A stretch of DNA of 61,649 nucleotides, filler included, from Bipalium vagum (taxonomy: Eukaryota): NCBI GenBank assembly GCA_037834085.1. It is 3 parts of 3 records of this genome, joined end to end, with 100 filler letters (N's around TTAATTAATTAA, not from the genome) between each part and the next. Parts side by side here need not be neighbours in the genome. Positions count along the whole stretch, not along the records: positions 19,619 to 40,226 come from JBBMKC010249493.1; 2 more parts are not named here. One strand, 5' to 3'. Both the position numbers and the translations under genes were made by a program. Numbering within the stretch: position 1 is the first letter of the stretch; every line of letters starts with the position of its first letter. The notes under the pieces were generated by a model. That model searched no databases. It worked only from the letters and a program-made list of their open reading frames with translations, and was not told the DNA's origin. This document shows, piece by piece, positions 1 through 61,649 of this stretch.

Positions 1-988
1 TGACTTTCAAGTATTAATTAATTTTTAATTCTTAATATTAATAATAATAATATTATTATTCTTATTTATACATTATTTATAGTTTTTATTATTTATTTTT
101 TCCCGGGGGGTGTCTTGGTAAACCCAACAATATTAATAGTTTAGTTTAAATAGTTTTGTGATTGATAAACACAGCTTTTTGAAAATGAATGTTGAGGAGT
201 TTTCTGGCAATATTAATGTCACTAACAAGAACATATTTTTATATTTTGTTTGTTTCTTACATTTTCTAATGTTTTACAGTAAAATGAATTATTTAATATT
301 TTAAAAAAGAAATCAAATTCATTCTTATTTTTCTTTGCCTCAATTCTTTTTTGTTATTAAATTTAAATTTTTTTTAAAAAGTTGATTTATTAAATTTTAA
401 CTTTTGTGTATTTTTTTTAATATCATCCCATGGTCTAAATATTAGTCTAGCATTGATCATTAATTAGTATATTCTTATCAAATTATCAACATTACGTTTT
501 CTTTAAAATATTCAGGTTTATATATATATATATTGAAAATTGAATAATAAAGTATTATTTATTTTTACTTTTCCAGGACAAAATGAAAAATATTTTTGTT
601 GAAACGTGTAATGGTTTTAGATATTCTATATGAACTTTATAAAACCAAATTTAAATTGTAAAAATTATTTATATTAACAATAAATTATAGCATAAATATT
701 ATCATTATTTATTTATGCAACTATAATTGAGAAAATATTTGTATTTTTTTATCATGTATCATGATTTTAAATAAATATTCAGGTGATATAATATGGCATT
801 ATAATTATCATCAATTTATAATATTAATACTCTTATTAAATATTAATTTATTTTTAGATGATTATAATATTGTTTAAGTACGAAATAGAAAGTTGTTAAC
901 AGTGAAAAATTAAGCTTAAAATATATATACACATAGTTTTTGTTTAAAATAACCGTCTTTTCAAATGATATTATCAATAGAGCGTTGA

Positions 989-1297
989 ATGGCGATTTCT
1001 GGGTCTTGGAATAATGATTTTAATACAAAAAATCAATACAATGAATATAAAAACTGTTTCGAAACTCAAGAAGGAATTTATAAATTGATTTATTCAACAG
1101 ATTTATATTCTCATGATAGAGAAACTCATAATGTAAATAATATTAATACTAATACACCGGTCAGACTTTCATTTTTAAACCGAAAAAAGCTTCAAAACTC
1201 CGATGAAATAGAAACAATAGACGAGTCTCAAACTGATTTGATTTGTGTCAATTTTGGTAAAGAGCTATATGTATACCCCTTTGATAATTATAATATT
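989..1297 (+). CDS. WDR20: WD repeat-containing protein 20 / DMWD family, exon 1 of 6; model join(989..1297,1343..1525,2978..3409,6425..6876,12785..13249,17539..17887), 729 aa
   Basis: ATG at 989; FETQEGIYKL, PVRLSF and ICVNFGKELYVY motifs typical of WDR20; GT donor at 1298; all six exons join in frame (2190 nt) with GT-AG ends. Confidence 0.9.
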
Positions 1298-1342
1298 GTA
1301 AGTGAATTATACTTTCACATTAATCATATGTTACGTTTTCAG

Positions 1343-1525
1343 AATCAAGAAAATTTTTCTCCTCTTGATAAACGACTTTATAAATGTACATTTCCAACAT
1401 GTCATGATTTCAACAAAAGTAGTGCAAGATCAATGTCTATATTGTTGATTGTTGGATTTACTGGTGGTCAAATTCAATTAATTGACCCAATTAAAAAAGA
1501 TCAGTGTAAACTTTTTAATGAAGAG
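1343..1525 (+). CDS. WDR20: WDR20 exon 2
   Basis: PLDKRLYKCTFPTCHDFN...GFTGGQIQLIDPIKK...LFNEE; ttttcag acceptor, GT at 1526, phase 0. Confidence 0.9.
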
Positions 1526-2977
1526 GTAGATTATAGTAATTTTTTAATAACTTAATTAACATTTTTAAAAACTTAAGGGTATTATAAATATTGGTTTATA
1601 CAAATTGTTATACAGTATGTATTACAGTGCCTCTTTTCCATTATATCAATATATGATATAAAGTTACTTAGTTTTAATATTAACTACAAATTATTAAATA
1701 AATTTAAAGCATTAATTTTTATAAGAGTTTTTCATATTAATACATAGTTACAGCAATAAAGAAATGAATTATTTTTACTGCTTATAATTCTTACGATTTT
1801 CCCGATTTTAATCTATAATATAAGTGATAAAGTGGGGTGTAAATTAACAAATTGAAAAGATCTTAAGATTTCTTTGATTCACAAATTTCGGTTATTAATG
1901 TTTTACCCTACTTGTACTCTTGATGCTTAAGGGACATAATTATTATTCAGATTAAAAAATTATTTATTATTTTAATAAAGCGCAATATCACTGATTTTTG
2001 AAAACTAAATTTGAGAAATTTTTTAGACAACATACGGAAATAACATAGTTTTCGAGGAAATGAAATTAACTTGTAAGCATTGATATAGAAATATTTGGAA
2101 CATAACTATTGTCATAATTGCATATGGATGACGAATTTTAATTTATAAAATGTCAGTAGGATTTTTGAAAACTTAAAATATCCTAGGAATTTTAAAGAGG
2201 GTATTTTAGTACCTATGTAGGCGTGTTGGAAATATTTGTAGAAAAACTTTTTTATTAGAGTTTAAAATATTTTTATATTTCAATTTTTATTATTGATTTT
2301 ATATTTGCAACGAAAAATTAGCTTGTAAATAAAATCATCATAAATCAGGACGAGAATAATTGATTTTCCAAAGTAAATATTAAGAAATCTTAAGATGGTT
2401 CAAAATCAGATATTTGAGATCTCTGTTACATTTTGAGATATATTGAATCACGTTGACCACGCTACATTAACAATATTAAAGTTTTTGAGAGTCTGATAAT
2501 GATTTACAGTACTTTTGAACCAAAAGTGCAATATTTATTCTCTGAATTAGATTACCTAATCCAACCTAGCTCCAAATTATTTTCAATATAAAGTCTGCAT
2601 TGTAGAAATAATTTAAATTCATCTCGTTATTCTATTCTCGATTATTGCGACTTTTGATATTATCCAGTAAAATACGCTTATGAACAAAAAGCCGGATAAT
2701 TCTACTGCAATTATTATTATAATGGGTATTTATACTGAATTTAATATCAGTTCATTTAATTGATAATATTATTGACTGTCTCAAAATATAGATCAATAAA
2801 ATTTATCTTACATTTTAATTAAATTATAATAAATATGAACAGTTTATGACAAATAAAATTAATAAATGACGTGAAAAATGTTTTTTGAACAGAATTTGAA
2901 GGTCAACAATCAGGTATACACTACTTTATAAGAAAAAATTAATTAGGTAATTAGTTAATTAGTTAATTTATATTTAG

Positions 2978-3409
2978 AGACATATAGACAAAACATTAGT
3001 GACATGTATCAAATGGGTCCCAACCACATCCAATCAATTCTTAGTTAGTCACGCTAGTGGATATTTATATTTGTACAACGAAGACTTACCCTGTGGAGCG
3101 CTGGCTCCCACTTATCAGGTTTTCAAACAAGGATGCAAATATTGTATATATACATGTAAAACTAAATCTACAAGAAATCCTCTTTATCGATGGGAGTTCG
3201 AATCCCCAGAATTTGTCTCCAGCTCGTCTGAACTGGAAAAATATGTAAATAATTACAGTGGATCATCAAACAATGTATCGTCATTACTGTGTAGCAGTCG
3301 ATATTGTGCCATAAATGAATTTGCATTTTCATATTCTGGTCAGTGGCTTGCAATTGGAAGTCAAGATGGATTTTTGAGAGTTTTTGACTATCACAAAATG
3401 GAACTTCAG
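2978..3409 (+). CDS. WDR20: WDR20 exon 3
   Basis: RHIDKTLVTCIKWVP...FLVSHASGYLYLY...CKTKSTRNPLYRW...AINEFAFS...SQDGFLRVFDY; tttag/gt boundaries. Confidence 0.92.
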
Positions 3410-4520
3410 GTGAATATTTTCACATTTTTTAAAAAAATAAAAATTGATTAAACATTTTCATTTTGAAAAATACAAGCCCTAATATTGATTTCCTGTTCAC
3501 ATTATTGCTAACATGAATCTATTTTTTAAATGTTATTGTAATTTTTTATATAAGATGCTATATATCAATTTTTAAAAAAAATTTCTGTATAAAAAACCTA
3601 ATAATATTTTAACTATTTATATACTAAATCTGTTTTATAATATTAATATTAACGGTCCTAGTCAGCATTGTTTCGTATCCTTTAAGAAATTCATTTACGA
3701 TTTTTGAAGTACGACAATTGCAGCTAAATCTTTCAAAGTGAAATCACGTTTAGATGCACACCTGAATCCATATGATTCAATCGCTTTACTTTATCAACGG
3801 TTTTTAATTCTCAACTTTTTTTTGTAGTGTCCCATATTTCAGAAATCTGGTTATAAATTTACTTACATATGTATTCCAGCATTCTATGTTTTCATAATCA
3901 ATTATAATCTTTCATTTACACTAAAAAAGTTATTTTAAAATGTTTATAAAAATGAATTTTTCAAAAAATATTTTATTGATCATAATTAAAATACGAAACT
4001 GAGTACTAACTCTTTCAGTTTATTTATACACAATGGTTTTAAGTACAAAAATGTGACCTCACTTTTTCTAAGCAAACATTCAATTTATGTTGTCTAAAAG
4101 TTTTTCATGATTTTAAATCTCATGGTAACGTGATTTAAATTCTGAGAATACAATGATAAAAATAATAATAATTCTTATTTTGAAAAACTTCAGTTTTAAA
4201 TCACAAATTCAGTTTTCAAACTAATCAATCATATATTATATCTACTTTCTTAAAGTTAATTTAGAAATTTTTCGAGCAACTATTGATTGTTTATAATTGT
4301 TATGAATAAATTGATATTATATATGTTGTCTTCAAATGTTGCCAATTATGTAGAAAAATATTTCAGTAATTATATAAAATAAAAATTGCCAATTTTAAAA
4401 ATTCCCTTTTATTTCTAAAATTTTAAAAAATATTTTTTGGATAGGATTTTTTCAATTACGGCTTTTATTTAACTTAGTGGTCTTCATAATATTTATTTTT
4501 TACTCACTTCTTAATTACAT

Positions 4521-6037
4521 TGATAATTGAAAATTAATCGGATCTCGGGATTAGAACGAACAAAATCGTATTTTTTTACAACAATGTTTTACCTATACTT
4601 GAGCATGAATCATCAGCATATTGATAGCATTTTTTTACAAGAGAAAAAAATAAAAATAGATTAATCACAAAATTACGATTGTTTAATTAGTCACATTTTT
4701 TATATTAATTTGTCATCGTAGTCAGTTTGATTTTTGCCATCATCATTATTCTCTTTCTGGCTTTGTGATTCATAATGAGCAATATCATTCAATTCAGAAT
4801 GATTTATCTTCAGCTTTCCGATATTCCGATGAAAGTTTCACTGAGTTACTCCACTTGGTGTTCGAAGATACGCAGAATTTTTCGCTTTTAAAACTTTAGG
4901 CTTTTGAGAATATCATCATTTCGCGTTTGCCATGATCTCAGTCATCCAACGGAAAATGTATCCAGAATTATAGTCCATTGTCGTTTTGTGGAACAGATCT
5001 TCGTAATGCTTGAGATTTTTCTCATAAATCAAAAAATATTGTTTTCGGTGTCATAAGAACATTTTATGTTTATGAGAAGACCTTTTTGATTACTGAATTC
5101 TATTTGTAGATCCAATCGTTATATAGATTTGATATATTGGCTTTCTGCGCTGACAAACACTTTACCCGTGGTGTTTGCTTTGATCTGTTCGGCGAGATAA
5201 TCTTGAATGGTATTGTGACGACAGTTTTGAAATATTCTCGACTGATCACAACCCAACAGAATATGGGATAGAGTCTCTTTTAGCTCATCACATCTTTGGC
5301 ATCCTCTGAATATTGAGCCGTGTTAAGCATTGATTTGAATAGAGTAAGATCTGGCTCTATGTATGAAATATCATGTAGATATGGATATTTCAACATTGAA
5401 TACAGGCCTTGTGTAGATGGATGATTGACCAATTGAAGACGCGATGCGACCAGCATTTAATTGATTATTCCAGTTGAAGTTCCATGTATGAATGATAAAA
5501 TTATGAATTATTTTCGAAATCAACTTGGCATCCTTTAATTTGACAAGTTCTTCATTTTTATAGTTTGGATTCAGTTTTTGGAAGAGTTTGTTGCATATTC
5601 TATTTTCGTTGAGTTGAAACTTGGCAAATATATTATCTTTTTTCAATTGATTAATTGCCGAACGGGTTTTTCTCTACCAACAATGAATATCTTCAAGATT
5701 GAGCCATTCGAAAGTGTATTCAATTAATACCTTTTTTCTCATATCTGGATCTGAAGCAGGAAACATTAAAGAAACTGAGATGTATCAGATATTGTGATCT
5801 ACAGTTGAACAGCTGGGGCACATTTGCGATGGATTGATCTAAATATTCGTCAACAATAGATTTTAGTGTATAGATATATTTTATCGAAGACCGAATACCC
5901 AGACCTAGAATAGTTTTCAAAACCGAATATTCGGTTCTATTGCATTTTCTCCATTAGTCATTTCATCCAAGACCTTTCACATGGACTGCTCTAACCGCTG
6001 AGCCACGGGCCCCGACTAATTTTCAATTTATCTCACA
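4521..6037 (-). mobile_element. Solo tRNA-derived LTR split into 5' half (5971..6037) and 3' half (4521..4557) by the RLE retrotransposon
   Basis: Minus strand reads tgtgagataaattgaaaattagtcggggcccgtggctcagcggttagagcagtccatgtgaaaggtc [insert] gttctaatcccgagatccgattaattttcaattatca, matching the LTRs at 28774 and 28993. Confidence 0.75.
4558..5970 (-). mobile_element. 5'-truncated, degenerate RLE-type non-LTR retrotransposon (R2/NeSL/Utopia-like), 3' portion
   Basis: Minus-strand translation: YFIHRAR...CQRCDELKETLSHILLGC (CCHC knuckle)...RHNTIQ...RLDL...LLINIKCSYD (restriction-like endonuclease motifs); contains stops. Confidence 0.8.
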
Positions 6038-6424
6038 ATTATAATAATTATTATATTTAACAAATTTCTTAGCATTTTTTTTCTCAACCTTCACTATTAT
6101 TAATCTGCTTTCATTATTATTATCAAAATTTTTTTTAAAATTAAATTATTCCAAAAATAAACCTACAAAATCAGTTATCTTGTCGAAATATTAAAAAATT
6201 TCACAGCTGGAAAAATAGATTTTTATCTTTGAAATTCTTTTACATCCATCTGAATTTTATTTCTCAAATTCACTAATTCAAATCATTTTAATTATAGTTG
6301 CAAAATTCAGGATCAATTATTGTAATGAACAAAAAAAGAATTATTTAGGAGTTAATGGATTCGTTAATTTTCATTTGTTGAGTTTTCGTTAAATTTTAAA
6401 TTCTTTACATTACTTTGAAATTAG

Positions 6425-6719
6425 GGAAGCATGCGCTCTTATTTTGGAGGCATAATCTGTTTGGACTGGTCTCCAGATGATAAATTTATCGCTATTGGTG
6501 GACAAGATGATCTTGTTACAATATGGTCTGTATACGATCAAGTTGTCGTTTGTCGTGGTCAGGGTCACAAGTCTTGGGTCAGTACTGTCAAATTTGATCC
6601 ATTCATCTGTCCAACAAAAGATAAATTTACAAGCAATATCACCAAAAATAATAGTAATATCAGCAATAATAATAACAATAGTAACAATAACATTAATAAT
6701 AATAGCAATAATAATAATA

Positions 6720-6778
<59 letters not shown>

Positions 6779-6876
6779 TACAATAATGTAAAGGATAATT
6801 CAATTGATTATGAAAGTATCAACAATGATGACCATTCAAATAATTGTTCGGAAATAGTGGATTCTAACACCTACCG
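6425..6876 (+). CDS. WDR20: WDR20 exon 4 (contains poly-Asn tract)
   Basis: [35 protein letters not shown]...[16 protein letters not shown]; phase-2 donor at 6877. Confidence 0.92.
6647..6787 (+). repeat. (AAT)n-rich coding microsatellite, poly-Asn in WDR20
   Basis: Imperfect then perfect aat run in frame with exon 4. Confidence 0.95.
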
Positions 6877-8785
6877 GTACTTTCATATTTTATTTTTTCT
6901 TTTTAAAAATAAATTTTAATGATTTTATATTGAAATAAAATGAAATTTTTGTAATATCGGTATTAACTTTTTTTGTATTTATTTAATATAAATTTGGTGA
7001 TTTTCATTTATTTCACATTTTATATTCATTTTTATTATGAATATACTTAATTTTAGTTTGATAATTATCCAAATCAATTAATATAAAAATTAATTAACTG
7101 AGTGAACAAAATTTTTTTCTTACGGAATCCGTAAAGTTTTAATGAATAAATCGATGTTATCAATTGTTGACTTTAAAGTGATAAGGTGCCATGAAAAATA
7201 TCATGATTTTGTTATATAAATGATTGGTTTGCTGAAAAATGTCATTTTCTATTGTGTAGACTAATCAATTACTACTTATTGCAACAACGTATGATCTACA
7301 TTCGATTATAGAATTAAATATCTAACTTAAGAATTGGACAAGTAAACTATAAATAAATCAAATGGGGATATCATTGGATTTTCTTTATTCAAAAACTTTA
7401 TAATTTATCAAAATCAAAATTTTGATCGATATCATCTATCAAATTTTATTTAATAACACTTATTAATATTAAAAAAATATTAAATGATTCTTGTTGTTTT
7501 AGTTAATTGGAATCAATTTTACCAGTTTTCCAGAATTATTATATTATATTGATTTCAGAAAAAAAATGTTTTCAATTCTATTTTTTGTTAATATTAGTAT
7601 TACAATAAATTCATTTTAAAATTTTTGAGTGGAATGATTTTTTGTTCGAACTAATTATTCCGATTTTTTATCTATTGATTAATTGAAAAATTGTTTAAGA
7701 GTAAGTAAATAAAAATCGTTTCTTTATGTTTTGTATAGAAATACTAAAATATTAGAGAAAGAATTTATTAAGTAAATAAATAATACTTAAACAAATAATT
7801 TTCTAATTTTGTCACAATCGTGCATTTGAGGTCAAATGTGGTTGACACTTACTAAAATGTTGATTGAAATAAATTGAACAATCTAACACATAAATAGTGA
7901 TAATTAATGTACATAATTGAGCAATGATTTGTAGACTGTCCTTTATCTTAGAACGTACAGTAATAATAGTTTATAAAGCTGTTAAAATCATTAGACACAA
8001 GAAATCTTTCAGAAAAATTTATCAGACACAACTAAAGAAGGCTTATTTTTATATTGATCTTGTTACATATTTTTTCACAAGCTATTAGTTTTTTAAACCA
8101 TGAAAATTAGATAATTAAAAATTAATAAAAATTAAATTAAATTTTCTTGGATCAAAATATTTTTCTACCAATATGAAAATATTCTTTAGAAAAATTTACA
8201 TATATAATAAAACATAATTAAAAAAGACCATATTAAACCTAGTTTAGTTATAAAAGATTATTGTGAATACCAATTCAATCAATGAAATTTAATATATTTA
8301 ATATTATTAACGTCTAAGGTCAAATAAATTTTGGAAATGAAATTTTTAATTTAAAGATCCTTAAACATGGTTCTACTTTTCAAACTGATCTGCATGTTGT
8401 TGAGGGATATCCCTTAGGAATACATTGTGTATGGGTTTTTGTTAAAATCTCATTATCCTTTTAGAAATTAAGAAGTTGCAGCTTTTTTATATAAATAGGT
8501 ATCGGTTTTTATGAAATAATCATATGAAATTTTGTTATAATCAGGCATAAAATATTTCACTGATTAATAATAAGGCAACAAGAAAGGAATTATGTATAAC
8601 TCTGATTAATACACGATTACGATTAATAATAATACACGATTAATACACTGTTTTTTGATAAAAAGTTAAAATTAGTGTTTACAAAGCAAAAAAAGAACTT
8701 TATCAATATGTAGTTTGGAGCACAATTGAAAGTTAAATTTCACTTAAAGACGAAATTGTAGAAAGAATTTGAAAAATTACCTTTA

Positions 8786-10059
8786 TATTAGGTAACAAAT
8801 AAAGTTCTCGGAAAAATTAAATAATTTTTAAATAAAATTAATAATAATTATATTGTATTTTTATTCGCATTGTTTATCGAAGGTAAATCGAAATTTTAAT
8901 TTTTTATAAATATTATTTTTTAATATAATTTTTAGATTTATTTTTATTTGTAGATGAAAAGTTTTCAAATTAGAACAATAATTTTCTGAGTGGAAAAGAG
9001 GTTTCTCTGCTTAAGAATGCTTGAATAATATGAAGTCATCTTTAGGCGATGAGATTGTAGGAAAGTCGACTGTGTATGAGTTTCTTAGAACATTTAATAG
9101 ATGGAAATTTCAGTTTTGAAGATGATATACGTCATGGTATTCCAAAAGTAATGGATGATGATCGAACAATTCAAGCAAATGCGACAATTAGAACCGATGA
9201 ATTATCGGAGTTATTCAACAAAACAAGTCAAGTGATTAGAAATTATTTTCATGATCTTGGCTATTCGTCAGTGTGGAATAATTGGGTACCACATTTGCTT
9301 AGTAAGTTTAACAAAGAAAATAGAGTGAATGTTTGTAAAGAACTGCTTGATTTGCATCGAAAAAAATATTTTTTTCACGATGGTAACTGCTGATGAGAAA
9401 TGGGTGTATTATAAAAACTTATCTAGACGCAGATCATGGAAAAAGTCAGGTGGAGAATTTGTAGCAGTAGATAAACGTGGTTTGACTCATAAGAAGATAT
9501 GAATGTGTATTTTTTGGGATATTAGAGAAGTTTTGTATAAAGAATTTCCGAAAAGTAGACAAACGCTTACTACAGAAGTATGCATTCAAAAATTAGATAA
9601 ATTCAATTCAGTAATGAAAAAGATTTGGCTTTCACATCTAATTAGAAAAGGAATAATCTTCCATCAAAATAATGTAAGCCCACATACATCAAATTTAACA
9701 AAACGGTAGCTTGATAGACTGCGTTGGACAATTTTGAAACATGCCCTTTATTCTCCGAACAAAGCCCCTTCAGATTATTACCTATTTAGATGTTTGCAGA
9801 ATAGTTTATTTGGCACTAAATTCAAATCAATTGATGAAACAATTTCACAAAATCAATCTTTTCTAAGTTCCAAAGATTATGATTTCTTTAAAGAAGGCAT
9901 TTACAGGTTGTTGAAGCGTTGGGAGCAGATTGTGAAGAACAATGATGCATATATTTAAGACTAAATGGTTTTTGTCATATGACCTGAAATATATGTAATA
10001 TTTTCAATAAAAAATTAAACTAACATTTAATTTTTCCGAGAACTTTTTTTGTTAAAATA
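8786..10059 (+). mobile_element. Near full-length degenerate mariner transposon
   Basis: TIRs aacaaataaagttctcggaaaaattaa / ttaatttttccgagaactttttttgtt; frameshifted transposase with WVPHLL, DEKWV and YSPNKAPSDYYLF. Confidence 0.9.
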
Positions 10060-10449
10060 TGAAGTACTGAATATTAGACTAAAAAGTTGAAAAAAATCAA
10101 GATATATTTATTTATTTGTTTTTTTATATATAATTACTATTGTTTAACATAAATGAACTTTAATTTACTTGATTTTTTATTTTTAGTGTTTATTTTATTT
10201 TGAAACAATAAAATATGCAGGGCATACGATGTTGGGTTGAAAATTTCAGTGAATAATAAATACGGCGTTGTCTTATTTAAACCTTTGTATATAAATTTTA
10301 TAGAACTAATATTCAGTAATCAAAATCCAAAATTACATTAAAATAGTTAATGTAACTAAATATTTTATTTAGGTGTGTAACTAAATAACCAGAAATTTTT
10401 GAAGAAATAATTAAGAAGAAAAAACTATTAATAATATTTATTTTAGGAA

Positions 10450-11500
10450 TTAAACACGTTTTTTGTTGGAAGTATCAGTTGCAATTACATGCTCCCATCT
10501 ACGGATTGCATTTTGAAAAAATTCTTGATTTTTTGAGCAGATCCAAGAATCGAGCCATTTTAGGGTGTCATTATAAAAACGAAACTGCATGTCAATTAGA
10601 CTGTGCGACATGGAACGGAACAGGTGATAATCCGATGATAATCTGGGGAATACCGCGAGTGAGATAAGATTTCCCATCCAAGGATTTGTATATATATATA
10701 TATATATATAGTAACTAGTTTCGAAACATGTGGCCGAGCATGGACATGTAAAAAAATAATTTTATAATGCCTTCGGCATAATATGGTCGTTTATCCTTTA
10801 TTTCTTGGGTTAAATGCATCATTTGGAGTTGATAACTTGTTTTTTGATTGTTTCGTTTGGTTGCAATAACTCTTAGTATAGTATACATAACTGATGCCAC
10901 CAAATGGATAGCATGACCTTGTAATCATGAATGTGTCACTTGGCCGTCGATGTAGAAGTATGGTAGGACCATCCCCATGATCTTTTTCGCTTAGGATTAC
11001 TGTAGTATATCCATTTTTCACTTGTGATGCAAGAAAGATTTTCGTCTTTGACGTTGAAACACGTCTACATATCTCCGTTTCAATTCGTATGGCACCCATC
11101 TTCCTAAATCATTCTTTCTAAATGATCATCATTCTAAATGATCATCTTTCTAAATGATCATCATTCCATCTTCCTAAATCACCCATCTTCCTAAATCATT
11201 CACCCATCTTTCTAAATCATTCCCATTACTTGTAAATGTTTGGCCACATTAAAACAATCGACTCCCAATGATATTGACATTTGGTCTTGTGTTTGACGTG
11301 AATCTTGGCTGAGTAAAGTCTTTAATTGTTCATCATCAAACTTATCGATTATCTTCCTTGATGTTGAAATCATCATTTTTAAACCGATGAAATCATTCAA
11401 AACATTGTGTTTTTGACAAAGAATCTTTCCCATATGCTCCCTCTAATAAACTGTGACTCAGAAAGATTAGCCTAACAAAACTTCCCGCAAATACTTTTTA
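10450..11500 (-). mobile_element. Degenerate mariner (Mos1-like) transposase
   Basis: GRWVPYEL, SSDYHLFRSMSHSL, IRRWEHVIA in broken frames. Confidence 0.85.
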
Positions 11501-11599
11501 AAAAAAAATCATTCTTACATTCAAATTTGATAGATAAATCATATTTTTAAAATAACATACATTATTTATGTACTACAAGTATCTTAAAACTGACTTCAT

Positions 11600-12204
11600 C
11601 ATTATACGCCGGATATTAAATTCAATCAATGCAATGGACAGCAAAGTGTGAACCAGTTCCCAAGAAGGCAAAAAATATTCCATCTGCAGGAAAAATGTTG
11701 ACTACCGTTTTTTGGGATTCTAAAGGTTTTTTTTCATGGACTGCCTTGAAAAAGATAAAACGATAACTGGGTTATATTATGCAAGTCTATTTGATAAACT
11801 GCTTTAGCACATTTGTGAGAAACGTCCAGGTCTGTCGAGGAAAAAATTTTTTCCCCCATGATAATGCAATATGCTCACACATTTAATGTTCTAATGGAAA
11901 AAAATTAAAATTAGTTCCACACCAACGTATTCTCCAGATATGGACCAGTCACTGTTTCTTCTGTTCAGAAACCTGAAGAAATTTCTCGCCGGACAAAGAT
12001 TTTCGTTAATTAGTGAGGTGATTATCTCCGTGGTTGGCTATTTTCAGACATCGACAAATTGGCCTACAACGATGGCATCAAATATTTTGAGTAACGTTTA
12101 ATAAAGTGTATTCAGCTTGTATGAGACTACATTTAAAAAAATTGTTTTTATCTTTTGATTTTGTTTTCATATTTATTCACCGAACTTTACAATTCACCCT
12201 CGTA
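11600..12204 (+). mobile_element. Mariner fragment, 3' half (irritans-like)
   Basis: KKAKNIPSAGKMLTTVFWDSKG, HDNA, FRNLKKFLAGQRF; right end aattcaccctcgTA. Confidence 0.8.
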
Positions 12205-12784
12205 TAGCAGCTTTTTACTTAAAATTTTATTCTACAGTGTGCGTAAAAGTATCTCATTAAAAAGATGCAAAACACTTTTTTTAAATGTTAAAGTTATAAA
12301 TTTTTTTAACAGCACATTTTACGGATGGTAGATTTGGAGAACAGGGTCATTTCATTGGGCGGCAAGATCATAAGAATTTTCTCCAATGGTATTTTTTAAC
12401 GATATCTAAAGAAAAAAGTTTTTATAAGCAAATCAAAGAACCTAAAAGATCTGGCGAATGCCATCGAAGAAGAGGAAGATAAAATTTTACCAAAAATATG
12501 TAAAATATGTTGACATCTTTTTATTGTCGATTAAAAATTGTATTAGTGTTAATGGATGTGATGTTAAAAAATATTAATATTTAATAAATTTTTTCATTGT
12601 ATCTAAAATTCTAGTTAACAATATATCATTTTAAAATCTGATACTTGTTACATTCTGTAAAATACATTTTTATGCAAAACTACAATATAACGGGTTGTAT
12701 TTTTTATCAACGAATATCGAATGAATTACTGTCTATTATCAATAATTAATGAAAATAAAATTGATAAAAATTAATTACTTATAG

Positions 12785-13249
12785 ATTTGGAAGTGTTGGT
12801 CAAGATACTTTATTGTGTTTGTGGGAATTAACTGAAGATGTTATCAGACAGGCTCTAAAATTTTCAAACAATCAAAAGGAAAAGACTAGAATAGAAATTT
12901 CCAAAATGAACAATGATGACAACATTTTACACTATTCAGATTATTTATCTTGTATCTCGTCATCGACTATGCCGAAACTTAAATTGAAAGGCTCATTATT
13001 GAAAAACACCAAGGTCATCAGTAATAACCAGAACGATTCTAATCTTCACATACATAATCAGTCTACCTATTCCACGTCTTTAAGTCAAAAATTTGTATAC
13101 AGTCTTGGAGGAATTCTTGGAAATGGTCCTTCAAATATTGATAGGAAGCATTTCACATTCAGTGGAGATAGTGTCTCATTTAAAACATCTCATCAAAAAA
13201 CCTCAGAAAATAAGCAGAATGGTTCCACAACTATCGATTATGATAAAAA
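12785..13249 (+). CDS. WDR20: WDR20 exon 5
   Basis: (R)FGSVGQDTLLCLWELTED continues YR from exon 4; phase-2 donor at 13250. Confidence 0.88.
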
Positions 13250-13490
13250 GTAATTTTTTTTATTTTAAAAGAATCATCTTTAAATTCATTGAAAATGAAA
13301 TCGATTGATAAAAAAATATTAAATTCAATAAAAATGTTTATCACAAAAAATTATAGGAATTATAAATTTATAGTAAACTTCAATATTAATCAATATTGAT
13401 TTAATGAACAACAAAAAGTTTGAAATTTCCATATTACAAGAAAGTATTCATTGATTATTTCAACTTTAAAGTGTGAAGTGAATAAATGCA

Positions 13491-14680
13491 TTAGGTGTTA
13501 TTAAAAAGGTAATGTATTTATTTTTAAACGACAGGGATTCAAAAAATCAGTCATCAACATAATATCCATTATTGGAAATCACTTTTTGCCATCTTTCAGG
13601 TAATTGCTGAATCCCGGAACGATAGAAAGATATTGGTTTTGACGCAAGATAATTCTTGACAAAATCTCGTATCTGGTCAACATTTTTAAACCGACATCCG
13701 GCTAATTCATGTTGCATTGAGCGAAACAGTTGAAATTCTGTAGGAACAAGGTCTGGAGAATAAGCCTCGTGAGGATAACTTCCCAGCCTAACTGTAAAAT
13801 CGGCATTGTCATGTAGCAGGACATCTTACGCGATCCTTGCCCGAAAAAATCTTTTTCTCGATTTGTTTAGCCAAATGTAGCAATTGTTTGCTATAACGTT
13901 CTGCATTAATGGTTTCACCAGCTTGGGGGAGGTCATAATGAATGGGTCCTTTGATATCCCACCAGATGCAAAGGAGTACTTTTTATTGAGAATATTTGTT
14001 TTAAAAACTCAAGTTGCTCGCATTCCAGAGTCCATCAACGAATGTTTGCGTTTTGGATTATTGGAATTAATCCATTTTTCATCTCTAGTGATGATTTTCC
14101 ACAAAAAGTTTTTTTTATTCGTCTATCAATAAGGGATGCGCATGTTGTTAATCGGCATAAAATATTGCTTTCGGAAAGTTCGTGCGAAATCCACTTTTCA
14201 GCCTTCTGAATTTTTCCCATGTGTACCCGTCTCCCAACAGTTCTTTGATTAACGGTAAGTTATTTAGCGAGTTCTGCTTGCGCCTGGGCTGTATTTTTAT
14301 TCAGCAGATTTTCCAATTTGGCTGATTCCAATATCAGTCGAGAACCACTACGTGGTCGATTGGTAACATCAAAATTTCCTTGTTTGAATCGACGATACCA
14401 GTATTTACATATTATTATTACCAAGAATGGAACATATTGATTTAAATGTCTGGGATGCATTTTTGCCTTGATCAAATTCATATCTTCTACAACACCGAAC
14501 GTACAATTTTGAAAACTGATATTTTGGTTTTTATAAAATAATTGTAAAATTAATATATTTATAAAATTTAATATATTGATTACCAATGTAAAATTTATTT
14601 TGATAATTTATTTATTTGATAATATTTGGATTAGTAAAACAACGATGAAAAAAAGGTTTAAAATTTATGTATACACCTAA
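13491..14680 (-). mobile_element. Near full-length degenerate mariner transposon
   Basis: TIR starts ttaggtgt / acacctaa+TA; WYRRFKQGNFDVTNRPRSG, KWISHELSE, DEKW, YSPDLVP, QLPERWQKVI. Confidence 0.9.
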
Positions 14681-16199
14681 TATATGAACAGTTCACTATC
14701 AAATGTTTGAAAATTGTTTACACATTTAATTGAATTTATTATTAATAATTAATTATTATTATTATTATTAATTGAAAAATTTGATTATCAAAATACTTAC
14801 CGAAGTTGTTTTTAAATTACAATGCTTTCAAGTTTTGAAAATATTAGCTTCTATTAAAGATGAATTGATTTTAATAATCAAAAAATATAATCAAGAAAAT
14901 TTTAATTGAAAGAGAAAATATAATAATATTATATGAAGTGTGTTACATTGATAATCAATTTATGATCAATTTCTATTTATTTTTTGAATATTTAATTGTT
15001 TAATTTACTTTTAGTAATTTCGTGATAATAATAATAAAGTTATAAATTCTTTACAAATATTAAGTATTGCAGAACACAAAATAAAATTACTGTAAATGTT
15101 CTTATTTAATTATTTTAGAGATATGAAATTAAATTAAAAAATACTTAAAATTTAAGGAGTTATTAGAAATTATTTTTAAAATGACATTATTATTATTAGA
15201 TTAAAATAACAATAAATATCGGAATAGTTAGTAGAAAATAGATACCAACTGTTTCTTTGTTTAATAATTCAAATATTTTCTTTATGCTCAAATTACGTTT
15301 GGTTACATTAATTAAAGAGTTATATGATTAATTAATAATTTTTTGCCATAAGATAATATAAGATAAGATAATGCAAAAGTGATAATAAACACAATTTTGT
15401 TTACAATAAAATTTGAAACTCAAAGTAACAACCAAATCTCTATCAATAAATGGAATGTTTAATTATCTTTTGTTTTCGTCATTTCGTCATTTTCAAAAGC
15501 AAAATTTAACCTAAAAAGGCAAAGTATAAATAAAAATTATAGGTTTAATTTTTATTTATAAAATATTATTTTATTATAATAAATTATCAAAAAATATATT
15601 CAATATTTATTCGTGAAGTTTAACGAGATATTTTAAAATGAAAATTTATTTGATAATAATATCGACTTAAATTAATATTAATAATGTAAAACAGCAAACG
15701 AAAATCGACTTCATTCAAATAATTTTTATTGTTACATACATTAAAATGATCAGGATATTGTTTACTTAATTATTTTATGGCGACTAGTGGTCAATTTGAT
15801 GAATACATTGTAATTAACTTTTTCCTTGGGGAATAGAATTTTTAATTATAAAACTTGAAATAGAAGAGAAACTTGGTTATGATCAACTTTGTTGGAGAAT
15901 ATAATCAATATATACAATTAAATTCAGCATGTTTATAGTCTTAACTTAGATTATTTTGATTCAAATTTTAAAACAATCATTAAAAGGTATAATTCATTTT
16001 GGTTAGCATAATTCAAATTTAATGAAAATTTAATATATCCTGTTTTCATTACCATTATCTATAATGTTAACTTGTTTCGATGTCAAAAAATGAAATTTTA
16101 AAATTGTTTGATTTATTGAAATCAAATTCATGCTTGCATGTTTGCCTCTCTCTTTAAGTTACCTTTGAACTAAAGACTGTGCATAAATTTCGTATACCA

Positions 16200-17330
16200 A
16201 TTTATTTCTTTGATATTTTAATGATTTTAGATATATTTTAATATTGCTTGAGGTGACATTCAGTTCTTCAATATCTTTGTTTGAAAGGATTCTCACAAGC
16301 AAGAAATAAAGAAAGTAATGAAGGAATATGTTTCTATTGCATTGATTAAAAAATGGTGGCAAACATATAAGGTGTGGGAAGTGATAGAAAGTATGGTTGC
16401 CCTGAAACAAAGTGTATAATTCTGAAAGAATCTCATGATGCTTCCTTATCAACTGTGGTTATAAGAGATTCAAGTTAGACGATACAAGTCCACAAGCAGG
16501 AGTTATTTGTCGAAGGGCTGAATAGTTATCATAAGGGTAAGATTAGTGAGTTAATTGAGTCACACATTAAATGGAGACTACACTTTGTCATTAAATTTTT
16601 AATGAAAGCACTCAATTTTGGTCCAGAGTAATTCAAATTGATGAGAAGCAGTGGATTCTCCATGATTCGAGAAAAAATCGATCTTGGCAGCGATACCGTG
16701 CTTTATGTCGTAAAGTTGTTCCAGGTATTCCTCAAATGCAATATGTCAGCAAATTGCACATTTATGGAATCAAAAGGAAAGTCAAACCTTATTTTTATCA
16801 AAGGAAGTATCAATCAGACGTCAATGATATACGTTATGTTCCAACAGAAATCGATGATGTTTGATTTATTGAAAGAATTAGGAGACATTTAATTAATTCT
16901 GCTTGTAAACAGTCTATGCCAACAACAGCTCATGTTACTGTGTCATTTGCAGTGATAAAGAAGAGATTGAAATTGAAATGTGGTCAGAAGATTTGGCTGA
17001 CAATTCTCTGATATGTTTGTTTGCTTTTTTGTTAAATAAATTGTGTTTATTTTAACACATGTGAATGGTCAGTTATAAGACATGCATTTGTAAACTTGGG
17101 GAATGAATTTTAGTTCAGATGTACTTAAAATTTTTAGATTATACCAAGATTATACCAATTAAACGAATTTGTTAACGAAGCTTATGAACAGACCTAGCTT
17201 ATCACTTTTTATAACTTATTGCTTTTCTCAACATATCGACTATTGAAATGTTTTTTGTGTCTTCTGTGACAGTCGAGTTTTCTTAAATTCTTAAAGAAAT
17301 TTTTCCAACCCATTTGCCATTTTTATAATC
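16200..17330 (-). mobile_element. Highly decayed Penelope-like retroelement remnant
   Basis: Weak motifs LLTTFQFQ, YIIDV and RFFLESWRI resemble PLE RT and GIY-YIG segments; boundaries approximate. Confidence 0.3.
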
Positions 17331-17538
17331 ATGCATATAAAGTTTAAAAAATATCGTCAATTTTTAATTCTGTCAATTCAAAAATCGAAAAGTTTAAACC
17401 AGAAAAAACAAAATTTTAAAATGATATTAATTTTTTGAAAATTTATCTTTTTTTAAAATAAATCGATTTTAAGACAATTTTGCATATTTTTTAATGACTT
17501 TCTCTTTTTTCTGTATAACGAAACTATTTGGAATTTAG

Positions 17539-17887
17539 ATATTTAGGAACCTCACAGTGTCCAAAGCTTGAAGATGTTCCGATATTAGAACCAATTGTTT
17601 CGAAACATGTTTCTAATGACCGCCTCACCGACTTAGTTTTCAGAGAAGAAGCAGTTTTGTGTACAAGTCAGCAAGGAACAATTTATGTTTGGACAAGACC
17701 AGGATACACTGTGATCAAAACCATTTGTAATAACACAGAAATCGACGGTAAATCGTCAGTGTCTCTAAATTCTCTCAATCAAACTGTTAATCTGGGTAAC
17801 AGTAGTTCATCTTGGTTGCAAAGAAATTCCAGTCTGAAAATCAATAGAACTTTGCAAAAAGGTGGTCCAACAGGAACAATTTTTTAA
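17539..17887 (+). CDS. WDR20: WDR20 exon 6 (last)
   Basis: LGTSQCPKLEDVPILEPIVSKHVSNDRLTDLVFREE...IYVWTRPG is the WDR20 C-terminal motif; TAA at 17885-17887. Confidence 0.9.
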
Positions 17888-18161
17888 TATTTATCTGTTT
17901 CAAAGAAAACCTGATCGTTGAAAAAAAAGAAAAACTGAAGAAAACGAGGCGCGTGAACACATCGATTTCAATGACATTGATTGAACTCTCTCTCTATCCA
18001 TTTTACAGATTTGAAAATGTATTACCACAATTCGGTGTTATTTGTGATTTATAAATTTAGTGATCTGGTTGTAAGCGATAACCTATTTCGAGATTTTCTT
18101 AAAAAGAGGAACAATTCTAACCAATTTATAGTTTTTGAAACATTTTCTATGGAATACAATG

Positions 18162-18167
18162 AATAAA
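18162..18167 (+). terminator. Putative polyadenylation signal of WDR20
   Basis: AATAAA about 275 nt after the stop, followed by T-rich sequence. Confidence 0.45.
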
Positions 18168-18999
18168 ACTTTAGTTTCTTTTAAATTTGTTATTTTTATT
18201 TTTAAAAATTTTTTTAAACTACAATTTATGGACTGGATAAAGATTTGTAGGTTTTAGAATGCTTGGTTTGTTTGAATTACTGGAATGAGAAAAAAAATTA
18301 GGTCATGTGATAATTATACAATTTTACTTATCACATTAATTTAATGGCAATCAAAAAAATTATTTTTTGTATGTGTTATAACTTCAATTTTTAAATTTAT
18401 CTAAAATTAACCATAATTAAAAAGAATTACAAGGGGATCAGTGAAAACATCAAACTTGTTCTATTATATGAACCAAATTAATTTTTAATCTAACAATAAA
18501 ATATTCTATTTATTAGGATTTGGTTGCTATTATAATTTCTGTAAGTGTGTACCCTAGGTTTACATTTCTGAGATTTTATTATTAAAACTTATATTGATTT
18601 CGCCATATAAATAGATTCATGCACAGTGTAAATAAGTTTTATCATTATAATCATTTACTTAAAAACTTGATTTTTTTTCAAATCATACTACCTTAAAGTA
18701 TATAGAATAGGGATGTAAATAAATTATAAAAGACGATCAGATTAACTAGTTATCGCATTAAAACCGTGCACATGAAAATGAGAAATAAAAAATGGCAAAA
18801 AAGTTTTTCAAAAAAAGATTGAAAACCAAGGAAAATGTTCCTTCTTTTGTTTCACTGTAATGTTTTTTAATCACCATTTTTAAAAAAATTATATTCCCTC
18901 TTAAATCCTTTTACACAGATATCCGATATACGAAAGTGCTTCTCCTAGATCTTACAAGCGGGTTGGAAGTGGATCATTTTTAAAAAGCAGTACAAGAGG

Positions 19000-19170
19000 A
19001 GATTTGCAGTGCGGGATTTGCACTATTTACTTAAAAATTATGACCTAAAGTGTTCAAGAAACATTTAAAACGTAAAAATAATTAGTCAGTAAAAACAAAT
19101 GGTTTAAAAGATTCAATTCAGGTAATACGGATCTTAATGATGAGTCAAGTTCTGGAAGACCCTCAACAGC
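19000..19170 (+). mobile_element. Mariner transposase N-terminal fragment
   Basis: KWFKRFNSGNTDLNDESSSGRPST helix-turn-helix linker motif. Confidence 0.6.
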
Positions 19171-19518
19171 AATTTTAATTAATTTTAAATTTGTTACGAT
19201 ATTATTTCACTTTAAACACTATCGTAACACAGCTCGCAAAGTTCACTGACCCCTTCACTTTTGTCAATACGTGTATGCAAATGAATGAATCAAACAACTA
19301 CAAAAAACAAGCTAAAATAACAACAACAGACAGTAACAAAATGTTTCAAATAATCAATAAAATGTGTGCAATCAATCACACTAAAAGTCAACATCAATAA
19401 TAATCAATCAAACTAAAATCAAATAATTTTTGTAATACATGCTTTTCTTTATATAAAACTGATTTAAATTTTTAATGACAAAATTAAAATAACATTGTAT
19501 TTAACGTTCAAATTTATT

Positions 19519-19618
19519 NNNNNNNNNNNNNNNNNNNNNNNNNNNNNNNNNNNNNNNNNNNNTTAATTAATTAANNNNNNNNNNNNNNNNNNNNNNNNNN
19601 NNNNNNNNNNNNNNNNNN
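19519..19618. other. Assembly gap with TTAATTAATTAA six-frame stop linker
   Basis: 44 N + ttaattaattaa + 44 N. Confidence 0.97.
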
Positions 19619-19637
19619 AATAATAATAATAATAATA

Positions 19638-19692
<55 letters not shown>
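19619..19692 (+). repeat. (AAT)n microsatellite at contig edge
   Basis: Perfect aat run. Confidence 0.95.
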
Positions 19693-19695
<3 letters not shown>

Positions 19696-20533
19696 GGAAA
19701 TATTTTTCATTGAGATAAGATAAGTCTGAAATTAGAGAACAATTGATAAAAATTGTTATTTTGAATGAAAAGGGAGTTGAGGTCCTGGAATTAGAAATTT
19801 GTTAACGATTGAGTAGTAGGCTGGCTAATATAAAAAGATATAGAGTCCTCTATAGACTGCCAGATAGTGGAATTGGTGTTTCAGAGATTTTGGTATTATT
19901 TAGAATTTTTATTGTCAAATGCTCGGAAAATTTTTATTTCAGAGGTTTGAATGTAATTACTACCAAAAAAATGCAAGATTTTTAGTGTTGGGTCCTGTCC
20001 TGCTCGGTCATCTATAGACTGGGACTCACCGACAGGGTTTGATGAGTGGTCCTTTTTATATATTTTTTTCTCAATGAACATTTATCCGAAAAGCTTGATT
20101 ATTGCTTAATTTGATTTTGAATAACTTGGTTTTAAATAGTTCATAAATAAATAGTTTTGGAGAATTCGATTAGTTATATTGACAATAATTGTGTATATTG
20201 TTATTTTCCAATTCAAATATTGTAATAATTGTTTTATTTCAATTTAACGTTTGATACATTTTGATGACCCGAGAGTTATTACTCATTGGCATACAGATTG
20301 GTTTTTTTTAATAGAAAATTAAAGTTTATTGTGATTTCTTTGATTCATTATGAAAAGTGTACGTCAGAAACATAAGTGATAGGGTCAGTAAATCGTAAGC
20401 TCAAAGTTATATAGAATTAACATTTGTAAGATCGTCTTAAAAGGGGTATTTTCGTAAAATTTGAGACTTATTAAAAATGTGTTCTATATATATTAGAATG
20501 AAACTGAATAATATTTCTGATCTTTTCTTTCAG

Positions 20534-20749
20534 AATCACCAAAAAAAATAGCATGGTATGATAACCATGGTCAGACCGATACATCAATTTTTGATTATGT
20601 TGATTTCATCATCAATGAACCATGTTTAACTCTTAAAATAACATACGAACAAGTTCCATTGGATTTAACAAAACTGGAATACCACATCAGATCAAAAATC
20701 AAAACTACAAAATGCTCAGATGAAAATTCAGCAGTATGTGAACTTCAAA
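20534..20749 (+). CDS. C-type lectin-like/Sushi/TM receptor, first visible exon (5'-partial); model join(<20534..20749,23015..23230,27823..28047,29238..29522,31351..31596,31711..31961)
   Basis: Stop-free phase 1-1 exon with strong acceptor (ttttctttcag): IAWYD...EPCLTL...TTKCSDENSAVCELQ, resembling a CTL C-terminal half; missed by the ORF track. Confidence 0.65.
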
Positions 20750-20872
20750 GTAAAAAGAAATATTTGAAAAGTCAATTTTATCTTGTTAATATCAAGAATG
20801 TTTTTAATATTTATTATATTACATATTTTAATATATAATATCTAATTTTATACTAAAAGGAATATATAAATA

Positions 20873-21812
20873 TAGGGTGTGGCCTATATGTATTGAGTCT
20901 ATAGTAGGAAACAAGAAATGATCACAAAACAATTTTGTATTGATAACAGTGAATATGTACAAGTAATTATTTTTCAAAGAAGTTCCCAGAAACGTCAACA
21001 CATTTTTTCTAGCGAGTGACAAGTGCGAGAAGACATTTTTGAAGAAATCGACAGATTTGTCGTTCAGATAATCGGTAAGAATCACGCTATTAGCATCCCA
21101 AAAATGGAAAGCATTAAGGTATTTTTGTGTGATGATATCTTAATCTTTCTTGAAATGGTCTAACCTGGAAGTTTCCATTTTTTTTATTCCCTTCTAGACT
21201 CCGAAATATAGAGAGATAGAGGCGGATCATCCATCGTGATGATGTTATCCAGTATGCGGTCCCCAACACGTTTTAAAGTTTCCAGATTCTGTTGACATGA
21301 CTCCAAACGGTGAGCTTGCTATCAGCAGTTAGAAAACGTGGTACGAATCGTGAGCACAACTTTCTGATGCCATTACTTGCCAATAATTACCTTTGCTAAC
21401 ATTTAGACGCACAGTGAGCTCTCTTGTGATTTTTTTTTCATTTTTAAAATTTATGTAGGTGTTCCGTGATTTTTCTACGTCCACTACGGAAGTTCTTCCA
21501 GCTTTAAATTCATTGTACCATCGTTTTGTTGTAGCCCATGAAGGACTTTGTTTAACGTAAACATCATCTAATTCCTTTTGAATTTCTTCTTGACTTTTTT
21601 TCTTGAAATAGAAGAAACGAATGGCGATCCAATATTGCACATTTTCTAAAGATATTTTAAAAAAACGCGATTTACCTGATAAACATAAAATAATATATTA
21701 AAACAAATATCTTACATTTACTTATAATATATTGCACTTTTCATAATTATAATATTTCAAAATTTACATTAACCTTTCAACATTACGGTCACTACTTATT
21801 TGGCACATCACG
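20873..21812 (-). mobile_element. Internally deleted mariner
   Basis: PSWATTKRWYNEFKAGRTSVVD, ARFVPRFLT and FWDANSVILTDYL fused to the C-terminal KKCVD segment. Confidence 0.8.
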
Positions 21813-22129
21813 TATATTCTGACAATTTCCTATCCATTATATTGTTCTAATTCTACATTGTTGTATACGTATATATTAAAGATGTATCATAATAATTAAT
21901 TTATTAAATAGTTTAAGTAATTAAATATTTTAAAAATTCTATTAAGCTAAATATGCATGAATATATATTTCAATTGATATTTTTTATAGGGGGTGAACAG
22001 ACTTTATACGAGAACTGTATATATGTATTATGTTTGTATGAAACTAACGTATTTTATATGATAATATTTTATAATTTTTAGAGTATTTTTATTCACTAAG
22101 ATAATTGCTGAAGGTTTTTGAGGAATAGC

Positions 22130-22770
22130 AACATTGGGTCTAGTGAGCTGCTCACATAACTTCTCTGCCGGGTAAAAGAAGTTCAATTTAGTAATGCATC
22201 AATAGTCCCACCAAATACTCAGCAACGCCCTCATTGGATGTTTGTTGGCCTTTGCAACTATTTCCTCGCTCTCATCTACTTTTTTCCAGGTTCTTTTGCG
22301 TAGACCGTTATTGTACAAAATCTACATTTCATCGTCTGTTACTAGCCTGTCGAAAAAACAGCTCGTTTTTATTTTGCTTTAATCGCAGGAAATAGCGAGA
22401 TTAATGCTTTTCAATTTATCCGCTTCCGATAAGTTATATGGAATCCACGTGTCGAGCTTGTATATATATATCCTAGATTTCTTAAATTGTGAAATGTGGT
22501 AAAAATATCAATACTCAGAGTTTTATTAAAATCCGTGAATTATTTCTTATTAAAGCACAAATCACATTTACTTCGATAACGGAGGGCCATCCAGAGGGGA
22601 AAATAATCTTCGAAGCTAAAGTCCTCATCATGAAATTTTGCAAACCGTATTTTAATGGTTCGGAGAGAAGAAACAGCATTTAATTAAATACTTTTTCACG
22701 TGACTCCAACGTTTATGTCCTTCCGGAATTCATATTGCATGTCATGCCGTAAATGCATTTTTTCGATGTT
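22130..22770 (-). mobile_element. Mariner fragment
   Basis: TWIPYNLSE, FDRLVTDDE, LLSIWWDY. Confidence 0.75.
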
Positions 22771-23014
22771 TATATCTTAAAATATCACTGAAATGTTAAA
22801 CGATAATTTAAACCAATTGTTATATTAAAATACCTCCTATTATAATATTGACATAATAACTTGATAGTTACAAAAATAGCTTGAGTGATCATATAGCAGA
22901 CAATGTCTCAAATCGCCAGAGCTTTTGTAATGATCTAATATATTTTGTTCTTTTAATATTATTTTTATTAAATTTTGTATTTTTATATTTATAAAAAAAT
23001 TTCTTTTGTTTTAG

Positions 23015-23230
23015 CTCCAAAGTGTCAGAAATCAACAATAACATATTTTGATACATCATCCATGGAACTATATCCTGATATCTCATATATGAATAATATT
23101 GTAAAAGTTCGGTGTAAAGAAGGATATTTTTCAAGAGAAGGCATAGAGTACAATGTCAAGTGCCAATTTCGAGGAATTAATGCTGAGCCTAGTTGGGAAA
23201 AATTAACATCTCCTGATTTAATATGCGAAA
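23015..23230 (+). CDS. Sushi/CCP domain exon 1 of receptor
   Basis: PKC...VKVRCKEGYF...VKCQ...PSW...ICE; phase 1-1, AG/GT. Confidence 0.85.
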
Positions 23231-24269
23231 GTAATTTTATTTATTTAATAGATTCTTCTAAAGGAATAAGATATTATTCTCGCTTATTAAAAAAATAGAT
23301 TTTTGTTTAATATTGTGAGATTCAATAGAACTCAACTGTTTAGAAAAAGAGATATCCTTTTCTTTTATTATTTTGATAATTAACTTCTCAAAAATCAAAA
23401 TAAATTCAATTACGACTCATAATTTATGAGGTAATTAAATATCAACAATTATTTGTTAATTTTTAATTATCTAAAATTCCACTTCTTTATGAAAATACGG
23501 TAACTTCTCTACATTTCTTTCAAATTACCAACCTTGGCTGTCTCTCAGACGATAACGCCTATCATGAATTTTGTCCGGAATTTCAATTTTTTCTGATTTT
23601 CCGTTTTCTGTTCCATTTTTACAATGATTTGTTCTTTAATTTTAAACAGTTTTTGAGTAGTATCTAGTACCCGTTAGATGATTTTATCTGTGAATCTTTT
23701 TAAAGATATGCTGATAGTTATTTTATGCAAATTTTTTTTCTAAAAACTTTTCTGTTGGAGAACCTCAAAAAGACCTTAGGTAAGTGTCATTTATCGTAAA
23801 CTTAACCTCTTGAAATCTAGTATCCAAAATTCTAGATTTTTTTTCAAGATCTGCAGCAAGCAGTCCCGTTACAGTCTTGGTCTTATCGTTCACCAAACCT
23901 GACATCAAATGATCATTGGTTTTGGGGTTTATTGAATGTAAGGGCTTTCCATTACAAAACATAACAAAAAATATTATGGAACTGGAAAACCGAATAAAAG
24001 ACAAACGCTGCCGTTTTACTCACAAAGAGCTACAAACGGCAATATTGTTCTTTCCACGAAGAGTTGATTTGATTCTTTAAGATGAAGAAAAACATTTTGA
24101 GAAAATCTTATAGAAAAAATTTGGTACTTGTCTTATTAAATACATCTTTTGTCTATTTTATTCATCGTTTACTTTATTTTTTGGTTTTGGAACAACCTAT
24201 TTATTTTTCCACTTCATGTGTCTTTATTCGATCAAATATTAATAGCTCTGATTTCTGAAATTTCATCAC

Positions 24270-25000
24270 CATCTCATTAGATCCAGTTGTAGATTTCTTT
24301 ACGAAACGAGTGGCATTTTTCTGGATTGAGCCGCAGACCTGCTTTTTGAATTTTACTCATCACTCTCTCCAATACTTCATAAAGAGTTTCTTTATCAAGA
24401 GTGAAAATCAGAATGTCTTCTAAATATGTCATTGTTCCATGAATACCAACTAGGGCATTCACCATGAGTTTTCGAAACGTCCCTGATGCCGCAGCTCTGC
24501 CAAAAGATATTCTATTGAAATAATATTGATCATCCTTGGTTGCAAATGCAGGCTTCTCCTGTAAACTTTCCTCTAATTTTACATCATAATAAGCTTTCAG
24601 TGGTCTACTGATGTAAAATATTTGACATCTTTCCGAAAATCAAGCATTTCCTCGATGTTCGACATCGGAAAAATTGTTTTGATTGTAATAGTATTTAATT
24701 ATTCGAAGTCCAAACCAAATCGTATCTATTTCTTGTCGTTATTCCAAATAGTCACCATTGGTGAGTTCCAAAGAGAGTTGCAACATTTGATAATATTGGT
24801 TTCCAAAAAAATTCTGAATCGCCTAGTTAATCTGTTTTTCTAGATCTAGAGGTTGACGATATGGCTTAACAAGAATCTGATCTCCATTTATCAAAATCTT
24901 TTGTTTGACTTACCTTTTGCATCAAACCTACAACATATTAATTTAATTAAATTCTTCGAAATGCCAATTTTGGAGGTTGTCATACGTTAGAAGACATATA
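24270..25000 (-). mobile_element. Ty3/gypsy-like reverse transcriptase remnant
   Basis: RISFGRAAASGTFRKLM...YLEDILIF...LERVMSKIQKAGLRLNPEKCH. Confidence 0.75.
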
Positions 25001-25689
25001 CTGCGAATGAAGGTCCTTGTGAAGGTATTATGAAATAAACCTATATATTTTATATCTTGAAACTTGAAAATAAAGTTCGTAACACTTGTACTTCATATCT
25101 AGTCCGGTTATTTATCTCACTCACAATGTATGTTCCTTTAAACAAATATTAGATGATGTTGAACTTGCTTTTAACTCAAATACAGATTTTCCTTTAAGAT
25201 AACATCAATCTAAATATGTTTATTTACGCCACAATTCAAAACCCGTTTTATAATTAATTTGACACACAATTCTGTCTTCATTGAAAATCTGTTGGAATAA
25301 ATTTTGATATAGAATGACTATTTGTTAATTTAGCTTCATTTATTTAAAATGTTCTTCTAGCGATCCCAAGGAAAATTTCCATTTTTATTTTATTTTTTTT
25401 AAATAAAATTTAACATTTTCCTCATTTTTTAAGATAAAACTAGTACATTTTTCATACAGTACATATCATTACTCTCAATACTTTCATTTGTCCTTTTAAT
25501 ACTTTTTACATTCATACCTTTTTAATACAAATTTTCCCGCTATTCATATTTTTTCACACTTCATAGTTTCATTCGTAGTTTTATTAGTTGTAATTTTTGA
25601 AGAAATTTAATTTTTTATATTTGATATTTTTTAAGAAGGGGTTAAGAAATGTAAAAAATAGGATCTACATTTCATATTACTGTCATATT

Positions 25690-25985
25690 GATATTATTGA
25701 AAGTATAATAGTGCTCCACTAAGCAAATTCCAAAGTGAAGAATTTTTTCTAGAGACCAAAGATAATTGTTTTGTGGTTTATGACGGCCATAATTAATTAA
25801 AATTCTCATAGAACTGAAGAAAGTATCACTATAGAATGTTACTCTTATCAACTCGACATGTTCCATGAAAAACTGAAGGAAAAATGTCTAGCATTAATGA
25901 ATCATGACAGCCGTTTGTTTTTGCACGATAATGCTTTGGATTATGTCTCCAAAATAATGGTCCAAAAATTTCAGGAACTATATTA
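25690..25985 (+). mobile_element. Mariner transposase fragment
   Basis: ITIECYSYQLDMFHEKLKEKCLALMNHDSRLFLHDNA. Confidence 0.65.
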
Positions 25986-26169
25986 AGAAACTTTACCTCT
26001 TTTTCTGCTGATTCCAAATTTTGACTTGTAAATAAAATAAATAAGGAAAATAAATAAGAAAAAAGCTTATTTCAATTTTAAAAAGTGCTAATTTTTTTTT
26101 AATATAAAATTAAATAAATATTAAAAAAACATTGTTTAAGAAAATTAAATTAAGGAAATTATTTTTTGC

Positions 26170-26195
26170 GATTACACAACTTTAGAGTATATAAA
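26170..26195 (+). promoter_or_regulatory. UBL core promoter: ATTACACAAC (C/EBP-like) plus TATATAAA
   Basis: Both motifs are conserved at the same spacing upstream of all four UBL copies; TATA begins 38 nt before the ATG. Confidence 0.6.
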
Positions 26196-26225
26196 GACAT
26201 ACATTGAAGATAAAAGTATCAAAAT

Positions 26226-26456
26226 ATGAAGATTACTGTATTTTATGAAGATAAATCCTTCTCAATGGACGCTCATGAAAATGAGACAATTTCTCAGCTA
26301 AAAGAGAAACTAGGAAGTCAAGAAAACTTAAGTTTTGAACATTATCAAATGTTGTTTGAGAAGAAAAAATTGGAAGAAAATAAAACTCTCCGATTTTATA
26401 AGATCAAATGTGGATCTGTATTTCTCCTGGTACCTTTTCTGAAAGGTGGATATTAA
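26226..26456 (+). CDS. Divergent ubiquitin-like protein, copy 1 (76 aa, ends LKGG-Y), nested in receptor intron
   Basis: 23/76 identities to ubiquitin by hand alignment; di-Gly; TATA box upstream and AATAAA at 26461. Confidence 0.88.
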   Translation: MKITVFYEDKSFSMDAHENETISQLKEKLGSQENLSFEHYQMLFEKKKLEENKTLRFYKIKCGSVFLLVPFLKGGY

Positions 26457-26761
26457 TGTAAATAAACTTTAGTTCACTAATTTTCTTATCGTTTCGATAT
26501 TTACTTCACTAATCAATTAACGTTTCATTTAGTAAAACTTTGTTATCCCTTATTTTCTTTGTTATCAGTAGTATAAGGTAATATTTTTTAATTTAATTTT
26601 ACTTTTCTTTTTTATAATTTGGAGTTGTATACAACGTACACTGCAACCAAAATCTTTTTTCCTTTTTTTAAAAGCAAAATAAGTTTGATCTCTTAATTAA
26701 TTTTCCTTCTGAATTTCAGTAAAAGGGTAATCAACTATTTCAAGTACAATCTATGGCTATG

Positions 26762-27420
26762 TATTGGGTAGTCTAAAACGTTTCCGCCGATTTTGGTAAA
26801 ATGAAAAAGTTAGAAAAATAAAGTCGAATTGAAAATTTTATTAAATTACATAATGATAAGATTTTTCAATCAAATCAACAGTTCCACAATGTACTTATTT
26901 GAAGTTAGAATTATGTTCAGTTTCACCTTGAATGGATTTTGTATGAAATTGTATAAGAATCACCGAAAGAATTTAAGATACCAAGAATATTTTTGGAAGA
27001 AAATTTTTAAAATGTCACATTGTGTCTGATTGATGAAATATCTCCATTAGAGAACTTGTCGAAAATAGTTTGACATATCTAAGTAAAACATAATTTATAT
27101 AATGTAAGGAAACGGAGTGTGCAGAAATGAAATAATGAGACTTTCTAATCGAATCAATGTCAAGGAGAGATAAAGACAAAATATCTGATTTAATATCTTT
27201 ACTCTTCATGATTTCAAAATCACTTTCATAAACTTTAAAACTCTTTGGTGTGATAAAAATAATTCTGTTCTGAAAAAAATTTTCTTCTAATCCTCCGAGG
27301 AAGCTGAAAACTGGATCAAAGATTGGATGGCCACCAAAGATGGCGATTTCTTTTATCGAAGAATTATTCGGCTTCCTGAAAGTTGGGAGTGTTGTTATTA
27401 ACGATAGAATATATAGTTTG
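26762..27420 (+). mobile_element. Decayed mariner remnant
   Basis: TIR-like tattgggtagtctaaaacgtttccgccg; C-terminal WIKDWMATKDGDFFYRRIIRLPESWE. Confidence 0.55.
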
Positions 27421-27822
27421 AATAAATTATCTTTGTCATTATATGCTTACTATATATATTACTTAAAGAAACAATAAATAAATGAACAATATTGTAAAAA
27501 CGGTTCATTTTCAATGCATAAACCGAATATATTAATGAAAAACAGAGATTTACTATGTGTTGATGTACTCGGTGTCGTACTCGGTGATGTACTCGGTTGA
27601 TGCTCTTAAGAATTATCATTTCGTGTTGGTTTTATTAAAAGACTTCTACTAAGCAGATTAAACGATAGCCTTCTTTTAAAGATTATTAATATATGAACAA
27701 TCTTTGAGCTATAATTGTTTTTTTCCAAGGAAAGAATGACTAAAAGAATTCTTAAAAAGAAATTACAACATATTTAAATAAAATTTTAAAAATAGTGATC
27801 GTTTATTATTATATATTTATAG

Positions 27823-28047
27823 AAGTGACCTGTAAAAAACCTGACGACCTTGTACGTAATGCCTTTAAAGAACCTAATCAAGATAAAGACTATTATGAGC
27901 ACGGAGACGAAATTAATTATAAATGTGATCGAGGCTATGTTAATTATATGAATAAAAATCAAAAAACGGCTTCCATAGTTTGTCAGCAATCAAAAATTGA
28001 CAAGACAAAGGGCATATGGCAACCAGAATCATTGGAAATCTGTAAAC
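27823..28047 (+). CDS. Sushi/CCP domain exon 2 of receptor
   Basis: VTCKKP...YEHGDEINYKCDRGY...IVCQ...GIW...ICK; phase 1-1. Confidence 0.88.
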
Positions 28048-28773
28048 GTAAGTTTCATGTGTTTTTTGAAAAAGAGAAAAAATCCACATGGAATCCCAAT
28101 TTACAATGAAATCTAAAGTTGATAAATGAAAATAAAAAGGTTTTAAAAGGAAAATTTGATGGTAAAAACAAATTGAAATTTAATATTAAACCTTAAAAAT
28201 AATATAATATTTTACCACATTTCTTCAACACTGGAAGAATGAATACAAAAGAACTATTTTTACATTAAAATTAAATCTACACTATTTTGGATATTTTACC
28301 TGAAGACTATATTATGGGGTTAATAAAAGAATTTTATTTTAATTTTTACATTATTATTCTTATTTATATTTTATATTTTTTTATTTTTACAATGAAAGTT
28401 TTTGTTTGATTTTCTAATTGACTAAATGTTAACAAATTTGGAAATACTCTATATTTTATTATCATATCATAAAAAATTATAATAGGATAAATAATAAGAT
28501 TTGCGAATGAAGGATAATCAGCATTAGCGGTGTCTGTCATTTGGTATCCATGGTCGGTCTACATAGTAAGAAAAAACTTTACATAGCCGTTGGAAACAAA
28601 ATTTGAATTCAAATGGTGACTATTTTATTGAGTAAATGTTTTATGTTTGTTCATAATGCTGCTTTACTTTCATATCTATGGGCCGGATATTTAAAATGAA
28701 AATACCCAATAAAATATTATTGTAAAATATAAAATACGGCAATATTAAATTGTACTAAGATTAAAATAATGAT

Positions 28774-29107
28774 TGTGAGATAATTTGAAAATTAATCGGG
28801 GAAGAGAGCAGTCCGTGAGCATGTGAAAGGTTCCGGGTTCGAATCCCGGTATCTCAGATTAATTTTCAATTAACACGGAGACCACACCAGATAGAGATCT
28901 CGAAAGTGAATAAAAAAGGAAAAAGGAAAGAAAATGGAAGTAAAAGACTCGAGGTAGGTCGGGACTTGGATGTGAGTTTCAAAGGAGGGGGATGTAAGAT
29001 AAATTGAAAATTAATCGGGGATGTAACTCAGCAGTCAGAACAGTTCATGCACATGTGAAAAGAAATGGGTTCGAATCCCGGTATCTCCAATTAATTTTCA
29101 ACTAATA
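28774..29107 (+). mobile_element. TRIM-like non-autonomous LTR retrotransposon with tRNA-Ala-derived LTRs (LTRs 28774..28875 and 28993..29107)
   Basis: Two direct repeats starting TG and ending CA/TA; PBS-like cggagaccacaccag after the 5' LTR; PPT aaaggaggggga before the 3' LTR; flanks atgat/ctgat; 117-bp noncoding interior. Confidence 0.8.
29017..29089 (+). pseudogene. tRNA-Ala-derived sequence inside the 3' LTR (not a bona fide tRNA gene)
   Basis: 73 nt GGGGATGTAACTCAG...GGTTCGAATCCCGGTATCTCCA; acceptor stem has the G3:U70 alanine determinant; anticodon arm degenerate; 5' LTR copy reads ...AGCATGTGAAAGG like tRNA-Ala(AGC). Confidence 0.7.
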
Positions 29108-29237
29108 CTGATAATTATTTTAAATTTATTTACAATTATTTATTTTTAAATATTTCCTCTTGTATAAAAAATTTGAAAATAAAATTTTTTTAGTTTTTAC
29201 AAATAAAAAAAGATAAAATATTTATAATTATTTCTAG

Positions 29238-29522
29238 CTATAAAATGTAACTTGGAGGAATTGGAATTGTTAATGCCAAAGAAAGCTAAAATTTTAAAAG
29301 TGAGAAATAGGATAACCCAAAAGGAATACAATGTGGAGTTTCAAAAGAATCAATTCTCAAATTTTGACAATATCGTGGAAATTCAGTGCTATGATAAATT
29401 ATTTTTTTCGGATAGAAAAACTACGAAAAACTTTATTTGTGATTTAAAAAATCAATCAGAAATCGAAAGTAAGTGGGACGGGTACGGAGGAACATTATTA
29501 GATGTAAAACTTGAGTGCATAT
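29238..29522 (+). CDS. Divergent Sushi-like domain exon 3 of receptor
   Basis: IKC...VEIQCYDKLFF...FICD...SKW...LECI; phase 1-1, gtaagt donor. Confidence 0.8.
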
Positions 29523-29699
29523 GTAAGTTATTGTTTATGTATCAATAATAATTATAAAGATTCTTAGTTTAATTTTAATAAAAACGAAACATTTTCTTAA
29601 AATCCATTCAAGAATAGTCTCTAATATTGTCTTAATTATTTAACATTATTATGATACGTATAAATATGTTCAATATATCAGCCTGTGAGTTGGAAGTAT

Positions 29700-30790
29700 C
29701 GTTTTTTTAACAAGAACATTTATTATAAAAAAAATTAACACATATTAGTTCAAATGATATTCTTCGCCAGTATCAATTATCTGTCTAATGAATGGATACA
29801 TTTCTGCAAGAATTCGACATTAACATTTACGAATTAACTGATCCGGGGAATTGGCTGTCAAACTACCGTCATATACATTCTGCTTCAAATGACCTCAGAA
29901 AGTCTCAATTGGGCCTAATATAGGAGCACATGGATGATTGTTATTGGTATATTTTGGGCTTTCAACCAGGTCAATGTCTCCTTTGAATAATGGCATAAAG
30001 CAAGATCAGGCCAGAATAAAAAGTGAATAGTTGAGTATTTCTCATTAAGAAACGGTAAAAGATGCTTGCTTAAACACACTCTTTCATATAAATCTCAGAG
30101 TTCAGGGCTTCTGTGTTAGATTTTCCTATGCACAAACCAGAAACTCTTCTTTTGGTACTTTATTGTTGGCAAGAATATTCACATAGAAGCCAGAATTTTG
30201 GGCTCCTGCCAAAGTAAAATAACTTTCATCATCAAGCACTAAGTGCCTCTTTTTTTATTCATCACAATTCCAGACAGTAATCGCAAACGAAATTTCTGAC
30301 GGAGAATCTGTGATGCTGACACTTTTGGACCTTCTTTTCTTTTTCTATTATAATAAATACAACGCGGTTCTTTTTCAAATATTAAATTTTCGAGATAATT
30401 TCCTAACACTCAGATTTTCTGATGCTGGAGCACTCTTTAAAAGTCGTTGCTTCTTTTTTGTGGTCATTTTTAAAGCTTTGCTTTCAGTTCCCGGTTTTCT
30501 TTCTAAGTTCCCAGTCCTCTCTTAACGTTAAATGATGGAATATATTGCTCGTCTGCAAAAATAAAGCCCGGTAAGTTGTCACAGTTTCAGTTTTCGTATG
30601 ACTTTCCTAGTATTTTATTATATCTAGATGTCGAGTTGACATTTTTGGATTGCGCATAATACTGTTCTTCATTCAGATAAATAAAACGACTTCTTATTAT
30701 GATAATTAACATTGATATTCATATATACATCAAAACTTAAATAATTAAAAAAATTTTTTTTCTATGTTTATCAAAGTGGCCCGTAAAATA
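29700..30790 (-). mobile_element. Degenerate Tc1/mariner DD37E (TRT-like) transposon
   Basis: DDESYF, LFWPDLALCHYSKET and PILGPIETF-GHLKQNVY motifs. Confidence 0.7.
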
Positions 30791-31350
30791 TTGTGCACTT
30801 CTTTAAGAGACACGCATTACTTCCATCACTAACATTTAATGGTATGGAAAATTCTTGGCTTCAGACTCTTAGATTAATTTTAAGAGCTTTTCTTAAATCA
30901 TAGTTATTTATGCAGCTTGGTCTGTCGGAAAGAAATGCATCTTTGGCGTTTTCAAAACCTTCTAAAAATTTTTAAACAAATTTTGATCAGTTCTGTCAAT
31001 AACTAGATTGTCTCCGAACGCTGAAAAATCTTTTAACTTGCTTCAGTTTCATTTGAGCCAAATTTCTATTCATATAACAAACAATAGTGATTTGTGTCCT
31101 TGTCAGAAGACATTTCTGAGGATTCTAAAGATTAAAAACGATTAAATTACATATTTCAAAACAAACTTACTAGATAAATAATTCGTTTGAGTTGGTTAAA
31201 ACAAATAAGCAGCGGACTAACAATGTAATCCAAAAGTTGTAAATTACTAGGAAATAAGAATATTGAAAAACAGAAAGAACCTTTTTGGTTACCTATTAAT
31301 AAAATTTAATATGTAACACATTAAAAAATATTTATTAATCAAATTTTTAG

Positions 31351-31596
31351 CTGTTTCTTGCATGTATGAGGATGTGCGAAATGACATATGCGAAAACATA
31401 GAAAAGGTTTTTCAGCTTCTTAACTCCAAAAAGGAAATATCCAATATTTCCACCCACAAAGGAATGCTTTACAATTACACAAACGAGTTGACATTTTATT
31501 GTATCAATGATTACACAACAGGAAATCAAGAAAAGCATCAAACAATTGTTTGTGGAGGCGCAGGGGTCTGGATTCCGAAGTTGACATCTTGCATAA
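31351..31596 (+). CDS. Sushi/CCP domain exon 4 of receptor
   Basis: VSC...LTFYCINDY...IVCGGAGVWIPKLTSCI; phase 1-1. Confidence 0.82.
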
Positions 31597-31710
31597 GTGT
31601 GCTTTGTTACTTTGTCATTGTAGTGAAAAATATCATCTTAAGTATTACAGTTATTCATATTTAACAAACATTTTTTATTTTAAGATTAACTGTAAATTAT
31701 ATTCATTAAG

Positions 31711-31961
31711 AACAAACTGAAGCTGTCAATACTGGCTCGAAGAAGCATTACATACCTCCATCAAAAAATGCTGATAAGGCACAAGAAATTGGAGTGACCG
31801 TTATCATTATATTACTATTATTTCTTTCAATTATTATCATACTTGATTTTTCAAGAGTTGCTAAGGACTTCAAAATGTTGAAAAAGAATATCAAGATTTT
31901 AAAAAAATATCTTGATACTAAAAAGGAATTTGATGTTGAGAATTATCAAAAAGTTGAATAA
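31711..31961 (+). CDS. Terminal exon of receptor: transmembrane helix and short cytoplasmic tail
   Basis: IGVTVIIILLLFLSIIIILDFSRVAKDFKMLKKNI...VE*; AATAAA overlaps the stop. Confidence 0.8.
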
Positions 31962-32776
31962 AAATCTCTTGCATTTTATCTTTTATTGATTTAATTTCTC
32001 ATTGAAGATGTGTGAGAATTGTTTGTATTTTTAAGAATTTCTTGTTTAACTTTGTCCGAAATATTTTTTTGTAAATTTGAATTAAATAATATGGAAGTGC
32101 AAACATTGGGAAATTTATAAAAATATTTTTGTTTAATAATAATAATAATAACTGAATAAATGGAAAATGAGTAAATGATTCAACAAATGATTTTGAAATT
32201 CGATTGTTCCGTTTGATTAAAATTAAATTTGTTTATAATAATTACAAACATCAATGAACCGATTTCAATTTAGATTTTAAAATTAAAAAAAATTTTAAAA
32301 AAAGATTTTAATATTATACTGATATATTACGGTAATATTTTATACAATTTACAATCATAAATAAAGTTATTGTTAAAAATGCTTACATATAATATTTTTA
32401 AAAAATTTTGGCTCATCTTAAATATTGAGTAAATTTTTTTAAAAATTCTTAAAATTGATTTAAGTGAGAAAACTTAATAGTATTAAGTACACACATTATT
32501 TGAAGTTGCAAATTAATTTTGTTAAATTCACAAAATATTTTTATATTATTAATATAGTGTTTTTCAAAAGTAGTAGAGCGAACTTTGAACAATAATTTTA
32601 AAACTATATTACATTTTATAATAAATTTAAAAAGTGCTCTTTTCATTTTTAATGTAAAATTAAATAATATTAAAAAAAACATTGTTTAAGAAAATTAAAT
32701 TAAGGAAATAATATTTTTCCAATTACACAACTTTGGAGTATATAAAGACATACATTGAAGACAAAAGTATCAAAAT

Positions 32777-33007
32777 ATGAAGATTATTGTATTTTATGAA
32801 GATAAATCCTTCTCAATGGACGCTCATGAAAATGAGACAATTTCTCAGCTAAAAGAGAAACTAGGAAGTCAAGAAAACTTAAGTTTTGAACATTATCAAA
32901 TGTTGTTTGAGAAGAAAAAATTGGAAGAAAATAAAACTCTCCGATTTTATAAGATCAAATGTGAATCTGCATTTCTCCTGGTACCTTTTCTGAAAGGTGG
33001 ATATTAA
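32777..33007 (+). CDS. Divergent ubiquitin-like protein, copy 2
   Basis: 3 nt differences from copy 1; same TATA and polyA context. Confidence 0.88.
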   Translation: MKIIVFYEDKSFSMDAHENETISQLKEKLGSQENLSFEHYQMLFEKKKLEENKTLRFYKIKCESAFLLVPFLKGGY

Positions 33008-34510
33008 TGTAAATAAACTTTAGTTTATTAAGTCTCTCATATTTTTGATATTTATTTTATTAATCAGTTAACTGTTCAAATAATATTCAAAAAATATTTA
33101 GTGCTTTTTATATATTCAAAAAAACATGTGACAAAAATGCACTTTCTCCAGTCATTTAATTCGTTTACAATTTTTCGAAAAACGCAATTTTTCAGACAAT
33201 TAATTATAAAACTTATTTAAATAAACAAAGAAGCAACAGTTGATATATGAAATTATATATTTAAGGGAAATTTATATAATAAGTTAGTGTAATTAATGGA
33301 ATGATATAAAAAAGAACCAAATTTTGCACCAGCCTAATATATTAACTAATTAATATTACAAATAATTTGGCAAGATTTTCGAATTCAATTTTTAATCGAT
33401 TTTCTGTTTTTTTCTTTCAGCCGAAATAACAAACAAGAAGTCAGTTTTTTGACTTATCCCATTTATAATTTAATCTCATTTATCCTGTCATTGGATTATT
33501 GTTAATTATCTGAGAAAAATGTCTGCATTTTTAACGGTCTCACGAGTGCGATCAATTGATTATCATGAAATAACTTTTGGAATAACTTCTGAAAGGAAAC
33601 TACCACAAAAGAAAATACGAGGAATTTGCTGAGGGAAACATTTATTGTGGAAAATTCATTTCCAGAGATTTTAATAGAGCAGAAGTTAAACAAAAGGCAG
33701 ATGAGAGATTTACAACATTCAAAATTTGGGTCCATAACCTTTTATGCAACTTAATGGATTCTGGATTATTACAGGAAGAAATGATTTCAAATTTCCTCCT
33801 AAAAAGTACAAGGAGCAAAAGACTCAAAGAAGCACTTATGACGAAATATGATATTTAAGTTGAAGATATCAGATATTTACTAAAACTTTATGAGAATAGG
33901 AATCAAAGAAGTTCTAAAAAGTGAATGGTGCAAGTAAACACTAAGAGACACCTGAGTTACGCAAATATAGTTTAGGGTGGACAATATCAAAGATGACCAA
34001 AGCCTCTGAAAAACTGTACTCAAAACTAATCAAACCAGCATTATGGGATCATTATAGCAATTTGAATGGGAGAATCACCTGATGCTAAGAAACCGTGATC
34101 TCTAGGATGATAGACCGAGTAAACATGAGTGCTTTCTCTTGGTCGAAGAGATCATCCAGCATTCTCGATGAAACAAATTGCATGACGGCTCTATAATAGA
34201 TTTAGGGGTTTATTTACAACCTAAAGACGAACACCTAAGGTCAGGTCAGTGTTTTGTTGTGGTAGTGGGGAAAATTAAAGAATGTATGCTTAATAAATGG
34301 GAAGTACGGAAATCGTTTTCAGTTTTGCCTACTTCTGGAAGAGAGTGAAATTCTGATGGAGAATAATGGATAATGCTTTTTTAAAAAATCTTTTTATTCT
34401 TTCTTGGACTTGTCATGTATTATTTACAATTACTTAGGTATCAACTCAACAATAATATCTTTAAAAATATTAATAATATCCTGATCTATTATGGTATTAT
34501 TTTGGACGAA

Positions 34511-34680
34511 TTAAAGCTGACAGCCCCAAACCCGGTCAATTAAATCTCACCACCACTTTTTACAACCAACTAAATCTGACAACCCCGATAAATAACCAAT
34601 TTAATTTCACAACCCCGTTACGCACTCGCACTCAATTTAATCTCACAACCCCAAATTTTTGGACAAATTAACACAACACT
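34511..34680 (+). repeat. Subterminal ~27-bp repeat array of Merlin (left)
   Basis: Recurrent aatttaatctcacaacccc core. Confidence 0.8.
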
Positions 34681-35444
34681 GAAATATTAATATTTCATAA
34701 AGTAAATGAAAAAAATTAATTAAAACAGAGATTTATTAAATTTTAACAATAACAATATTTCATTAAATGAATTTTCTTTGAACAAGTCTAAGAATAAAAA
34801 TTCATTAATAAAATCTTCTCTTTTGTTTTCACCCATTCCTTGAATATCTTTTATTTTTCTTTTTAACTTGTTATTGTAGCTTTCTAAATTTTGTGTATAG
34901 ACGCCAGCATCTGGATCAACAAAATTGTATTTATGTACAACCGTATTATGTTTGTAGCCAGAATCTTTCTAACCCAAGACGTTGTAAGAATGGGCTTCAT
35001 CTGTATAAATCATTGATCCAAATTGAACCACCTTTTCTATAATAGGCAAAATTGTGACACTTCTTTTATCGGATATAATGTCGGTGTATCCTCTCGCTGG
35101 TTTAAAAGAAGTGTCAACAATGGTTAAAAAACAAGTTGCTGCAATTGGCGTTCTTCCTCTGTGAGCTTTGACATAGTGATTTATTTTTGTTTCATCATAT
35201 TGCACTGTCTGACCAGGGCCACCTAATCTTATGGGATTAGTTATCCATTATCTTTGATCTGTAAAATTATAAATTTTCTAAGTCTAGTGTAGACTGGGGC
35301 TGATAACTAGCATTCTTGTTTAATTTCAGTAAATTCAGAAATTCAAGAACCTGTTCTTATACTTAGACTGGATTTATATTTTCTACAGATATTGTTGTCG
35401 CCTCTCCATACAAAACCATCTGATGTCACTTTAAATGACATTGT

Positions 35445-35627
35445 CAATTTAACACAACCAGTTAAATCTCACAACCACTTTTTACAACCATCTAAATTTG
35501 ACAACCCCGATAAATAACCAATTTAATTTCACAACTCCATTAAACAACTAATTTAATCTCACAACCCCGTTATACAACCAATTTAATCTGACAACCTCAT
35601 GATGCTACCAGTTAAATCTCACAACAC
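35445..35627 (+). repeat. Subterminal ~27-bp repeat array of Merlin (right, same orientation as left)
   Basis: Recurrent ttaaatctcacaac core; shares a ~80-bp block with the left array. Confidence 0.8.
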
Positions 35628-35951
35628 TGGGGTTGTTAGATTTAATTCGTCCAAAATGTTTTTTAAAAATTTTAAAATTGATTTAAGTGAGAAAACTTAA
35701 TAATATTAAGCATAAATATATTAACATGCAAAAATGTTTTTGTTAAATAAACAAAAGAACATATATTTTTATATCATTACTATATTACATTTTATAATGT
35801 AATTTAAAAATTGCTCTTCATTTTTAATGTAAATTAAAATAAATATTAAGAAAACATTGTTTAAGAAAATTAAATTAAGGAAATAATATATTTCCGATTA
35901 CACAACTTTGGAGTATATAAAGACATACATTGAAGATAAAAGTATCAAAAT

Positions 35952-36182
35952 ATGAAGATTATTGTATTTTATGAAGATAAATCCTTCTCAATGAACGCTC
36001 ATGAAAATGAGACAATTTCTCAGCTAAAAGAGAAACTAGGAAGTCAAGAAAACTTAAGTTTTGAACATTATCAAATGTTGTTTGAGAAGAAAAAATTGGA
36101 AGAAAATAAAACTCTCCGATTTTATAAAATCAAATGTGAATCTGCATTTCTCCTGGTACCTTTTCTGAAAGGTGGATATTAA
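35952..36182 (+). CDS. Divergent ubiquitin-like protein, copy 3
   Basis: D15N plus one synonymous change versus copy 2; same promoter and polyA context. Confidence 0.88.
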   Translation: MKIIVFYEDKSFSMNAHENETISQLKEKLGSQENLSFEHYQMLFEKKKLEENKTLRFYKIKCESAFLLVPFLKGGY

Positions 36183-37689
36183 TGTAAATAAACTTTAGTT
36201 CACTGATTTTATTATCGTTTCGATATTTATTTTATTAATCAGTTAAGTTATTTTAATTTTATTTGTTACCAGAGCTAATAGATAATTTAAATAATATTTA
36301 AAATATGTTAAAATCTCCATATATTTAAATTGGAGATATCATTTTTAACTGCTTACTATTTTCTAATTTATGCCATAAGAGTTAGTTGTATCCATTTAAA
36401 ACAAAATTTCATTTTTCGTTTTAAATGGATGTGATTTTTGGGGATATTTTTGATACCTACGTATTTTTTGAAACTTTCTTTAGTAGCATTTGCTATGGTT
36501 TCTTAGCGATTGTAATATCTACGGAAATAAAAAGTTGTTTTTATAAGTCTTTATAGTTCTTTTCAAATCCCCTACCTGATCTTATGATATTCAACCAAAC
36601 TTGTTTTTTCCACAAAATATTAATAACTAATTTTCATACTTTACTAATCAATGTTCTCTTATTCTATTTACACTTCAATTATATATTTTAAAAATTCTTT
36701 TAATATTCCTTAAATTTTGCTTTTTAAAATGTGTAATTTAAGATTTTTATTTAATTATTAATTTTAAATTATGTAAGTCGCAAGCTTCACTGTTACAAGG
36801 GGGCTCACCAACTCCCTCGAAAGAAGTGTAAATAATAGAAATTTCACGAATAAACAATGCGATTAACAAAATAAGGTATATTTGTTATCACAAATGCAAG
36901 GTTAGAAATCTAATTTACAATCAATCAATATTCAAAATTACACACAATTATTTAATTAATAAAATACTTTCTTGACTTTAACGATAGTTGAAGAAGTCCT
37001 GGTATAAAAAATGACTATTCTGTCGCCCAGAGCGAAGCAGAATCGAATAAGTGAGAGAACAATAAAAAAGAATAAAGAGAATATTAAATTATTAATTATT
37101 TATTTATTTAAGTTTAACTCGATCGGTTAAACACTTGGAATTAATACAGATTCCTTACCTATTATTATCACCGGCGTCCTATGAGCTTTTCCGAACAGAT
37201 ATCAAATCGTATTCTAATTTTTAAGGGTAATTTGAATATGAAAACCTAGAGTTTATATACTCCTGTTTTCCACATTCTAGAGCTTCACGTGAGCTCTATT
37301 TTAACTTAATAAATATAAATTTATATGTGAATGATTTCTATTTTAGGTAAGTTTGTTTTCCTAATATTAGAATTAGAGTAAGTGGTTACTTTTTTTTAGT
37401 AACCCTACATTCAAATCATTTATTTATATTAAGTTACTTTGTTTTATAAATTTTGAAAATAATAATTTATCATGCTGGTTAATATTTTAATTAATATTTT
37501 AACTCCACTTTTTATATTTAATTTTACTTTTATTATATTTTAAAAGGATTATTATTTAATATGATTAAAATAATTTTATTATTCAAGTAATAATTTTAAT
37601 TAATGATGAATTTAATTTAACCGCCATTACTGTTTATCGATCCTTGAAGAAATAAAAATGATATCCCAAGGTTACTTAAATATCATCCA

Positions 37690-38204
37690 ATAATTATATT
37701 ACGTTAGGGAGACAAAAAGTAGACACACTTTCATAAAATTAAGAAGAAAATTGAAATCTTACTCTGAACAATTGTCAAAATCGACATCGAAGGGAAATAT
37801 TCATTGTAAAGTGTGTATGTTGGGACCAATGGGTGCATTGTGTTACGAGTTATTAAGAGTCACTGTTGAAGTTTAACAACAAATGATAGATTTTAGTGTA
37901 TCATTGAAAAATAGTGACCTAATTATGCAAAAAGGCACACGAAAAGACACGATGTAACCGGTCTCATGTTTCCTTGAAGTTTCGCAGCCGCATCTCAACA
38001 ATATGAAGAAATAAAAATAACTCAATAAATGTTTCTTTTCGAAAGACGAGTTTCTCCGTCAAGGACTTCAACAACTTCAGGTCAGATGAGAAAAAACAAT
38101 AGTAAACGATGGAAAATACTTCGATAAATGTACACTATACTGTTTTTTCATAATAAAGTGTCTTCGTAACAAAGAACAAACAGAATTAATATACATCCAA
38201 AATA
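37690..38204 (+). mobile_element. Decayed mariner remnant
   Basis: PKSTSKGNIH...YELL and NDGKYFD C-terminal motifs. Confidence 0.5.
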
Positions 38205-38718
38205 AATAATTATTTATCCGGTACTTTTATATTAAATGAATAAAAAACAATTACAGTACTAATTAAAATCATTGAAAATTAAAAAAATCTTTTCAATATT
38301 TTTGAATCAAAGCTATAAAAAATAAAAATTAATTAATAAAATAAATGAGTGAAGAAAATCTCTGAATAAATGAATGACAATTAGTTTTTTAAACTAAGTA
38401 ATTTGTGTTTTTAGGTTTTTAATCTAAAATAGAATTCAAATGTTTATTATTGTAATGATTGTAATAAATATTTTCAAAGAAAATTCATTAATTATTATTT
38501 GTTGGATTCTTAAGTCAATGTTGAGTGTCAGTGAGAAAATTGTAATAATAATAAACTAAATAATTTGATTAAATAATAATATAATAATTTTCTAATAATA
38601 CTATTCATGTTAAAAACTGCCAAATTCTTTGTTCAGAGTGAAAGATGCTTGAGTTAAACTGATTAATGATAAAAATATCGAAACGATAAGAGACTTAATG
38701 AAATAAGGTTTATTTACA

Positions 38719-38949
38719 TCAATATCCACCTTTCAGAAAAGGTACCAGGAGAAATGCAGATCCACATTTGATCTTATAAAATCGGAGAGTTTTATTTTCT
38801 TCCAATTTTTTCTTCTCAAACAACATTTGATAATGTTCAAAACTTAAGTTTTCTTGACTTCCTAGTTTCTCTTTTAGCTGAGAAATTGTCTCATTTTCAT
38901 GAGCGTCCATTGAGAAGGATTTATCTTCATAAAATACAATAATCTTCAT
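38719..38949 (-). CDS. Divergent ubiquitin-like protein, copy 4 (inverted)
   Basis: Same ORF with TGA stop; promoter cassette conserved at 38950-39100. Confidence 0.88.
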   Translation of the reverse strand: MKIIVFYEDKSFSMDAHENETISQLKEKLGSQENLSFEHYQMLFEKKKLEENKTLRFYKIKCGSAFLLVPFLKGGY

Positions 38950-39654
38950 ATTTGGATACTTTTATCTTCAATGTATGTCTTTATATACTCCAAAGTTGTG
39001 TAATCGGAAAAATATTATTTCCTTAATTTAATTTTCTTAAACAATGTTTTTTTAATATTTATTTTAATTTACATTAAAAATGAAATAAGCACTTTTTAAA
39101 TTTAAGATATTAATAATATAAAAGTATGTTTATTTATGAATTTAACATAATAAATCTGCAAATGTTTGATACCTTACACTCTTCATTTATCCTTATCCTC
39201 TTTAATATATTAATCCAAATAATCTTAACATTTAAAAAATGTAAATTTATCTTTAATTTATTAAAAACAACAAATGGTTTAGCATTATCTGAATTTTTAT
39301 TAATTATTGAAATTGAAATAACCTTTTTTCCTATTTATTTTCAAATACAAGTTAAAAATTAGAATCAGCTGTAAAAATAAACAATAATTTATTTTATTCT
39401 ACAAATAAAATTTTTTGACGTGAGTTTTTAGAAATATTTGCGAACTGAAAAATTAATTAAAAACTTATATTCAAATATTTTAAATCAAATAAGACCGAGA
39501 TTAAAGATGAATTTTCTGAAGATGAAAATCCTACAAACCTAACAATTTCACGTTATTTTTTATTAAAAGATGTACTTATAAATTAGACATTATTTTTATT
39601 ACTTTATTAAAGAGGAAACCTTTCTGGAAGATACAACAAAATGGATCATGTTTT

Positions 39655-40226
39655 TTACCCATTGAATCGTGCCATGTTTTTAATTTGACTAAATGGATCT
39701 GAAAAAACCTTCGGTGACTTGTTTATTACTACCTTGCGTTTAAAGTCTGTTACTACCACTTTTACTTCGGTTTCTTTCTTTTTCTCTTTTTCTTGCCGTC
39801 TGTTTTCGTATTCTTTCCTCGTTGTCATTACTCCAAATTCTTCGCTGCTGTCATCTATATCCACTGAGGGTAATTTAAACCTTCTTCTGAATTCTTTGAA
39901 TTTTCTTGCTAATTCTTCTCTTTTTTGTTCCTCTTCACTGTTATCCTCGGAATCGTCCTCATTGTTTGTCGTATCCAGTGATGATGATTCCGCTACTTCC
40001 TGATGATGATTCCGGTACTGATGATTCCGGTACTGATGATTCCGGTACTTCCTGTTTATGTTTTTCCATCATTCTGCTGGTTGTGGGCCTCATTACTAGT
40101 TTCCCTATTAGCTGTTCCCCAATGCTTTTTATTGCTTCCTTTCTACTTACTATAATTTGTTCCAATTCTGGCTTCTTTTCTTCTGTCTTCTGCATTATTT
40201 CCTTCTTTCTTTCTATTTGTAGTTCT
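39655..40226 (-). pseudogene. Frameshifted K/E-rich ORF of unknown function, running in from the gap
   Basis: Two overlapping minus-strand frames joined by a one-base frameshift near 40000 inside VPESS repeats; AATAAA downstream (tttatt near 39603). Confidence 0.4.
39983..40052 (-). repeat. 15-bp tandem repeat (gatgattccggtact) encoding VPESS
   Basis: Three near-perfect units plus one variant. Confidence 0.85.
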
Positions 40227-40326
40227 NNNNNNNNNNNNNNNNNNNNNNNNNNNNNNNNNNNNNNNNNNNNTTAATTAATTAANNNNNNNNNNNNNNNNNN
40301 NNNNNNNNNNNNNNNNNNNNNNNNNN
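40227..40326. other. Assembly gap with TTAATTAATTAA linker
   Basis: 44 N + linker + 44 N. Confidence 0.97.
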
Positions 40327-40372
40327 GTTAAATGGCGTTTATTTAAAAAATAAAAGATTATTGTTCACAAGA

Positions 40373-40406
<34 letters not shown>

Positions 40407-40869
40407 TGTTACAAGCTTACAGTGAATATGAGCTATTCAAAGCTACATGCAGATAATAGTTTAGCCATTTTAAGACTGGTGACTACAACATACAAGACAA
40501 AGAATTTTAATACCAGCCATAGAAGTTTGAAGATGAAGAAATATAAGAATTAATCCAAAAATATTTCTGCGAAACTCTTGAAAAAATTACACAAATATTG
40601 AATACTGGCGGACGAAAGGTTGTGAAACTTTAGCACATAATGAGAAAGAATCAAAAGAAAATTAAATTATTACCGCATTAATTGACAGAAAAAAAGCAAG
40701 AGAACCGTGTTGAATCTAACAATAGTTGTGTTAAAATATAGTTTATTTTTAAGATATATATGAAGCTTAGAAAAGAAAATATGTATTAGAAATAGACTAC
40801 TAGTGATGGTATGTTGATTTTTTATTTGTAATATTCAAAAAGAGAAGCAAAATGATCCGATTCTAGAAT

Positions 40870-41640
40870 AGAATAGAAAATTCACTATTGAAAAGGTAAA
40901 TGAAAACAAATTACCATTTCTAGACGTACAAGTAATAAAAGAAAAGCAAATTAATAGATAAAAAGCATGAGCTTACAGAACAAAACCAGATGCATTGTTA
41001 TACACATCAAATATGGTTTAATGAAAGGATTAATATATCTAGTTTGGTTCTTAACATCTGACTATAAGTATATCGAAATCAAATTGAAAGACAAATTAGA
41101 AATTAGGAAGGATAGAAGATAACAAATAATAATGAATAAAGTGTAAAGAAAGAAATAAAAAAGTGCTTATAAAATATTATTAAAATTCTTTTTTCAAATG
41201 GATTTAAAAATTTTAAAAGTAAAATATTGCAGACCATAAATGAAGGCTTAAAGGTGGTATCTGTAACAGTGAGGACAAGAAAGTTTTTTAAAAACCAAAA
41301 GAGTAACTCCAAAAGCAATACAAGCTTAATATCGTGTATAAACTTCAAGGTCATAGGTGTGGTTATCTATACACAAGGGAGACACAACGTCACATCAAAA
41401 CTCAAATTAGAGAGCATTCCTAAAAAGTTGAACAATTAAAGTGTTGGATCATACTGTTGGTTGCAAAGAAAGGCAAGGAAAAAATTGCCAATGAAAATAA
41501 ATATTGTATAGTAATAAACAACTTTGATAATTGCGAAGAAGGAAAAATATGTGAATCATTGATAATTAAAAAATTGAAACCAGAAATTAATTCAATAAAT
41601 GAAGAAAGCAAAAATAAAATTTTTGGAAACCAATTTTAAA
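40870..41640 (+). mobile_element. Penelope-like element remnant (RT thumb and GIY-YIG C-terminus)
   Basis: FTIEKVNENKLPFLDVQV and ICESLIIKKLKPEIN motifs. Confidence 0.75.
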
Positions 41641-41883
41641 AAAATAGATTTTAAAAAATAATTTTAAAATTTTTGAAATATTTGAATATCATTTGAAGAT
41701 AATGGAGAAGAATATAAAAATGACTGAGGAAGATCTGTATGAAAAGAAAGAAAAATAGTATTATAAATAAATTTCTTTTGTGTTTATAAGTGTTTTTTTA
41801 AAAAGCGTGTATTTAAATAATTTAATATATTATTTGATATAGACATTTTTGTATATTATTATATATTAAATATCAGAACTTAC

Positions 41884-42000
41884 TACAATGAGCTTCATCT
41901 TCTGCGTCTAAGCAATCCACGTTATCATCACAAATATATCCACGAGGAATCGTAAGACCATCAGAACACTTGTAAGATTTACCAATACAGGTATTCATGA
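41884..42000 (-). CDS. Second LDLa module exon (partial gene)
   Basis: TCIGKSYKCSDGLTIPRGYICDDNVDCLDAEDEAHC; 117 nt, gtaagt donor; 48-nt intron from the previous exon. Confidence 0.82.
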
Positions 42001-42048
42001 CTAGTGCACAAGACAGAAAATTTAATTATTTAAAAACATTATTTTTAC

Positions 42049-42186
42049 TATTATCACAGTTGGCTTCATCATAACCATTTCCGCAATCATCTTCTCCATC
42101 ACATATCCAATGTATTAGGAAATAGCTTTTCCTAGGTATTACACCTTCATGTTTTTGACACTTTTTAGAAACAGGGTCACATTCTC
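42049..42186 (-). CDS. LDL-receptor class A module exon (partial gene)
   Basis: ECDPVSKKCQ...HWICDGEDDCGNGYDEANC; 138 nt, phase 1-1, AG/GT; missed by the ORF track. Confidence 0.8.
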
Positions 42187-42399
42187 CTTAATAATTAAAA
42201 TTCAGTTAAAAACTTAATCTTTGTTTCAAGATATAGTTTAAATGCTTTTCAGAAATAAATTAATTTCTTATAATATCTTTATTTCTTACATAAAATATTA
42301 TATTATATATTTTTCAGTCACCAATTATAATTACTATTTAATATCAAGCATGAAGAACTTTTCAGTGTTGAGAATATCCTATTGCCAATTCTTCATATC

Positions 42400-42900
42400 A
42401 AGCTAGACATTTTCAAGAAATTTATTAAAACTTTACAATCGGAAGGCTAACCGCTTCAAATATTAAAAGTATATTTCCCAAAATTATCATGGACTAAAAT
42501 TAAAGAAGGATTTTGGTTGGATCAGAAATACGGAAATTAATGAGAATTATACATTTCAAGCAGAACCTTAGCCAAAATGAATGCCGGGGATGGGACGCTT
42601 TAATAGATACTATGAACAAAGTTTTAAATTTGTCTTGTTGCTACTTTATCTAAATTAAGTAATTTAATGTTAACAGCTAAATATCGTTCCGTAGAATACC
42701 AGAAAATTATTTCTGAATTGTTGGATGCTTTCGAAGATATGAATGTTAAGATATCCATTAAAATACACTTCTTGAAGTGCCACCTGAACTTTCTCCCGCA
42801 AGATTTGGGCAAAATTAGTGATGAATGTTAATCTGTTCAGTATTATCAAGAAAATCCATAGTACCAAAATATATTTCAAAAACAATGATATCGGTTCTGT
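42400..42900 (+). mobile_element. Chapaev3-like DNA transposase remnant
   Basis: FPKLSWTKIKEGFLVGSEIRKLM and ISIKIHFLKCHLNFLPQDLGKISDE motifs; family name from memory. Confidence 0.55.
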
Positions 42901-44577
42901 TCTGATTATTTTAACAATAATCATTAATAAATTTAATTATTTACATTACACTTCTATTTCAAAAAATCGTTTTGAATTAAATAAAATATAATCCGTCTAT
43001 TGAATAAAAAAGAAATAAATGCTTTTGGGAAAGGAATATGAATTATTTAAAAAGATAATCTTTATTAGCAAGAAAAATATTTAAATATCATCGTAATTTT
43101 GAGCTTTCCATTTTTACATTATTATTTTAAAATATAAAATTATTATTTTAATTTACTTTATCATGAATATTTACAAAAAAAATTTAAAAATTTATTAGAA
43201 ATTATTAATAAATTAGAAATAAGTTAATAAATATATAAATGTTATTTTCATATTTGCATAAGAAACCTGAGAATATTTATTTATCTTTATTAACTTCTTT
43301 TAATTGAAATTTTCAAAAAAATATAAAACATCTTTTTTAACCTTTTTTCATTGAAAGAGACATTTAATAAAATTTATATATGAAATATTTTTATTATTGA
43401 AAGTGATATGAATTCTAATGACATACATCATCTTGAAAATTGAGGAACATAAAAATATAATTCTTGAATTTCTTTTCTGTAATTGTAATGATAAATTTAA
43501 TTACTTAATTATATTTTTTAAAGTATTAATATTCATCGATATTTTATACTTTCACTCTATTATTTATAACATTAATCAATACTAATATTAATTAAATTTA
43601 AAGAAAATAAAGTATAAGTGAAGATGATTTAACAAAAACGATTTGGATAAGATTTGAAAATGGACGATTTCCGAGGTAATAAATACTGATAATTTTATTT
43701 TTATATTTTTTTATAAATTTTACTTTACATAAATTCTATTTTCACAGAAATTTCAGAAAATTTTCAATAATCTTTCCCATAAAAACTGATTGAGGGATAA
43801 TTTGTTAAGCATTACATGATGAGACGATTGAAAAATTCTACAATAATATTTTTAATACATCTTTAATTAGGTTACATCGATTTGTCTGGAGAATTCAACA
43901 ATGAAGAATTATTTATTGATTATATCAAAACAACGCTGTCCCATGGAGAAAAATGTGTTCCAAATTACCTAGAGCCAAAAGATGAAACTCGGACTGTTAC
44001 AGAAATAATTTGAAAGATAATTGAACTGCAATTCTAATTAATGAAAAATTACTTTCCCAAGATCTCTTTAAAATTTATGAAAAATAAATAAAAATATAAA
44101 ATTCTGACTAATGATTGATTAAAAATTCTCTTGTTTTTTCTAAGTAATAATTCGTAATGGGAAAGACTGTGGAACTTGGGAATACGCCAAAAACAAAAGA
44201 AATATAATTATTTTTCAAAATAATAGCCATTAAAGGCAACAGATTTTTGCATACAATCGAATAATTTTTGAATATTTCTTTTCATTCTGAAGTTAGCATT
44301 TTAGATATGAATATCTCGAATTTTGCAATAGTTACTTCAAATTAAAATTTCACCACCTAATTTCTTTTTGGTGGTTAGGAACAAAAAGAAGCCACGAGGT
44401 CAATACGGACATCGTATCATTTTTAGTGGCTTGATGGACCATTTAAATCATGAAGGTGTTTTCATAATTAAAAATAATTTGTCGATTTCAATTATTCTCT
44501 CTAGAGAACAAGAGCATACGAGTTGTATTTATGCCAATGTGAAATTTTAATTTTAAAATCATAATCTTAATAATGGA

Positions 44578-44623
<46 letters not shown>
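44578..44623 (+). repeat. (AAT)n microsatellite
   Basis: Perfect taa/aat run. Confidence 0.9.
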
Positions 44624-44627
<4 letters not shown>

Positions 44628-44654
44628 TATATTATTATTATATTATTATTGTGA

Positions 44655-45450
44655 TAGGTATCGAAGAATTTCCCATTAAAGCTGATTATTATTTTCCTGC
44701 GTCATCTTGGAAACATGTGATTTATCATTTTCAGTCTCATTTTCTGATTGCAAATTCCGAAAATTTCTGTATATTTTTCGAAAACCGAGAATTTTGATCA
44801 AAATAGAAATTCACAGTAATGGCTTGACCAGCTTATATCAGTTCATAATTTATAATAACAGTTATTCTCCACGAAACACAGAAAAGCAAAAAGTTTCTTT
44901 CGTTAAAAATTATATGTACTGTTGAGACTAAGGCTTGATCATTAGAAATTCATTATCTTGTGTGCTTAGAATCCATTTCTCATCCCCAGGAACAATCCAA
45001 AATGAAGCGTTCTCATGTCTGTAAAACAATGATGTGCTACTTGCACAGATTTTTGGAAATATGCCTATTGATAAGCGACCTAATTTCCGACTTTGTTAGT
45101 CTTACCACTAGTCTTTTGATGATTCGATATTGTCACTACATTAAAGACAGTTATAATTTCAATTTCAATCAATTCTTTATATCAAAAGTTGGCTTTCAAA
45201 TTAAAATTTCCTTTTCTAAATCTGGTAAACTAATGATGATATATTCTGACGTTCATTTTTTTAGAATGAACCGCATTATGATGCAATTTACTTCCGTAAT
45301 CATTTGTCTTTACTGTATTCGTATAGAATACGAATTAGAACACGGTCTCATGTAGGTTGATCATTCATAGTCTTGTCACCAATTGTTTGATCATCCTTAA
45401 ATTTTCGCATAATATATAAACAATACGAACAATTAAAACAACCTTTATTG
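44655..45450 (-). mobile_element. Decayed mariner
   Basis: RKLGRL...IVPGDEKWIL on the minus strand. Confidence 0.6.
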
Positions 45451-46323
45451 ATTTTAATAAATGCTTATATTTTTCACGATAATATTTGTGAAACATAATA
45501 TCAGAAATTCCATCATATTATGATATAATTTATTTAATTAATAAAAAGGAATCTTCTTTCATTCATTTAATATTTTTATATAATATTAATAATAATAAAA
45601 TGTCATTGGCTTTAGATAAAAAAAATATGTGACTTAATGAAAAATCAAGAAAACCAGAATTATTCAGAGTCATTTAAGGGAAGTAATTAAAAGAAAATTG
45701 CCACTGTCTCTATCGAATATTTCCGGGAATTATCAACCATATTCTCAGCTTATTTAATAATTATGTTCGAATCTGATTCACAAAATAAAAATTTATCTCA
45801 TCCATTATAACAAAATTTATTTTGTAACATAAATTTCCATAGGAATGTTTTACAAGTTCAAAATAATAAATAATTTGTGAAATTTAATAAAAATGAATGT
45901 TATTTATTTGAAGAGGCTTCAAATGTCATTTCTGATAATAACATTATATTTAATAAGGGAAAACCTTATTTTTCTGAAAAAAATTTTAAAATTGTTACAT
46001 AAACGGGGATTATTTATTATTAAAAAATAGAAATTAAGTTACCATATCATTTAAATATACAAAATAAGTTCAAAAAGTACTTCTTTAGCATTATTAATAA
46101 TAAAGATGTTCGGGTAAATTGGTGGACCACCTTATACGGGTATCATTAGACTTCTAGATGTAATCATCTGAGTTATAGTACTTATATTTTCTTCATATCA
46201 CACCAAAAAGTCTTTATTATAATTTTTTACAGAAATGCTTTTATATTTGTATTTGAAATTTATAATTTCGAAGAATCCTCGACTGTGACAATTTTAAGCT
46301 TAACATAAAAAATTAAATCTTAC

Positions 46324-46446
46324 TTCTCCTTTTTGAAAGTCATAATCTAATGAATATTGTAGTTTCCCCAGATTCAAGACCTCTTTTTCTTGAGTTCCCT
46401 CATTATCTTCCATGTTAGCATCCAGTTCTTCAAGATCTGGTTGGAC
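46324..46446 (-). CDS. SYT1: Synaptotagmin-1-like, linker and start of C2A
   Basis: VQPDLEELDANMEDNE...LGKLQYSLDYDFQKGE; phase 0-0, tag/gtaag; missed by the ORF track. Confidence 0.9.
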
Positions 46447-49400
46447 CTAGTTCAAAAAGAACGTTTATTAAACTATATATTTATATAAAATTTACATTTG
46501 TTCTTTAGATAGTTCATGTCAGCTTTCGTATACTTTATTTCCATAAAAATATTATAAAAATATTTCTCACAATTTTAGTATCACCGAAGATATTCATAAT
46601 AACTGAAAAATTATATATTTATAACAAATATTTTACTATAATAAAATTTTTATATATTATTGGGTTGACAAGAGAGTAAATCTTGTAAATAAGATTCCAA
46701 AACGGTAACATCACAACTTTGGAAACAAATCCTTTCTATTCCACTATAGATTGAATACAGTTTGGACACAGACCGTTCTGGATGCCTAGCAAGCGCTGAT
46801 GAAGAGGTTTTGCAGATTATGCAGGCACAAAAATTCCTTGGCGACAACAGTCCAAATTATAATATAAAATATCTTTTTGTGATTACATGCGATAATCTAG
46901 ATCCTAGGATTGATCCAGATTTTCTATAAATGAATTCCTCATAATTTTATTGATTAATTTAATTCCTGGTTTATGCTCAAGAATAATATTAAAAAAATTT
47001 TTAACAAAGAAAAAAATTTTATTTTGTTAAAAATACTTTATTAAGATTGTCGATTTATAAAATAAAACATTAATTTCTTGACAAACCAATAATTGGTTGT
47101 TGTTTATTATGTGAACATATCTTTTCATTTTTCAAATGTACAAATGTTATAAAGAATTAAAAATAATTTTAAATAAATAAATAAATTCGTTTTATTTCTT
47201 TTTAAAACTCCCAATGAGTTCAATGATATATAGCATGGCAAATTTTAGATCAATGAAGATCAATTCAGTTGTTTTCAGATCTGTTTTACATCTTTGTTTG
47301 ATTTAATGTTTTATTAAATCAGATTAATATTAGTGGAATAAAAGATGAGTTACGTTTTAGTTAAAACAAATTTATTTTGTAAAGTAAATTAAAACAAAAA
47401 ATAAATATAAGAAAGAAACTATAGCAGTATCACTGAACAATCAGGCTATGAAAAATAATTCTTGTATTATATAAAATATTATTGTTATATTTAAAATAGA
47501 GTTGTCATTTTTAATGATAATAAAATAAGACCAAAGAAACAATATATTTTAGTAACTCCAATTATTTAAACAATATTTTCTAAAAAATGGACCTCACCCT
47601 TTTTTATTTAATTTATTTACTTTACAAAAATTTATCAACATTTATTATGCCTTTTTTATTTACAATTTTTACATTACAATTTTAACTAATGATATCGAAT
47701 AACCATTAAAAACTGTAACTAGTAAAAATTTTAATACTTTTTATAACTTTACATTATATTACATTATAGATTTATTATTACAATCAAATCCTTAAAATAA
47801 ATAATTTGTTTATCTGAATAAAAAGATATCACAATGAATTCCAAACAAATAAGAAATCTGATGCGTTGTAGCCTGTTTCCATAAAAGTAAAAAACTTACC
47901 ACTAGTGACTTCGAAAATATATTAATATGTACTCGATATTGCCTGGACATTTATTGCCTGTACATAGGATCTCGTATAATTAAAGTCTGCTCGAAAAATG
48001 GTAGTTTGGATAAGTCGAGAGAAATGCTAAGAAATGTCATGTAGTGCATCAAAAAAAGTTTACAACATCATTAAGGCCAATAATCTTGGCCTTAATGTGT
48101 TTAAGTGAGAAAATAAAAATCATTAAAAACTTTAATTTTTATTTTATCTATAAAAATTAACTAGGATTTTTTCAAATACAAAATTTAGTATCCATTAGAG
48201 TTTATTTCTTTATGAAGACATTAATTAGATTATTTTAATTATTTATTTTTAGAAAATATTTTGTTTTAATGATATTAAAGAAATATAGATTTAATATTTC
48301 CGTTTTGAATACAAATATATTAATTAAATTAATTATTTGAAGGAAAATTGTGATTCCTTCCACCTTTAATTCAAAACGCAAATAATTAATTAAATTTCGG
48401 TTTGTGTATTATATATTAAAATAAATAAATTCAGTTCATTCATTCAGAATAAATTTTAAATTAATATTTTTAATTATACCTAAGAGGATCACAAAAAAGT
48501 TGTTAAACATTTAAATTCTTAATCCTCCTATTTTTATGATATAAAAAGGTAACCTAATATAAAAGAGAACCGAAAATTTTGCGGTATGATGCACATATTT
48601 TCACAAATGAACACGGAAATTAAAAGAATGGTTGCATATATTCATTACACCTCTAACTAATATAATGAAAAAAATTTATTAAAATCAACTGATAAAATAA
48701 ATATGGGAGATCAAAAGAGCTGTTGTGAAATGGTTCCATTATAAAAAAATGGTTTAGAAAGCTGGCAACACTATGGAAAAGTGATTTGAGTGAGATGGTT
48801 CATATGTCCAAAAATAAATTTTTATTATGTCTCGTTTTTATTTCTATGGTTTTTCCGGAAACTTTTTGATTTACCCTTGCACATCAAATATTTTCTAATA
48901 ATGCATTTTAATATTTAAAACTTTTTTATAAATTATTATTTATATTTTCAAATTAAATTACCAAAAAAGGAATTAAATTCCAAAAATGGTGTCAATGTAC
49001 GTCTCACAATTCATTAATAGTGAATTCGAGTATACATATATTTTTTGCAATAAATTTCAAATACCTCCAACTATATAATAATATTATTTAAACAACTTTG
49101 TATTAATAATTATTTGAGAAATTTTTGTATAAACTTTATTATTTAAAAATAATGCAGAACTTATTCCACAACCCAATATAACTAATGGGAAAAGACAGCA
49201 GTACACATTACAGAAACCATAATTTACTTTAAAATGATAGAAAGTGTTTTGTTAAAGCATTCTGGAAAGTCTCCCACTATTCAATCTCCAAAATTAAAAT
49301 TGTAATGAAAAATAATCGGAGAAAATGAAAATCATTCGTTTTTGTCATTTTCGTTCAACGGAATTTTTACTCCCATCAAAGTTTTATAAATATGATTTAA

Positions 49401-52400
49401 TTTTTCATTTGAGTTGAAATATTTCCTGTTGAAATATTTATTAGAGGAATTTTTTGAGATATTTCAGCAATTTTCAATTAAAAATTGAAGAAATAAAAAT
49501 GAGTTTAAGTTTGCTATTTTCAGCATCAAAAAAAATTTATAATATCCAGTAATATAAACAGAATATTTTATTTTTTATAATATAATATTTTATTATTTAT
49601 TCCTCTTTAAAAAATATTTATTATTTATTTATTTTTATTTATGTTTCCTTAATTATATTATTTATTTATTTTTAATGTACGTTACTGCATAAATAGTACA
49701 GTCAATTTGTTTTATTTTACAAAATTAATAAATAATCATATGAATTTAAAATATAATCAATCAATAGATAAATAAGATTTCAGGTTTATTGATTAAAAAT
49801 AATCTTATTTCAGCTTATGAAAGTGGTGTGGCAAATTGAAAACAATGAACATATCCGTCATATTTTATTTATTTGAAAAGTGGTAAGAGACCGCTAATTT
49901 GTTCCATTTACCGGAAATCTATGCTTCGCAAAAAAGGGAAGATTATTTTTCAGATTCATAAAGATTTTTGATATTGTTAAGGCCCACTTTAACTTTTTAA
50001 AAAACTAAATTCATTTATATATTTTTTTAAAAAACCATTGGACACATGTTATAATATTTAGTTATTATTGTAAAAATGTTAATTATTTATACAAAGGCTT
50101 AGTAATCTTGAAGAAGTAGAGACATTTGCAGGACGTTTTTTTGTTTCAAAGTCTAAAGAAGGCTACAGTGAACAAGTAAAAAATATTGGCAAAGTGTGGT
50201 ACACAAGAACGGTTTTTATTTTTAAAATTAATAAATTATGTTTTTGTTATTTTTTCATATAATTGCATTATAGTTTGTGTGAATTTTGAATTCATGAAAC
50301 TTTTGATACAATCTAATATATAATGGAGAGGTGACAGAAAAAAGACACTAAGTTTGATCTTTCATAAAATGAAAACGAAAAGCAATTTTCTAAGTTGTGG
50401 ACAATGAAAAGTACAAACTTTTAAAATCCGTAGTTCTTATCTAACGAATTCTTTTATTATAAATCTTATTTATTCGTGTCAAATATTTAACTAAAGTGAA
50501 AGGATAACTAATGAAGTGCAAAAATTAAAATTGTCGAATTGCAAAAGGAAATTATCCATAGCATTTCTTCTGGAACTGTAACCAGACGACTTTGTAAAGC
50601 ACTTTTAATTTCAAAATTAATGGGAAACTTAATTATGTCTCGAACTAAAGATAAATATATTATAAACGTTTAATATCAAATATATAGAGAACCCGAAAAT
50701 TCGAATTTTTAAAAAGAAACTTTTTTTTGCAAATTTGGTTTACAAGCATGAAAATATTTAACAAAACCGTATCTTCATAAATTGAATCATGGTTGATAAT
50801 CATTTTATTATAACTAATATGAGGTCTAATTTAATTTCACTACAGAAACAAATGAAAAGGAAAAGTCAAGGAGAAAACACGTTTCTTTATTGCAACTCTT
50901 CAAGAAAACCTTATAATTCTTTATATTATTATAAATACTAAAAGCTGTGAGGATTATATAGTTTAGAAGAATGAAAGAGATACGAAGACAATACATAATT
51001 GAAAACAAAACATTTAAGAAATGTATTGCACCTGGAAGACCAAGAAAGTCTAGATAACATGATACTATCAGTGATAAGAAGAGGTTTGTGCTCTAAGGTA
51101 GATCAACATACAAAATCTTCCGAGATGATATGAGTAAGAAAAGTAGCTGAACAGCCATCACACAATAATGAAAATATTGGTGGAAGGTGCTCGAATAATT
51201 CTATAGTAGCTTCTTTGTAATATTGTCATAATTGATGTGAAATGGATTTGTTGGTGATGTACATATATTAGCAAAAAAAATTTTATTCGTAGAGCAATTC
51301 TTGTAGAGGTAAATTTCAACAAGGGATAAGATGTAGAAGGTAACATGAGACAATGAGATTCCTTATATACTGCAGATAATCTAGCCATAATAGTTAACCG
51401 TGATTTGAATATAATAGAGATTTTCAAATTCAATTTCGTGGAAGTAACATTTTTTAAAGAGACGTTTTAGAATATCTGTCAAGATACGAGTTCAAGCCAG
51501 ATTAACCGTCTGCAAGAAATGATGATGGATATTTAGAGTAAATATTTGTCATCAGCTGTTTTCATATTCATTTTTAAAAATAAAGTTTTTTATTTTATTT
51601 TATTTAATAATATAAACAGAATGATATGTACAGCTTGACCCAAATGAATTATTGGGAATTTTTTATAATAATTTTAATAATTTTTTTCAAAAAAATTACA
51701 AAAGACCAAAAATCAATATTAGGTCAGTCTCTTTCAGAGATCAAGTTAATGTTTCTCCATATATCAATATTATTTGAATTTTTCCTTGTATTTTAACACC
51801 ATTCAGTACAATTTTAATTAACATATCAAGTTGTCACTTTTATTAGCACGTCGATATATTCTTCCATTCCTCATTTAAAATCAATTAGCGTGAACAATAA
51901 ATAATTTTGTAAGAACAAAAAACATTTCAGGCGTGAAATACACTTTTATATTGGTTTATCCCTAAAAAGAAAGGCAGAGGTTATCAAATATAAAGTGATC
52001 AAACTAAACTATTTTCAGTTTACCTAAATATGACCCCAATATTTTAATAAGTTTTCTTATTTTTGTAACTTTCATTTTTATAGATTTTATAACTTTCAAT
52101 AAGCAAAACAAGATCTCTCTGACTATTCTATTCTGTAACAGAATGTTCATTTGTAATTAAAAATGAAAATATTAATTAATAATAATCAGAAAAGTAATCG
52201 TGAAATTTTCGCAATTTTCTTATCTCGAAAAGAAATATTAATAAGAAAATAAAATTAGTTTCCTAGATAAAGATTTGTATTGTAAGATATGAGTTTTCTC
52301 TCTTCTCAATCAAAAGTTGTGTATATTGATAAGTAACTATTTGCAGTAGGTCTTGCTAATACATCTTACTAACTTTATATAAACGATATTAACAATTCAA

Positions 52401-55400
52401 AACAAAAATCTGTTTAAATGTCACTCTCTATGAAACATGCTTAGAACTTTTAAATATTCTTCATAATATTTAATATTTGACATTTTCATTATCAAAGTAA
52501 AGCAGTTTTTAACTAAGATTATTTCAATAAGTGATCTTTAGTTACAATTAGCTTTTCTTTAATTAATGTGAAAAGTCATTATAAAATTTTTATATCGATC
52601 CCAAGTTTCTTTTTCAAATCGATAATGACTCACAAATCTCATCCAATCAATATTATCAATAATTCTTATAATCACACTAAGTTCTTCAATAACTTTTTTC
52701 TTAAAGAACATTTAACTTTTCTGGCTCTACCTAATTAAGAATTTTCACTAATACGGGTTCAGAGGTTATGTATGTCTATTTCGTGTACAGACCGTTAAAT
52801 TTGAAATATTTTCTAACACAGATTTTCTTGTGAATTTGTAAATTGTTTATTTGAAAAATAGATTCTTATTGTTTACAATATCAACCATATATTATTTTTA
52901 TATATTAATAATTTAGGTATATTTATAAATTTGTGTTGGCCTGATATTGAATATAAAACTGATTAAAAACTTAAATATATAATTTATTATTATTAATTAA
53001 TTAAGAATTAATATTAATACTTTAAAGAAATAATTAAATGTTTAACCATTCTGGTTAGTAATTTGTTTAAATGACCAATCTTAAAATCCAAGTTCTTTTC
53101 AATTATAACTTTTCAAAATATATTTATTTAACATTTTGCGTTCCAAATGCAACGGGAATTCAGTACATTTATTTCGATTTTCAGCAGAAATTCCTCAATT
53201 TTAAAATATTGCAATTATTAAAACTACTTCAAAAGTAATCTCTCCGGTCTTTCAGTATTTCTTTTTTCTTTCGGAATTCGAGACAGAACCCACAAAACTA
53301 TCAATTGGCTCTCAATTTGACTTTATCAAATTGATTTCCTGTTATATTGTCCTCATTAGCGTTTAACCTTTTTATCTTTCTTAATAATCTGGCTTTACAT
53401 ATCAGAAAATAAATGGTTATATTTCAGTACTAAGGCCAAACTATAAATAATGCTTCAAAAATTAAAACTGGCTCGAATAAAGGAATTATTTCAACTTGTA
53501 AAATTTTAAAAGATTAATGAAATTTATAATTTATATAATTTATATATATTATAATTTATATATAATTTATATATTTTTATATATAGTAAATATTCATCAA
53601 AATTTGTTTTATTTCTTCGATTAAGAAAGGAATACGTTTTTTGGAAAGATATTGATATAGTCAATGCATAAATCATATTAAAGTGTAAGGAAAACCTCCC
53701 TTGTGTTTTTTTATAAAACTTAAATCTGGAAACGTATTGAAGACGAATTCGTAGTACTATTGTAAAATTTCCTTTTGTATGAAAGTCAGAAGCTTGTTCA
53801 CAGGGGGACATTTTTCACTGAAGTATATTTACTATTTTTATTTTTATTCTCATTTATAATTTATAACGTCCCTTAATTTAAGTTTGTCATTATTTAATTT
53901 TTATTGGTGGACCATAAATTTAATTGATTTATTTACTTTAGTCAAGATCTTTTAATTATTTTTTATATAAAAAATAACTGAAAATATCCATTGTCTCTTA
54001 CCGATTGTAAAATTTGCATCGGTAAAATTTTATAATTTATTAATAATGATAAATTTAGAATTCTATTTTCATATTATAAAAATTCTAAATAATAATATTT
54101 CGCTGTTTTGAATAGTAAGTGACTTGTATGGGATACTGTTTGATGCTAGCGTAAATTAATGCGATGACAGTAACATTTGTTTTATTTTAATGGTTGTAGC
54201 CATGGTAACCGATTTGGCAGAAGATGAATAACATAACACAGATAATAAATTGTTTAAAAAATCGAATTTCTTTAAACAATTTTTTGTTGAATAAATTAAT
54301 AATAAAATAACATTGTTTGAAAAAGTATTTTTAAAATAAATCTCTCAAAAATGTATTCAAGTTTTCAATTTTTGTGATAACTATTTTTTGTCTTAAGTGT
54401 TCTTTTTCTAAGTAATTTTCTTCCCGTTTTATTGAAATTACAAAGCGCCTCTCAACAGTGTCTATTTACCTTACCTAATGCATGAAAGTGTTGAAAAATG
54501 TATATCTTGATCATATCTTTCTTGTAGGACAATCTTCGATTGTTGCAAAATGTATTCACTTTTGCAGTAGAATTTTGGAATGTATATTTTAAATTGGTAC
54601 CACCTTGGTTATTATTAAGTTATTTTCACTTTATGGTCTGTAATTTTTGGAAATTCACAGTCCGTATCTCAGCTTATTTCATATTCACTTATTTCAGCTT
54701 ATAACAAAAAATTACTTAAGTTATGATCAAATAACTTTCAAGATAATAAATATTATTAAATATATATTATATTATTATTAATTAAATATTATTAATTTAA
54801 TAAATCTAAAAATTAAGTTGAAATTTGTTAAACAAGAAAATGAAAAATATGATTTACCACATTTTTTATCTGACATTCTCTCATCCCTCGTTGAATATCT
54901 CTATGATTTTTACCAAATAATCAATACGATAATATAAATCCTCTACCATCATCAGATTTTGTTAAATTAGGAGAACCCCTTAAAAAGAGCATAGACAAAC
55001 ATTTATATTTGTCCACTAATTTTCTTACTTAGGGTGTGGCTGGTTATCTGAAACATATCGATTACTCTATTAATTGTTTAAGATTTTTATGTGAGATTGT
55101 GATCTAGGCTACTCTTGCCCGAATAAAATCTAAATATGAAGAATTTAAAAGAATAAAAAATTTTAATATCCTTAGATGTGCTGATAATTCTGATCATCAT
55201 AATAATACGAAGATCAACATTTTATTTACAGGATGTTCGTGATTAATTTGACATAATAAAAAGGGGATTGTTTTCCAATATCTTTAAAAGGCTTTTACAT
55301 AAACTACGCTTCCTATAAAAGTTTAATATCCTTTTAATTCAGATACCTGATGACAGAGACAATAGATGACTTGAACCCAACTGAACTGAAAGAGAATAAC

Positions 55401-56947
55401 TTTTTTCATGATGATTTGAGCCGGCTATAAAAATAAGAATATAATGATCGCTGTCCTCTCTGCACACTGAAAAAAATTCAGCATACATTGACGAAGTGCT
55501 ATGGAGAATGTATATCATAACTTTTAATGTGATACCAAGAGCTCCAATACGTTAATCATGTAAAATTTGCGAAGCACTTAAAAATGATTATTTACCCTCC
55601 GGATTCACAGGTTTAGAAACAAAAAATCTGATTTAAAAAACCATTAAAAAATATATGATTAACATCAAGATATTTTATCTTTATTTTTATTTTTATCATG
55701 TTAATCGTATTCATCTTAATAAAATTTGACACATACTACGATAATAATATGTATATTTCAAAAATTTATTAAGAAAAAGCAATATCGATGTGTAAAAAAT
55801 TTACTGGAAGAATGGGCATGATTTTCTCTCCACCGACATGAATTTCATTATTTAATAAAAATTCATAAATGAAATATTTCTGGGTTAAAAATAATTGAAT
55901 AATTTACATTCTTCGCTCCTTAAAATAAAAAACTGATAATTCAATTTTTTCGAATTCAGTTTTTTATACAAATATCTTCGTGTCACTTACACATTAAAAA
56001 TAGTCAATTCGATTAATAATAGATTTTATTAATTAATTTCACAAAATTTCCCAATAAATTTATTTTTCAAAAACTGTATTTGCAAAAAATCGTAATTTCG
56101 ATTTTACAATATTTATGTTTTGATGTCAAATTGAAACAGAATTTAACGAAAAATATGTTTGGAATTTTTTAGATTTTTTAATTCCAAAGAAATTTATTAT
56201 TTGCAATTTTATAAAAGATTTATTTATAAATAATATTTTAATAATACTGTATTTTTAATAATAATGTTTTAAAATAAAATAATTATTATAAAATATAATA
56301 AAATTATTATATAATTATTTTAAAATATTTTGTGATTTATCAATAATGCTCGTCCAGTTAAGTAGTTTCATTTAAACAAAAAATATTATTGGACATCCTT
56401 AACCCTTTAAATTGTAAAAATTATTTAAAGAAAATGTAATGGTGAATTTTTATCAAAAAATATATGATAAATAATAATTTTATGTGCATTTCTATTTGTT
56501 CTTTTCTTTTGTTCTCTTAGTATTTACTGATTTAATCAAGTTTTTTCTGAATAATATTTATTTATTTTTTGTCTTGCATTTTAAAACAAATAAAGAACAT
56601 ATAATAGATCATCCGAATAAGAATTTATCTCTATCCTTTCTTGCGGTCGAAAAATTACTATTTTGCACTACATCAATAGTTAAGTATCTCTTCAAACGTT
56701 ATTTTAATTAAATATTTGAAATAAAATTAAATTATTTTTCTCAACGATTTTCTCTATTAATAAATCCGTAAATATCAATTTAAATAATATTCCCAAGTCA
56801 AATATTAATTAATTTGCTTTTCTTAAAGCTGTTTTGTTTTAGTTTTGCTAATAATTATTTTAATATAATTGAATTTTAAGAAGCATCTTTCAAAATTGAA
56901 TAGGAAAAGCTGAAACAGATCACAAGAACTTGGTTAATTAAACTCAC

Positions 56948-57129
56948 TTTTTCTTTATATGCATTTCCCAAGAGCTGTACACTCTTCATATCTACACCTT
57001 TACCTCCTTTCTTTCCACCGTCTTTTTTCTTTTTCCGTCGCTTGATACAACGCTTACATATACAAATCAGAATCAATAATACAACAACAGAAATAGTGAC
57101 TCCAATTCCCACGACAGCTCCTGTACTCA
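56948..57129 (-). CDS. SYT1: Synaptotagmin-1-like, TM exon
   Basis: TM helix + CICKRC + KRRKKKKDGGKKGGKGVDMKSVQLLGNAYKEK; gtgagt donor. Confidence 0.88.
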
Positions 57130-57180
57130 CTGAAAAAACGAAATAAAACTTAGAAGAACAATGTTTATAAAATAATGTAC

Positions 57181-57382
57181 TGTGCAATAACTTTGTTATT
57201 TGTGAAAAATTAGATTTTTCTGTTGTAGATGAAAGTTTTCCTGTCGAACCTGTTTTTTCATTGTTTTTTGTGAAGAAGGAGATAACAGACACAGCTGTTG
57301 AAGTTAATTTTTTCGAAGTTGAATGTCCGGTCATTTCACTGACACCAGTGGTACTCAGTGGCAATGTAGTAGTTGTTTTCAT
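57181..57382 (-). CDS. SYT1: Synaptotagmin-1-like, coding exon 1; partial model complement(join(<46324..46446,56948..57129,57181..57382))
   Basis: S/T-rich lumenal N-terminus with NFS sequon; GT donor at 57180. Confidence 0.7.
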
Positions 57383-57591
57383 TGTTTTCTAAATATGGAA
57401 GTGTCTCTATTATCAAAAAGCAAAAAAAGAAATAACAATAATAAAAATAATAATAGGATAGGAAAAATAATATTTTCAGATTCCTAAAACCCATGGTGAC
57501 CAATTAAAATCAGATTTGTTAGAATCAGAAATGGGCGAATCCAAACCTGTTTTATTTGATGGGATTCATGTGTGTGACTAATAAATCTACC

Positions 57592-57605
57592 GTCACTATG
57601 GCAAC
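57592..57605. promoter_or_regulatory. RFX X-box-like motif upstream of synaptotagmin
   Basis: GTCACTATGGCAAC fits GTHNYY-AT-RRNAAC. Confidence 0.35.
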
Positions 57606-59350
57606 AGGAAAAGTTGTTTGTCTGTTACATTTCGACCAAGCTCAGTCTAAGTCTTTCTAAAAATAATTAAATCGATCGTTCCCAAATAAATCTAAAATTC
57701 GATATTTCTCCAACGCATCAGTTGATACTTAAGAAATTGATGGCATTTCAATACACACAAATGCATAGAATGAGTAGCCATAGTAACTGTGATTTAACTC
57801 AATTGCTGTCTATTAATTGGTGGAGTTTTAGAAAATTTTCTGCGCTTAATTCTGCAGAAACAACAATGATTGTCACAACAGATAATTGTGGTGTAAAATT
57901 ATTCTAATTCTGTTTATGTAAATCATAAGACATTTCTGTCTTCAATTACATTGTTATTTCGGATTGGTGTCCCGAGCCTTATAATGAGCTTTTTAAGTTA
58001 AATAAAAAGTAATTTAGATCACTCTAATATATCAGACGTGTTTTTTTTATGCTTCTGAGACAATTAACTTATAAAGACATTATCAAATTAAAAGTTATTT
58101 TTAGATTGAATTGGAACATTTTTCAGTTAAGTAGAAAAATTCTAGAATATTTTAATAAAGTTGAGGATATAATCGAAAAACATTCAGGCCTGTTATTTTT
58201 CCGATTCTAAGCAATAGTTATTATAGAAATAAAAATTTTATTTATTTTTCAAAAATATCTCCAGTTGTTTGAAACCTAATTAGGTTATAGAATATAGAAG
58301 TTCTTAAACCTTGAGTTTTCATGTCATCAATGGAAAAGGGGTTTTGATCATACCAGTTGTTTTGAAGCGATAATGTAAATGATTTAAAGACCTTTTCGGA
58401 CTGAAAATTAAAATATAATTTAGTAATATATAATTAATAATATTAATATATAAAATTATGAAATTAAAACGATTTTGAATAGATTATGGTCTTACATTCT
58501 TTGATATTTTAAATATATTATATTTTAATAATAACAGTATTAGTATCACGCAATCATGAAATGGTTCTTTTAATTTTAGGAAAAGAAATTGTAAATTTCA
58601 AAAAATCTAATAATATTTTATTAATAATAACTTTAGATTTAATAAAACAGAATTATGTTATCTATTATTTTTATTATATAGCAAGTTTGTGTTTTATATT
58701 ATAATAAACCAGTTTTTGCAGAAAAGAATATTTTTATTAACAAATATAATCACAAAGATCTTTTGTTTTAAATATTGTAGACAATCCACTTTTCGACCTC
58801 AGCTATCAAGCGTTTCAAACATTTTTCATTTTGGTTACGCTTTTAAAGAAAACCAGAAGTAGAGATTTATACTGCTAATTGTGATTCGGTTATATTACGT
58901 GTGACCCGAACATCAAGTTCTTTGAATAGTCAAGTTTTTTCAAGTGATCAGCAATGATTGTTTTTGATGAATTAAGTATATCAGCAAGCATCAATCAGAG
59001 CCTTTAAATCACGATCAGGCTGGTCTTAAAGGGAAAAATTATTTCCTCGAATTTTTTTAACCAAAAATTGGAAATACCATGACCGTAAAAAGATGGTATG
59101 AGATAAAATCCTATGTGAAGAGAACCGAACTAATGTAAAGTAATACCATCGAATACTCAATCAAATGATGGAGGACGTATAGTAATTATTAGAGAAAAAT
59201 ATTACAGATATATTAACTGGAAATGGAGAACTAATATATTTTACATACAATAAACTAGGCCATTTCCAGAAAAACTGTCTAAACTGATTGAACCATTCAT
59301 CATGTTTTGGAATTGGAAAAATAGGAAATACATTTTAACAATATGAAGTA

Positions 59351-59854
59351 TAAGGTTGAGTCAAAAGTTATTCGTGTTTTTATTTATTTAAAGTTCTTGT
59401 TTTACCATATCATTTAAAAATAATATTTATATGCACATTTTGGTATCATTTAAAAGCCCTTGAAAAGGAAAATGTAATCACATTTATAAAATTTAATTTA
59501 TAAAATTCCATTCGTTTATTCTTACACTTAGAATGATTGAAGAAAAAACAGTAATTCCTATTACATTATTATTGGAAAAAAGGTCCCAGCCAACTCAGCA
59601 AGTAGTTTCACCAGATCGCTTCGAAAATAAAGTGATTTTGTGCTTTTGGTGGAATTACAAGGGGCCAGTGCAATGGGCACTTGTTCCGGATGGTAGAGCT
59701 ATCGATGGTAACCTTTATGCTAAACAACTACAGCGAGTTCATGATGCTTTGATCACTCGTTATCCAGCATTGTTGAATTGCTGTAGTTGTTTACAAAAAA
59801 AATTTGTAAATATAGTATTTGCTTTAAAAACAAATAACTTTTGTCTCAACGTGA
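59351..59854 (+). mobile_element. Internally deleted mariner (504 bp) with TIRs and TA target duplication
   Basis: TA-taaggttgagtcaaaagttatt ... aataacttttgtctcaacgtga-TA; KVILCFWWNYKGP...YAKQLQRV...RYPALLN. Confidence 0.85.
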
Positions 59855-60189
59855 TATATGGAGATCATAATTTTAATCAATTTTGAGGAAGATAATAATA
59901 AGTAAGATCCCAGGATCAATTAAGAATTGATTTAAGAGGCTTAAAGTCAAATCGAAAAACTTCTACACGCATAAATTGTAACAAAATTGTACGAAATATA
60001 TGAAATAGAAGTTGAAATGAACACAAGTATGATTGAGGATACAAAACTAGTGGTAACGTAAGGAAGAATCTAAAACCTAAGTCCGAAAATCTCTTAAAAT
60101 CTTAGAGAAGATGATCGGTGGAGAGGATATTGCAGGATTTGACAACAATACAATGTCACCAATTATAAATAACAGTGAAGTTAAAATAA

Positions 60190-61560
60190 AGATTTCTCAA
60201 TTTGTGCCTCAGAATGATAACAGGAAATGGTTTGTCATATTCATCAACTTTTCCAGGTTTTGGAATCAATGATGTTTTTGCAACGGACCATGATGTTGGT
60301 AGTTGATTAGTTACAATGATCTAATTAAATAATAGGATCAACAAAACACCTTCTGGATCCATATAGATGAAGTCTTTGTAAGAAATCTTGACAAGGTCTG
60401 GTGAAGCTTTTCCGACCTTTATGAACTTAATAATCGGATGTAAAGTTAATCTTGTTTTCTTCTTGTTTTGATATAACTTGGAAATTTCCATTTTTTTGGA
60501 ATTGCACATTCTCTACTGGAATGATCAATGAAATCATTCATATTCGGACGGCCTCTAATATCCCATTGTTCAAGATCTTTTGTACTGTTTTCTTCATATC
60601 GATTAGGAAACTTCTCAGTTTCAATTTTTCAAATGATTTTATTATCGGTTTTTCACCAAGATATGGAGATAAAAAGGGTTTAACTTTTTTATTTGCAAAA
60701 GTTCGATAATGCTTCCATAATAGTATTAGAGTAACTAAGGGATAATTTGTTGACAAGAAAATGTGATCATTCAGCTGATATTGAAGTTTTTCGTATCTTC
60801 GGTTGTTCGGTTGTTTTATTTTTTTCAACCGCTATGATTTTTAAATCTTCATGTATTTCTTTCTTTGCATTTACAAGTTTCTCTTTTCTAGAAATGACAA
60901 ATTTTAGATCCAAGTTCGTCATTTTGAGTCCTATACTATATCGACTAATGTATTCACATAATAGAAGATTAGAGAATAAGCCAGATCCGCGACTATCATT
61001 TTCAGGGCTGTCAGCTAATGGGAAATATTCATTATAGTCCCAAAATTTAAAAATCTTTTCCATCAGCCTATTGATAGGTTTTTCAATCACCTCGTGTGAT
61101 ATTTTTGACGTTGGATTTAAAAAGAACGCACAACTTTTATAGAAATCAATGATTAAAAACACTTGCTGAGATTTTGGAGGTAAACGGATTGCAAATATTA
61201 TTGAGGATCTTTTGATTGATTTGAAATCGAGAAATTGGTTGATATGATTATGCAGCTTTCAATGATTACATTTGAAATTGTATTGTTGATTAAAATTTCA
61301 GATTTAAGTTCAAGGCTTTCGAAAAAGGCTGATAAGATTTTTTCAGTTATTTTCAAATTGTAGTTTTCAACTGATTTGACGTTTTCATTATTTTTTTCTT
61401 ATCTCCGAAGCCACCAAAATTTGCTAATTTAACATTTTTGTTTTGCAAGTCCATAGCCTTTCTCTGATTTTGTGTATAAATTCAATTTTCAAAGAGAAAG
61501 ACACGTCAGTGGCCTGCCGCATGATATATACACTGTTTTGTGTGAGTGAGGGTGTATATA
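60190..61560 (-). mobile_element. Degenerate non-LTR retrotransposon, N-terminal region to start of RT (R2/NeSL-like)
   Basis: GKASPDLVKISYKDFIYMDPEGVLLILLFN-IIVTNQLPTSWSVAKTSLIPKPG matches RT domains 0-1 of RLE LINEs; long broken upstream ORFs. Confidence 0.65.
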
Positions 61561-61649
61561 ACTTATCTCTACCTGACTCCTTAAGGAAGTGTACTGATCA
61601 CAAAATAAACGATTTTAAAACTTTTATTTTTATTACACTTTTTACAAAT

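Follow-up and report, generated by a model that had tools for sequence, protein, structure and literature searches.

The window (the whole 61,649-nucleotide stretch of Bipalium vagum DNA that we analyzed) contains four intronless open reading frames (ORFs) of 76 amino acids that run from ATG to stop, encode a ubiquitin-like (UBL) protein ending in FLKGGY, and all lie on a single contig of the assembly, C249493. Three are on the plus strand (copy 1, 26226..26456; copy 2, 32777..33007; copy 3, 35952..36182), while the fourth is inverted (copy 4, 38719..38949, minus strand). ORF calls reproduced all four, GG-Y end included, as given in a preliminary description of this DNA. The copies share 97 to 99% pairwise identity, and each sits within a duplicated unit of ~450 bp comprising an upstream region, the ORF, and a poly(A) signal (26068..26524, 32603..33076, and 35779..36249 on the plus strand and 38652..39109 on the minus strand); the units are 93 to 95% identical in nucleotide sequence, and their flanks are unrelated. 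A TATA-like box lies 38 nt 5′ of the ATG of copy 1 (26188..26194, plus strand) and an AATAAA polyadenylation-like signal 5 nt 3′ of its stop (26461..26466, plus strand). Both signals occur at identical offsets in all four window copies and in L005, a paralogue elsewhere in the genome with which copy 1 shares synteny, while a second paralogue, L006, has neither. The units lack a poly(A) tail and carry upstream DNA with the TATA box; duplication therefore occurred at the DNA level, and a retrocopy origin was ruled out. We also ruled out an internal exon of the neighboring Sushi gene, given that the ORFs have their own ATG, stop, TATA box, and AATAAA and that one copy is inverted. Fragments of mobile elements, ISXO2-like and RT, are found near the UBL copies. 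Contigs from run X1 adjoin the copies, tiling introns and flanks at a depth of ~20 to 25; this run is possibly the source sample and thus not independent.

The UBL is 31% identical to ubiquitin from the same genome, in line with the ~30% first estimated. Three of the four window copies were scanned against Pfam, and all three matched PF00240 above the cut-off (E values of 5e-10 to 8e-9). Structure prediction, which the preliminary description had proposed, returned a ubiquitin fold: the AlphaFold model has beta-grasp topology (pLDDT of 66), and Foldseek aligned it with 1UBQ at a TM score of 0.87, so that Pfam, AlphaFold, and Foldseek all place the UBL in the beta-grasp (ubiquitin) fold of type I UBL modifiers. 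The residues listed earlier all hold in the window copies, with K11, K27, K29, and K48 (ubiquitin numbering) retained and K63C, R42Q, I44L, H68L, R72F, and R74K changed; to these we add L71P and a one-residue gap in the beta1-beta2 loop. As in type I UBL modifiers, whose C-terminal Gly-Gly is free or followed by a short extension, the Gly-Gly of all six family members (the window copies plus the two paralogues) corresponds to ubiquitin positions 75 and 76, here followed by a single Tyr. At the G frequency of the window, codons for Gly-Gly would fall at two given positions with a probability of ~3e-4; the placement is not chance.

The two paralogues outside the window, L005 and L006, are 92% and 51% identical to the window copies, respectively, and both retain Pro-Phe-x-x-Gly-Gly-Tyr-stop. 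P71, F72, G75, G76, and Y77 plus the stop are invariant across the six copies, with synonymous codon differences at P71 and at G76 and with TAA as the stop in some copies and TGA in others, while the 51% paralogue has F27 and E74 in place of K27 and K74. Values of dN/dS were 0.11 to 0.14 against L005 and 0.28 to 0.31 against L006 (Fisher P of 5e-6 to 3e-4 in nine of nine pairs), which indicates that the UBL is a selected gene. A stand-alone UBL, as originally claimed, is thus borne out by selection, and the GG-Y tail, proposed to be processable, is conserved down to 51% identity.

We asked which known UBL family, if any, the protein belongs to. The genome encodes ubiquitin, NEDD8, SUMO, FUBI, and UBL5 separately, in agreement with the earlier assertion that the UBL is none of these. 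Ubiquitin is near invariant in sequence with an Arg72 tail, while the UBL has F72 at 31% identity, and canonical ubiquitin genes are present separately. NEDD8 has Ala72 and is about 58% identical to ubiquitin, while the UBL is only 28% identical to the NEDD8 of this genome, which has two NEDD8 genes. SUMO has an N-terminal extension and a QTGG-type tail; two separate SUMO-like genes were found, and the PF11976 score of the UBL was merely borderline. FUBI is fused to ribosomal protein S30, while the UBL stops after GG-Y and FUBI-S30 genes occur separately. UBL5/Hub1 ends in di-tyrosine without GG, and two UBL5-like genes lie elsewhere in the genome. UFM1, URM1, ATG8, and ATG12, also excluded in the preliminary description, had no Pfam match at an E value of ≤1, a range in which HMMER filters drop most matches above 0.1.

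Relatives outside the genome were sought in several ways. Word-index searches of proteins of 41 to 133 amino acids yielded no matches with copy 4 (one candidate) or with the six-copy alignment (96 candidates), an exact look-up of 10 UBLs in the sequence collection found none (0/10), and the ESM Atlas returned only generic ubiquitin-family clusters. An HMMER search of 1.84 billion representatives gave only multi-UBL repeat proteins among the 150 matches listed, in none of which a PF-x-x-GG tail was found and among which the top single-domain identity was 39%. The 150th match still had 92 bits, against ~72 bits for the 51% paralogue, so single-domain orthologues below ~60 to 65% identity could not appear among them. 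The claim that the family is lineage specific therefore reaches only as far as these searches, which yielded no outside orthologue and are weak below about 60% identity; we consider it probable that the UBL is a lineage-restricted modifier.

The wider repertoire of the genome includes 11 other stand-alone divergent UBL ORFs, nine of which have GG at positions 75 and 76 (six of these nine without Arg at position 72). The nonmodifier domains of the same genome (RAD23-like, elongin-B-like, and UBL5) have no GG at these positions. In the other UBLs, what follows GG differs from one protein to the next, and this is also true of the two NEDD8 copies. A UCH-L3-like gene is also encoded, and the evidence does not require the dedicated protease once suggested for the UBL.

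The genome encodes three UBA1-type E1 enzymes (UBA1-A, -B, and -C) in addition to UBA6. A search for extra UBA1 paralogues had been recommended, and the third, UBA1-C, has a remodeled residue-72 pocket. Three contigs (C205955, C213035, and C224867) supplied its reference-projected exons, which leave gaps and were joined on the basis of homology into one putative gene; its domains are spread over these contigs, the order expected of a UBA1-type E1 being IAD-FCCH-4HB-AAD-SCCH-UFD. It is 51 to 53% identical to UBA1-A and UBA1-B over ~400 columns and in open exons retains the catalytic Cys along with GxGxxG and NLNRQF motifs. The selectivity of ubiquitin E1 for Arg72 is strict, and in yeast this residue is held by a pocket of N574, Q576, Y586, and D591 (PMC3731359). 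At these positions UBA1-C has Ser, Gln, Tyr, and Val or Arg, respectively, the last where 117 of 120 homologues carry Asp (P0052, P0109, and P0110 also lack it). Furthermore, PQA replaces the usual TKG, Lys occurs where 120/120 homologues carry Glu, and the crossover loop is one residue short, the spacing from the conserved Tyr to the catalytic Cys being 13 residues in 120/120 homologues. No close orthologue of UBA1-C was present in the best 120 of 4,769 matches (top identity, 64%). In a FastTree phylogeny of E1 enzymes, UBA1-C has a long branch and a basal placement, probably due to long-branch attraction, and does not cluster with shark UBA7-like proteins. Loss of the Arg72-reading Asp in UBA1-C would match the Phe72 of the UBL.

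We propose, with a probability of about 0.45, that this six-copy family under purifying selection is a covalent protein tag, most likely activated by UBA1-C. The UBL would be transcribed from a TATA/AATAAA cassette, the signals of which are seen in the DNA, and by analogy with ubiquitin and NEDD8 a UCH/USP-type protease would trim the last Tyr and expose G76. Because UBA1 requires Arg72 and the UBL has Pro71-Phe72, both canonical UBA1 copies are predicted to shut it out (based on PMC3731359). UBA1-C, which has no acidic residue to grip Arg72, would instead adenylate the UBL and form the thioester; its motifs and Cys are present in the sequence, and complementary substitutions are the one ground for the predicted pairing. 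Some putative E2 would then hand the UBL to substrate lysines, with the divergent UBE2D-like and UBE2K-like expansions of this genome as candidates. L8Y, R42Q, I44L, and H68L likely make a surface that ubiquitin receptors read poorly, and the UBL is therefore probably not a plain proteasome signal.

Other readings do not involve conjugation at all. An origin as ubiquitin duplicates or retrocopies that are drifting, and whose GG is a relic, is very improbable: the copies are intronless, with mobile-element fragments nearby, and the four window copies look near neutral in their small number of differences (four amino acid changing to one silent), but dN/dS is far under 1 against the two older paralogues, reading frames are intact in 6/6 copies, the units include upstream DNA and a TATA box without a poly(A) tail, and coding identity to L005 (about 90%) exceeds upstream flank identity (73 to 80%). 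Purifying selection, however, indicates function, not conjugation, and the UBL could be a functional, nonconjugated ubiquitin-fold protein (a binder, or a decoy or inhibitor of a DUB or E1) in which GG-Y is kept for binding. Known modifier tails differ from that of the UBL, which has Pro71 and, at position 74, either K or E, and the invariant Tyr after GG hints that Tyr itself could matter. Given that GG sits exactly at positions 75 and 76 here and in most of the other stand-alone UBLs but not in the nonmodifier domains, and that the genome has an extra E1 whose pocket is altered, we find a nonconjugated role unlikely.

Somewhat less unlikely, and a serious rival, is a conjugated UBL that borrows an existing E1. 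This could be the NEDD8 E1 or, on the model of FAT10, UBA6 with its UBE2Z-like E2; UBA1-C would then serve other UBLs. UBA6, a UBE2Z-like E2, and UBA3 are all encoded in the genome; the pocket of UBA6 has room for Tyr161 of FAT10 at position 72 (PMC12355090), and NAE tolerates Phe72 on a ubiquitin scaffold (PMC3731359). However, FAT10 depends also on a second domain (PMC12355090), which is missing from the UBL, the genome's UBA6 retains the acidic pocket residue, and the UBL body has little identity to NEDD8. Were UBA6 the partner, the UBL may supply a role for this enzyme in an animal without FAT10. UBA1-C could also serve another non-Arg72 UBL lineage, or none. The assembly contains two flatworm-code types of COX1 (79% nucleotide identity) and a third of non-flatworm code, so the UBL and the E1 might derive from different organisms; repeats shared with the window speak only weakly against this.

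To our knowledge, UBL conjugation cascades form a small set considered nearly closed, and the restricted ones we know of (ISG15/UBA7 and FAT10/UBA6) are vertebrate. ISG15 is described as vertebrate in the abstract of PMC9722776, and no report of such a UBL/E1 system was found in searches of open-access literature. If UBA1-C does activate the UBL, the pair would represent an invertebrate parallel to the vertebrate ISG15 system. A selected Phe72 UBL beside a UBA1 paralogue with a rebuilt Arg72 pocket would be a natural experiment in the birth of an orthogonal E1-UBL pair, and it could serve as a natural orthogonal-ubiquitin tool. More tentatively, and on balance doubtfully, the flatworm lineage may have evolved a private ubiquitin-like code of at least seven lineages of divergent modifiers that end in GG and lack Arg72, this family included, with a respecified third UBA1 and expanded divergent E2s to serve them; such a code would be a tenth kind of E1 cascade, of independent origin from vertebrate ISG15/UBA7.

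Compared with known systems, the UBL resembles ubiquitin (PF00240)/UBA1 in fold, length, overall identity, GG position, and K11/K29/K48 but differs across the family in F72, P71, K/E74, Q/K42, L44, L/N68, and C63, in being neither a fusion nor a polyprotein, and in its predicted rejection by canonical UBA1. It shares with NEDD8/RUB1 (NAE1-UBA3) a single-domain precursor, a short post-GG extension, and a hydrophobic residue 72, unlike it in sequence and encoded apart from the two bona fide NEDD8 genes. The analogy to ISG15 and FAT10 drawn in the preliminary description stands as an architectural likeness and goes no further than architecture. With ISG15/UBA7 the UBL would share the proposed logic of a restricted UBL on a duplicated UBA1-type E1, although UBA1-C falls outside the shark UBA7-like group. 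ISG15 and FAT10 consist of two tandem UBL domains, and ISG15 has the tail LRLRGG (PMC12355090), whereas the UBL is a single 76-amino-acid domain with a changed tail. Unlike the free GG end of FAT10, that of the UBL carries a Tyr extension, yet both proteins have an aromatic residue 72 (Tyr161 in FAT10 and Phe in the UBL).

The four ORFs of the preliminary description were confirmed at positions 26226 to 26456, 32777 to 33007, and 35952 to 36182 on the plus strand and 38719 to 38949 on the minus strand, all on one 20.6-kb contig. Each encodes 76 aa without an intron and ends in GG-Y followed by a stop codon. The ORFs are embedded in ~450-bp units of 93 to 95% identity whose flanks are unrelated, and every unit carries a TATA-like box at −38 and an AATAAA at +5 past the stop. 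The copies differ at 2 to 5 of 231 coding bases versus ~4 to 8% of upstream and 14 to 23% of downstream positions, which suggests duplication at the DNA level with the ORF constrained or homogenized. Sushi/CCP-like exons (22972 to 29548, +; one Pfam match, 27756 to 28106) lie on either side of copy 1, which may sit inside one of their introns. Fragments of an ISXO2-like (Merlin-type) transposase (34969 to 35247, −) and a reverse transcriptase (24277 to 24639, −) occur among the copies.

A search of the same genome returned two additional family members: L005, which is 92% identical with a one-codon deletion and syntenic with copy 1 across ~1.4 kb (~80% nucleotide identity), and L006, which is 51% identical and at which no TATA or AATAAA match was found. 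Residues P71, F72, G75, G76, and Y77 (ubiquitin numbering) and the stop are unchanged in all six copies, with silent changes underneath. The six-copy family is a selected gene, with Nei-Gojobori dN/dS of 0.11 to 0.14 against L005 and 0.28 to 0.31 against L006 (P ≤ 3e-4 in all nine pairs involving either).

Three of three window copies scanned matched PF00240 above the Pfam cutoff. The structure prediction proposed earlier was made with AlphaFold from an alignment of all six sequences; the model shows a beta-grasp topology, although its confidence is modest (pLDDT 66) and its tail is disordered, and it has a TM score of 0.87 when superposed on 1UBQ. The substitutions listed in the preliminary description are correct on alignment; K27 and K74, which it emphasized, are present in the window copies and neither is retained in L006. 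Its view that this is not a recognized UBL also stands: the genome has separate genes for ubiquitin, two NEDD8, two SUMO-like, FUBI-S30, and two UBL5-like proteins, and the window family (31% identical to ubiquitin, 28% to NEDD8) forms a separate long branch in the UBL comparison. Unlike ISG15 and FAT10, the window protein has one domain. By its workings it would be a candidate type I modifier, outside every named family tested. On taxonomic range, no orthologue was found outside the genome in searches of which the largest, dominated by multi-UBL repeat proteins, was blind to single-domain relatives below ~60 to 65% identity.

The window UBL is one of a repertoire of stand-alone UBLs. The genome contains 68 PF00240 matches, of which 64 were read (the other four were on short contigs), and from these 11 other ORFs were chosen by eye as short, with a stop following the domain. 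GG occupies 75-76 in nine of these, followed by 0 to 7 extra residues (L019, L020, L021, L031, L033, L034, L035, L037, and L048), and is absent from L024 and L026. Arg72 is retained in three of the nine, which group as one clade; in the other six this residue is N, K, V, or G, the last few less certainly aligned. L033 has no in-frame ATG and may be a last exon. Domains that we take to be RAD23-like and elongin-B-like lack GG. An open frame of 1,024 aa (L041, 697 to 3771, −) holds ~12 divergent UBL domains in tandem without GG between them.

A ThiF search with exon reading gave one match each resembling UBA3, NAE1, UBA2, SAE1, UBA5, MOCS3, ATG7, and UBA6, names that we assigned from motifs and that tree position additionally backs for UBA6. 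Extra UBA1 paralogs had been suggested as worth seeking, and the genome has three UBA1-type genes. UBA1-A and UBA1-B are 64% identical and keep the canonical crossover loop; UBA1-A (L085, C11241) includes a 667-aa stretch without an intron and has a GC content of 0.36, above that of its intron-rich paralogue. The divergent third gene, UBA1-C (L078, L079, L131, and L080), is 51 to 54% identical to UBA1-A, UBA1-B, and animal UBA1/UBA7-like proteins, and its exons are open, with ATP-binding motifs and catalytic Cys present. These exons appear to be spread over C205955, C213035, and C224867, a putative join; C213035 ends and C224867 starts at an intron position common to UBA1-B.

The yeast Uba1 pocket that receives Arg72 of ubiquitin consists of N574, Q576, Y586, and D591, and the ubiquitin E1 is strictly selective for this arginine (PMC3731359, PMC12355090). 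This pocket is rebuilt in UBA1-C, where one exon ends in SYKALR and the next begins with VPDNAFPIC, leaving the crossover loop one residue shorter than in all of the best 120 of 4,769 homologues. The Asp position is Val or Arg, according to gap placement, and is Asp in 117 of those 120, the other three being fish/ray proteins. The strand facing the Ile44 patch is likewise altered. Loss of the acidic partner matches the Arg72-to-Phe change in the window UBL. In the open-access literature searched, neither UBLs restricted to flatworms nor a third UBA1 was found described; gene catalogues in supplements might already include these genes.

The analysis thereby shows an intact, selected gene, its fold and tail, the E1 set, and the changed pocket; expression, processing, E1 choice, conjugation, and outcome we infer as follows. 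Most likely, a UCH-type protease would trim the precursor (the genome has a UCH-L3-like gene). UBA1-A and UBA1-B would turn the product away, whereas UBA1-C would charge it for attachment to lysines, where it would serve as a signal separate from ubiquitin. That the protein is a covalent modifier is probable; for the UBA1-C route overall we estimate a probability of roughly 0.45, and its rivals are serious. UBA6 takes FAT10, whose residue at position 72 is aromatic (PMC12355090), and a ubiquitin scaffold carrying Phe72 is accepted by NAE (PMC3731359); charging by one or the other is, taken together, unlikely. A binder without conjugation is somewhat less likely still. Two points weigh against selection: the four replacement variants and one silent variant among the window copies are compatible with neutrality among recent duplicates, and L006 gave no TATA or AATAAA match. 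Set beside the dN/dS values, drift is a very improbable account of these copies.

The E2 set has oddities that parallel those of the E1s. Among 17 of 66 E2 matches read were an intronless, divergent clade of four ORFs that we take to be UBE2D-like (L116, L117, L118, and L120), an expansion of six that we take to be UBE2K-like (L119, L121, L122, L123, L125, and L126), and one presumably UBE2Z-like (L127).

In the best COX1, at positions that we presume to be conserved, AAA stands for Asn, AGR for Ser, and ATA for Ile. This usage is that of NCBI table 9 and fits a flatworm, though echinoderms use the same code. A second COX1 shares the code at 79% nucleotide identity and a third uses another; the four loci (L098, L099, L100, and L101) comprise these and a decayed nuclear copy of one flatworm-code type. 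Many genes are paired at 69 to 85% nucleotide identity, and polyploidy or a mixed sample may underlie the assembly. Elsewhere in the window, a WD40-repeat gene, presumably WDR20-like, spans 989 to 17887 (+), with mariner-like fragments within introns. LDL-receptor class A exons and an exon without a Pfam match that we take to be synaptotagmin-like lie at 41873 to 42187 (−) and 56876 to 57388 (−).
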